From assembly GCA_964016885.1 (NCBI GenBank), contig OZ024743.1, positions 285,510,001 to 285,574,000 of the forward strand: a DNA stretch of 64,000 nucleotides, in the 5' to 3' direction. This document shows, in pieces, positions 1 to 64,000 of this stretch; the first letter of the stretch is position 1, and each line of letters begins with the position of its first letter. The notes under the pieces are model-generated. The model searched no databases. It saw only the letters and a list, made by a program, of their open reading frames with translations, and was not told where the DNA came from. Made by a program: the position numbers and the translations under genes. The DNA comes from Eledone cirrhosa (Eukaryota).

Positions 1-235
1 GCATTATAATAGAAATAATCACCCTGACGGTGTGATTAAACAATACCAAAATCAATGAAAATAATATATTGACATTAAAAAAATATCTAAAAATTCATCC
101 TACGTATCATGTAAAGTCAACTAAATGTGTATAAAAATATAATGTATTTCACAGGGTAAAAAATAATAATAATACCATATAATAATATAAAGTCCGGTGG
201 AAAAATATATATAAATATATATATATATATATAAA

Positions 236-319
<84 letters not shown>

Positions 320-373
320 CGTTTCTGAATTTGTTTAGCAAGATTCTTTATCTGAAATCGTGTGTTGAAACCG

Positions 374-467
374 ATATTGTTATACTTTGGGAGGGTCATG
401 TTGCCAATAAGAAACACACGCACTGGTGCGTGTGTTTCTTATTGGCAACATGACCCTCCCAAAGTAT

Positions 468-475
<8 letters not shown>
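374..475. repeat. Perfect fold-back palindrome (50-bp arms, 2-nt loop) ending in (TA)n
   Basis: atattgttatactttgggagggtcatgttgccaataagaaacacacgcac-tg-gtgcgtgtgtttcttattggcaacatgaccctcccaaagtataacaatat. Confidence 0.95.
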
Positions 476-505
<30 letters not shown>

Positions 506-514
<9 letters not shown>

Positions 515-689
515 GTAGAAAAGATAACACATGAGAGAGAGAGAGTGTGTGTTTATCAATGTAAAGGGAAAACCACCAGTGTATGGAATCTATAAACTAG
601 CTTATAGATTCCATACACTGGTGGTTTTCCCTGTACATTGATAAACACACACTCTCTCTCTCTCGTGTTATCTTTTCTACATATTATAT
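506..689. repeat. Near-perfect fold-back palindrome (~90-bp arms) starting in (TA)n
   Basis: gtagaaaagataacac...accaccagtgtatggaatctataa / ttatagattccatacactggtggt...gtgttatcttttctac; centre actagc at 596-601; few mismatches. Confidence 0.93.
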
Positions 690-1003
690 TTGAAGAGCCC
701 AGGATTCTTTCTCCTTTGAGCTCATAATTTACAGGGAGTAACGCGAGCCTATGACTCCGTTAATTTATTTTGATATATATATATATATAGTCACAGTTAC
801 ACAGTCCCGATTAAACTCTGTACTGTATATGTACAGATATAAAGTTAACTAACATTGTGTCTAAAGGGATAATAGTTATAATTTCAGATACTTAAGAATT
901 TGTTTCCACATTTCCTGTAGGTTTATGTAATGTTACAGATATGTTATCAGAGTATCTTGGTCAGCATATGAACTTTCAGCCAACCCTCATATACACACAT
1001 ACA

Positions 1004-1165
1004 CAGGGCCTCCTAGAGAAATTTTGCAAGGCAGTACAAGACCACTTTGAGCCTGAAGCAGGCAAAGATTTTTCTCAAAATGTATGTTGCATGGTTGCAG
1101 TGGGGCCTTCTTAGCTCTTGGGCCCCAGAACAATGTACCAGCTGGACCCCCTCTCATAGGCCTTG
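1004..1165. mobile_element. hAT-type MITE
   Basis: Imperfect TIRs cagggcctcctagag / ctctcataggccttg; perfect 8-bp TSD CACATACA at 996-1003 and 1166-1173 (8-bp TSD is typical of hAT). Confidence 0.75.
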
Positions 1166-1766
1166 CACATACATATATACATACTTGCATGTCCATACAC
1201 ACACATTCACATATGCACACACACATGCATACACATGCATACACTCACACAGATGCACATGTTGATGGTGACAAAAAAAAGAGGCACTCAATACCAATGC
1301 GGTAGAGTGAAGATTATTATGCATTAAGTATGTTACAGTCATTATACCAAAATCTTGAGTTTCCAAGGTCCAGAGTGTGTTTGAAACCATTTATCAGTTG
1401 TCTAACTCAAGGCTATTAACAAACAGACCTCAAGATATCTTCCAAGATTCCATTTATATCTTGTGTGACATGGGATTTTAAATTTATCTCTTTTTTTCTG
1501 AATAGAGAAATAACTGTTGTTTAGGCTAATAAAAGGTATTTCTTTTTCATCACTTAAATGTATATAATAATAAATTATGTTTATAATAAGATGGTTTGAC
1601 ATTAATAATGCATAAATTAATTAGTAAAATTAATAAAATAAATAAACTTATATTCAAAATCATAGGTTATAGATGAGGAAATAAAGTAAAAAGCAATAAA
1701 ACTAATAAAAAACAAAAACAAAATACAAATAACAGAAATAAAATAGGCACACACACACACACACAC

Positions 1767-1817
<51 letters not shown>

Positions 1818-2091
1818 CACACACACATACACACACATTCATACATACATGCACATACACGCACACACACAACACACACATATATATATATAGTGGTGAA
1901 TTGTCAGAGTCACTAGTGTCAGAAGGAATACCCTGTGATATTTGCTTCAGGTTTTCTGTGCTCTGAGTTCAAGTCCTGCATAGACTGGGTAAACTTACAA
2001 CTAGTGTAGAAAAGCTGGTAATGACATACTGGGGCTTCATCCACCAATAGATGGAAAATGGCCAAATGGATAGAAATATATAAACATTAAG

Positions 2092-2421
2092 ACAGTACAG
2101 CTCCCATGACTTTCAGGAACATTTTTTTTACGTTCAGAGTTGCTGAAGCATGGAACAAACTACCTGCATTAGTTGTTAGCTGTCAGGACACTGCATCCTT
2201 CAAAGCTTCCATGCTTCCCAAAATTCACCAACACTACACCTGATATTCCCCCTCCATACACACGTATGTATGTATATGTGTGTATGTATATATATATCAT
2301 GACTCATACACTGTTCACTTTCCTGACATTTGTACATTATTCTATATACTATACATGCATCTTTAATGAGTTGTAGTGCACCTGAGCACAGTACACAATA
2401 ATTTTCATTATTATTATTATT
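2092..2421 (+). mobile_element. CR1-clade LINE 3' end fragment
   Basis: Matches 13025-13318 and the reverse of 46945-47435; encodes FF.RVAEAWNKLP; ends gtgcacctgagcac hairpin plus (ATT)n. Confidence 0.85.
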
Positions 2422-2531
2422 TAACTTTGACTTTGCCTTTCATCCTTACGGGGTCGATAAAATAAAGTACCAGTAATGCACTGGGTAATTGCTGGCCTTG
2501 TGCCTAAAGTAGAAACAATTATTATTATTAT
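2421..2531 (+). mobile_element. 5'-truncated tRNA-derived SINE (family 1)
   Basis: ctttgcctttcatccttacggggtcgataaaataaagtaccag...gtagaaacaattattatt matches the 3' half of 13320-13521. Confidence 0.85.
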
Positions 2532-3333
2532 TTAAGTGAAATATAATATTGGGATGTCAAGCTTACTAATGACATTCCTGCTATTCTCAAAAATACATGG
2601 GGGTAGGACAATAAACAACAAATATTTAAATATTCCACTAACTACTACAATGTAATGGCAACGGAAGCCCAAGCTTGAAAAAAAGGGAAAAAAACTCGTC
2701 ATATTTTGTAAGCTTCCCATAATCAAAGAAATCCATTAAAGGGTGATCAATTCTCTTCCTTTCGGAGGGTGAGGAAATAAAAATTTAGATGTTTGTAACT
2801 TTTCCAGGAACTTTAATAAAGTATGTGAAATATCAATCATTTGAATTCATAGCTGGATTGCAGGCTCCATTCCCCAACAGTTTACCAATTGTGCTACTAT
2901 ACTCTCCATTTGTGAAACAACAAAGTAAAGAATGAAAATATGTCAGCAAAGGGCCTTAAACTGCAAGGTGTAGTAACCAAATGGCTCCACCGCCACCACC
3001 ACCAACAACAAAACTAACAACAACACCACCACTTCCACCACCATCACCACCACTGCCACTGCTAACACCAAATCTCTTACTACCACCAAATTACACAATA
3101 CTGTCTAAAAAATGGAAAGACATTTTGTATAATATAGGTACACAGTGCACCTCAAAATGACAGGATGCTCATATTGAGAGCCTTTGATCATAGGTGTTCT
3201 TAATCATGGCTGACAAGGGACTAAATAACAACAACAACAAAGGGAAATACCTACAACTGGAATTTGAAATCATGTCACACACTTGTTTCACCAGGAAAAT
3301 TTCTTCTCTACATTGTTTACCAAAGCTTTATTA

Positions 3334-3570
3334 TTACATCGCTGTGATGCCATCTAGCTTTTTGCTCTCCCCTCCGTCTAACTCCACCAGTTTGAGCTGC
3401 AATGGGAAGCCAGCAGCAACCAGACCATGCTTAATGATCTCATTGAGAGCAGCATGGAATGGGAAGTAACTGGCAATTAGGTGGCATGTGAGCAAATGAA
3501 GGCTAAAAGTATCTATTATGGATCTGCAGCAGCATTTGTGTTGCTTGCAGATCCAGGAGTCAAGCCTCTC
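3334..3570 (-). pseudogene. Relic of an RLE-type (CRE/NeSL/R2-like) non-LTR retrotransposon: C-terminal zinc knuckle plus start of the restriction-like endonuclease
   Basis: Translation CCCRSIIDTFSLHLLTC...FPFHAALNEIIKHGLVAAGFPLQLKLVELDGGESKKLDGIT resembles the CxC..H.L.C..RH..LN..II...EP.GL...DGKRPDG.T motif of RLE LINEs (recognised by eye). Confidence 0.65.
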
Positions 3571-3909
3571 TCTATATATATTTAGAATATATATTTCAAC
3601 AGTCATATTCATATGTTTAATAAATATATATTTATTTAGTCTCCCTGTAAAGGTAAGTAATCAAACATGGATGGGCATTTAATGAGACATGAAACTAGCT
3701 GGTTTGATCATTGTTCCAAGCTGCCAATAGACCTATGTGACCCCTGGGACTACTTTTACAGCAAGAGTGAATATATGTTTGACATTTGAAATGTAGTTGC
3801 TCCAATGGAAATGATTATAAATAATAGTTGATCAATATAAATAATAGTTGATAAAATCGAGTAAATAACCGAAAAAAGAGAACAGCGGTAACTATTATTA
3901 TAGTTATTT

Positions 3910-4258
3910 GGAGGCACATGGCTTAGTGGTTAGAGCATTGGCCTTGCAATCGAAAGGTTGTGAGTTCAATTCTCAGACCGGGTGATGTGTTGTTTCCTTG
4001 AGCAAGACACTTTATTTCACATTGCTCCAGTTTACTCAGCTGTAGAAATGAGATGATAGAGACCGGGGTCCCTATCATTCCACTACAAAGTGGTCGTGTA
4101 GGTGCCATGGAAAAAAAAGCACCCAGCACTCACTGTAAATGAGGTTGGTGTTAGGAAGGGCATCCAGCTGTAGAAATCAAGCCAGAATCAGTTCCCGTCC
4201 CACCCTTGCAAGCAGGGAAAAGCGGATAAAATAATGATGATGATGATGATGATGATGA
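3910..4258 (+). mobile_element. tRNA-derived SINE (family 2) with RTE-derived 3' end
   Basis: A-box tggcttagtgg, B-box gagttcaattc, central tccttgagcaagacact, 3' region shared with the RTE 3'UTR (gttaggaagggcatccagctgtagaaa), (TGA)n tail. Confidence 0.85.
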
Positions 4259-4269
4259 TATATATATAT

Positions 4270-4537
4270 ATCATCATCATCATCATCATCGTTTAACGTC
4301 CATCTTCCACGCTTGCATGGGTTTGGACGGGAGTTTTCCCACTTGAGGCAAGATTGGTTGTCTTGCTCGTATAGGACTGACTGTCTGGCGGGTTTTCTAC
4401 GGCTGGATGCCCTTCCTAACACCAACTACGTTTACAGTGTGGACTGGGAGGTTTTTTACTGTGTTACCTACACGGCCACATTACAGCGTGGACTGCGTGT
4501 TTTTTTTTCGTGACACCTACACGACCTCATTTATTTC
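4270..4537 (-). mobile_element. RTE LINE 3' end fragment, tail-to-tail with the preceding SINE
   Basis: Reverse complement of 11640-11890; (CAT)n tail. Confidence 0.85.
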
Positions 4538-5400
4538 ATATATATATATATATATATTCATAAGCTACAGTATTTTGATATTCTATATTTTGATATTCTA
4601 TATTAATGTCTTATTTCAGAATTCGTTATCCTCCATATAATGAGAGAAACTACCGCAGACTACAGTGGGTGCTGAGGAAATCTCTCAGAAGAGGTACTCT
4701 CACTATTTTTTTTTTTTTTTTCATACTTAAATCTCTTAATGTTTTACTTGTTTTATGGTGGCAAACTGATAAAGATACTTAGAGCACCAAAATAAATGTA
4801 CACTTAATTTTTTCTACACCTAAGTTCACCTTGCTATCAGGAATAGGTAATAGGTTAACTGGAGATTAACTGGGTTAACTAATACAGGTTGGCATCATAC
4901 ATTACAGAGTTATCTCTCATGCACGTAACACTTTTGTTACCATATTTCTAATGAGATACACTGCTTATATATTTTCAATTAGTTTTGAAAATGAAAAAAA
5001 ATATTTGGAGGTATTCATAAAAACTAACTTTGTTAGTAAAGTGGTGTTAGGAACACCCCTTGTGGCATGTTATAGAATGTGCACCTCTTCTACTTTTTTC
5101 CTCTTTTTTTTTTTTAATATATGATTTTTCTTTTTTTGTATATGAACTGTGTTTAACAAAATATTCTGAGATAAAATTAATTTAAATATAACCCTTTCCT
5201 AGCTGGGAAAATAAACATTAAATGATGATGGTGAGCATTTTAAAATGGGTGGTTTTATACCATCAAACTTCAGGCCATTTTGGGCAGGTTGGTATCAAAG
5301 GGGTTAATGATATAAAGCAGTCATCCTTAAAAGCCTTTTGGAACTTAAAAGGCTTTTATATTTACAATTTGCATCCAAGATGAAGCGTAGTTCTGTATTT

Positions 5401-5590
5401 CACACACACACATATATAAGCATGCATGCATACACACACGTGCACACATATACACACATGCACACATGTACACACATGCACCCATATACACACATGCACA
5501 CATGTACACACATGCACCCATATACACACATGCACACATGTACACACATGCACCCATATACACACATGCACACATATACACACATGCAAA
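5401..5590. repeat. CA-rich minisatellite, 36-bp unit cacccatatacacacatgcacacatgtacacacatg
   Basis: About three exact units plus degenerate edges. Confidence 0.85.
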
Positions 5591-7360
5591 CATATTTGAC
5601 AGTAATAAAAAAAAATTCATCAAACTGATAGTTAAACCTTGAAATTCTGACACTCCACAACTACCAATCCCTTACTACGAGAGGACCTAAAATGTGTCAT
5701 TCCTTTCTTTCAAACCAACTAATAAAACAACTTATTTACAGCTGGGCCAAGAAATAGCTGACAAATTTGGTTCATACTTATTTTATTGACCTTAAAAAGA
5801 TGAAAAGTAAAGTTAACTCTGATGAGATTTAGATTAAAAACAAAGGAACCAGAAAAAGAGCTTTAATCTGTATTTGAATATTGGTTCTTTATGAAACTTA
5901 AATTTTAAAAAATCATATATAGATATATTACAAGAGAGCCTCTAACTGGTTGCTCAGTCTATTGGAATAGCAGCCAAATCTTTCAAATTACACTCTACCA
6001 TCTTAAAAAAGGAAGGACACATTGGATAATGCAGACTATGAAAAATAGTGAAACAAATTGAGCATACAAATCCTTAGAAACAGAAAAAGGTGACAATATT
6101 GTCTATGGGAATCAAACTGCCATATGTCAGATGGCTGACTTGTTAAAACCTGTATTGTACCAACTTAAAATGCACTAACATATTTTCAAAATTCAAATTT
6201 ACTTAGTACTTCATAAAAAGATTGATATATATTATGTTTGTCTTTTCACAGGACACTGATCATTAACACGAAAAGAAGTATCCGCACATGAAGATTTACA
6301 TCAAAAATGAAATTTAATTCTTCTACTTTTAATAGTTTATGTATTTATTTAATGATTTATTAATCTGTTTTACTTATTTTCTAATCCTTATTGAGAGATA
6401 ACTATAAGCTTTCTTCAACCAATAATTTTTTTGTTAAATAGTCCAAGTAAAAAAGAAAACGTTGACATTTTTTAGACTGAAACACAGAGATAAGGTAATG
6501 TTAGAGTGGTAAATGTTCAATTTAGATAGTTCTTTATTAATTATATGCAATAACATTTCTACCAACTTTCGGATAAAAAGCATGGCATAGCTTCAGTAAT
6601 GAATTCTTATCGAGTAGAAAAAAGATTTATCATATCCCTAGTATTAAACTCAGATTCAGAACATTTAAAAATGGCCATAAGAAATTTTTCTAGAAAATAG
6701 TTAAAATAATCAATGCTTAGGTGGATTAAGGTGCAATGTAAAATATTTTCTTTTCTTTTTTCAACAGCAATGGTTTATATTCAGGGTGTGCTGCTAACAC
6801 ATTGCTACACTATTCTTATTTATTCCATATTTTCTATATCTTTTTATAAGTATATTATTACACTGTTATTTCAGAGTTGTTGATAGTGAAAATAAAGGGT
6901 TGACTGTATGTGTCTTATCACTGAAATTATATTGTGCCTATGGCTAAGACACATAACTTTTGGTGGTCTAGATCACCTAGCTGGAAATATCTATTAGATC
7001 AAAATGCACCTTTCTTCACAAACAAATAACATAGGTATAACTTGAAGAGATACACTCTTAAATACAATAGGGTTAATCAACTGAAGAAACATTTAAGCAA
7101 GTGAATCTGTTTAATCAGACTTGCAGAGGAAATTTCTATATTAGTTAATTAATAGACTGTCCTTTCTATGTATAATATATTATTTACAAAACAAAGTTAT
7201 AATTTATCTTTCAATAATGTTCAGCACACCTTGTTCCATTACCTGTGGCCAATACTTTACAAAATAAGAATCAAACAAAATGACAAGAAAAGGGTAAAAT
7301 TTATATTTAACATCTTTCATCTCAAATGGTAGACATGATAACTTGCATAAAAGAATTTCT

Positions 7361-7411
7361 ATAATGAAAATTATTGTGTACAGTGCTCAGGTGCACTACA
7401 CCTCATCAAAG

Positions 7412-7416
<5 letters not shown>
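7361..7416 (-). mobile_element. Very short CR1 3' end fragment
   Basis: ataatgaaaattattgtgtacagtgctcaggtgcactaca is the reverse complement of the CR1 terminus. Confidence 0.75.
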
Positions 7417-7450
<34 letters not shown>

Positions 7451-7570
7451 TATATATTTAGCTAAGTACTCACTCAATAGTTGGGAAATTAGAGTGTATG
7501 TTTAGTTACATATAGGGTGTCTTACTAAACTATATGTATGTATAAGTATATATATATATATATATATATA

Positions 7571-7607
<37 letters not shown>

Positions 7608-7729
7608 TATTATATATATATAGGCAAGCGATTAATGATGATCAACTGGTACATTACTTAAAGTTTCACACATACATACTTTGCAGTGGTATGTAGCTCA
7701 GAATAATGTACTCATGGATCATTAACTGT

Positions 7730-8390
<661 letters not shown>

Positions 8391-9332
8391 CTGTTTGAAC
8401 AATACTTGTTTATACAGCCTTGTAGCCAACACAAAATAAACTGAGGTATATAATGAAGAATGAAGTAAAATAAAATGTTGTGAAATTTAAATACAGACTT
8501 TTTCTTAATGAAAAAAACCTTTCATACATAACAAAAAAGAATTTGTGTAAAAGATACAGTTGTAATAAATAAATAAATAAAACATAATTAATGTATCAGA
8601 CATCTGCTTAATGCCAAACTTCAACTAATATGTTCCCTGTTTCTCAGTTACACTTATAGTCCTATATATGTTTTACTCATAATAGTAAAACATATATAGG
8701 GTTATATATGGGTTTATAAGGGGTTTGTGCCAGAAGACATGACAATTTGAGAGAAAATATGGCCATATGTAGGCAAGATGTAGACCCCTCTGCCTGTCTG
8801 AGAGATCAGTAACCCCACTTTAGTATTGAGTTGATCTATGTAGACCCACCCAACTCTTTCTTGCAGGGAAAGCAGACATTAAATGATGATGATGACAGTG
8901 ACAACAACGACGATGATGATGATGGTGATGATGATGATGATGGTGATGGTGGTGGTGGTGGTGGTGGTGGTGGGGTGTAGGTGGGGCGTGTGACGATGAT
9001 GATGATGATGATATGTTTTAGTCATAGTCAACAATATTCTGTTATGCAATGACAAAGTTTTCTATGTTGATTATTATCAGATTTGTAGCTATGATTTTCT
9101 ATCTGTTTCTTTCATTACCTAGAATGAAAACTTTCTCCTAATTCACCAAATTATATAAGAGACAAATATCATATATTTTTCTATATACTGCATATAATGT
9201 GCATATAGAAGTAAAGTGAATGAGTGGATAAGATATACAACTACCTGTTCTTAGAACATGGGTTCAAATCCACTGCAGGAGTTTTGTTGTGTTTCTGCAC
9301 AAAGGCTGTTTATACTAAACTGCCACAGTTTG

Positions 9333-9476
9333 AAGGCACGTGGCTTAGTGGTTATTGAGTTGGATTCGCAATCGTGAGGTTGTGAGTTCAACTCTCGGAC
9401 TGGGTGATGTGTGGTGTCCTTGAGCAAGACACTTTATTACACGTTGTTCTTTCTGCCAAATGATGATGATGATGAT
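9333..9476 (+). mobile_element. SINE family 2, internally truncated copy
   Basis: gaaggcacgtggcttagtggtt...gagttcaactc...gtccttgagcaagacact, then (TGA)n. Confidence 0.75.
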
Positions 9477-9760
9477 ATACACAAAAGAAATAAGTCACCA
9501 AGTTCAACAGTTAATACATTATTTATTTGATCTATGCTCTGTGATTTAAATCTAAGATGGAAGTATACCAGCTGGATTTAATCATGAAATATCTCTTGTT
9601 ATTCTGGATACAAAATAAATCACTTTTGAGCTTTAAATAAATATCTGAACGCATTACTGTTGTTTTATCAACTTATATATATATATATAAGGGCGGTGCC
9701 CCAGCATGGCCTCAGCCGGATGGCTGAAACAGGTAAAAGAGTAAAAGAGTATATATATAT

Positions 9761-11878
9761 ATGAAGTGTCACTACGAAAGGCTACTAAATGAGGAGAATA
9801 AATGGGAGAAAGACAGTCTCCCCCACATCGACCCAATAGAGGGACCAGCAGTGTTAGTCGAAGGTAGTATAATAAGTAAGGCAATCAAAGATATGAAGAC
9901 GGGTAAGGCGGCTGGGCCTTCGGAAATAGTTGCTGAAATGCTGAAAGCTTCTGGAACGGTGGGACACACCATGGTCACCCGGATAGTAAACCAAGTCGTA
10001 CAGAATGGGGTTGTTCCGAAGGACTGGTGTAGCAGCATCATCATTAACTGCTACAAGGGTAAAGGAGATGCCCTAGATAGGAGTAACTATAGAGGCATTA
10101 AATTAATCGACCAAGTCATGAAGGTCACAGAAAAGGAATTGATCTAGATGAAATGCAGTTCGGGTTTGTGTCAGGTAAAAGTACCACAGACGCTCTTTTC
10201 ATTGTATGACAACTACAGGAGAAGTACCTAGCTAAAAGTAAACCCCTATACTTAGCTTTTGTCGACTTGGAGAAAGCCTTCGACAGAGTCCCCCGTTCCA
10301 TTATCTGGTGGGCTCTTAGAAAACTAGGTGTTGATGAATGGCTTGTGAAAGCTATACAAGCCATGTATAAAGAAACAGTCAGCAAGGTTAGAATTAACAA
10401 CGAATATAGTGAAGAGTTTAGCGTAAAAGTTGGTGTTCATCAGGGCTCCGTTCATAGCTCCCTACTATTTATTATTGCCCTTCAGGCTATAACAATGGAG
10501 TTCAAAACTGGCTGCCCATGGGAACTCCTATACACAGAGGATCTAATGCTCATAGCTGAATCAATGGCTGAACTAGAGAAGAAATTCCAAACATGGAAGC
10601 ATGGCCTAGAATCAAAAGGCCTTAAAATTAACCTGTTTAAGACTAAAGTTCTAGTTTGTAGGAAGGAAAATAGGGCACCGGTCCCATCTGGGAAATGGCC
10701 ATGTTCAGTGTGTAGGAAAGGAGTAGGTAGAAACTCCATTTTATGTCCCAAATGCAAAGCATGGGTGCATAAAAGATGTAGTGGGATCACAGGTAAGCTA
10801 ACTAAGAACATAGATTTTATATGTGGCCGGTGCTCTGGTGCAATAAGTAGCAGCAAGTGCCCACAGAATACTAGCAAGTGCCCACAGAATACTAGCTCAT
10901 TCCATTGCACAGATGGTTCTATAGAAATAGTGGACAGCTTCCGTTACCTGGGTGACAAAATCAGCAGTGGGGGAGGGTGCTCTGAAAGTACAGTAGCTAG
11001 AGTCAGAACTGGATGGAAAAAGTTCAGAGAACTTATACCACTATTAGCCGCTAAAGGGTTCTCCCTCAAAATGAAAGGCAGGCTGTATGATGCCTGCATA
11101 CGAACAGCAATGTTACATGGCAGTGAGACCTGGGCATTGTGTGCAGAGGATATATGCAGACTGGAGAGGAACGAAGCTTGCATGCTCCGCTGGATGTGTA
11201 ATAGTAATATACGTGAACGGCAAAGCATAAACGAACTAAGGGAAAAATTAGAAATAAGAGGGATCAGATGTTGTTTACTCGAGAGAAGACTATGTTGGTA
11301 TGGTGACGTGATGCGCATGAAAGACGACAGCTGTATAAAAAAGTGCAGGGCAATAAAAATAGACGGTAGCCACGGAGTAGGCAGACCCAGAAAAACCTGG
11401 GACGACTTGATAAATTCTGACCTCACACACTTACACCTCTCCAAGACAATGTCACTGGACCGAGATCTTTGGCGCTAGACAGTAATAGAGAAGACCCGCC
11501 TTACCTAAGTACAAAGTGAAACCTACTACAGTCAGTAGGCACCTCTAACAAAATACACCCCCGTCCCACTACCCCCACCCCATCCACACCACCCCTTTCA
11601 ATGTAAAGTTATGTTGGTACCACAACATCCAGCCCGAAACAAATGAGGTCGTGTAGGTGTCACGACAAAAAAACACACAGTCCACGCTGTAATGTGGCCG
11701 TGTAGGTAACACGGTAAAAACCTCCCAGTTCCACACTGTAAATGTGGTTGGTGTTAGGAAGGGCATCCAGCTGTAAAAAACCCGCCAGACAGTCCTATGC
11801 GAGCAAGACAACCACACTTGCCTCAAGTGGGAAAACTCCCGTCCAAACCCATGCAAGCGTGGAATATGGACGTTAAAC

Positions 11879-11920
<42 letters not shown>

Positions 11921-11928
11921 CATGATGA
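9761..11928 (+). mobile_element. RTE-clade LINE, 5'-truncated and inactivated (RT with inserted PHD-type finger)
   Basis: NYRGIKL, DLEKAFDRV, GVHQGS, degenerate YADD (YTED), C4HC3 finger CSVC..CPKC..WVHKRC..CGRC, GRPRKTW; stop at 10207 and a deletion near 10135; (GAT)n tail. Confidence 0.93.
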
Positions 11929-12629
11929 TATATATATATATATATATAAAAACAATGAGTTATTTGGTTTGTTGATTATTCAACAAAGTTAATTTTACAA
12001 CAGATTAGAAGCACTCAACAGTTTTATCCAGAGTATCATTAATATCAATAATATTAATAAATGGAAAATATCTTTATAAAACCATATTTATTTTATTATA
12101 CGTATTTCAAGGGTACTAATATTTAAATACGCTTTCGTCAGATAAAATATAATAATTGGTGTTAAGATAGTGACATATCTTCATGAAAACTTAATGTTAT
12201 GAGTTTAGTGAGGATAGGGAATAGAATTGTTCAAAACTCCAGGGAAATATGCTAGTGAGGATAACGTTAAAACTGTAAAGATCCGTTAAGTTTAGACGCT
12301 AGATAAATTTTAAATACTTATTTTAATTTTTTTTAAAAGGTTTTCTATTAAATTTGAAAAAATTATTGTAGAGTTATTTTAGAATTATTTGTAGAAACAC
12401 CCAAAGATATATACATGGGTTTAGAAAGAATGATATAATTATACTTACTTATTTATTTAATTTTTTAAATATATATTTTAAGAATATGGAAGTATTTATA
12501 ATATTTAGATGAGAATTATTAAATGCGGAAATATCCTCTTTATAAATAAATAAATGTTTTGATATTACACTGAAAGAATCTCTTCAGCATATTCTACTGA
12601 AAAAATCTTTTTCCTTTTTACTATTTGTT

Positions 12630-12666
<37 letters not shown>

Positions 12667-12679
12667 TACATACATACAA

Positions 12680-12734
<55 letters not shown>

Positions 12735-12784
12735 GATGGACTGGCATCATGCCCACGGAGGACCCACGGAAACTGGATGAGCCT

Positions 12785-13318
12785 AGAACATTGACCGCCT
12801 GGAAACTGTTCAGAGACGTGCAACCAAGCGAATACCCTCCATCAGGCATCTACCATACTCTGAACGCCTTGCTTCTCTGGGCACGGATACATTGAAACTC
12901 AGACGCCTGGCAACTGACTTGGTAAACACCCACAAAATTATTAACCATCTTGCCAACAACAACCCTGAGCACCTTTTTGATTTCCATGTGTCTAACACAC
13001 GTGGGCATGCCCACAAAGTCAGAAAACAGCACAGCTCCCATGACTTTCGGAAACATTTTTTCACACTCAGAGTTGCTGAAGCATGGAACAAATTACCTGC
13101 ATCAGTTGTTAACTGTTGAGACACTGCATCCTTTAAAACCTCCATGCTTCCTGAGATTCGCCAACACTACACCTAATATCCCCCCTCCACACATGTATTT
13201 CATGACTCGTACACTGTTCATTTTCCTGACATTTATACATTATTCTATATACTATACATGCACCTTTGATGCGTTGTAGTGCACCTGAACACTGTACACA
13301 ATAATTTCATTATTATTA
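12785..13318 (+). mobile_element. CR1-clade LINE 3' fragment
   Basis: TRGHAHK...RKHFFTLRVAEAWNKLP CR1 C-terminal motif; (ATT)n tail. Confidence 0.9.
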
Positions 13319-13319
13319 A

Positions 13320-13521
13320 GGGCGGTGGATTGGCAGTATCGGTAGAGGGTCGGACGCCATGCTTTGACGTATAGAGTTACGGCCCTTGCCCTTCTGAGTT
13401 CAAATCCCGCCGAGGTTAACTTTGCCTTTCATCCTTACGGAGTCGATAAAATAAAGTACCAGTAATGTACTGGGTAATTGCTGGCCTTGTGCCAAAAGTA
13501 GAAACAATTATTATTATTATT
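13320..13521 (+). mobile_element. Full-length tRNA-derived SINE (family 1)
   Basis: A-box tggcagtatcgg, B-box gagttcaaatcc, core gcctttcatccttacggagtcgataaaataaagtacc (resembles the Meta-type SINE central domain, from memory), (ATT)n tail. Confidence 0.88.
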
Positions 13522-13609
13522 AAAGGTTTTGAAAAGGCTTTGTCTTATTTCAATAAAATGAATGCATGCAAGCAAGAAACTTGGAGTAGAGATGGAGTAA
13601 ATTATCAGA

Positions 13610-13910
13610 GTAGATTATCAAATGAATAGATATACTCTACTACATGTATTGAACACTTTTTCTTCTTTTTTTGTGTGGAGTAAGAAACTCCTAGTCTTCA
13701 TTTAGACATCTCTCTAGGAGAAGGTCATTCTGATATAAAACCTGCGACTTCATTTGCATCCAATGATGTAGATCAGTTCTTCTTTTGGGGTAAATGCATT
13801 TGATGTTCAGAGAGTGGAATTGGCCCCATGCAAAGCCTTTCCTCACTTACAAAAGCTTCAAGCACAGGCTTTGCTTGATATGTGGCATTTTTTTGTGATG
13901 CACGGCATGG
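13610..13910 (-). pseudogene. Relic of a Penelope-like element GIY-YIG endonuclease
   Basis: Hand translation PCITKKCHIS...HGANST...FTPKEELIYIIGCK*SRRFYIRMT, then LERCLNE in a shifted frame; resembles the PLE motif C..C...FTC...NLIY.I.C..C...YIG.T...L..R.NEH; several stops. Confidence 0.6.
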
Positions 13911-14050
13911 CTGGCCATAGACAAGTCCCTAGCAGGACTAAATGGCCACGTCCATGATGCTCATGCTTAAGTATGAAGCGATGGTATTACTTAAAATCGA
14001 GTTGCAGCCATCATCCTCATCATCATGTGTGTCTGTATGTCAATGTTTAC

Positions 14051-14506
14051 TGCTTAAAAAAGCCCACATGGAATTAAAAGCACCCTTAACACAGGACAAG
14101 ATTAACCCAACATCAATGCTTCTGTCCATAGGTACCTCTAATTCTACTCCTGCAACTATCAACATCTTCTGCTAAATTAGCAACCCGAACATGATAACAA
14201 ATAAAAGGTTACAGGAATCTGTTACAACACTATAACTGTCAATTTTGATAGCCTGTTGACTCAGCTGGGGGAAGACTCTCTTCTTCCAACTCATTTTCCA
14301 CATTCATCAACCTATCATAATAGCAATTTCAGGCCACTTTCTTCTGAGCATCAGTGATGTTATAGGCACAGTGTCATTTCAAGTACACTTTTCCCCAATA
14401 ATATCTTTTTCATGGAACACTGTTTAGTGATTCAGGACAACTCACGTTTCTAATCCTCATGTCTCAAGCTTTCAGCAAGCCTTCTGCTTTCAGCTTCTTT
14501 GTGTAC
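14051..14506 (-). mobile_element. Old RTE fragment (endonuclease-RT linker region)
   Basis: Translates to KEAESRR...RHED.KRE...YDRLMNVENELEEESLPPA, similar to REAEERK..REDQKREV..YERLLNEENKWEKDSLP of the other RTE copies. Confidence 0.65.
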
Positions 14507-15990
14507 TGACAGAGTCCCACGCACCTTAATCTGGTAGGCTCTTAGAAAAGTAGGAGCGGAAGAATGACTTGTGAGAGCTATAGAAGCCATGTATAGAGGA
14601 ACAGTCAGCAATGTTAGAATTAACGAAGAATATAGTGATGAATTTAGCATAATGGTAGGGGTACACCAGGGCTCTGTTCTTAGCCCCTCCTCTTTATTAT
14701 TGTCCTACAGGCTATAACAGAAGGGTTTAAGACTGGCTGCCCATGGGAATTACTATATGCAGAGGACCTAACTCTCATAGCTGAATCTATGGCTGAACTA
14801 GAGAGGAAGTTCCAAACATGGAAGTATAGCCTTGAATCAAAAGGCCTTAGAGTCAACTTGTCTAAGACTAAGGTTCTAGTATGCAGAAAGGAGAATAGGG
14901 CACAGGTACCCTCTGGGAAATGGCCATGCTCAGTGTGTAAGAAACTTGATTTTATGTCCCAAATGCTAAATATGGGTGCATAAAAGATGTAGTGGGATTA
15001 GAGGTAAGCTATCTAAGAATGTAGATTTTATATATTGCCGATGCTCAGGTACACTAAGTAGCAAGGACCCACTGGAGGATATCTCCTTCAACTGCCCAGA
15101 TGGTTCTATAGAATAGTAGACACCTTCCGTTACCTGGGTGACAAAATCAGTAGTGGAGGAGGGTGTTCTGAAAGTGTAGTAGCCAGAGTTAGAACGGGAT
15201 GGAAAAAGTTCAGAGAGCTAATGCCGCTGTTGGCCACAAGGGGTTTTTCTCTAAAAATGAAAGGCAGATTGTGTGATGCATGTATACGAACGGCGATATT
15301 ACATGGTAGTGGGACCTGGGGATTGTGTGTTGAAGACCTGCGTAGCTTAGAAAGAAATGAAGCTTGCATGCTCCGATGGATGTGTAATAGTAACGTGTGC
15401 GAAAGGCGAAGCATAAAGGAACTAAGAGGGAGACTAAGCATAAGGGGTATCAAATGTTGTGTTCTGGAGAGAAGATTGTGTTGGTATGGACATGTGATGC
15501 GTATGAAGGACGACAGCTGTATAAAAAAGTGCAGGGCAATGAAATTTGATGGAAGCTGCAGAGTGGATAGATAGACCAAGAAGAACCTGGGACGAGGTGA
15601 TAAAAACTGACCTTGCCAACCTTCACCTCTCTAAGACAATGACACTGGATCGAGACCTTTGGCGCCATGCAGTTGTACAGAAGACCCGACTGCCATTGCA
15701 TAGAAACTTACAGTCAGTAGGCTAATGTACACCTCACCGCCACACCCTCCCTCTCCCGTTCCATCCACTGTGTTGACACAACAGTCCACTGTGTTGACAA
15801 AACAGTCCACACTGTAAGGTGGCCATGTAGGAGACACGGTGAAAAGGCTCCCAGTCCACACTGTAAATGTGGTTGTTGCTAGGAAGGGCATCCAGCTGTA
15901 AAAAAAACCTGCCAGAGACGCTTCCGTGCGAGCGAGACATGGTCTCCCAACCATTCTTGCATCAAATGGAACAAAACCGATGATGATGAT
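14507..15990 (+). mobile_element. RTE-clade LINE, 5'-truncated and decayed
   Basis: Starts at DRVPR, includes GKWPCSVC finger, ERNEACMLRWMC, 3'UTR ggaagggcatccagctgtaaaa, (GAT)n tail; many stops and frameshifts. Confidence 0.9.
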
Positions 15991-16704
15991 ATATATATAG
16001 GAAAGTAAAAAACAACAACAACACAGGGGTACAAGTTACGAAAGGTATTAGGTTCAAGCTTAGTGTGAGTGGGGAAAAGAGAGAAAGGGAGAGAAAGGAG
16101 GAGGGGGAGTAGGTAGATAGATAAATAGATAGCGAGTGACAGAGACAGACACATACAGACAAAGATAGAGACAGTATTATTGATAGAGAACATTTTAAAA
16201 CATTTGCTTTTCCTTCCTCTTCCCATCCTTCTTGTTTAATATTTGTGTTCTAAGGATTCTAAACAAAAAATCTAAGAACAGTTTTGATAGTGTTTGTGTG
16301 ATAGACAGACAAAAAGGCTTTTCAGCTAATATAGATTGTTCAACAAGTCTTCAAATGAAGTTTCATTTGTGTTAGAAACACCTGGTGCATCATTATTTTC
16401 ATAACCATGTATGTCTGTTTGTATGTCTGTTTATTAGCTGTTAGTAGTTTTTCTTTTTTGTATTTTTCGTTTTTAAAAACTATGTTTCTATTTGTTCTGT
16501 TTTATTTTTCCACATGTTTGTTGATGGTAGGTGTATTTGCAACTACTCCTATAGTTATCTCTTCCTTCTACTCCAGTATAGGAATCAATGTTGAATTATG
16601 AGTAAGTGAACAGTTTACAAATCTTGCAACATAAATGTTCAAGACAAATTGTTGTTGTTAGATGGCATTGACCATATTCATGATATTTTGATCTTCAAGA
16701 CAGT

Positions 16705-18262
16705 ATCATCATCACCGTTTTACGTCCGTTCTTCCACGCTAGCATAGGTTAGACGGGTTGTCCTGTTGTGGGCAGTGTCTGGTCGGCTGACCATGCCTTG
16801 CTCATACAGGAACTGATCTGGCTTGATTTCTACAGCTGGATGCCCTTCCTAACACCAACCTCATTTACAGTGAGTGCTGGGTGCTTTTTCGTGGCGCCTA
16901 CACGTCCACTTTACAGTGTGGGCTGGGTGCTTTTATGCCGTGGCACCTCCACGACCACCTTGCGGTGGGGGGAGTGGGCGCATATTGTTTATATGCTTCA
17001 GCATGTACCCATGGGAGGTCGGGTACCCTGTATTACTGCGTGATGCCAGAAGTCACGGTCGTGTGTCATTGTCTTTGAGAGGTGTAGTTGGGTAAGGTCG
17101 GCTTTTATCACCTCATCCCAAGTCATCTTGGGTCTCCCCACTCCGCGGTTGCCATCAACTTCTAGTGCTCTGCACCTTTTTTATGCAGCTGTCATCCTTC
17201 ATACGCATCACATGTCCATACCAGCGTAACCGCCTCTCCTGCACGCAGCATTTGATTCCTCTTATGCTCAGTCTCTCTCTCAATTCCTTTATGCTTTGTC
17301 GTTCACGTATATTACTGTTACACATCCATCGGAGCATGCAGGCTTCGTTTCTCTCTAATCTACGTAAGTCTTCCACCTTCAGCGCCCAGGTCTCACTACC
17401 ATGCAACATCGCTGTTCGGATACACGCATCATACAGTCTGCCTTTCATTCTGAGGGAGAAGCCTTTTGCAGCTAGCAGTGGTAGTAGTTCCCTAAACTTC
17501 TTCCATCCCGTTCTTACCCTAGTTATTGTACTTTCTGAGCACCCACCTCCGTTGCTAATTCGGTCACCTAGGTAGCAGAAGCTGTCTACTGTTTCTACAG
17601 GGCCCTCCCAGAGATTGGTGGTACTTGTTTCCTGTGGCTGTTTGCTTGCTGTTTCAGCACAGCTGCTGCATGTGAATCCTACATTCTTAATTAAGCTTCC
17701 TGAGATCCCGCTACATCTCTTGTGTACCCATTGTTTGCATTTGGGGCAGAGAATGGAGTTCCTACCTACACCTTTCCTACATACTGAGCAAGGCCATTTC
17801 CCTGAGGGGATCTGGGTTCTGTTTTCTCGCCTACTTACAAGGACCTTAGTCTTTGTCATGTTGACTTTGAGGCCCTTTCTCTCTAGTCCCTGCTTCCAGG
17901 TTTGGAATTTATTCTCTAGTTCTACCATAGATTCAGCTATGAGTGCGAGGTCATCAGCATACAGGAGTTCCCATGGGCATCCGGTCTTAAACTCCTCCGT
18001 TATTGCCTGCAGGACTATGATGAACAGGAGAGGGCTAAGAACAGAGCCCTGGTGGACCCCAACCTGTACGCTAAATTCCTCGCTATACTCATTGCTAATC
18101 CTAACTTTGCTGACTGCTCCCCTATACATGGCTTGTACCGCTTTCACAAGCCATTCATCTACTCCTAGTTTTCTAAGAGCCCACCAGATTACTGCACGTG
18201 GAACTCTGTCAAAGGCTTTCTCAAGGTCGACAAATGCCAAGTAGAGTGGCTTACTTTTAGAG
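16705..18262 (-). mobile_element. RTE-clade LINE, 5'-truncated, relatively young subfamily
   Basis: 361-aa ORF 17155-18240: AFVDLEKAFDRV, GVHQGSVLSP, YADD, PHD-type finger; its 3'UTR matches the SINE family 2 tail. Confidence 0.93.
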
Positions 18263-18398
18263 TATATTTTGTTATTTTTCCAATTTCTTTCAAAGTTATA
18301 TTGCCGTCTCCTGAGTTAGTAACATCAATAATCTGGCATTCATACCTAGTTCTGTTTCTTTCTAAGATGAAATATTTGGGGGGAAAAGCTTCTGTCAG

Positions 18399-18670
18399 TG
18401 TTGACTGCTTAAAAAAGCCATATGGAATTAAAGCACCCTTAACACAGGACAACATCACTACTTCTAATTCTACTCCTACAACTACCAACATCTTCAGCTA
18501 AATTAGTAACCCTGACATGATAACAAATGAAAGGTTTGAACTCAGACAGGAATCTGTTACAACATTATAACTGTTAATTTCGATAGACAGTCCCTCTGTT
18601 GAGTCAGCTGGGGGAAGACTCTCTTCTTCCAACTCATTCCCAACATTCATCAACCTATCATAGTAGCATT
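18399..18670 (-). mobile_element. Old RTE linker fragment, paralogue of 14051-14330
   Basis: Shared blocks gcacccttaacacaggacaa, caggaatctgttacaaca, cagctgggggaagactctcttcttccaactcatt. Confidence 0.65.
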
Positions 18671-18852
18671 TCCAAACTGTGGTTTGTCAAAACCAAAGTG
18701 GATATACAGACGTTTCAAAACTTTGCTTTAGTTGAATATTCCTCCAAAATTTTAATTTTTTAAAATTAAATATTGTTATCCAAAAGTAGTGGTAGATGTG
18801 AAGTGAAGACATTCATTAAAGCCAAGCATAATTAATAATAATAACAAGTGGT

Positions 18853-19062
18853 TTTAATTTAGGTAGAAGGCCAGCAACTTATTTGAAATGGGAATAATGG
18901 TGATTAAATCAACCTTAGTATTTATCTGGTACTTTATTTTATTGACTTTGGAAGGATGAATAGCAAAGTTAACCGTGGGATTTGAACTCAGAATGTAGAG
19001 AGCCATAACTAGATACCGCAAGGTATTTTGTCTGGTGCTCTCACAATTCTGCCAATAATGTA
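18853..19062 (-). mobile_element. Diverged SINE family 1-related copy
   Basis: ggtactttattttattgac...ggatgaatagcaaagttaacc...ggatttgaactcaga is the reverse of the SINE core and B-box. Confidence 0.7.
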
Positions 19063-19271
19063 ACACTGACAGAGAATATTTCAAATGATGGAAATGTAGA
19101 AATTATGCAAATATTGGGTGTGTTAACTAATATATAGGAATTGTTTCAGGGTATGATTTAAAAACCAATTATCCAAATTAATGCTTAATGGGACTATACT
19201 TAAAATAATTGTTTCTTTCATGGACATGAAATCTGAGGCCGTGCTTGTTGTTATTATTGGTTTTGTTATAG

Positions 19272-19625
19272 GGCGGTGAATTGGCAGTATCGGTAGAGGG
19301 TTGGACGCCATGCTTTCCAGCATAGTTACGTCCCTTTACGATCTGAGTTCAAATCCCGCCGAGGTTGACTTTGCCTTTCATCCTTACGGGGTCGATAAAA
19401 TAAAGTACCAGTAATGCACTGGGTAATTGCTGGTCTTGTGCCTAAAGTAGAAACAAGTATCGGTAGAGGGTTGGATTATGCTTTCCAGCATAGTTACGTC
19501 CCTTTACAATCTGAGTTCAATTCCCGCCGAGGTTAACTTTGCCTTTCATCCTTACGGGGTCAATAAAATAAAGCACCAGTAATGTACTGGGATAATTGCT
19601 GGCCTTGTGCCAAAAAGTAGAAACA
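19272..19625 (+). mobile_element. Head-to-tail SINE family 1 dimer within a single 19-bp TSD
   Basis: Monomer 1 at 19272-19456; monomer 2 from 19457 lacks the first ~15 nt; TSD attattggttttgttatag at 19253-19271 and 19626-19644. Confidence 0.88.
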
Positions 19626-20072
19626 ATTATTGGTTTTGTTATAGATGATGATTTAAAAGATTAGTAGTCCCAGCCAGCTCTACTTTAGTAGATCTGTGGC
19701 ATGGAGGATGGTGTTAGCTGTTCAAAGAATATTCAATCAACATTATTGTTTTTAAAATGTACATGTAAATCTCTTTGAATTTCTGAAGGACTTTTAACCT
19801 CTTTGAATTGAAAATTGGACCTACTATTTTTATGAGATACAAAAACAATAATAGTATTGTGATATAAAATCATAAAAATCGTCTGAATAGACAAAGAAAA
19901 GTATTGACTCTGTCTTTTTTGTGTGTGTGTCATGATATAGAAGAAGGGAGGGCAGTACCATAACCTTTTTCAGAGCCACCATGACTAGTGGGAGGAAGGG
20001 AGGAAGCAAGGAAGCTATCTCATACAAAAGACCTGAACCAAATGTTTACTTGCAACAGAATAGTCTCTACTA

Positions 20073-20511
20073 CAGGGGCGGTGGAACTAGCCCCCTTCCC
20101 CCAATAATTATATTTTCTCCCCAAACTACCAAAACACACATCTATTTGTATATGCGCTACAGTTTATGTACATGTTATGTTTATCGCATATCAAAGTTTT
20201 TTTTATATCTTGGGTGATATTTGATAATAACACTGTAATATATTATGTTAACCTTCATAGGAATTTTTTTGTCATGTCATAACTTTTTCTCCACATATCA
20301 CTATTTGCCAATTGCTAATGTATTCAGAGACAGATTTCATAGGTCATTTTGCTATAATCACTTTATAATTATTGAAAGCTGTAAATGTAATATGACCTGC
20401 TTAGACTTAAATTTTCTGACAATTTTAGAGTGCAAAGAGCTAATCACTACAACTAAATTGACCAAATTTGCAACCCCCTCCCCCAGTTCAGAAATGCTTC
20501 CACCACCCCTG
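20073..20511. mobile_element. MITE (non-autonomous DNA transposon)
   Basis: TIRs caggggcggtggaa / ttccaccacccctg (1 mismatch in 14); ACTA on both flanks; superfamily uncertain. Confidence 0.6.
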
Positions 20512-21905
20512 ACTAACAACAACCACAAAGCAGGTGATGGTGTTGAAATAAGCATTAGATTATAAAAAAATATACATGTAATTTTTTCATATTTAAGATA
20601 TAGAAAAGCCATGTTGTAATTATAAAGGTCAAGACCATGGATTAACTTCAGTTTCATAGTGTTCAGTAAATGATACCCCCCCCCCCCCCCTCCTGTTTAG
20701 AATGCCTATATAACGTTCACATATAATTTGGTATCTTCTCCCTGCAGTTAAGAGAACTAGGTTAAGAGTACTGCCCAAATGAAAAACAAAATACTTGAAA
20801 AGGATTTGAACTCAAGAGCTATCTACTAGTTGTTCAATACTCTAACCACAAGCAACTTCAAGTCTACATTCTAATCAAAGCCCTTCATTACATTATAATT
20901 GTGGAGTATGCTCTCCTAAAATCTTATACTCAAAACATATGGTCTTTGGTGAATTTCTATAGAAGATCTATTTATAACTGTTTTAACTTGCACATGCACG
21001 ACTATGTATGTACAGATTAAAAACATACACACAGTTTCTTACACAGATGACATCACAGTCATAACTTCCTACCACTTCTCAGATACAGCTATGCAACTTC
21101 TCCAAATCTAACATGAACAACCTGTTAGATCAAGAAGCATGTTAGGTCTACCACATACCTATGGAATTTCTTTGCCCCTTCATTCCTGTTGGATTGACCA
21201 TTGCATTGAAGACATTTTCCAATCGATATACAAAATTCAGTCTCAATCCAAGGATGCAATTGCTCTATATCAAGGAAACAATCTTCTACTCCTCCCTCTC
21301 TTTTCTTGGACAACAGTTAAAGCCCCTAAAACCATCTAGTACAAAGGTTCTCAACCCATTTCGGCCAAACACCCCCTTTTGCTCCTGGAAATTACACCCC
21401 CCCCCCATATTTTTCCATTTTTCAATATACTACTGATTTTGATATCAGTAGATTACTGGGCCAAATAAAGTTATGTTAGAATCTTTAAAAAAATCTTTAA
21501 AAAATACTCGTACGAATTAAATACAAAAAAGTTTGAGTCCAAAACAAAAGCAAGCTATTTCAAATTATATATTTTTGAAAAATAGACGTGAATGTTCTCA
21601 AAGATTTGATCTCAGTCGAAAAAGCCTTTTTTTTAAAAATTCTATATTTCACTGTTAGCTGTTGTAATATTTTGAGTGGATAGACAATTCTACAATTTAA
21701 ACTGTAAAGTCAAAATACAAAAGATGCAAAATATGAAGAATTTCTTACCTTTCTCTGGAATCACAAACTCAAGGGAAAAATAGTACCTTGTAAAATAAAG
21801 TGCCTCGATAAAAAAAAAATTGCAACGAAGGAATTGAGATGCTTAGTGACAGTGAGCAAACAATATCTGTATCCCTTATTTATATATATATATATACATA
21901 GATAG

Positions 21906-22190
<285 letters not shown>

Positions 22191-22307
22191 AACAAACTTG
22201 TGTCTGTGTGTGCCTTGTTTTTGGTACAGAAAGAATTTTGTCTTCAGTTTTTATTGCCACTGCTCTTTTCAACAACGTCAAATAACAACACCATATATAT
22301 ATATATA

Positions 22308-22408
22308 TCATCATCATCATCATCATCATCATCGTTTAACGTCCATCTTCCACGCTAGCATGGGTTTGGACGGGAATTTTCCCACTTGAGGCAAGATTGG
22401 TTGTCTTG
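22308..22408 (-). mobile_element. RTE 3' terminal fragment
   Basis: (CAT)n then cgtttaacgtccatcttccacgctagcatgggtttggacggg, the reverse of the RTE terminus. Confidence 0.8.
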
Positions 22409-22478
22409 CGAGAGAGAGACAGAGAGAAAGAGGGAGAGACAGAGAGAGTAAGAAATGTGTGTGTGTGTTTGGTACACG

Positions 22479-22516
22479 TCTATCTATCTATCTCTCTATC
22501 TATCTATCTATCTATC
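22479..22516. repeat. (TATC)n microsatellite, 5' flank (target) of the Tx1 array
   Basis: tctatctatctatctctctatctatctatctatctatc immediately before copy 1. Confidence 0.95.
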
Positions 22517-22750
22517 GAATCTAGCTGTCGTCTGTTCTACAGTGTGGATGTCATTCACTTCGCACAGAAGTTTTGTTCAAATTTATTGAGGAAATTTTGT
22601 GAGTTCAAACTTAATTTTGATACAATTGTGTAGCTTGACCCTCCGTCTGAACTGTCAGGCGGTGGGTCAGCTCATCTTTACCCCTCCTAGAGGTGAAATA
22701 ACCTGTTTTAAAAAAAATTTTGTGTAAAAAATTTCAATCGTCTAACAGAA

Positions 22751-24628
22751 ATGTTAAACGCAGCGAACGAAAATAGTGGTGGGGGGACAGCGGTAAGAGT
22801 TGTAAGCTCGCACGCTTTAGTCCTCCCTTCCTTCCCAACTAACGTCATAGAGAAGGAAGGAAAAATGAAAATAAAAACGGACGAATCTGCGGAGGAAAAA
22901 TTAAATGACGAAAACAACGGAAAAAAAAAATTTGAAAAATTGCATGACAATACTAATAACACAAACAAAGACACAACAAACAAAAAAATAACAGTTGAAA
23001 ATAACATCATATCAGAAAACAAAGCAGACGACAAGATTTCATTTGCACAGAAAACAAAGAAATCTTTGACTTATATAGCGGAAAACATTTCAGATGTGGT
23101 ACGAAGGATCACGGACGCAAAACAATACATAAGTGAAGGTGAGAATGGTATTTTATTGGTAAAAATGCCTCAAGAATTCACGAAAGACATTGAAAGCCGA
23201 ACGGTCAAGTTTCGGACCATCAACAACAGTACAAAAAAACCTGAACAGCCTTCTCAAGCAGATATCAAAACAGTACTCGCAGAAGTACTGAATGAAACAA
23301 CTTTCATAAGAAAAGACAGACTGTATGGAAGCCTAGCAATTATCATGAAGAACGAATCGGCGGCAAAAAAATGTGCTTTGTCACCGATTCGTTCGAAAAA
23401 TTTCACCTTTTATCCATCTTATATGGGGAAAAAAACTCAACGCATATGGCTGGATGCAATGATGCCAGATGTGGACTACTGCTGGCTCATAGCTGGCTTC
23501 ATCGATCCAGTGAATGACAACGTGATTTCCATTGGGAAAACCACAGGCAATGCGTTCAGTGGAACAGGTATAGAGCTGGTAGTACAAATGAAGCCTGAAC
23601 GCATCGCCCAAATACCCGACAGAATCCTATTAGAGGACCACGGGTATATAAACATTAGCGTGGAGGGGAGAAGGCCGTCCTGCCATATCTGTGCAGGCAG
23701 AGGGCACCTGAAGGCCGCTTGTCCCCAACTCAACAAAAAGAAAACCCTGCTACCAACACCAGCTCCACCACCACCACCACAACAGATAAACAAACAACAA
23801 AACTCAGTCCCACCCAACCCGTCCCTCAGTAACACCACAACACCACCACAACACAAACAGTCACAACACATTACCCCAAAACAAAATACAGGCCCACCCA
23901 ACCTCTCACTCAATAAAACAACACAACCACCGCAGACACAACACACAACACAGTCTAACATAGTGACATCCATCTCCCCCACAAAGAAAACCAACACGGA
24001 AACATTACCAGCAAACATACCTCTTCCCTCCAACACTGAAGATAACCCAACGAATTCGGAGGAAGAAACGGAGTCCTTCAGACAGATTAAAAGGAAAAAA
24101 AGAAAACATGTGCAAAACACACAAGGACAAACAACCCCCACCCAAATCGCAACACAATCTAACAAAACAGAAAACACCCCTCCAGCAACAAACAAAACCA
24201 AACCTGCCCCTCCCCTCTTCGAAACACTCACACCATCGGAAAAAAAGACATTACACTATACTTACATCAACAGAAACAATAATAAATTAAATGAACTCAT
24301 ATACAATAATCCTTCGGTACAAACCGAAGGTGTAAACTTTGTTTCATCAGAAAACCACCCACATTTAAAACTAATAAAAATCCCAATGAACCTCTACCAA
24401 AAACTAAAAAAGGATTTTAAGGAGGACGTAGGACCACCCTCTGTCAAACCCATAAACCGCGTCCTACTAAAAAGCTTTCCCCCTCCCCTTCCCCTCCCCA
24501 ACACAACTCCAAACACCCCAACCCCACCACACACCGACGACCCCACACCACCACAAGACACCCCTTCACCCAACAACCCCGACCCCATGGAAGTCGTGCA
24601 ACCCGAACCCCGGGAAGCGGAAAGGTAG
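22751..24628 (+). CDS. ORF1p, gag-like nucleic-acid-binding protein (625 aa)
   Basis: CCHC knuckle CHICAGRGHLKAAC (CX2CX4HX4C), long T/P/Q/N-rich linker, basic patch IKRKKRK; conserved with family B ORF1. Confidence 0.92.
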   Translation: MLNAANENSGGGTAVRVVSSHALVLPSFPTNVIEKEGKMKIKTDESAEEKLNDENNGKKKFEKLHDNTNNTNKDTTNKKITVENNIISENKADDKISFAQKTKKSLTYIAENISDVVRRITDAKQYISEGENGILLVKMPQEFTKDIESRTVKFRTINNSTKKPEQPSQADIKTVLAEVLNETTFIRKDRLYGSLAIIMKNESAAKKCALSPIRSKNFTFYPSYMGKKTQRIWLDAMMPDVDYCWLIAGFIDPVNDNVISIGKTTGNAFSGTGIELVVQMKPERIAQIPDRILLEDHGYINISVEGRRPSCHICAGRGHLKAACPQLNKKKTLLPTPAPPPPPQQINKQQNSVPPNPSLSNTTTPPQHKQSQHITPKQNTGPPNLSLNKTTQPPQTQHTTQSNIVTSISPTKKTNTETLPANIPLPSNTEDNPTNSEEETESFRQIKRKKRKHVQNTQGQTTPTQIATQSNKTENTPPATNKTKPAPPLFETLTPSEKKTLHYTYINRNNNKLNELIYNNPSVQTEGVNFVSSENHPHLKLIKIPMNLYQKLKKDFKEDVGPPSVKPINRVLLKSFPPPLPLPNTTPNTPTPPHTDDPTPPQDTPSPNNPDPMEVVQPEPREAER

Positions 24629-24661
24629 GTCTCTACACTCTCCTTTGGCTCTGCCGCCCAC

Positions 24662-27600
24662 ATGGATGTGTTAAGAGTAGGATGTTTGAATGCACGTGGC
24701 CTGGGCTCAACTTGGAAGCAAGCAAAGCTTCTAAATGACCTCAGGTCATGTAGTATAAATGTAATGGTTATCTGTGAGACTCGAATCAGCGTCATGCGGC
24801 AGCTGGCCCCCACCTTCGATGACTTTGAGGTGCATGCATCTCTCTGTCAACCTGGAGGTGGGGGTGGGGTTGTCGTGCTGCTGCAAAAACACCTGGGTCT
24901 TGCCGTACAGGTTGTGCACTCGGACCCGGAGGGTCGTTTGTTGGTGCTAGACGTTGGCAGTAGTGAAAGTGCGGCCTTGAGACTGGTCGCCGTCTACTCC
25001 CCTTTCGGAGCTGAACGGCCCGACTTCTTCCAGCGTTTGGAGACTTTTCTGGGAACGTCGCGTTCCCTGCTTCTAGCGGGGGATTGGAATGACATCCTAG
25101 ATGCACGTTGGGACTATGCAGGAGCATGTCCTAATAGAGGGGGGTGTAACAGCCTCAAGGGGTTACTCGACCGTTTTAACTTGGTCGATAGATATCGACT
25201 AGATTTTCCAACTGTGCCTACCTGGACTTGGAGAAACCACAGTGGTCAATCTAGATCGTACTTAGATAGATTCTTAGTTAGAAGTAAGGATAGGGACATA
25301 TTAAGCTGTCCAGAAATGCGCACGGTTGGCTACACGGATCACAAATTAGTGACCTGCGTGGTCAATCTCGAGAAAACACATAGACAGGGTCCCGGTTACT
25401 GGAAACTTAATTTGTCTTTACCGGCAAAAGAGACTTACAGAAACCGGATTAGCAGATTAGTTAAGGAGAGGTTGACGGGTGCAATCGTCAACAACCGATG
25501 GTGGGCATCTCTCAAAAGAGAGATTAGAACAGAATCAATAAGTTATAGCAAGATGTTAGCTGCCAATAGGAATAGAAACGAGAAAGAATTAACAGGTAAA
25601 TTAGAAGAGGCAATCAAGAGCGAAGATGTGGCCAGAGTGCTGGCATCGAGGACGGCCTTGAACCAGTTTTTCGATGCAAAGCATGAAGGCTGCGTCATTC
25701 GAAGTAAAATACGTGCTCTAGGTAATGAGGGGGCCAAAGCCGTTGGATGGGCCCGCGTGACAGAAGCTAAAAGTGGAAATCGATCCACCATCCGGTCGTT
25801 GCAAGACGAAGATGGACGAGTGATCCGGGAGCCTAAGCAGATGTGCGAGGCCTTTCAAAAGCACTTTGCCCGATTGTTCGGGGGAGGCGAGGGTCCGGGC
25901 CGGGGCGTGGATTTCGGTCCATACCTCGACGGCCTGCCGCGTCTCTCGAGCAAAGAGGCGGAGTCCTGCGAGGGACCAATCTCGGCTGATGAGATCGGAG
26001 ATGCGCTGAGCCAATGCAGCAGACGCAAATCTCCGGGTCTCGATGGTATACCTTACGAACTTTATTTAGCAATGCCGGTCTTCTTCTCCGAACTCCTCGA
26101 AGCGGTCTACTGCAATTGGCAGCAGAACGGGAGAATTCCTTGTTCTGTAGCCAAGGGCGTAGTCACGCTGGTGAGGAAGGACGAGAACAAGGGGGATAGT
26201 ATAAATAATTTTCGGCCCATAACCCTGCTAAACACAGAGTTAAAGATTTTGGCCAAGGTGTTAGCAAAGAGGTTGGCGCTTGTCGTGGGTGGCCTGGTGG
26301 GAGATGCGCAGACATGTGCTATCCCATCCAGGTCCATTCACGATAACCTCCACCTCATGCGATACATCATAGAGAGGGTTGGCAACAAACCCGGCTTCGG
26401 TGGGGCCCTGATCAACTTGGATCAGTCTAAGGCCTTCGATAGGGTCGACCATGGTTACCTAGATGCGGTGCTAGCGGCGGCTGGGTTCGGTCCTGTTTTC
26501 AGAGGCTGGATCACTGCCCTACATAGCAAGCACATCTGTTCTAGGATCAAGGTGAACGGCTACCTTTCGAAGCCGTTCGAAATCACACGATCCATTCGAC
26601 AGGGGTGCCCTCTCTCCTCCCTTCTGTACGTATTGACTCTCGAGCCTTTACTGAGGAAGTTGGAGTTGTTGCAGGGTATCCCCCTGGAACCAGGATTGAG
26701 CAAAGCGGTGTCGGCCTACGCCGATGACGTAACAGTAATGGTATCAACCGACTCGGAGATCGAGGCGATCGGTACCTTACTGGAGGAGTACGAAAGGTTG
26801 TCAGGAGCGAAACTGAACCGGGAAAAATCCATCGGGCTGCAACTCGGAACGTGGAGAGGCAGACCGATGCCTCCCGATGGTGTCGTCGGACACTGGACGG
26901 AGGGCCCGGTAAAGTTGCTTGGGGTCTGGTTTGGACCGGACCTCCAGGTGGAAAAGAACTGGAACGAGGTTACGAACAAGGTGTTTGCACTAACCCAGAA
27001 ATGGGCCAAGTGTAAGCTGTCCCTAAAAGGCCGGGCGGAGGTGGCGAACATTTACATAGCGTCCGTCACTTACTACCGCCTGACTGTCGTGCCTTGCCCT
27101 AAGGAAACACTCACCACCATGGAACGCATGCTCTTCCAATTTCTTTGGAAGAAGCGTCCTCCTATGGTGAGAAGATCCATCTGCTGCCAACAACCTTCGA
27201 AAGGAGGGCTGGGGATGCCGTGGTTGATGATGCGTAGGCACGCATTAAGGCTACGGCACCTACAGGTATTCCTCACTGGTCAACCGGTGTGGGCTCCGTT
27301 CGTGAAACGAGCCTTTCCGAGACTCGTCTCACTCACCGAGCTACAGTCCTGGGTCAAGCAAAGATCCGGAAAACTGGGAGACTGGCACACTGAGTGTGCT
27401 CAGGCGCTCAGGGCTCTCTGGCAAGCGGGCCGGGCCATCGGTGGAGAATCCACCTCATCATTCTATAGAGGGCTGGTGGCTAGCAGGGGCGATGACACCC
27501 TTGGAGAGTCGCTGGACATGGAAGAAGACGAACTGGCCAGCCTGTTCGGTAGGACTTTCGGCCCAGGACCAATGGACAACTTCCAGAAGTCACTGGCCTG

Positions 27601-28099
27601 GCAGTGCTACCGAGGGGCTCTACCCGTTCGAGAGAGGCTCTACAGACACGGGCGCCCGGGCAGGGATCCCTCAAAAAAGATTTGCCCTAGATGCGTGCGT
27701 CACGAAGAAACCGTGGCGCACGCATTGGTGCAATGTCCGGGCGTGGCTGATCTGTGGGGCTACGCCGAACAACTGCTGTCGCGGGTGGCGCCGATTAAAT
27801 TGACAGCCGAGTCCGTGATGACAATCAAACCACCTCCCCTCTTCACAAAGGAAGCAAAGGCGGTTTTTCTGTGCGTAATAGCCATGTTGAAAGAGGTTGT
27901 TTGGTGGACACGATTGAAAGGTCTGAGGTCAGGCAACTTCCTCTCTGGCCATAGTCTGGTCTACTTCTTCCGATATCACTTCGGAAGAAGGATAAGAATG
28001 GAGAGAGAGGTGCTTGGCCACAGGCAGTTTTATGAAAGGTGGGTGATAGTGGCGAGAATGGCTCGTGTAAATGGGCCTTCTCTGTATACCATCCTGTAG
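24662..28099 (+). CDS. ORF2p: APE endonuclease, reverse transcriptase and C-terminal CCHC (1145 aa)
   Basis: APE motifs CLNARG, ICETR, GDWN, YLDRF, TDHK; GPGYWKLN (Tx1/L1 linker); RT NFRPITLL, DQSKAFDRV, RQGCPLS, YADD; KGGLG; CPRC..ETVAHALVQC. Confidence 0.97.
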   Translation: MDVLRVGCLNARGLGSTWKQAKLLNDLRSCSINVMVICETRISVMRQLAPTFDDFEVHASLCQPGGGGGVVVLLQKHLGLAVQVVHSDPEGRLLVLDVGSSESAALRLVAVYSPFGAERPDFFQRLETFLGTSRSLLLAGDWNDILDARWDYAGACPNRGGCNSLKGLLDRFNLVDRYRLDFPTVPTWTWRNHSGQSRSYLDRFLVRSKDRDILSCPEMRTVGYTDHKLVTCVVNLEKTHRQGPGYWKLNLSLPAKETYRNRISRLVKERLTGAIVNNRWWASLKREIRTESISYSKMLAANRNRNEKELTGKLEEAIKSEDVARVLASRTALNQFFDAKHEGCVIRSKIRALGNEGAKAVGWARVTEAKSGNRSTIRSLQDEDGRVIREPKQMCEAFQKHFARLFGGGEGPGRGVDFGPYLDGLPRLSSKEAESCEGPISADEIGDALSQCSRRKSPGLDGIPYELYLAMPVFFSELLEAVYCNWQQNGRIPCSVAKGVVTLVRKDENKGDSINNFRPITLLNTELKILAKVLAKRLALVVGGLVGDAQTCAIPSRSIHDNLHLMRYIIERVGNKPGFGGALINLDQSKAFDRVDHGYLDAVLAAAGFGPVFRGWITALHSKHICSRIKVNGYLSKPFEITRSIRQGCPLSSLLYVLTLEPLLRKLELLQGIPLEPGLSKAVSAYADDVTVMVSTDSEIEAIGTLLEEYERLSGAKLNREKSIGLQLGTWRGRPMPPDGVVGHWTEGPVKLLGVWFGPDLQVEKNWNEVTNKVFALTQKWAKCKLSLKGRAEVANIYIASVTYYRLTVVPCPKETLTTMERMLFQFLWKKRPPMVRRSICCQQPSKGGLGMPWLMMRRHALRLRHLQVFLTGQPVWAPFVKRAFPRLVSLTELQSWVKQRSGKLGDWHTECAQALRALWQAGRAIGGESTSSFYRGLVASRGDDTLGESLDMEEDELASLFGRTFGPGPMDNFQKSLAWQCYRGALPVRERLYRHGRPGRDPSKKICPRCVRHEETVAHALVQCPGVADLWGYAEQLLSRVAPIKLTAESVMTIKPPPLFTKEAKAVFLCVIAMLKEVVWWTRLKGLRSGNFLSGHSLVYFFRYHFGRRIRMEREVLGHRQFYERWVIVARMARVNGPSLYTIL

Positions 28100-28570
28100 G
28101 TAAAGAAGTAAAGGAGAGGGGAGCACCTTCTCCATGTGCTCCCCGGGCAAAGGATTGCACACTTTTTCGGGGGTGTGTGCAACCCCCATCACGTCCCCTC
28201 CCTTTTGAGGTTATTTTCGATTATTTTCATGTTACACCCTTTTTACTCGATTATATGTAAACTCCCCCTTTGTATTTGTCCCTTCTTTTTATGCCTTTAT
28301 GGTAAATAAAGAAATCTATCTATCTATCTATCTATCGAATCTAGCTGTCGTCTGTTCTACAGTGTGGATGTCATTCACTTCGCACAGAAGTTTTGTTCAA
28401 ATTTATTGAGGAAATTTTGTGAGTTCAAACTTAATTTTGATACAATTGTGTAGCTTGACCCTCCGTCTGAACTGTCAGGCGGTGGGTCAGCTCATCTTTA
28501 CCCCTCCTAGAGGTGAAATAACCTGTTTTAAAAAAAATTTTGTGTAAAAAATTTCAATCGTCTAACAGAA

Positions 28571-30448
28571 ATGTTAAACGCAGCGAACGAAAATAGTGGT
28601 GGGGGGACAGCGGTAAGAGTTGTAAGCTCGCACGCTTTAGTCCTCCCTTCCTTCCCAACTAACGTCATAGAGAAGGAAGGAAAAATGAAAATAAAAACGG
28701 ACGAATCTGCGGAGGAAAAATTAAATGACGAAAACAACGGAAAAAAAAAATTTGAAAAATTGCATGACAATACTAATAACACAAACAAAGACACAACAAA
28801 CAAAAAAATAACAGTTGAAAATAACATCATATCAGAAAACAAAGCAGACGACAAGATTTCATTTGCACAGAAAACAAAGAAATCTTTGACTTATATAGCG
28901 GAAAACATTTCAGATGTGGTACGAAGGATCACGGACGCAAAACAATACATAAGTGAAGGTGAGAATGGTATTTTATTGGTAAAAATGCCTCAAGAATTCA
29001 CGAAAGACATTGAAAGCCGAACGGTCAAGTTTCGGACCATCAACAACAGTACAAAAAAACCTGAACAGCCTTCTCAAGCAGATATCAAAACAGTACTCGC
29101 AGAAGTACTGAATGAAACAACTTTCATAAGAAAAGACAGACTGTATGGAAGCCTAGCAATCATCATGAAGAACGAATCGGCGGCAAAAAAATGTGCTTTG
29201 TCACCGATTCGTTCGAAAAATTTCACCTTTTATCCATCTTATATGGGAAAAAAAACTCAACGCATATGGCTGGATGCAATGATGCCAGATGTGGACTACT
29301 GCTGGCTCATAGCTGGCTTCATCGATCCAGTGAATGACAACGTGATTTCCATTGGGAAAACCACAGGCAATGCGTTCAGTGGAACAGGTATAGAGCTGGT
29401 AGTACAAATGAAGCCTGAACGCATCGCCCAAATACCCGACAGAATCCTATTAGAGGACCACGGGTATATAAACATTAGCGTGGAGGGGAGAAGGCCGTCC
29501 TGCCATATCTGTGCAGGCAGAGGGCACCTGAAGGCCGCTTGTCCCCAACTCAACAAAAAGAAAACCCTGCTACCAACACCAGCTCCACCACCACCACCAC
29601 AACAGATAAACAAACAACAAAACTCAGTCCCACCCAACCCGTCCCTCAGTAACACCACAACACCACCACAACACAAACAGTCACAACACATTACCCCAAA
29701 ACAAAATACAGGCCCACCCAACCTCTCACTCAATAAAACAACACAACCACCGCAGACACAACACACAACACAGTCTAACATAGTGACATCCATCTCCCCC
29801 ACAAAGAAAACCAACACGGAAACATTACCAGCAAACATACCTCTTCCCTCCAACACTGAAGATAACCCAACGAATTCGGAGGAAGAAACGGAGTCCTTCA
29901 GACAGATTAAAAGGAAAAAAAGAAAACATGTGCAAAACACACAAGGACAAACAACCCCCACCCAAATCGCAACACAATCTAACAAAACAGAAAACACCCC
30001 TCCAGCAACAAACAAAACCAAACCTGCCCCTCCCCTCTTCGAAACACTCACACCATCGGAAAAAAAGACATTACACTATACTTACATCAACAGAAACAAT
30101 AATAAATTAAATGAACTCATATACAATAATCCTTCGGTACAAACCGAAGGTGTAAACTTTGTTTCATCAGAAAACCACCCACATTTAAAACTAATAAAAA
30201 TCCCAATGAACCTCTACCAAAAACTAAAAAAGGATTTTAAGGAGGACGTAGGACCACCCTCTGTCAAACCCATAAACCGCGTCCTACTAAAAAGCTTTCC
30301 CCCTCCCCTTCCCCTCCCCAACACAACTCCAAACACCCCAACCCCACCACACACCGACGACCCCACACCACCACAAGACACCCCTTCACCCAACAACCCC
30401 GACCCCATGGAAGTCGTGCAACCCGAACCCCGGGAAGCGGAAAGGTAG
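28571..30448 (+). CDS. ORF1p copy 2 (625 aa)
   Basis: Protein identical to copy 1 ORF1. Confidence 0.92.
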   Translation: MLNAANENSGGGTAVRVVSSHALVLPSFPTNVIEKEGKMKIKTDESAEEKLNDENNGKKKFEKLHDNTNNTNKDTTNKKITVENNIISENKADDKISFAQKTKKSLTYIAENISDVVRRITDAKQYISEGENGILLVKMPQEFTKDIESRTVKFRTINNSTKKPEQPSQADIKTVLAEVLNETTFIRKDRLYGSLAIIMKNESAAKKCALSPIRSKNFTFYPSYMGKKTQRIWLDAMMPDVDYCWLIAGFIDPVNDNVISIGKTTGNAFSGTGIELVVQMKPERIAQIPDRILLEDHGYINISVEGRRPSCHICAGRGHLKAACPQLNKKKTLLPTPAPPPPPQQINKQQNSVPPNPSLSNTTTPPQHKQSQHITPKQNTGPPNLSLNKTTQPPQTQHTTQSNIVTSISPTKKTNTETLPANIPLPSNTEDNPTNSEEETESFRQIKRKKRKHVQNTQGQTTPTQIATQSNKTENTPPATNKTKPAPPLFETLTPSEKKTLHYTYINRNNNKLNELIYNNPSVQTEGVNFVSSENHPHLKLIKIPMNLYQKLKKDFKEDVGPPSVKPINRVLLKSFPPPLPLPNTTPNTPTPPHTDDPTPPQDTPSPNNPDPMEVVQPEPREAER

Positions 30449-30481
30449 GTCTCTACACTCTCCTTTGGCTCTGCCGCCCAC

Positions 30482-33400
30482 ATGGATGTGTTAAGAGTAG
30501 GATGTTTGAATGCACGTGGCCTGGGCTCAACTTGGAAGCAAGCAAAGCTTCTAAATGACCTCAGGTCATGTAGTATAAATGTAATGGTTATCTGTGAGAC
30601 TCGAATCAGCGTCATGCGGCAGCTGGCCCCCACCTTCGATGACTTTGAGGTGCATGCATCTCTCTGTCAACCTGGAGGTGGGGGTGGGGTTGTCGTGCTG
30701 CTGCAAAAACACCTGGGTCTTGCCGTACAGGTTGTGCACTCGGACCCGGAGGGTCGTTTGTTGGTGCTAGACGTTGGCAGTAGTGAAAGTGCGGCCTTGA
30801 GACTGGTCGCCGTCTACTCCCCTTTCGGAGCTGAACGGCCCGACTTCTTCCAGCGTTTGGAGACTTTTCTGGGAACGTCGCGTTCCCTGCTTCTAGCGGG
30901 GGATTGGAATGACATCCTAGATGCACGTTGGGACTATGCAGGAGCATGTCCTAATAGAGGGGGGTGTAACAGCCTCAAGGGGTTACTCGACCGTTTTAAC
31001 TTGGTCGATAGATATCGACTAGATTTTCCAACTGTGCCTACCTGGACTTGGAGAAACCACAGTGGTCAATCTAGATCGTACTTAGATAGATTCTTAGTTA
31101 GAAGTAAGGATAGGGACATATTAAGCTGTCCAGAAATGCGCACGGTTGGCTACACGGATCACAAATTAGTGACCTGCGTGGTCAATCTCGAGAAAACACA
31201 TAGACAGGGTCCCGGTTACTGGAAACTTAATTTGTCTTTACCGGCAAAAGAGGCTTACAGAAACCGGATTAGCAGATTAGTTAAGGAGAGGTTGACGGGT
31301 GCAATCGTCAACAACCGATGGTGGGCATCTCTCAAAAGAGAGATTAGAACAGAATCAATAAGTTATAGCAAGATGTTAGCTGCCAATAGGAATAGAAACG
31401 AGAAAGAATTAACAGGTAAATTAGAAGAGGCAATCAAGAGCGAAGATGTGGCCAGAGTGCTGGCATCGAGGACGGCCTTGAACCAGTTTTTCGATGCAAA
31501 GCATGAAGGCTGCGTCATTCGAAGTAAAATACGTGCTCTAGGTAATGAGGGGGCCAAAGCCGTTGGATGGGCCCGCGTGACAGAAGCTAAAAGTGGAAAT
31601 CGATCCACCATCCGGTCGTTGCAAGACGAAGATGGACGAGTGATCCGGGAGCCTAAGCAGATGTGCGAGGCCTTTCAAAAGCACTTTGCCCGATTGTTCG
31701 GGGGAGGCGAGGGTCCGGGCCGGGGCGTGGATTTCGGTCCATACCTCGACGGCCTGCCACGTCTCTCGAACAAAGAGGCAGAGTCCTGCGAGGGACCAAT
31801 CTCGGCTGATGAGATCGGAGATGCGCTGAGCCAATGCAGCAGACGCAAATCTCCAGGTCTCGATGGTATACCTTACGAACTTTATTTAGCAATGCCGGTC
31901 TTCTTCTCCGAACTCCTCGAAGCGGTCTACTGCAATTGGCAGCAGAACGGGAGAATTCCTTGTTCTGTAGCCAAGGGCGTAGTCACGCTGGTGAGGAAGG
32001 ACGAGAACAAGGGGGATAGTATAAATAATTTTCGGCCCATAACCCTGCTAAACACAGAGTTAAAGATTTTGGCCAAGGTGTTAGCAAAGAGGTTGGCGCT
32101 TGTCGTGGGTGGCCTGGTGGGAGATGCGCAGACATGTGCTATCCCATCCAGGTCCATTCACGATAACCTCCACCTCATGCGATACATCATAGAGAGGGTT
32201 GGCAACAAACCCGGCTTCGGTGGGGCCCTGATCAACTTGGATCAGTCTAAGGCCTTCGATAGGGTCGACCATGGTTACCTGGATGCGGTGCTAGCAGCGG
32301 CTGGGTTCGGTCCTGTTTTCAGAGGCTGGATCACTGCCCTACATAGCAACCACATCTGTTCTAGGATCAAGGTGAACGGCTACCTTTCGAAGCCGTTCGA
32401 AATCACACGATCCATTCGACAGGGGTGCCCTCTCTCCTCCCTTCTGTACGTATTGACTCTCGAGCCTTTACTGAGGAAGTTGGAGTTGTTGCAGGGTATC
32501 CCCCTGGAACCAGGATTGAGCAAAGCGGTGTCGGCCTACGCCGATGACGTAACAGTAATGGTATCAACCGACTCGGAGATCGAGGCGATCGGTACCTTAC
32601 TGGAGGAGTACGAAAGGTTGTCAGGAGCGAAACTGAACCGGGAAAAATCCATCGGGCTGCAACTCGGAACGTGGAGAGGCAAACCGATGCCTCCTGACGG
32701 TGTCGTCGGACACTGGACGGAGGGCCCGGTAAAGTTGCTTGGGGTCTGGTTTGGACCGGACCTCCAGGTGGAAAAGAACTGGAACGAGGTTACGAACAAG
32801 GTGTTTGCACTAACCCAGAAATGGGCCAAGTGTAAGCTGTCCCTAAAAGGCCGGGCGGAGGTGGCGAACATTTACATAGCGTCCGTCACTTACTACCGCC
32901 TGACTGTCGTGCCTTGCCCTAAGGAAACACTCACCACCATGGAACGCATGCTCTTCCAATTTCTTTGGAAGAAGCGTCCTCCTATGGTGAGAAGATCCAT
33001 CTGCTGCCAACAACCTTCGAAAGGAGGGCTGGGGATGCCGTGGTTGATGATGCGTAGGCACGCATTAAGGCTACGGCACCTACAGGTATTCCTCACTGGT
33101 CAACCGGTGTGGGCTCCGTTCGTGAAACGAGCCTTTCCGAGACTCGTCTCACTCACCGAGCTACAGTCCTGGGTCAAGCAAAGATCCGGAAAACTGGGAG
33201 ACTGGCACACTGAGTGTGCTCAGGCGCTCAGGGCTCTCTGGCAAGCGGGCCGGGCCATCGGTGGAGAATCCACCTCATCATTCTATAGAGGGCTGGTGGC
33301 TAGCAGGGGCGATGACACCCTTGGAGAGTCGCTGGACATGGAAGAAGACGAACTGGCCAGCCTGTTCGGTAGGACTTTCGGCCCAGGACCAATGGACAAC

Positions 33401-33865
33401 TTCCAGAAGTCACTGGCCTGGCAGTGCTACCGAGGGGCTCTACCCGTTCGAGAGAGGCTCTACAGACACGGGCGCCCGGACAGGGATCCCTCAAAAAAGA
33501 TTTGCCCTAGATGCGTGCGTCACGAAGAAACCGTGGCGCACGCATTGGTGCAATGTCCTGGCGTGGCTGATCTGTGGGGCTACGCCGAACAACTGCTGTC
33601 GCGGGTGGCGCCGATTAAATTGACCGCCGAGTCCGTGATGACAATCAAACCGCCTCCCCTCTTCACAAAGGAAGCAAAGGCGGTTTTTCTGTGCGTAATA
33701 GCCATGTTGAAAGAGGTTGTTTGGTGGACACGATTGAAAGGTCTGAGGTCAGGCAACTTCCTCTCTGGCCATAGTCTGGTCTACTTCTTCCGATATCACT
33801 TCGGAAGAAGGATAAGAAGGAGAGAGAGGTGCTTGGCCACAGGCAGTTTTATGAAAGGTGGGTGA
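30482..33865 (+). CDS. ORF2p copy 2 (1127 aa; C-terminus frameshifted)
   Basis: All APE, RT and CCHC motifs intact; ataagaaTgga reads ataagaagga near 33818, replacing the last ~33 aa. Confidence 0.9.
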   Translation: MDVLRVGCLNARGLGSTWKQAKLLNDLRSCSINVMVICETRISVMRQLAPTFDDFEVHASLCQPGGGGGVVVLLQKHLGLAVQVVHSDPEGRLLVLDVGSSESAALRLVAVYSPFGAERPDFFQRLETFLGTSRSLLLAGDWNDILDARWDYAGACPNRGGCNSLKGLLDRFNLVDRYRLDFPTVPTWTWRNHSGQSRSYLDRFLVRSKDRDILSCPEMRTVGYTDHKLVTCVVNLEKTHRQGPGYWKLNLSLPAKEAYRNRISRLVKERLTGAIVNNRWWASLKREIRTESISYSKMLAANRNRNEKELTGKLEEAIKSEDVARVLASRTALNQFFDAKHEGCVIRSKIRALGNEGAKAVGWARVTEAKSGNRSTIRSLQDEDGRVIREPKQMCEAFQKHFARLFGGGEGPGRGVDFGPYLDGLPRLSNKEAESCEGPISADEIGDALSQCSRRKSPGLDGIPYELYLAMPVFFSELLEAVYCNWQQNGRIPCSVAKGVVTLVRKDENKGDSINNFRPITLLNTELKILAKVLAKRLALVVGGLVGDAQTCAIPSRSIHDNLHLMRYIIERVGNKPGFGGALINLDQSKAFDRVDHGYLDAVLAAAGFGPVFRGWITALHSNHICSRIKVNGYLSKPFEITRSIRQGCPLSSLLYVLTLEPLLRKLELLQGIPLEPGLSKAVSAYADDVTVMVSTDSEIEAIGTLLEEYERLSGAKLNREKSIGLQLGTWRGKPMPPDGVVGHWTEGPVKLLGVWFGPDLQVEKNWNEVTNKVFALTQKWAKCKLSLKGRAEVANIYIASVTYYRLTVVPCPKETLTTMERMLFQFLWKKRPPMVRRSICCQQPSKGGLGMPWLMMRRHALRLRHLQVFLTGQPVWAPFVKRAFPRLVSLTELQSWVKQRSGKLGDWHTECAQALRALWQAGRAIGGESTSSFYRGLVASRGDDTLGESLDMEEDELASLFGRTFGPGPMDNFQKSLAWQCYRGALPVRERLYRHGRPDRDPSKKICPRCVRHEETVAHALVQCPGVADLWGYAEQLLSRVAPIKLTAESVMTIKPPPLFTKEAKAVFLCVIAMLKEVVWWTRLKGLRSGNFLSGHSLVYFFRYHFGRRIRRRERCLATGSFMKGG

Positions 33866-34155
33866 TAGTGGCGAGAATGGCTCGTGTAAATGGGCCTTCT
33901 CTGTATACCATCCTGTAGGTAAAGAAGTAAAGGAGAGGGGAGCACCTTCTCCATGTGCTCCCCGGGCAAAGGATTGCACACTTTTTCGGGGGTGTGTGCA
34001 ACCCCCATCACGCCCCCTCCCTTTTGAGGTTATTTTCGATTATTTTCATGTTACACCCTTTTTACTCGATTATATGTAAACTCCCTCTTTGTATTTGTCC
34101 CTTCTTTTTATGCCTTTATGGTAAATAAAGAAATCTATCTATCTATCTATCTATC

Positions 34156-34236
34156 TACACCCTTTTTACTCGATTATATGTAAACTCCCCCTTTGTATTT
34201 GTCCCTTCTTTTTATGCCTTTATGGTAAATAAAGAA

Positions 34237-34237
<1 letters not shown>
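34156..34237 (+). mobile_element. 82-bp 5'-truncated Tx1 family A insertion (3' terminus only)
   Basis: tacaccctttttactcg...ggtaaataaagaaa flanked by (TATC)n on both sides. Confidence 0.9.
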
Positions 34238-34313
<76 letters not shown>

Positions 34314-34556
34314 ACTATCTATATCATCTAGCTGTCGTCTGTTCTACAGTGTGGATGTCATTCACTTCGCACAGAAGTTTTGTTCAAATTTATTGAGGAA
34401 ATTTTGTGAGTTCAAACTTAATTTTGATACAATTGTGTAGCTTGACCCTCCGTCTGAACTGTCAGGCGGTGGGTCAGCTCATCTTTACCCCTCCTAGAGG
34501 TGAAAAACCTGTTTTAAAAAAAAATTTGTGTAAAAAATTTCAATCGTCTAACAGAA

Positions 34557-36434
34557 ATGTTAAACGCAGCGAACGAAAATAGTGGTGGGGGGACAGCGGT
34601 AAGAGTTGTAAGCTCGCACGCTTTAGTCCTCCCTTCCTTCCCAACTAACGTCATAGAGAAGGAAGGAAAAATGAAAATAAAAACGGACGAATCTGCGGAG
34701 AAAAAATTAAATGACGAAAACAACGAAAAAAAAAAATTTGAAAAATTGCATGACAATACTAATAACACAAACAAAGACACAACGAACAAAAAAATAACAG
34801 TTGAAAATAACATCATATCAGAAAACAAAGCAGACGACAAGATTTCATTTGCACAGAAAACAAAGAAATCTTTGACTTATATAGCGGAAAACATTTCAGA
34901 TGTGGTACGAAGGATCACGGACGCAAAACAATACATAAGTGAAGGTGAGAATGGTATTTTATTGGTAAAAATGCCTCAAGAATTCACGAAAGACATTGAA
35001 AGCCGAACGGTCAAGTTTCGGACCATCAACAACAGTACAAAAAAACCTGAACAGCCTTCTCAAGCAGATATCAAAACAGTACTCGCAGAAGTACTGAATG
35101 AAACAACTTTCATAAGAAAAGACAGACTGTATGGAAGCCTAGCAATCATCATGAAGAACGAATCGGCGGCAAAAAAATGTGCTTTGTCACCGATTCGTTC
35201 GAAAAATTTCACCTTTTATCCATCTTATATGGGAAAAAAAACTCAACGCATATGGCTGGATGCAATGATGCCAGATGTGGACTACTGCTGGCTCATAGCT
35301 GGCTTCATCGATCCAGTGAATGACAACGTGATTTCCATTGGGAAAACCACAGGCAATGCGTTCAGTGGAACAGGTATAGAGCTGGTAGTACAAATGAAGC
35401 CTGAACGCATCGCCCAAATACCCGACAGAATCCTATTAGAGGACCACGGGTATATAAACATTAGCGTGGAGGGGAGAAGGCCGTCCTGCCATATCTGTGC
35501 AGGCAGAGGGCACCTGAAGGCCGCTTGTCCCCAACTCAACAAAAAGAAAACCCTGCTACCAACACCAGCTCCACCACCACCACCACAACAGATAAACAAA
35601 CAACAAAACTCAGTCCCACCCAACCCGTCCCTCAGTAACACCACAACACCACCACAACACAAACAGTCACAACACATTACCCCAAAACAAAATACAGGCC
35701 CATCCAACCTCTCACTCAATAAAACAACACAACCACCGCAGACACAACACACAACACAGTCTAACATAGTGACATCCATCTCCCCCACAAAGAAAACCAA
35801 CACGGAAACATTACCAGCAAACATACCTCTTCCCTCCAACACTGAAGATAACCCAACGAATTCGGAGGAAGAAACGGAGTCCTTCAGACAGATTAAAAGG
35901 AAAAAAAGAAAACATGTGCAAAACACACAAGGACAAACAACCCCCACCCAAATCGCAACACAATCTAACAAAACAGAAAACACCCCTCCAGCAACAAACA
36001 AAACCAAACCTGCCCCTCCCCTCTTCGAAACACTCACACCATCGGAAAAAAAGACATTACACTATACTTACATCAACAGAAACAATAATAAATTAAATGA
36101 ACTCATATACAATAATCCTTCGGTACAAACCGAAGGTGTAAACTTTGTTTCATCAGAAAACCACCCACATTTAAAACTAATAAAAATCCCAATGAACCTC
36201 TACCAAAAACTAAAAAAGGATTTTAAGGAGGACGTAGGACCACCCTCTGTCAAACCCATAAACCGCGTCCTACTAAAAAGCTTTCCCCCTCCCCTTCCCC
36301 TCCCCAACACAACTCCAAACACCCCAACCCCACCACACACCGACGACCCCACACCACCACAAGACACCCCTTCACCCAACAACCCCGACCCCATGGAAGT
36401 CGTGCAACCCGAACCCCGGGAAGCGGAAAGGTAG
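34557..36434 (+). CDS. ORF1p copy 3 (625 aa)
   Basis: Three substitutions versus copy 1 (AEKKL, NNEKK, GPSNL). Confidence 0.92.
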   Translation: MLNAANENSGGGTAVRVVSSHALVLPSFPTNVIEKEGKMKIKTDESAEKKLNDENNEKKKFEKLHDNTNNTNKDTTNKKITVENNIISENKADDKISFAQKTKKSLTYIAENISDVVRRITDAKQYISEGENGILLVKMPQEFTKDIESRTVKFRTINNSTKKPEQPSQADIKTVLAEVLNETTFIRKDRLYGSLAIIMKNESAAKKCALSPIRSKNFTFYPSYMGKKTQRIWLDAMMPDVDYCWLIAGFIDPVNDNVISIGKTTGNAFSGTGIELVVQMKPERIAQIPDRILLEDHGYINISVEGRRPSCHICAGRGHLKAACPQLNKKKTLLPTPAPPPPPQQINKQQNSVPPNPSLSNTTTPPQHKQSQHITPKQNTGPSNLSLNKTTQPPQTQHTTQSNIVTSISPTKKTNTETLPANIPLPSNTEDNPTNSEEETESFRQIKRKKRKHVQNTQGQTTPTQIATQSNKTENTPPATNKTKPAPPLFETLTPSEKKTLHYTYINRNNNKLNELIYNNPSVQTEGVNFVSSENHPHLKLIKIPMNLYQKLKKDFKEDVGPPSVKPINRVLLKSFPPPLPLPNTTPNTPTPPHTDDPTPPQDTPSPNNPDPMEVVQPEPREAER

Positions 36435-36467
36435 GTCTCTACACTCTCCTTTGGCTCTGCCGCCCAC

Positions 36468-39400
36468 ATGGATGTGTTAAGAGTAGGATGTTTGAATGCA
36501 CGTGGCCTGGGCTCAACTTGGAAGCAAGCAAAGCTTCTAAATGACCTCAGGTCATGTAGTATAAATGTAATGGTTATCTGTGAGACTCGAATCAGCGTCA
36601 TGCGGCAGCTGGCCCCCACCTTCGATGACTTTGAGGTGCATGCATCTCTCTGTCAACCTGGAGGTGGGGGTGGGGTTGTCGTGCTGCTGCAAAAACACCT
36701 GGGTCTTGCCGTACAGGTTGTGCACTCGGACCCGGAGGGTCGTTTGTTGGTGCTAGACGTTGGCAGTAGTGAAAGTGCGGCCTTGAGACTGGTCGCCGTC
36801 TACTCCCCTTTCGGAGCTGAACGGCCCGACTTCTTCCAGCGTTTGGAGACTTTTCTGGGAACGTCGCGTTCCCTGCTTCTAGCGGGGGATTGGAATGACA
36901 TCCTAGATGCACGTTGGGACTATGCAGGAGCATGTCCTAATAGAGGGGGGTGTAACAGCCTCAAGGGGTTACTCGACCGTTTTAACTTGGTCGATAGATA
37001 TCGACTAGATTTTCCAACTGTGCCTACCTGGACTTGGAGAAACCACAGTGGTCAATCTAGATCGTACTTAGATAGATTCTTAGTTAGAAGTAAGGATAGG
37101 GACATATTAAGCTGTCCAGAAATGCGCACGGTTGGCTACACGGATCACAAATTAGTGACCTGCGTGGTCAATCTCGAGAAAACACATAGACAGGGTCCCG
37201 GTTACTGGAAACTTAATTTGTCTTTACCGGCAAAAGAGACTTACAGAAACCGGATTAGCAGATTAGTTAAGGAGAGGTTGACGGGTGCAATCGTCAACAA
37301 CCGATGGTGGGCATCTCTCAAAAGAGAGATTAGAACAGAATCAATAAGTTATAGCAAGATGTTAGCTGCCAATAGGAATAGAAACGAGAAAGAATTAACA
37401 GGTAAATTAGAAGAGGCAATCAAGAGCGAAGATGTGGCCAGAGTGCTGGCATCGAGGACGGCCTTGAACCAGTTTTTCGATGCAAAGCATGAAGGCTGCG
37501 TCATTCGAAGTAAAATACGTGCTCTAGGTAATGAGGGGGCCAAAGCCGTTGGATGGGCCCGCGTGACAGAAGCTAAAAGTGGAAATCGATCCACCATCCG
37601 GTCGTTGCAAGACGAAGATGGACGAGTGATCCGGGAGCCTAAGCAGATGTGCGAGGCCTTTCAAAAGCACTTTGCCCGATTGTTCGGGGGAGGCGAGGGT
37701 CCGGGCCGGGGCGTGGATTTCGGTCCATACCTCGACGGCCTGCCGCGTCTCTCGAACAAAGAGGCAGAGTCCTGCGAGGGACCAATCTCGGCTGATGAGA
37801 TCGGAGATGCGCTGAGCCAATGCAGCAGACGCAAATCTCCAGGTCTCGATGGTATACCTTACGAACTTTATTTAGCAATGCCGGTCTTCTTCTCCGAACT
37901 CCTCGAAGCGGTCTACTGCAATTGGCAGCAGAACGGGAGAATTCCTTGTTCTGTAGCCAAGGGCGTAGTCACGCTGGTGAGGAAGGACGAGAAAAAGGGG
38001 GATAGTATAAATAATTTTCGGCCCATAACCCTGCTAAACACAGAGTTAAAGATTTTGGCCAAGGTGTTAGCAAAGAGGTTGGCGCTTGTCGTGGGTGGCC
38101 TGGTGGGAGATGCGCAGACATGTGCTATCCCATCCAGGTCCATTCACGATAACCTCCACCTCATGCGATACATCATAGAGAGGGTTGGCAACAAACCCGG
38201 CTTCGGTGGGGCCCTGATCAACTTGGATCAGTCTAAGGCCTTCGATAGGGTCGACCATGGTTACCTGGATGCGGTGCTAGCGGCGGCTGGGTTCGGTCCT
38301 GTTTTCAGAGGCTGGATCACTGCCCTACATAGCAACCACATCTGTTCTAGGATCAAGGTGAACGGCTACCTTTCGAAGCCGTTCGAAATCACACGATCCA
38401 TTCGACAGGGGTGCCCTCTCTCCTCCCTTCTGTACGTATTGACTCTCGAGCCTTTACTGAGGAAGTTGGAGTTGTTGCAGGGTACCCCCCTGGAACCAGG
38501 ATTGAGCAAAGCGGTGTCGGCCTACGCCGATGACGTAACAGTAATGGTATCAACCGACTCGGAGATCGAGGCGATCGGTACCTTACTGGAGGAGTACGAA
38601 AGGTTGTCAGGAGCGAAACTGAACCGGGAAAAATTCATCGGGCTGCAACTCGGAACGTGGAGAGGCAAACCGATGCCTCCTGACGGTGTCGTCGGACACT
38701 GGACGGAGGGCCCGGTAAAGTTGCTTGGGGTCTGGTTTGGACCGGACCTCCAGGTGGAAAAGAACTGGAACGAGGTTACGAACAAGGTGTTTGCACTAAC
38801 CCAGAAATGGGCCAAGTGTAAGCTGTCCCTAAAAGGCCGGGCGGAGGTGGCGAACATTTACATAGCGTCCGTCACTTACTACCGCCTGACTGTCGTGCCT
38901 TGCCCTAAGGAAACACTCACCACCATGGAACGCATGCTCTTCCAATTTCTTTGGAAGAAGCGTCCTCCTATGGTGAGAAGATCCATCTGCTGCCAACAAC
39001 CTTCGAAAGGAGGGCTGGGGATGCCGTGGTTGATGATGCGTAGGCACGCATTAAGGCTACGGCACCTACAGGTATTCCTCACTGGTCAACCGGTGTGGGT
39101 TCCGTTCGTGAAACGAGCCTTTCCGAGACTCGTCTCACTCACCGAGCTACAGTCCTGGGTCAAGCAAAGATCCGGAAAACTGGGAGACTGGCACACTGAG
39201 TGTGCTCAGGCGCTCAGGGCTCTCTGGCAAGCGGGCCGGGCCATCGGTGGAGAATCCACCTCATCATTCTATAGAGGGCTGGTGGCTAGCAGGGGCGATG
39301 ACACCCTTGGAGAGTCGCTGGACATGGAGGAAGACGAACTGGCCAGCCTGTTCGGTAGGACTTTCGGCCCAGGACCAATGGACAACTTCCAGAAGTCACT

Positions 39401-39905
39401 GGCCTGGCAGTGCTACCGAGGGGCTCTACCCGTTCGAGAGAGGCTCTACAGACACGGGCGCCCGGGCAGGGATCCCTCAAAAAAGATTTGCCCTAGATGC
39501 GTGCGTCACGAAGAAACCGTGGCGCACGCATTGGTGCAATGTCCTGGCGTGGCTGATCTGTGGGGCTACGCCGAACAACTGCTGTCGCGGGTGGCGCCGA
39601 TTAAATTGACCGCCGAGTCCGTGATGACAATCAAACCGCCTCCCCTCTTCACAAAGGAAGCAAAGGCGGTTTTTCTGTGCGTAATAGCCATGTTGAAAGA
39701 GGTTGTTTGGTGGACACGATTGAAAGGTCTGAGGTCAGGCAACTTCCTCTCTGGCCATAGTCTGGTCTACTTCTTCCGATATCACTTCGGAAGAAGGATA
39801 AGAATGGAGAGAGAGGTGCTTGGCCACAGGCAGTTTTATGAAAGGTGGGTGATAGTGGCGAGAATGGCTCGTGTAAATGGGCCTTCTCTGTATACCATCC
39901 TGTAG
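36468..39905 (+). CDS. ORF2p copy 3 (1145 aa)
   Basis: All catalytic motifs intact. Confidence 0.96.
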   Translation: MDVLRVGCLNARGLGSTWKQAKLLNDLRSCSINVMVICETRISVMRQLAPTFDDFEVHASLCQPGGGGGVVVLLQKHLGLAVQVVHSDPEGRLLVLDVGSSESAALRLVAVYSPFGAERPDFFQRLETFLGTSRSLLLAGDWNDILDARWDYAGACPNRGGCNSLKGLLDRFNLVDRYRLDFPTVPTWTWRNHSGQSRSYLDRFLVRSKDRDILSCPEMRTVGYTDHKLVTCVVNLEKTHRQGPGYWKLNLSLPAKETYRNRISRLVKERLTGAIVNNRWWASLKREIRTESISYSKMLAANRNRNEKELTGKLEEAIKSEDVARVLASRTALNQFFDAKHEGCVIRSKIRALGNEGAKAVGWARVTEAKSGNRSTIRSLQDEDGRVIREPKQMCEAFQKHFARLFGGGEGPGRGVDFGPYLDGLPRLSNKEAESCEGPISADEIGDALSQCSRRKSPGLDGIPYELYLAMPVFFSELLEAVYCNWQQNGRIPCSVAKGVVTLVRKDEKKGDSINNFRPITLLNTELKILAKVLAKRLALVVGGLVGDAQTCAIPSRSIHDNLHLMRYIIERVGNKPGFGGALINLDQSKAFDRVDHGYLDAVLAAAGFGPVFRGWITALHSNHICSRIKVNGYLSKPFEITRSIRQGCPLSSLLYVLTLEPLLRKLELLQGTPLEPGLSKAVSAYADDVTVMVSTDSEIEAIGTLLEEYERLSGAKLNREKFIGLQLGTWRGKPMPPDGVVGHWTEGPVKLLGVWFGPDLQVEKNWNEVTNKVFALTQKWAKCKLSLKGRAEVANIYIASVTYYRLTVVPCPKETLTTMERMLFQFLWKKRPPMVRRSICCQQPSKGGLGMPWLMMRRHALRLRHLQVFLTGQPVWVPFVKRAFPRLVSLTELQSWVKQRSGKLGDWHTECAQALRALWQAGRAIGGESTSSFYRGLVASRGDDTLGESLDMEEDELASLFGRTFGPGPMDNFQKSLAWQCYRGALPVRERLYRHGRPGRDPSKKICPRCVRHEETVAHALVQCPGVADLWGYAEQLLSRVAPIKLTAESVMTIKPPPLFTKEAKAVFLCVIAMLKEVVWWTRLKGLRSGNFLSGHSLVYFFRYHFGRRIRMEREVLGHRQFYERWVIVARMARVNGPSLYTIL

Positions 39906-40392
39906 GTAAAGAAGTAAAGGAGAGGGGAGCACCTTCTCCATGTGCTCCCCGGGCAAAGGATTGCACACTTTTTCGGGGGTGTGTGCAACCCCCATCACGT
40001 CCCCTCCCTTTTGAGGTTATTTTCGATTATTTTCATGTTACACCCTTTTTACTCGATTATATGTAAACTCCCCCTTTGTATTTGTCCCTTCTTTTTATGC
40101 CTTTATGGTAAATAAAGAAATCTATCTATCTATCTATCTATATATCTATCTATCTATCTCTCTCTCTCTCTATCAGACGTGTGTAACTTCGCGGAGAAGT
40201 TTCCGTTAATTTATGTAAGAAAAAAACGTTAGTTTTTGGTTAAATTTTATATCATTGTGTAACTTGACCCCCCGTCTGGACCTTCAGGTGGTGGGCCAAC
40301 TCATTTTCGCCCCTTCAGGGGCGGAATATCCATTTGAAAAATCTTTTCTCCATCGAATCTTGGAAAAAATATTGTAAAGTTTTGATTACGTT

Positions 40393-42280
40393 ATGAACGC
40401 TGCGTCCAACGATAATGGTGGTGGAGAGGCGGTAAGACTACAAAGCTCGCAGTCAACAACGTCTTCTTCACTAGATACTATAGAGATGGAAAGACGAAAT
40501 GAAAATGTAAAAACGAATTCATATCCAAACAACACAAATGACACCAAACAATTCAATGACAACAAAAATAACAGCAACATCAATAATGATGATAAAAGCA
40601 ACAATAATAACAACAACAAAGAAAAAAAATAAAGACAACACCAATAACACCAGCATCAAAGACAACAACAACACCAAGGAAAATACGAATAATACCAACA
40701 TCGGTGACAAGAATAACAACAACAATAACAACAATAATGACAACACCAACAACACGGATTCCACAAAGAAACCAAAAATCTCCTTTGCAGAGAAAGTTAA
40801 AAAAAAGGAGGAATTGATATATCTCGACATAACAAATGCTGAACAACTTTTAAAGGACGCTAGGAGATATGTCACTTTCGAAAAAAATGGTGCTTCCAGC
40901 ATCAATTCTCCGGTAGAAATTCGCAAGGAAACTGCTCTCAAAACGATAGTTTTTAGGACAGTTTCCAATTCTACCCGAAAACCAGTCCAATTGTCACAGA
41001 AAGAAATTGAACTGGTTTTCAAAAATTCAATGAATGATATTGCATTCATTCAAAGAAGCAAACTTTTTGGGAGTATTTCGGTACTCATGAAGGATCAATT
41101 GACGGCCCAAAATTACTCTGTGTCGCCAATTGTATCCAACCTGTATACCTTTTTCCCTACATACATGGGAAAAAGGACACAAAAGATCAGAATCACGAGT
41201 GTCACACCAAAGGTGAACATATGGTGGATACTGTGCGGCTTCATCAATTTTGATGAAGACAGAATACTGTCAGTAGGAAAGTCCCCCAGAGATGTATTCA
41301 ATGGGACTAGCATTGAAGTTCTGGTGCAAATGAGCCCAGAGCGAATAGCTATGATCCCACAACGTGTACTCCTGGACGGACTCACCTACATAAACTTTTC
41401 GGTTGAGGGTAGGCGGCCTTCATGTTACCATTGCTTTAGCAGGGGTCACCTGAGGGCTTCCTGTCCTAAATTAATGAATAAAAAAGGCTCTTCTGCCGAC
41501 ACCCATCAAAACAACACAACAACACCAACACACAAAAATAACCACAACAAACACAGTCCCACCCAACCCCACTCCACCTAAAACCACTGCAAAATCAGAT
41601 ACAGACACAACAGCTCCCCAAGACATACCCCTCCCCAATCACACAGACGATACAACAGATGAGGCTATCTCGCCATCACCCAGTGAAGACGAGGGAGAAC
41701 CCCATCGCTCGAAAAGAAAGAAAAGACATCACAAAAGCAAAAAACCAGCAAACACTACCACAAACATACAACCACCAACACAAATAACAAAAACATCACA
41801 AACAAAACCCCCACCTCCTGAAAACAAAATACCTACAGCAAAACGAAAGCACACACAAGAACTACAGACAAAAACAAACACACACAAGAAAATTACACTT
41901 ACACTTACGTAAACACTGAAAACAAAACACTAATGGAGACCATCACGAACGACCCTTCGGTGAAAACCGAAGGGAAAACTTTCGCCCACTCTATTAAAAA
42001 TAGCAAAAAACTGAACCTAAAACTGATTAGGGTCCCTATACAAACTTATAGGTCCCTAAAAGAAACATTTGAGAAGGATGTGGGGAATTCCTGCGTGAAA
42101 CCACTCAACCGCGTCCTTCTCAAATGTCTCCCCACCCCAGACACCCCCATCCCACCAGACCCCACCCCACCAAACATCTGCGTCCCCACCCCGCCGGAAA
42201 CCACCGCCCATCCAGACAACCCCTCCAACACCCCCATAGAAATTGTGCGGCCTGGTCCCCAGGAGACGAAGGGTGAGTGA
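40393..42280 (+). pseudogene. Family B ORF1 (frameshifted)
   Basis: Pieces 40393-40632, 40538-41581 (CYHCFSRGHLRASC knuckle, PTYMGKRTQ, SVEGRRPSC) and 41933-42280 (VKPLNRVLLK) align with family A ORF1. Confidence 0.9.
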
Positions 42281-42313
42281 TCTCTTTTCCTCTTTTAACT
42301 TTTCAGCACCAAC

Positions 42314-45300
42314 ATGGCCAATATAAGAGTTGGATGTGTGAACGTACGCGGCCTGGGGATGCCCTGGAAACAGGGCAAACTCTTAAACGACCTCAGGTCG
42401 CACAGTATGGGTGTGGTAGCCATTTGCGAGTCCAGGATCCACAGCGAGCGACAGCTGGCCCCCATCTTCGATGACTTTGAGATCTACGCATCTCTCTGTC
42501 AACCGGGGGGTGGGGGTGGAGTTGCCGTTTTGCTGCGAAAACACCTGGGCCTCGTAACACAGATGGTACATCTGGACCCGGAGGGTCGACTGGTGGTCCT
42601 AGACGTTGATGGTAGTGAAGGTGGAGCCTTCAGGCTGGTGGCCGCATATGCCCCATCCGGGACACCGCGGCCAGACTTCTTCAAACGTCTAGAGACTTTT
42701 CTGGGAATGTCCCGCTCCTTGCTTTTAGTGGGAGACTGGAATGGAATCCTAGATGCACGTTGGGACTATGTGGGAGCATGTCCCGATAAAGGGGGGTGTA
42801 ACAGCCTCAAACAGTTAATCGACCGATTTGACCTGGCCGATAGATATCGACTAGATTTTCCGACTGCGCCACTGAGGACGTGGAGTAATCGTAGCGGAAC
42901 ATCTAGATCGTACCTAGATAGGGTTCTAGTTAGAAATAAGGATAGGGACATGTTAAGCTGTCCACAAGTGTTCATGGTTGCCTATTCAGATCACAAACTA
43001 GTGACCTGCATGGCCAACCTTGATAGAACCCATAGACAAGGACCCGGCTACTGGAAGCTGAACTTGTCGTTACCGACAAGAAAAGCCTACAGTAGACAGA
43101 TTAGCACTTTAGTTAAACAGCACTTGACAGGGGCCATTGTCAACAACAGATGGTGGTACTCTCTCAAGAGGGCAGTTAGATTAGACTCGATAGTTTTTAG
43201 TAAAGAATTAGCGTTAGATAGAAATAGAACCGAGAAGGAACTGGTAGATAAAGTAGAAGAGGCAATTAGAAGTGGCAACTTAGCCAGCGTGCTAGCAACG
43301 AGAACGGCCTTGGACCAGTTCTTCGACGCAAAGCACGAGGGCTGCGTTGTCAGAAGCAAAATACGTGCTCTGGGAAACGAGCAAGCCAAAGCTGTTAGCT
43401 GGGCCCGAGTGACGGAGGCAAAAAGTGGCAACAAGTCCACGATTCGGTCTTTGAAGGACCAAAACGGACGCGTGAACGTGAGCCGAAGCAGATGTGTGCG
43501 GCTTTTCAGCGGCACTTTGCTCAGCTGTTCGGGGGGGGGGGTCGCCGGGAGAGGCTATGGATTTCGATCCATACCTCGACGGCCTACCGCGACTCTCGGA
43601 CAGCGAGGCAAAGTTCTGCGAAAAGCTGATTTCAGCCACTGAGATAGGGGACGCGCTGAGAGCCAATGCGGCAAACGCAAATCTCCAGGTCTCGACGGTA
43701 TACCCTACGAATTTTACGTAGCAATGCCTGACTTATTCTCCTGGAAGCGGTCTACTGCAACTGGCAACAGAACGGGAGAATTCCCAGTTCTGTAACCGGA
43801 GGCGTGGTCACACTAATCAGGAAGGACGAGAATAAGGGGGATGACATAGGCAACTTCCGGCCCATAACTCTGCTAAACACAGAGTTACAGATTTTGGCCA
43901 AGGTGTTAGCAAAGAGGCTGGCGCTTGTCGTCGAAAACCTGGTGGGAGAAGCGCAGACATGCGCAATCCCGACCAGGTCCATACACGACAACCTCCACCA
44001 CATGCGATACATCATAGAGAGGGTAAGGTGTAAACCCGGCTTCGGTGGGGCTCTGATCAACTTGGATCAGTCTAAGGCTTTCGATAGGGTTGACCATCGT
44101 TACCTGGATGCGGTGCTCGAGGCGGCAGGCTTCGGACCCGTGTTCAGGGGCTGGATTGCTGCAATGTACAACAGCAACATCTGCTCAAGGGTCAAGGTGA
44201 ACGGCTACCTCTCGGAGCCGTTCCATATTACGCGATCCATTCGACAGGGATGCCCTCTCTCCTCCCTTCTGTACGTACTGACTCTCGAGCCACTACTGCG
44301 GAAGTTGGAGCTATTGCAGGGCATCCCTCTGGAACCAGGACTGTGGAAAGCGGCGTCGGCCTACGCCGACGACGTGACAGTAATGGTGTCGAGCACCTCG
44401 CAAATCGAGGAAGTCGCCACCTTACTGAAGGAATACAAAAGTTTCACAGGAGCGAAGCTGAACCGGGACAAGTCCATCGGTTTGCAACTCGGATCGTGGA
44501 GAGGCAAACCGATGCCTTCCGATGGCGTCGTCGGACGCTGGACGGAAGGACCGGTAAAGCTGCTTGGGGTTTGGTTTGATCCGGACCTCCAGGTGGAGAA
44601 CAACTGGAACGAAGTGACGGCCAAGGTGTTTGCACTCACCCAGAAGTGGGCCGAGTGCAAACTATCCTTGAAAGGTCGAGCGGAGGTGGCGAACACTTTT
44701 ATAGCGTCCGCGATCTACTACCGCTTGACCGTCGTGCCTTGTCCAGCCAAAACGCTCGCCAAAATGGAACGCGCGCTCTTCCGATTCCTTTGGAAGAGGC
44801 GGGCTCCTTTGGTGAGAAGATCCATCTGCTGCCAACACCCTTCTAACGGAGGGCTGGGGATGCCGTGGCTGACGATGCGCAAACACGCGCTCAGGCTGCG
44901 GCCTCTCTACGTATTCCTCACCGGACAACCGGTGTGGGCCCCGTTCGTGAGGCGAGCCTTCCCACGACTCGTCTCGCTGACCGAGCTGCAGTCCTGGGTC
45001 AAGCAAAGACCGAGGAAAATGGGCGACTGGCACATCGAATGTGCTCAGGCGCTCACAGCCCTCTGGCGTCACCGACCTGTGGGGCTATGTAGAACGACTA
45101 TTGTCGCGGGTGGGACCAATCCGGTTGACCACCGAGTCCATTGTCATGATCAAACCGCCACCCTCCTTCAAAAACGAAGGAGAGGCGGTTTTCCTTTGTG
45201 TGATAGCTATGGCGAAAGAGGTTGTATGGTGGACAAGGTTGAAAGGGCTGAGGTCAGACACCTTTCTCTCCGGCCAACAACTGATTCTTTTTTCAAATAC

Positions 45301-45423
45301 CACTTTGGAAGAAGAATCAGGATGGCGAGAGAGGTGCTGTACCCCAGCAAGTTTTATGAAAGGTGGGTGAAAGTGGCGAGAATGGCCCGAGTGAATGGGC
45401 CTTCTCTCTATATCAGCCTGTAG
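42314..45423 (+). pseudogene. Family B ORF2 (APE-RT; frameshifted, internal deletion)
   Basis: ORF pieces 42314-43642, 43494-43721, 43804-45423 and 45041-45370 are colinear with family A ORF2. Confidence 0.93.
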
Positions 45424-45661
45424 GTTGAGGAAAAGGAGGAGGAGAGGAAAGGAGTACAAACTCTTCGTACTCCTGGAGATGAGGGTTACACATTTTTTCG
45501 GAGGTATGTGTTACCCATATGAACTGTCTCCCCCTATTGGAGAAAATCGACTAATTTTTAAATTGCATTTGTGATAATATTTTACACGTTTTTATTGTAT
45601 GTAAACTTCCCCCTTTGTATTTCTCCCCTTCTTTTGTGCCCCTGTGGCTAATAAAGAAACA

Positions 45662-45698
<37 letters not shown>

Positions 45699-45704
45699 CA
45701 CTAA

Positions 45705-46106
45705 CAGGGGGCTCAAACATGCGACCCGCGAACTTTTTTTATATGGCCTGTGGTAGAACCAATATTTCAGATTCCATTATAACTGGTGAAAATAAGGCGG
45801 TGAGCTGGTGGAATCGTTAGCACATCTGGCGAAATGCTTAGCGGTACTTCTTCCGTTTTTATGTTCCAAGTTCAAATTCCGCCGATCTCAACTTTACCTT
45901 TCATCCTTTTGGGGTCGATAAATTAAGTACCAGTTGTGAACTGGGATCGATGTAATCGACGGGACCCTAAACCCTAAATTTCATGCCTTGTGCCTATATT
46001 ACAAATGATTATAACTGGTGAAAATCATCCACCACCACGCTTGGTACACTGTGCCTTTCCTCCAGGACGTAATGGCCCTTTTATGTCCTTGAGTTTGAGA
46101 CCCCTC
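45705..46106. mobile_element. hAT/Charlie-like MITE interrupted by a SINE
   Basis: cagggggctcaaacatgcgacccgcg at the left, gtttgagacccct at the right; no clear TSD. Confidence 0.55.
45796..46007 (+). mobile_element. tRNA-derived SINE (family 1-related subfamily)
   Basis: A/B boxes, core cctttcatccttttggggtcgataaattaagtacc; 18-bp TSD attataactggtgaaaat at 45776-45793 and 46008-46025. Confidence 0.88.
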
Positions 46107-46943
46107 TTCTACACACACACACATATATATATATACACTTTACTTTTTTTCTGTCTGGAGCATCACCTTGGTAAGTTATGGGGACGTCAACAAACAAACA
46201 AGCATTGGTGGGAGAACAAACACAGACATATATACATATATACGTTGCGCTTCTTTTAGTTTCGGTCTATTAAATCCACTCACAGGGCTTTGGTCGGCCC
46301 GGGCAGTGGGTCTGAACCCGGAAACATGTGGTTGGGAAGCAAGCTTATTGTCACTCTGCGCATATATATATATATATATGTGTGTGTGTTATCAAATTGA
46401 CAATGAAAATAATAAGAACAAATTCAAGTTACTTTATAACTTTGTTTTTATTTTGTTGTTTTTATTTTTATTGTTAATTTAATACCTAATATCTGACTCT
46501 GTATCTAAAGAATTAATTCAGCGAAACACAGAACTTCTCTATGGATTTTACAAGATTACATTGAGTTCTATCTAAGGTACTGACCCTACCACCAAAGGTA
46601 GACAGGCTGAAAAAAGAAAATATATATATATATATATGTGTCTCTGTGTGTGTGTGTATATATAATGTATATATATATATATATATATATAAATCTACAT
46701 ACATACATACTTATATACATACATTTACGTATGTATATAGCTATGCATTTATACATTTGTATATATACATGCATTTATATTTAAGTATGTATATATGTTG
46801 ACATGATTTAAGTTTCTTTTGGTAAGGAGAGAATTTTGTCTCCATATTTTATTACCTAGGGAGATTAAATACCACAGCTCTGGCTGGAAGCTGACCAGGT
46901 TCTCAACCTCATCAAACACCAACGCCGGCCTGTGTGTGTATAT

Positions 46944-49348
46944 ATAATAATGAAATTATTGCGTGTAAAGTGCTCAGGTACACTACAACTCGTCAAAGGT
47001 GTATGTATAGTACATAGAATAATTGTTTCTACTATTGGCACAAGGCCAGAAAATTACCCAGTACATTACTGGTACTTTATTTTATCGACCCCGTAAGGAT
47101 GAAAGGCAAAGTTAACCTCGGCGGGATTTGAACTCAGAATGGCAAGGGCCGTAACTCTATGCGTCAAAGCATGGCGTCCGAACCTCTACCGATACTGCCA
47201 ATCATAGAATAATACACAAATGTCAGGGAAGTGAATAGTGTATGAGTCATGGTATACATGTGTGTATGTGTATGGAGGGGGAACATTAGCTGTAGTGTTG
47301 GCGGATGTCGAGAAGCATGGAGGCTTTAAAGGATGCAGTGTCTTGACAGCTAACAACTGATGCAGGTAGTTTGTTCCATGCTTCAGCAACTCTGAGCGTG
47401 AAAAAATGTTTCAGAAAGTCATGGGAACTGTGCTGTTTTCTGACTTTGTGGGCATGTCCACGTGTGTTAGACACTTGGAAATCAAAAAGGTACTCAGGGT
47501 TGTTGTTGGCAAGATGGTTAACAATTTTGTGGGTGTTTACCAAGTCAGTTGCCAGGCGTCGGAACTTCAATGTATCCATGCCCAGGGAAGCAAGGCGCTC
47601 AGAGTATGGTAGATGACTGATGGAGGGTATTCGCTTGGTTGCCGTCTCTGAACAGTTTCCAGGCGGTCAATGTTCTGAGCAAGATAGGGGTTCCAGACTG
47701 GTGATGCAAATTCTAAGTGTGGCCGCACCATAGTCATGTACAGCCTTAAATAGATATCTGGAGAGCGGCTGACAAAGGTCTTGCTGAGTGATGCTAAGAC
47801 ACCCTCGGCCCTCTTGACAATTTTAGAGACGTGCTTCGTCCAACGCAAATCGCTGCTGACCGTAATGCCCAGGTCACGTTCACAAGAAGACTTCTTGATA
47901 TTAGTGCTGTGGAGGGAGTATGTGGACGCTGGGTTTTTACTCCCAAAATGCATGGTGGTGCACTTGTCCACAGCTAGCTTGAGTTGCCAGTCTGAGATCC
48001 ATTGTTGCATTGTGTCCAAGTCAGACTGCAAGCAAGATCTATAGTGTTCAGGATCTGTCCGTTTTATCTCAAGGTACAGCTTGATGTCATCTGCGTACTT
48101 TCGTACTGTGGCATTCTTTAAGTTAGCATCTATGTCATTAATATATGCCACACACAAAAGGGGGCCAAGAACAGATCCCTGTGGTACACCTGATGACATC
48201 TCATATGGTGAGGAATGCTGTCCCAGAACCGTGACTACCTCTCTTCGACTGAGAATGAAGGACTTCAACCAGTTAAAAAGATCATCCTTCACACCCATTG
48301 CAGAGAGTTTTGCCATAAGCCTTTTGTGTGGCACAGAATTGAAGGCTTTCGCAAAGTCAAGGTAAACAACATCCACCCATGAGCCGCCATCAGTGATCCG
48401 GGTGATGTCCTCAAGAAACTCTATAAGTTGGTCACAGCAGCTGGAGTTGGGGATAAATCCAAATTGTGAGGGCTGGATAAGACTGTGAGAGCTCCAGAAG
48501 TTCCAAAGTGTTTCTCTGACACAGGAGTCCATCAGTTTGGCGATGCAACTAGTAAGACTGACTGGACGATAGTTCACAGGTGATGTGTGGTCACCCTTTT
48601 TGAACAGAGGAATGACACTGGCAGTTTTCCACTGTTATGGAGTAGCACTGTTGTTCAGACAGAATTGGAAGAAGCGTGATAACTGGTGCAGAAGGAATTA
48701 CCCACCACGTTTAAGAAGCAGGTACGTAACACCATCAAGACCAGGAGAGGCATGGTTGCGTTTATTTTTTAGGTGACGTTGCAGCATTGCAGGTGTAAAT
48801 TCCATGGTCGTAATAGAGTCCGGTGTCATAGGTGGTGGAGATGGTACACTCTGGTCTTCAATAGTGAAATGCCTGCATAGCATTCAGCAACGAGCTCTGC
48901 GCATTCCTTGGGGTCGTCAGTAACCTGGCTTGTGTGGGGATTGCGAAGAGGACCAGCTGGAGAGTGAGGCCTCTGCTTTGAGTGAACATACTTCCAGAAC
49001 ACCTTACTGTCAGGGCTGGTTGCTATGCGCTGCTCAAATTGAAGCACTGCCGTTTTTGTCACCTGTTTGAGGTGGTTGGACGATCTATTTCGCCTCTTCC
49101 TATTAATGTCTGATTTGTGAAGTTTGTACTCACGTTCAGCATTGCGCCGTTCTTTTCTGGCAAGACGGACTGCTGCAGTGTCCCAAATTGCACTTTTGGG
49201 ATGTTTTTTCCACTTACGTGGCACCGATGCTGCACACGCTGTCCATATTGAGCTCAGGATGTTCTGGAGTACAGTGTTGACATCTCCAGAGTCGTAGAAC
49301 TCAAGCCAGTTTGGCCGTTGCAACTCGGTGCAGTAACAGTTCCAGTCT
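46944..49348 (-). mobile_element. CR1-clade LINE, 5'-truncated and decayed
   Basis: ORF 47567-48577: NYRPVSLTS, YLDFAKAF, GVPQGSVLGP, YADD, ERDLG, VRPHLEF; C-terminal RVAEAWNKLP; (ATT)n end. Confidence 0.93.
47024..47202 (-). mobile_element. SINE family 1 inserted in the CR1 3'UTR
   Basis: Reverse of 13327-13510; 11-bp TSD catagaataat at 47013-47023 and 47203-47213. Confidence 0.9.
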
Positions 49349-49430
49349 GTATGTATGTATGTATGTATGTATGTATGTATGTATGTATGTATGTATGTAT
49401 GTATGTATGTATGTATGTATGTATGTATGT

Positions 49431-50120
49431 GTCAGGTCACCAGTTGGTGCTACTGGTAACATGTATCCCAGTACAACCTGTCTCATGGTCGGGATGTTGG
49501 CGACTAAACTGGCAACCCCACCAAGGTTTCTTGGTGAGGAGGGTGACTTTGGACATCCTGCAGGACTAAAAACAAAACCTGTCAAAGGGCAAAGGAGCTC
49601 TTAAGAGTCAATGGCCATCCAAAATCACCGGGAGAGATGACCCCTTAGCCTTTGTCAAGGCAGAATTCTGATATAACACCTGCAACCCTGATGGTATCCA
49701 ATGATGTTGACTTGTTCTTCTTTTTGGTAAATATCATCTTGGTTAAGAGAGTGGGACTGGCTTTGTGCAGTGCCTTTGCTCACTATAAAAGCTTCACGGC
49801 ACAGGCATTGCTTTATATCTGGAGATCTCTCTGCACTTGTCGTCACATGGTACCATGGGCCTAACACTATGTGTCAATAATTGTCACAAGTGTAGTGTTT
49901 GTACCAGAGTTTTCAATACGCTGGCTGGACTAAAAAGTCACACTCGTTCAGCGCATCGGTAGGGGTTCTCCTACATGGATATAAAGTAGTGGCCGTACTC
50001 GAAAACGAGTTGGCAGCCACCATGTATGTATGTGTAGCGCATCGGTAGGGGTTCTCCTACATGGATATAAAGTAGTGGCCGTACTCGAAAACGAGTTGGC
50101 AGACACCATGTATGTGTGTA
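49431..50120 (+). mobile_element. Probable non-autonomous RTE-like element flanked by (ATGT)n, with a duplicated 3' end
   Basis: 5' part shared with 60935-61122; 3' part encodes C2H2-like CSVCTRVFNTLAGLKSHTRSAH; 86-bp tandem 3' units at 49950 and 50036, each followed by atgtatgt. Confidence 0.6.
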
Positions 50121-50616
50121 TGTACGTATGCATGTGTGTGTATGATTTCATCACCATTGCTTCTTTTTCTTGTCGCTTCTGTTGTTTTTGTAACTGTTGT
50201 CATAGTTTATGTTGTCCTTATTTTCATTTTCTTTGATTGCTTTCGTTTTTCTTTTGTCTCCCTAGGGAATTCGTTGACAAGCTTCTTTCATTTATTTTCT
50301 TCAAATGCATTCACACTGGCTGTCTCAAAGATGTACAAATATGGCTTATAAAAGTTACCTGAGTAAAGAGCCTTCAATGCCCCCCCCCCCCCCCCGGAGC
50401 ATCGAAACGCCCCCGTTGAGAACCTTTGATCTAGTAGATTAAAATGTGCATGCCAAGGGCCACATGATTATGGATGTAAACAGTTTTGTTTGAAAGAACC
50501 ACCAAATGTATAGGATTGTACAGTTTATAAGATGGAGTTGCTTCATTTGCTTCTTTTCATCAGTACTTATATAAGTTGGTTCCTTGGGCATTCTGAATAC
50601 CCTCTAAGGTCTTTAA

Positions 50617-50827
50617 CCCTTTAGCATTTAAACTGGCCCTATCCAGCCAGAATTCTCTCACCTTTTTCTGCTCAAACCGGTCATAACTGGTTACTCATAC
50701 TGACATTAAGGTATTGTTCTCAAAAGAAATATCAAAATGTCATAGATTCTATATTATGTGAGATAATTATGTAAGATTTACCCCCAAAATACAATTGTAT
50801 GTATAGAGTAATGTAAATGCTAAAAGG
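50617..50827. mobile_element. piggyBac-like MITE
   Basis: TTAA|CCCTTTAGCATTTA ... TAAATGCTAAAAGG|TTAA (1 mismatch in 14 bp; TTAA TSD). Confidence 0.75.
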
Positions 50828-51063
50828 TTAATTTAAGCAAGAACAAAAAAAGAGGTGTCCACTAAAGCATACAACATTATCTGAAGCATTTAGCAATTCT
50901 AAAATTTAGTTTGTGCATAGGAGCTATAGGTGTATTAGAAGCTATGATTGACAATAATAAATCACTGCCACTCAGCACCGACAAATCTATTTTCAATGGT
51001 GTTTGTCATTGGGCAAAAATTTAACTAATTTGCTTGGAATATTATTCAGTTATGTCTCTTCTG

Positions 51064-51200
51064 AAGGCACATGGTTTACTAGTTAGAGCATTGGACTTGC
51101 AATCAGGAGGTTGTGAATTCGATTTTCAGATTGGTGATGTTTTGTGTCCATTTATTTCACATTTCTCTAGTTAACACAGCTGTAGAAATGAGTTGCGATG
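51064..51200 (+). mobile_element. SINE family 2 head, diverged
   Basis: gaaggcacatggtttactagttagagcattggacttgcaatc...gctgtagaaatgag. Confidence 0.65.
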
Positions 51201-52015
51201 TCACTGGTGCCAAGCTATATCTGCTATTGCCTTTCCCTGGGACAACATCTGTGGTGTGGATGTTTATGCAGGTGTGGTGGGCTGCATATATTCGAATATT
51301 AGAGAAAGCAAGAATGAAAGCTTCACCTTTGAAAGCGGGCTGACTCAAGAAGAAGATGTCTCCATTTGAATAAAAACTAAAAAAATAATTAATCCTTTGC
51401 CCAATATAACACCACTGTCTGACGCATGGATAACTTTAGCAGAGTCCTATCTCTTGCTAATATTCAAATTAGGTCTCCAGTTTGAGGACAGCTTCCTCCC
51501 TCCCTTCCTCTAACCAACTCCAATGAATACTAAAAAAAAAAAGAGAAAATGCAAAATTAACGGTGATTCTCATTCAAAAACAAATCTAAAGGAAACATTC
51601 TCTAAAATATGAGATGACTGAGAGGCTAATTTGTATATACTAGGATTTTTTTCAACACGCTGATGTGTATGTGTATATGTGTGTGTATGTGCATATGCAT
51701 ACATTTATATGTATGAGTATATAAACACACAAACATAAACACACTACAACAATACACACTCAAAGACATACATTCACACAAACACATACATACATTCCCA
51801 CAGACACACACATACACTCACATACTGTGTAGCAAATGAAACGCCAGCTGCTGTTTTGCTATAGTTTTTTCACCATCCTCTTCCTTTCTTTTACACACAC
51901 ATACATTCACACAAACACAAACACACATTGTGGGACGGATGGACAGAAGTCACTCAAATTTATATATATAACCCATGCTAGTGTGGAAGATAGACCTTAA
52001 ACGATGATGAGGATG

Positions 52016-52390
52016 CAGAAGTCCCCCGGTATTCGCGGGAGTTATGTTCCTAGAGCACACACGAACAGTGAAAAACTGCAAATATTGGACATTGTCCATA
52101 AAAATGCCTATAAACATCAAAATATAACATAAAACATAATAAAAAAAGAGGGAGCGTCTTATACAAAGGAGCATCCAATAGGCCAGAAAATACGGTATAT
52201 TCTAATTAATAATTTAATGTTAAAAAATATAAATATTGCCACGAAAAAAGGCATTAAAAAATCACAAAATATTTACGATTCCGCGAATATGTGGTGGTTC
52301 CCACGAATAATTATTAGTTAGATTCTAAGGAAAATTCCACGAATAACCAGGACTGTGAATATTGGGACTGCAAATGTCAGGGGTACACTA
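52016..52390. mobile_element. Tc1/pogo (Tigger-like) non-autonomous element, decayed
   Basis: Left end cagaagtcccccggtattcgcggg; right end with repeated cgaata motifs and gggtacacta|ta. Confidence 0.5.
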
Positions 52391-52405
52391 TATATATATA
52401 TATAT

Positions 52406-52717
52406 GTTTCCTTGAGCAAGACACTTTATTTCACATTGCTCCAGTTTACTCAGCTGTAGAAATGAGATGATAGGACTGGGGTCCCTATCATTCCACTTCA
52501 AAGTGGTCGTGGAGGTGCCATGGCAAAAAAGCCCCCAGCCCACACTGTAAAGTGGACGTGTAGGCGCCACGGAAATAAAGCACCCAGCACTCACTGTAAA
52601 TGAGGTTGGTATTAGGAAGGGCATCAAGCTGTAGAAATCAAGCCAGAATCAGTTCCCGTCCCACCCTTGCAAGCAGGGAAAAGCGGACGTAAAGTGATGA
52701 TGATGTTGATGATGATA
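52406..52717 (+). mobile_element. SINE family 2, 5'-truncated
   Basis: Matches 3991-4258, with one extra ~45-bp 3'UTR unit. Confidence 0.85.
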
Positions 52718-52867
52718 TATATAGTGAAAGAGTGAAGAATAACATGGTTAACAATACAAAAAGGGTTTTATTTACAGTATTAACAAAACTATCCACAATA
52801 CAGAGTACTCACAACCTCTAACTGGAATACCTATAACGATAATTTGTTATCCCATATATATATAATT

Positions 52868-53392
52868 GTCTTGTATTTAAACTTTGATTACTGTTATACA
52901 TTCGCTTAATAACCTTCTCGTATTTAAACACTGATTACTGTTATATGTTCGTTTATAGGTTTAAAAAAAAAATAACCTTCTAGTTAACTTTCTCGGGAAC
53001 ACTCTTCCTTCTTTTCCTACTCTGTCCCCAATGCATTGTCTATAAACCTAGAGGCACCCCCTCTCTCTCTCTTAGCAAGTATAAAATGAACCTGTTGGTC
53101 GTCAAAATTTCAGAATTCTTCGAATCTTTATCCCTGTCGAAGGGACGTTTGAGATATGTCATGTATTTACGCCATTTTCTTGTCTCTCTCTATATTTTTA
53201 CACGGTCCATTTACTTAGAATCCAAGCCTTCAATTTTATTCGTAATTCTGTCAGAACCCCCAAAACAATCGTCTCGTATTTAAACTTTGATTACTGTTAT
53301 ACGTTTGTTTAATAACCTTCTCGTATTTAAACACTGATTACTGTTTTATGTTCATTTATAGGTTTAAAAAAAAAATAACCTTCTAGTTAACT
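52868..53392. repeat. 122-bp direct repeat (52868-52989 and 53271-53392) with an internal subrepeat
   Basis: gtatttaaactttgattactgttatac...gtatttaaacactgattactgtt...ataaccttctagttaact occurs twice, 403 bp apart. Confidence 0.85.
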
Positions 53393-53399
53393 CCCCCAT

Positions 53400-56300
53400 A
53401 TCCCCCCCCCACTCGCCACCATTATTAGATAGTCCAATCATAATTCAGCGGCTTATACGTCTCTCTTACCAATCTCTTACACAAAACCACCGCCTCAGCT
53501 ATTCACTCCTTAAGTTTAAACCTGGTTGCCTTTGATATGCTAGATGGACCGTGGGATTCTGGAGAAAACGAAGAATCTGGACACTCAAATGACAATGTCA
53601 AAGATAAAGATTAATTCACCTCATGTGGCCGGACGAAAATGCAAGGATTCCTCTTTATTTCGGATGCAGATGGCAAACATAACCCCATCTCCCTCACCTC
53701 TCCCTATACCTCCATCCCATCCCTTCCACCCATCAAACGAAATCCAAAACTTCAGAGTTGGCACCATGAATGTAGGCACTTTAAAAGGTCACTCTAACGA
53801 GGTTGCAGAGATGCTTGAACATAAGGAAGTTGATGCATGCTGCGTCCAAGAGACTAGGTGGAGGGGTGGGTCTGCTAGATTCATTGTGGGTAAAAAAACT
53901 ATACTATAAACTTTTCTGGGTGGGAAATGAAAATAGGCTGGGTGGAGTAGGAATTATGTTAGCAGAAAAATGGGTAGATAAGGTATTCGATGTAAATAGA
54001 GTCAACGACAGAATAATCAAAATAAGACTTGTCCTAAATAGAACTACTGTGACAATAATATCCGCTTACGCATCCCAATCTGAACTGCCTGGTGTTATAA
54101 AAGACAGATTCTATGAGTCGCTAATGCTCACTACCTCCCAACTAACCGACAGTCACTACATAATTATTGCTGGTGACCTAAATGGTCATGTTGGACAACA
54201 TTGTGACGGTTATGACGGAATCCATGGAGGCTACGGGTTTGGTACCAGAAATGAGGAAGGCTTCAGAATTCTGGAATTCTGCGACGCAAATAACTTAATT
54301 ATCTGCAACACAAACTTCAAAAAACGAGACAATCACTTGATCACCTATAGATCAGGGGAACACGCCAGTCAGATAGATTATATCCTTACCAGAAGACGTA
54401 ACAAAGTGTCGGTTGTAAACACTAAATCCCTCCCCCGTGAAGAATGCACCTCCCAACATAGCCTCATAGTTAGTGACCTCATAGTCAGGATGAGATGTAC
54501 TCGAATAGAGGAGGACTACCCTGAGAAGAAGAATATGGAAGTTAAAAGACCCCACAGCCAGTAACAAATTTAAAAGCATACTACTCGATGCTTTTGACAG
54601 TAAGGAAGAGCAATTAGAGATGTATAGTATAGAGGAACAGTGGGTATTCCTGAAAGTTAACCTGCTGAAGGCGACAGATGAAATCTGTGGCTGGAGCAGA
54701 CCTGTAGGTAGGAGGAGAGTAACATGGTGGTGGAACAGTAAGGTGGAGGAGTCAATCAAGGCCAAGAAGCAAGCTTGGAATGTATGGCGGGATGGGGCAA
54801 GTAGAGAACTCTATCAAACAGCGAGGAGGGAAGCTAGGAGACAAGTGTACCTTGCAAGAAGGGAAGCAGAGGAAAGAAAGTTCAAGCATGTTCTACAACG
54901 CGAGGACCAAAAACGTGAGGTCTCAAGGAAAACCGTGATATTGTCGGGGTGAAGTGTGTACGTAATGATGATGGTATACTTGCCGTCACTGACACTGATA
55001 AGAAGGTAGCTTGGAAGTGTCTCTAGGAGAGCCTACTAAATGAGGAGAATAAGTGGGAAAAAGATAGTCTGCCCCAAATCGATCCAATAGAGGGACCAGC
55101 AGTGCAAGTTGAAGGTAGTATAATAAGTAAGGCAATCAAAGAGATGAAGACAGGCAAAGCAGCTGGGCATTCAGAGATAGTTGCTGAAATGCTGAAAGCA
55201 TCTGGATCGGTGGGACACACTATGATCACCTGGATAGTAAACCAAGTCATACAGAATGGGGCTATACCAAATGACTGGCGTAGCAGCATCATCATTAACT
55301 GCTACAAGGGTAAAGGAGATGCCTTAGACAGGGGAAACTATAGAGGCATTAAATTAATTGACCAGGTCATGAAGGTCACAGAAAAAGTTATAGTGCAACT
55401 AATCAGAGAGTGAATTGATCTACATGAAATGCAGTTTGGGTTTGTGTCAGGTAAACGTAGCACAGACGCTCTTTTCCTTGTATGACAACTACAGGAGAAG
55501 TATCTAGCTAAAAGTAAACGCCTATACTTAGCATTTGTTGACTTGGAGAAAGCCTTTGACAGAGTCCGCCGCTCCATTATCTGGTGGGCTCTTAGAAAAC
55601 TAGGTATTGATGAATGGCTCGTGAGAGCTATAGAAGCCATGTATAAAGAAACAGTCAGCAAGGTTAGAATTAACAACGAATATAGTGAAGAATTTAGAAT
55701 AAAAGACGGTGTTCACCAGGGCTCTGTTCTTAGACCCCTCCTATTTATTATTGCCCTTCAGGCTATAACAGAGGAGTTCAAGACTGGTTGCCCATGGGAA
55801 CTTCTATATGCAGATGATCTAACCCTCATAGCTGAATCAATGGCTGAACTAGAGAAGGAATTCCAAACTTGGAAGCATGGCCTAGAATCAAAAGGCCTTA
55901 AAATTAACTTGTCTAAGACTAAAGTTCTAGTATGTAAGAAGGAAAATCGGGCACTGGTCCCCTCTGGGAAATGGCCATGCTCAGTGTGTAGGAAAGGAGT
56001 AGGCAGAAACTCCATTTTATGTCCCAAATGCAAAGTATGGGTGCATAAAAGATGTAGTGGGATCACAGGTAAACTAACCAAGAACATAAATTTTATATGT
56101 GGCCGGTGCTCAGGTGCAATAAATAGTAGCAAGTTTTCACAGGATACTAGCTCCTTCCATTGCCCAGATGGTTCTATAGAAATAGTAGACACCTTCCATT
56201 ATCTGGGTGACAAAATCAGCAGTGGTGGTGGGTGCTCTGAAAGTACAGCAGCTAGAGTCAGAACGGGATGGAAAAAGTTCAGAGAGCTTATACCACTATT

Positions 56301-57127
56301 GGCCGCTAAAGATTTCTCCCTAAAAATGAAAGGCAGACTGTATGATGCCTGCATACGAACAGAAATGCTACATGGTAGTGAGACATGGGAATTACGTGCA
56401 GAGGACCTGCACAGACTGGAAAGGAACGAAGCATGCATGCTCCGTTGGATGTGTAATAGTAATATACGTGAACGGCAAAGCATAAATGAACTAAGTGAGA
56501 AATTAGGAATAAGAGGGATCAGAACCTGTTTACTCGAGAGAAGACTACGTTGGTATAGTGACGTGATGCGCATGAAACATGACAGCTGTATAAAAAAGTG
56601 CAGGGCGATAAAAATTGATGGAAGTTACAGAGTAGGTAGACCCAGAAAAACCTGGGACGATTTGATAAATTCCGACCTTACACACTTACACCTCTCTAAG
56701 ACAATGTCACTGGACCGAGATCTTTGGTGCTATGCAGTAATACAGAAGACCCGCCTTGCCTAAGTACAAAGCGGAACCGACAGTCAGTAGGCACCTCCTA
56801 ACCAAAAATACATCCCCACCCCACTACCCTTACCCCCACCCCCATCTACATCTAAAGTTATGTTGGTGCCACAACATCCAGTCCTAAATAAATGAGGTCG
56901 TGTAGGTGTCACGACAAAAAAACACACAGTCCACGCAGTAATGTGGCCGTGTAGGTAACACAGTAAAAACCTCTGAGTCCACACTGTAAACGTGGTTGTG
57001 GTTAGGAAGGGCATCCAGCCGTAGAAAATCCACCAGACAGTCCTATACGAGCAAGACAACCAATCTTGCCTCACGTGGGACAATTCCCGTCTAAACCCAT
57101 GCTAGCGTGGAAGATAGACGTTAAACA

Positions 57128-57167
<40 letters not shown>

Positions 57168-57170
57168 CGA
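53400..57170 (+). mobile_element. RTE-clade LINE, near full-length, inactivated (5' boundary approximate)
   Basis: APE motifs VGTMNVGTL, VQETRW, GDLNGHVG, SQIDY, SQH; RT EKAFDRV, GVHQGS, YADD; PHD-type finger; several frameshifts and stops; (GAT)n tail at 57128-57168. Confidence 0.93.
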
Positions 57171-57332
57171 ATCATGCTTCAATAAATACATGATATAACT
57201 GATGTGCTTCTCTTTCCATGTTTTTGGAGTGCTCTAATCATCCTTAAATGATATACTCCAATTCAATAGACTACATCTCTCCTCTACAAACTTCATTGAC
57301 CTTTTACCAATGTTAGAAATTATTATTATTGG

Positions 57333-57366
<34 letters not shown>

Positions 57367-60300
57367 ATCATCTTCATTGTTATTGGTGTTGTAGTCATTT
57401 TTATTGCTACTGCTGTTGGTGTTATTGTTGGGTAAATGAAAATAATTAGCTTGGAGAAATGTTCACATGCTAGGATGAAGTTGCTCTATAGAAGAGAAAT
57501 TATAGAACATATATGAGAAAAGCACAGTATAAAGATAAATACATGCAGGTGTGATGCACACACATATACACACACACATACGTGCATGTGCGCACACACA
57601 TACACACAAACACACACACACCATTTCACACACACATATACACACACACATACATGCATATATATATATACACACACACACACACAAATACACTCACACA
57701 TACACACACACACTCAAATACACACACACGTTCACACAAAAAATATACAGACTCCCCCCCCCCCACACACACAGACATATATTCACAAATGCACACACAT
57801 ATGTGCACATGTGCACATAAATAAAAAAAACACTAAGATGCTTTCCTAGACATACATTCCCGCAGACATCTTTGTGCACATAAACATACGCATGCATATA
57901 AATACATACAAAAATATAGGATTACACATACACATATACACACATCTATGTCTTCTTTTGATAGATTCTGAAAAGGTCTCGTGTATGATGTATATGATGT
58001 GGGTAGCTAGGAAAACTGCATACCTCTTGTGAGATAGTCAGTTGCCATAGAAATTTGACATTAGCTACTCCAGTGACAGAGGCATGGTGATGGAGTGAGG
58101 CATTGTGCTTTATTACAAAACACTAGTGATTTATTCTTTACAATAAAATTCTTAACAATTAGCAATGTTAAAATACTTCTTTTGGCAACAATGACACAAG
58201 TGGTTCACTTCTGATGAAGCTGAGAAGTCTGTAACCCAGTTTCAATTCCCAGTGATATCTATTTGCTTCATTTCACTTATGCTACTGATGTTCTTATGCA
58301 TTGCATGAACATCACATCACATCATATCTTCTATTTCTTTTACTTTTTCATAAAAGATATTAAGGTTCATACCTAATTAGAGGAAACAATAGGGTGAATT
58401 ATTCCGGTTTATTCTCTTGGAGAATTACTAAACTTCTCATTAGGTGAATTCTTCAATACAGGACTTATTCTATTAGTTTTAAGATAGTGTCTGTCTGAGC
58501 TTTCCCCATGATTAGAGTCAAGTTCAGCCCTACACTTATGCCACTATTTTCCTTGAGGAAACCATGAATATCATACAATATCATCCTGCCATTCTCCATT
58601 GTCAGGCTGAGGTGACCTAATAGCTATGTTAGAAATAAATATATTTCTTCAGCTTTAGCAGAAGTGTTTGGTTGATTGGTAGTTATAGTGGTTGTTGAAG
58701 TTGTAACATGTATGAGTTGTTGTACAAGTTTATTGGTGTGGTTGAAAAACGATCAGGACCAACAAGGCAACCAAATTGCTAATTTTTATATTTTTATTTA
58801 TGTTATGGCATATGATTACACCATGTAGTAAAATATAACACAACCAGAATATGTAAGAAGGTTTAATAATATAATAACAATAGGTTGCTAAATGTATTCA
58901 CAGAATAGTATTTTGTGGTGATATGTTGGAATTTATGAGTGAATGTGTGAATGTGAAGATGTTGGTTGAGATAAGATAGCATCTTGGTGAGTGCCATGCC
59001 TTGGGTTGGTTGAGGCAACCCTGATTATTGGCAACTGCCACAGCCAAAATCTCTTGTCCAGTGTCTGAGAGAGAACAGAGTGTAACAAAATAGAGCAGAG
59101 AAGAGGGTAAAGCTGGATTTCAGTTGGGTTTACATATCTGTTTGTTTTCTGATAATTATTTCCAGTGATGACATAGCTATTTTAGCCTACATTTCGTAAC
59201 TGTAGTAATTTTGCTACACAGCCATAGAATAAAAAACTTTAGTCAATGGGTAGAGTTTGTTACCTGAGCTTAATTCTTATATGTAGTTATTTGCTTTTAT
59301 TTTGTTTAAGATATTGTATATAGTTACCATTGAAAGGTCACTTTACAAGAGACATCTTCAAATGTTACCTCTCATAATCCCCACTTCCCCACTTTATCCC
59401 TCCTCTCCACCACATTTCTTGGGGAAAAGTTTGATTCCCTGCCTTGAGTGGTACTCTATCCAATTTTTTAAAGTCACCTTCCTGTCTTTATGCAGGTTTA
59501 TAAGTATCTGATGATCACAACCCCCTCCAACTCATTACCCACTGAACTCCCAAGTTCAATCTCTAATTGTCATCAGAATATTACCAATATATTCACGCTG
59601 TTGATTCTATTGTCAACAAACCTTATTCATAGTGAAAATAAATTCTTGATATTGTTATTTAGTTAAGTACACACTGTAAAGCAAAGAAACAAGATCTAGT
59701 TTCAATTCCCAACTGAAACCAATTCATTTTACTTTCTCCACTAATTAAATGATTAGAGAAAAGCTAAAACATTATACAATGTTATCTCATTTCCCTCTAA
59801 ATTTGTGGCTGTACACTTGAGTAAGAAATCAATATTAAATGATAATTAAGGTGATATAGTTCTCTAGCTGAAATAAACTGCCTTACAGTATTCAGTTTGC
59901 ATCTTTCCACAATCTCTACTCACTACAAATAATTTATTTTGATAAAAAGGTTTGAGGAAAATTTATGTAACAGAACAGAGCATATAAATAAGTTAAATCT
60001 ATATAATATATTTTCACAGCTGGAGTTCATCAAGAGAACATATATGTTTGACAACTAAATGATAATATTAACATAATTTAGTCACATTTAGCTTCTTTCA
60101 GAACCATGTATATTTCTAGTCAGATCTTATATATTCTTATTGAGAATCAATTTATTTGAACTTTGTTGTGTTACACACGACTCCTTATACACTTATCTCT
60201 TGTTTTGGGCACAATACTGGTGGTTTTAAGAAAATTTATTAAATTTATTAAATACAAAGGAAAGTTAGCAAAATTTTAATGAGAGTTTGATCTAACTCAA

Positions 60301-60934
60301 TAATTTCATAAGATAGGAAAGCAGTAACTTAAAATAACTATCACATTATTTTATATCCTCCTGCAATTCTAGCATATCATTTAATTTGTAGACTTGATGT
60401 AACTGATTCTCAAGAACCAAAATCAGTAGCATTAGGCATTTTTTTCAGAATTAGTATTAACCATTGCACTAGGTGATTTACCTATCATAGTTGATTCTTG
60501 TTCCTTAACATTTAACAGGGATAGTTACTCAACTTTTACTAATTGCAGTGGATGACCAGCCTTTTTAACCCATGTAGTATTTAACTAGAAGTGAACAGGC
60601 AGTAATCAGGGACCCCACAATAATTTTTGGCTACCATAAATAGCTTTTATTAGATGCAGTTTAAACAAACCATCACAGGCTTTAGCAAACATTTCAATGG
60701 GATAAACTAATGAGGACACCAAACACAGATTCTGCTTTTCTTAATCATTTGCTGAATATTTATGAGTGTCCTAAGGAGCAGGAAGAAATAGATGTTTATG
60801 ATATATCAACCATTCCCCCAGGTTTAAAACTCTTTTTCTTTAGCAAATAACTGCTTCAAATTTGAAACTGATTTCCAATTTTGTTGCATTCTTTCCTTTC
60901 TTTGTTTTTTATGCAAGGCCTGACTGTATAGTTT

Positions 60935-61122
60935 GTCAGGTTTCTGCCTGCTATTTGTACCATGTAATCCAGTACAACCTGCTTCATGATCAAGTCATTG
61001 GCGACTAAACCAGCCCCCCCACCAGACCAATTTTGGTGAGGAGAGTACATGTAACCCCAGCAGCACAAAAAACAAGAGCTGTAAACAGGGCAGATGAAAT
61101 CCTCAGAGTCCTTGGCCATCCA
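60935..61122 (+). repeat. Diverged copy of the 5' part of the 49431 element
   Basis: Shared ccagtacaacctg, ttggcgactaaac, ttggtgagga, ggccatcc. Confidence 0.65.
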
Positions 61123-61819
61123 CCCTAACTATGGGTTAAATAGCCTCACCAACCTGCAATTGGCTAAGCATGATGTGTTGAGAAGAACCCATCCAACCCA
61201 TTCAAGCATGGAAAAAGAGATGTATATCCTCACTTAGAAGTTTTACTTTAAACTGTATTAGCCAAGTACAAGCTTCTCTGTACTCATATACTTAACTTCA
61301 CTTATAACTGTATTGCTATCAACATAAATAGTTAGTCTCTCTGTTTTGTCTACTTGAGGTAGGCCTTCTCTCTCCAATGTATTTTCCTCATTCTATACCC
61401 TCTCATAATAACACTTCCTTACTGCTTTCTTTTTGATGTCAATTAGAGCAAATGTTCTGCTATTATTCCCTAAGTAACAACATCTCAATTCTCTCTCTTG
61501 CAATCCAGAAAACCTCACGCTTCTGATTTTCATATTACAGAACATATTCTAATTTACTTTCTGCTTCTTTATTTACTAAGTATCAAGCTTCTCTTCTTGC
61601 TATTTGATACTGTTCTTTGTTACCCACTTTGTTACTCATTTTCAGTTCTTATGACTCTATCTATAGTACTACTCCACCACCATATCACCTTCCATTACAG
61701 ATCTGGTCTGCAGTCCCATATAAACCTCTAGTTATCTCTCTTTCTTCCACATTCTTGTCATATATATCAATTAGAACTTTTAGCTTCTATCTTTGCAAGC
61801 AGGGAAAAGCAGACGTAAA

Positions 61820-61851
<32 letters not shown>

Positions 61852-62277
61852 CTCTTCCTTTACCAGATTGTCTTGTGTCTCTGGGCCTTTCTATTTCTTA
61901 CTCTGGTCATTAATTACTAGTCTATGATGAGTGCTACATTCTTCCCCACCAAAGCAAGGCCATTTGCATCACAGAGCTTCTGTAGTCTTGATCCCTTCAT
62001 ACTCCTTATACAATATCCATTGCTTCCAGTGTGCAAGAGAAGCCATCATTTTCTCTGTGTGAAGATGTGTGAAGAAAATAACAAAATGGTTTTACGTTTA
62101 TTTATGTTTTTACAATGAAGATTATATCTTAAAACTGTAGTTATACATGAAATTTATAAAAAGGATTTTTCTTATATCTACTGTATTGTGTGTGCGTATG
62201 CATGTGTATGTGTGTGTACGCACATGAGTATGTGTGTGTGTGAGTGTGCATGTGTATGTATGTGTGTATGTGTGTGT

Positions 62278-62420
62278 AGATTGTATGATACCTTTGTGTG
62301 AAATGCAATACTACATGGCAGTGAGATATGGACTTTAACCATAGAAGATCTGTGAAGGCTAGAAAGAAATGAAGTGAGTGTGTTCTGGCGCATGTGTAAT
62401 GTTAGTGTGCATTGTTAATT
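62278..62420 (+). mobile_element. Old RTE RT fragment
   Basis: LYD...LHGSEIW...EDL.RLERNE..WRMCN. Confidence 0.7.
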
Positions 62421-63139
62421 GCACTGAAAGAAAAACTCTGTATAAGAAGAATTCGATGTAGTGGGCAAGAGAATATTTTGAGTATATGCTGAAGGCATTT
62501 TTGGTGAAACTGCTCCAACATTCTAACATGCTGTGTGTACAAAGTCCATTTTTTAAACAAATGACCATATAATCATGTGGTAACTTGTATAATACATGTC
62601 TGAATATAAAGTTTTATTCATTTTGATAACGTTTATAAAGTTATTTACATATTAAGCATTTTTAAAAATTGTAAATAAAATTGAATGGTTCTTTTTCATA
62701 CACCCTATATATATGTGTGTGTGTGTTGTATAAGTTATTGCATAATTATATGGTCATTTGTTTAAAAAAATATAGCCTTTTGAAATATAGCCTTTTTGAT
62801 ACACCTGGTGATAAACAGGTGAAACTCCATAGTAACAAGACTCATTATTTAGCCATTAATGAAATGAGTTTAGACCGGAAACTATATTCCCGGACGAGCC
62901 AAATATAGTTTCCCATCTAAACCCATGCTAGCATGGAAGATAGACGTTAAACGATGATGATGATGATGATGAATATATACCTGCTTTCCTATATGCAGGG
63001 GCTGAGGCATACATCTACTATATACCACCTTCCCTCACATCACCCTTCCCATTCACCTCCCTTGTTGTATTCACCCCACCCATGTCCTAACACCCCTCCC
63101 CTAGATCGACATCCCTGATTCCCCCACCCAGTGCCCTGA

Positions 63140-63354
63140 CAATGAGCGCCCAGTCCACACTGTAAAGTGGTTGTGTAGGTGTCATGACAAAAAGCACCCA
63201 GCCCACACTGTAGAGTGATTGGCATTAGGAAGGGTATCCAGCTGTAGAAATCAAGCCAAAATCAGTTCTGTGCTGTGTGAGCAAAACACGGTCATCCAAC
63301 CTGATTGTCTCACAATGGGACAGCTCATCTAATCCATCTAATGATGATGATGAT
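63140..63354 (+). mobile_element. RTE 3'UTR fragment
   Basis: ccacactgtaaagtgg units, attaggaagggtatccagctgtagaaatcaagcc, (GAT)n. Confidence 0.75.
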
Positions 63355-64000
63355 ATATAATAGAGAGTCAGGGCCCAACATCTGAGCTCTTGCCATTTCA
63401 ACAGCAAATTCCAGACTGAAATTATGTCTGGAATTTGCCTTCGAAATGACAAGGGCTCAACCATCAGACCCTGACTCTCTATTATATTTACACTCTACTA
63501 TTCTGAGTAATGAGTATTCTGCTGAATAATGGTGTCCTACTAGTTTAAAACTGGTATACATATATAAAACAAAATTTGTTTTTGCAAAGCCGGTTGTAAA
63601 ATCGCTCAGTATGCAATTGAGGCTAATGTATACATTTAAGAATACTATGTACTCTCAGAAGTTCCAAATCATAGCTAACGAGCAGAATACATAAACTTGA
63701 TAAGGAGCAAGACACTCCAAAACTATTAATTGTCATTTATTTTCTTTCAGCTACCGCTGGAACATAAGCGTGACATCATCATCCCTATCCCGTGGTGTTT
63801 TATGAGGCTGTTTACTTGAAAACAAACTGAATATCAATAATGTTATGATGTTATTATAATATTATTATTATTCACTCACGAATACACACATATATATGTC
63901 ATCATCATCATCACTTTACGTCTGCTTTGCCCTACTTGCAAGGGTGGGATGGGTCCTCTTCAGCTCAGCATCTCTCCATTTGTCACGATCCCTTGTCATC

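What the first reader, a model, noticed from the sequence alone, without database searches (positions are those of the whole stretch)
28118..28185. Two 3'UTR stem-loops conserved by compensatory changes between families A and B
Seen: family A GGGGAGCAC-(9 nt)-GTGCTCCCC (28118-28144) versus family B AGGAGTAC-(9 nt)-GTACTCCT (45450-45474). Both arms change in step while the loop keeps its length but not its sequence. Second hairpin: A GGATTGCACAC-tttttcgggggt-GTGTGCAACCC (28152-28185) versus B GGGTTACACAT-tttttcggaggt-ATGTGTTACCC (45483-45516), again compensatory, with a conserved TTCG core. Inference: a cis RNA signal for ORF2p recognition (stringent-type 3' end, unlike poly(A)-dependent mammalian L1) or for 3' processing.
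Basis: partly seen in the sequence, partly recalled or inferred. Interest (0 to 1): 0.72.

Follow-up and report, generated by a model that had tools for sequence, protein, structure and literature searches.

The report
Conserved hairpins in a LINE tail
Ten related families of an L1-like jumping gene in this animal genome keep the same two hairpins in their tail through paired base changes, and these likely help the element's own enzyme pick out its RNA, a principle already known from other jumping genes.

Summary
Both hairpins are at the stated coordinates, in the 3'UTR of an L1/Tx1-type LINE. They are conserved, not chance. Across ten families in this genome, 178 of 190 stem cells pair, against 120±13 in a tree-aware null (0 of 5000 runs reach it). 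Nine of 19 pairs change on both sides (4 of 5000). Private mutations in inserted copies hit stems at the background rate and mostly break them, so selection acts on the transposing lineage.

Two details in the finding fail. One 'compensatory' change in hairpin 2 is private to this B copy (family: G·U in 42 of 50). The TTCG core is absent from three families; the conserved loop motif is GGGG.

Copies end in (TCTA)n or (ATT)n, not poly(A) (0 of 91), and insert into those repeats. The likeliest role is a cis signal that lets ORF2p select and position its RNA (about 0.5, untested). No partner SINE was found. This is a known kind of signal (ZfL2, SART1, monocot L1). The scan noted similar Tx1 tail hairpins earlier in other genomes.

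The parts
22517..28314 (+). Full-length family A LINE, copy 1 of three in tandem (the others start near 28337 and 34323)
   Evidence: Self-BLAST 98.5-99.7% identity between copies; TCTA repeat at 22479-22516
22712..24628 (+). ORF1 frame (638 aa stop to stop) with a C-x2-C-x4-H-x4-C knuckle
   Evidence: no Pfam hit
24629..28099 (+). ORF2 frame (1156 aa stop to stop): AP endonuclease, reverse transcriptase, C-terminal CCHC
   Evidence: Pfam Exo_endo_phos, RVT_1, and zf-RVT just under its cutoff; best PDB match human L1 ORF2p, E 3.5e-51
28060..28077 (+). Possible 5-bp hairpin in the last ORF2 codons (HP0), weak
   Evidence: Arms kept in the nine families matched by the motif; C, I and K2 not matched; coding constraint not excluded
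28118..28144 (+). Hairpin 1, family A (8-9 bp stem, 9-nt variable loop)
   Evidence: 76/80 family cells paired, 14 of 5000 null runs reach this
28152..28185 (+). Hairpin 2, family A (11 bp with one A·C; loop with conserved GGGG)
   Evidence: 102/110 family cells paired, 0 of 5000 null runs
28197..28210 (+).
   Evidence: RNAalifold consensus; T-A in A, D, F, G and C-G in the other six
28293..28310 (+). Terminal 3-bp hairpin (5-nt loop) followed by AATAAA
   Evidence: RNAalifold on 14 representatives; G-C changed to A-U in K; 26,161 exact matches to a 22-nt pattern of this end, 0 for the reversed control
28315..28336 (+). (TCTA)n tail, which is also the landing site of the next copy
45450..45474 (+). 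Hairpin 1, family B copy
45483..45516 (+). Hairpin 2, family B copy; A at 45488 and the loop GGAGG are not the family state

Best explanation
Two hairpins in the 3'UTR of an L1/Tx1-type LINE are conserved across ten families of this genome by pair-preserving and compensatory changes, and they likely act as part of an RNA cis signal by which the element's ORF2 protein selects and positions its own template. Shown: the stems, their conservation, neutral decay after insertion, tails of (TCTA)n or (ATT)n without poly(A), and preferential landing in the same repeats. Inferred: (1) the structure forms in the sense RNA; (2) ORF2p, possibly with ORF1p, binds the structured UTR of hairpins 1-3 plus the terminal hairpin, reading stem shape and perhaps the GGGG loop; (3) this holds the enzyme so that the nicked target repeat anneals to the few repeat units after AAUAAAGAAA and cDNA starts there rather than on a poly(A) tail.
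For: RNAalifold on an unguided MAFFT alignment of 11 representatives recovers hairpins 1, 2 and 3. Pair counts: 93.1% paired against 84.9% shuffled (0/500) and 31-54% with slid partners. Tree-aware null on an ORF2 tree: 178/190 cells against 119.8±12.6 (0/5000); 9 of 19 pairs with two-sided change against 3.7 (4/5000). On branches, about 28.5 single changes keep a pair and 8.2 break one. Among private copy mutations 41 keep and 93 break, and the stem rate equals the non-stem rate (0.0101 against 0.0105). Own-family arms pair better than cross-family arms (3/10000 for each hairpin). Family L, found after the structure was fixed, folds all three hairpins at the same places by its majority string, and hairpins 1 and 2 in its representative copy. 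G·U cells outnumber A·C cells 18 to 8 on the sense strand. No poly(A) in 0/91 ends; 59 of 86 truncated A-I copies have a TCTA-type 5' flank against 30 of 20000 background 20-mers. Precedent: ZfL2 ORF2 binds its cognate 3' stem-loop (PMC4176376, abstract); SART1Bm starts cDNA at target-like repeats downstream of a 3'UTR stem-loop (PMC7265360, passages); R2Bm binding depends on two stem-loops (PMC11194090, abstract).
Against: There is no functional or RNA data here. No tail-sharing SINE was seen among 91 ends, and that is the usual genomic sign of stringency; the pattern used misses families A, D, F, G, J and L. Crocodilian Tx1-Mar elements are thought to mobilise poly(A)-ended SINEU with no known matching tail (PMC4494074, passages). 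The hairpins are 130-200 nt from the tail, whereas the L2-type loop is at the very end (PMC5135761, passages). Two-sided change is not significant for hairpin 1 alone (301/5000) and is marginal for hairpin 2 alone (127/5000). The representative copies of G, I and K fold differently. Alignment folds of K and M prefer a rival hairpin across the linker, those of the old families J and L recover little, and the J majority string misses hairpin 2. Shuffle z-scores favour the antisense strand in 8 of 13 representatives, although raw energies favour sense in 9 of 13, so strand is not settled. The null starts from a paired root and uses a structure drawn from the same sequences.
Confidence: 0.5

Rival explanations
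1. The hairpins are selected RNA structures, but they serve the transcript's life cycle: stability, 3' cleavage at the AAUAAA, export, escape from decay after the ORF2 stop, or a host or ORF1p binding site. Template choice is by cis preference and the repeat tail.
For: They start 19 nt after the ORF2 stop and lie upstream of a U-rich tract and an AATAAA that is invariant in 14 representatives. No SINE partner was seen. Covariation shows structure only, not which protein reads it. Human L1 ORF2p engages a stem-loop without much sequence specificity, and unpairing it lowers TPRT only modestly (PMC10830416, passages).
Against: Insertions carry no poly(A) (0/91), so something must place the start of cDNA inside the RNA or at a non-A end. 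In LINEs where this was tested, 3'UTR stem-loops proved to be RT signals (PMC4176376 abstract; PMC5135761 passages).
Confidence: 0.3
2. The 3' end is stringent, but the ORF2p signal is the terminal part (hairpin 3 and/or the small hairpin before AAUAAA). Hairpins 1-2 are accessory.
For: Hairpin 3 and the terminal hairpin form the consensus structure of all 14 representatives, including K and L. Hairpins 1-2 are remodelled in K and M. Stringent signals elsewhere sit in the last 50-80 nt (PMC3472496, first third read).
Against: The terminal stem has only 3 bp and one compensatory change. Hairpins 1-2 carry most of the covariation.
Confidence: 0.14
3. The symmetry is kept by a mutational process (template-switch correction of quasi-palindromes) or by a DNA-level role, not by selection on RNA.
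For: Watson-Crick stems read alike on both strands; antisense z-scores are as strong or stronger in 8 of 13 representatives.
Against: Inserted copies show no correction: 93 of 134 private stem changes break pairs. 18 G·U cells persist, and fixed mismatches remain in A and B. A GGGG loop motif and the 9-nt loop-1 length are also kept.
Confidence: 0.06

Closest known systems
Stringent L1-clade 3' hairpin of monocot LINE1-1_ZM and ZmSINE2/3 (PMC3472496, first third of the text read)
   Same: L1-clade element; conserved 3' hairpin with compensatory stem changes and conserved loop bases; function inferred from conservation.
   Different: That case is one hairpin in the last ~50 nt, shared with SINEs. 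Here there are four hairpins over ~200 nt in an animal element with microsatellite tails, and no SINE partner was found.
ZfL2-1/ZfL2-2 and UnaL2 3' stem-loops, L2 clade (PMC4176376 abstract; PMC3747384 passages)
   Same: Stem conserved in shape, loop family-specific, tail of short repeats rather than poly(A).
   Different: Different clade; a single terminal stem-loop with proven ORF2 binding. Binding is untested here.
SART1Bm (R1 clade) and R2Bm 3'UTR structures (PMC7265360 passages; PMC11194090 abstract)
   Same: More than one stem-loop inside the UTR, away from the 3' end. SART1Bm targets a short repeat and can start cDNA at target-like bases downstream of a stem-loop.
   Different: Other clades; SART1Bm ends in poly(A); no sequence likeness was tested.
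Microsatellite-targeting Tx1 elements Kibi, Koshi and crocodilian Tx1 (PMC4494074 passages)
   Same: L1-like elements that insert into simple repeats.
   Different: Their targets are (TC)n, (TTC)n and (TTCC)n/(TTTC)n, not (TCTA)n or (ATT)n. The passages read describe no 3'UTR structure.

Membership tests
L1 superclade LINE (L1/Tx1) | ORF2 with N-terminal AP endonuclease and reverse transcriptase | tested here: met
   Pfam PF03372 and PF00078 above cutoff; human L1 ORF2p E 3.5e-51 against R2 6e-21
L1 superclade LINE (L1/Tx1) | Two ORFs; C-terminal CCHC motif in ORF2 (feature recalled) | tested here: met
   (C-x2-C-x8-H-x4-C in the translation); zf-RVT 26.9 bits against a cutoff of 27.5
Tx1 clade | RT phylogeny groups with named Tx1 elements | not testable with these tools
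   No named Tx1 reference set was available; close homologues are unnamed and one distant hit (26% identity) carries a 'Transposon TX1' label
Tx1 clade | Target-sequence preference (PMC4494074) | tested here: met
   TCTA-type 5' flank in 59/86 truncated A-I copies, ATT-type in 10/23 J-M copies; background 30 and 87 of 20000. The sample is enriched for nested copies.
Stringent-type LINE 3' signal | Conserved 3'UTR stem-loop with compensatory changes | tested here: met
Stringent-type LINE 3' signal | A SINE shares the 3' tail | tested here: inconclusive
   None among 91 ends of 26,161 pattern matches; the pattern misses six families
Stringent-type LINE 3' signal | [quoted passage not shown] | not testable with these tools
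   Needs an assay
Known Rfam family (for example a ribozyme) | Match to a covariance model | tested here: not met
   No match at E <= 1 over any of the 3'UTR hairpins; 4 sub-threshold hits elsewhere in 22000-46200

The most novel reading that the evidence does not exclude
An animal Tx1-type lineage uses a four-hairpin 3'UTR module as a family-specific ORF2p docking signal that aims reverse transcription at a microsatellite tail annealed to the same microsatellite in the target. This would be stringent recognition inside the L1 superclade in animals, with about 13 coexisting families as a natural swap panel for asking whether mammalian poly(A) recognition is a derived loss.
Probability: 0.3. 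Interest if true: 0.6.

Novelty: new member of a known kind. Interest (0 to 1): 0.36.

Why it matters
Whether the L1 clade began with strict recognition of its own 3' RNA and later relaxed to poly(A) is still argued (PMC3472496, PMC3747384), and the L1-clade examples cited there are plants and algae. A young, abundant animal family with open ORFs (top 40 matches to the A 3' end at about 100% identity) and a dozen sister families with covarying tails makes the question testable by UTR and ORF2 swaps. The principle itself is established, so the gain is a good test system rather than a new mechanism.

Tried and rejected
Rfam gave nothing over the hairpins. Whole-UTR folding energy is not significant.

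Tertiary pairings were tested by own-family against cross-family duplex energy for eight segment pairs, including loop1-loop2 kissing, a loop2-downstream pseudoknot and an enclosing helix. None was supported (2533 to 9945 of 10000 permutations as good). The invariant GGGG cannot show covariation, so a kissing loop is unsupported rather than excluded.

No pile-up of 5' truncations at the hairpins was seen: 0-3 per 20-nt bin against 3-13 upstream, among 173 points. The sample is biased to complete UTRs and the downstream rows include family mis-assignments.

A repeated short-match class looked like a SINE but proved to be another LINE family (M): all 9 have ORF2 upstream and ARAGORN found no tRNA in them. 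One copy (L318) joins ORF2 directly to the last ~50 nt; the junction was in 1 of 391 loci, so it is uninformative.

Sequencing runs: no RNA holder listed; contigs of four runs added little beyond hints of further families. The ESM Atlas gave only unnamed APE-RT clusters.

Literature searches listed no paper whose title or abstract start describes 3'UTR structure in Tx1 elements; one search was too loose to count for much. Repbase, Kojima and Fujiwara 2004 and all supplements were not seen, and supplements of PMC4494074 or PMC13282606 could hold these families. The host was not determined; an Octopus vulgaris annotation lists 13 recently active L1-Tx1 families (PMC13282606, passages), a lead only.

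Full report
Context. The window holds three tandem, near-identical copies of a two-ORF LINE (family A, 98.5-99.7% alike) and one broken copy of a sister family B (about 79% over ORF2). ORF2 has endonuclease, reverse transcriptase and a C-terminal CCHC motif, and its best solved relative is human L1 ORF2p. Each copy ends in AATAAAGAAA and (TCTA)n, and the next copy begins in that repeat. The hairpins start 19 nt after the ORF2 stop.

Observation. Two perfect stems of 8 bp or more occur in 1 of 1000 shuffles of the A UTR, though the energy of the whole UTR is unremarkable.

More families. Searches of the 3.0 Gb own genome and mining of the flanks gave 403 profile hits, 383 after a first de-duplication and 333 near full length. 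A second pass left A 37, B 50, C 30, D 34, E 45, F 30, G 6, H 33, I 6, J 28, K 31 and K2 1. L and M were found later. Most copies were top hits to a query, so within-family samples lean to typical copies, and a few loci may be counted twice. Family representatives are 56-88% identical over the region.

What the family data do to the A/B comparison. Three of 19 pairs differ by a true two-sided change. The fourth claimed change rests on A45488, seen in 2 of 50 B copies; the family has G·U. Hairpin 2 has a fixed A·C in A and a fixed U·U in B, and its commonest loop is the same in both. TTCG is missing from E, H and J, while GGGG is in most copies of all ten families. Loop 1 keeps 9 nt but not its sequence in A-J.

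Covariation. An unguided alignment of 11 real copies folds into hairpins 1, 2 and a third short hairpin; 11 of 23 predicted pairs have a two-sided change. The named structure beats letter shuffles and slid registers, but that control ignores kinship. I therefore built an ORF2 tree (the C-I and B-C-I nodes have only 51 and 68 support) and reshuffled each branch's substitutions among the stem columns of ten families. Observed pairing was 178 of 190 cells against 119.8±12.6 (0 of 5000), and two-sided pairs were 9 of 19 against 3.7 (4 of 5000). Each hairpin alone is significant for pairing (14 and 0 of 5000) and weaker for two-sided change (301 and 127 of 5000). K, K2, L and M were not in this test. 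The null assumes a paired root and the structure came from these sequences.

An internal control. Private mutations in inserted copies hit stems and non-stems equally (134 of 13291 against 259 of 24723 sites), and 93 of 134 break the pair. Lineage-fixed single changes keep it about 28 times to 8. So the constraint acts on elements that transpose, not on genomic copies.

Held-out families and limits. Family L folds hairpins 1-3 at the same places by its majority string, and hairpins 1-2 in its representative copy. In K and M hairpin 1 shrinks to a 4-nt loop, hairpin 2 lengthens, and alignment folds prefer a rival hairpin across the linker. The G, I and K representatives fold otherwise, alignment folds of the decayed J and L copies recover little, and the J majority string misses hairpin 2. 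Strand is favoured but not settled: 18 G·U against 8 A·C cells on the sense strand, lower energy on sense in 9 of 13, but more negative z on antisense in 8 of 13.

The rest of the tail. Hairpin 3 and a 3-bp hairpin directly before AATAAA form the consensus of 14 representatives, each with one compensatory pair. A 22-nt pattern of that end has 26,161 exact matches. Of the first 100 listed places I fetched 96, giving 91 distinct ends: 50 TCTA-type tails, 34 ATT-type, 7 other and none poly(A). Of these, 73 run through the hairpin region and 18 stop short, with no shared foreign head. A-I end mostly in TCTA and J, K, L, M in ATT, and truncated copies tend to have the matching repeat on their 5' side.

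Mechanism. Shown: conserved stems, a conserved GGGG, selection on the mobile lineage, repeat tails and repeat targets. Inferred: an RNA with AAUAAA should be polyadenylated (general knowledge), yet insertions lack poly(A), so cDNA probably starts at repeat units annealed to the nicked target, and a structured UTR bound by ORF2p would set that register. This works like SART1Bm (PMC7265360, passages), ZfL2 (PMC4176376, abstract) and R2Bm (PMC11194090, abstract). Against: no SINE partner; crocodilian Tx1 seem to move SINEs with no known matching tail (PMC4494074, passages); human ORF2p uses stems loosely (PMC10830416, passages). I put 0.5 on hairpins 1-2 being part of the ORF2p signal, 0.3 on another RNA role, 0.14 on a signal confined to the terminal part, and 0.06 on a non-RNA cause.

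Comparison and novelty. A 3' hairpin with compensatory changes in an L1-clade lineage is in print for monocots (PMC3472496, first third read; PMC3747384, passages). Vertebrate L1 3'UTRs are described as repeat-rich with unclear function (PMC5381506, passages), and position-conserved stem-loops are reported in human L1 (PMC5135761, passages). My searches listed no description for Tx1-type elements, but Repbase and supplements were not seen. Tx1 membership rests on architecture and target preference, not on a tree with named references. Two earlier notes of this scan report similar Tx1/L1 tail hairpins in other genomes; I did not check them, and a look-up by sequence found none. Verdict: real, well supported as structure, function inferred; a new member of a known kind; interest 0.36.

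Noticed in passing
window 28060-28077; L347 and other family M loci: A 5-bp hairpin in the last ORF2 codons is kept in most families. In most M copies both arms differ, with changed amino acids, yet still pair in a register shifted by one.
   Followed up: partly
family 3' ends, e.g. L248:1501-1803, L238:1501-1814: Tail and target differ along the tree: (TCTA)n in families A-I, (ATT)n in J, K, L, M. A natural pair for studying endonuclease specificity.
   Followed up: partly
window 34157-34261: A 104-nt 5'-truncated A copy sits in the TCTA tail of copy 2 and looks like a tandem duplication.
   Followed up: partly
window 30449-33865: ORF2 of the second A copy is 1138 aa against 1156 aa in copies 1 and 3, and the B copy is broken into several frames.
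   Followed up: no
window 10210-11478, 17155-18315, 55486-56763: Three fragments of another LINE with a PHD finger after the RT domain.
   Followed up: no
L292 and L298 (G000 C27 near 17.018 Mb; C1478): The ORF2-end segment of family L is repeated as a tandem array with a period of about 195 bp on two contigs.
   Followed up: no
L023: Two family A 3' ends lie tail to tail in opposite orientation around a short TCTA/TAGA stretch.
   Followed up: no
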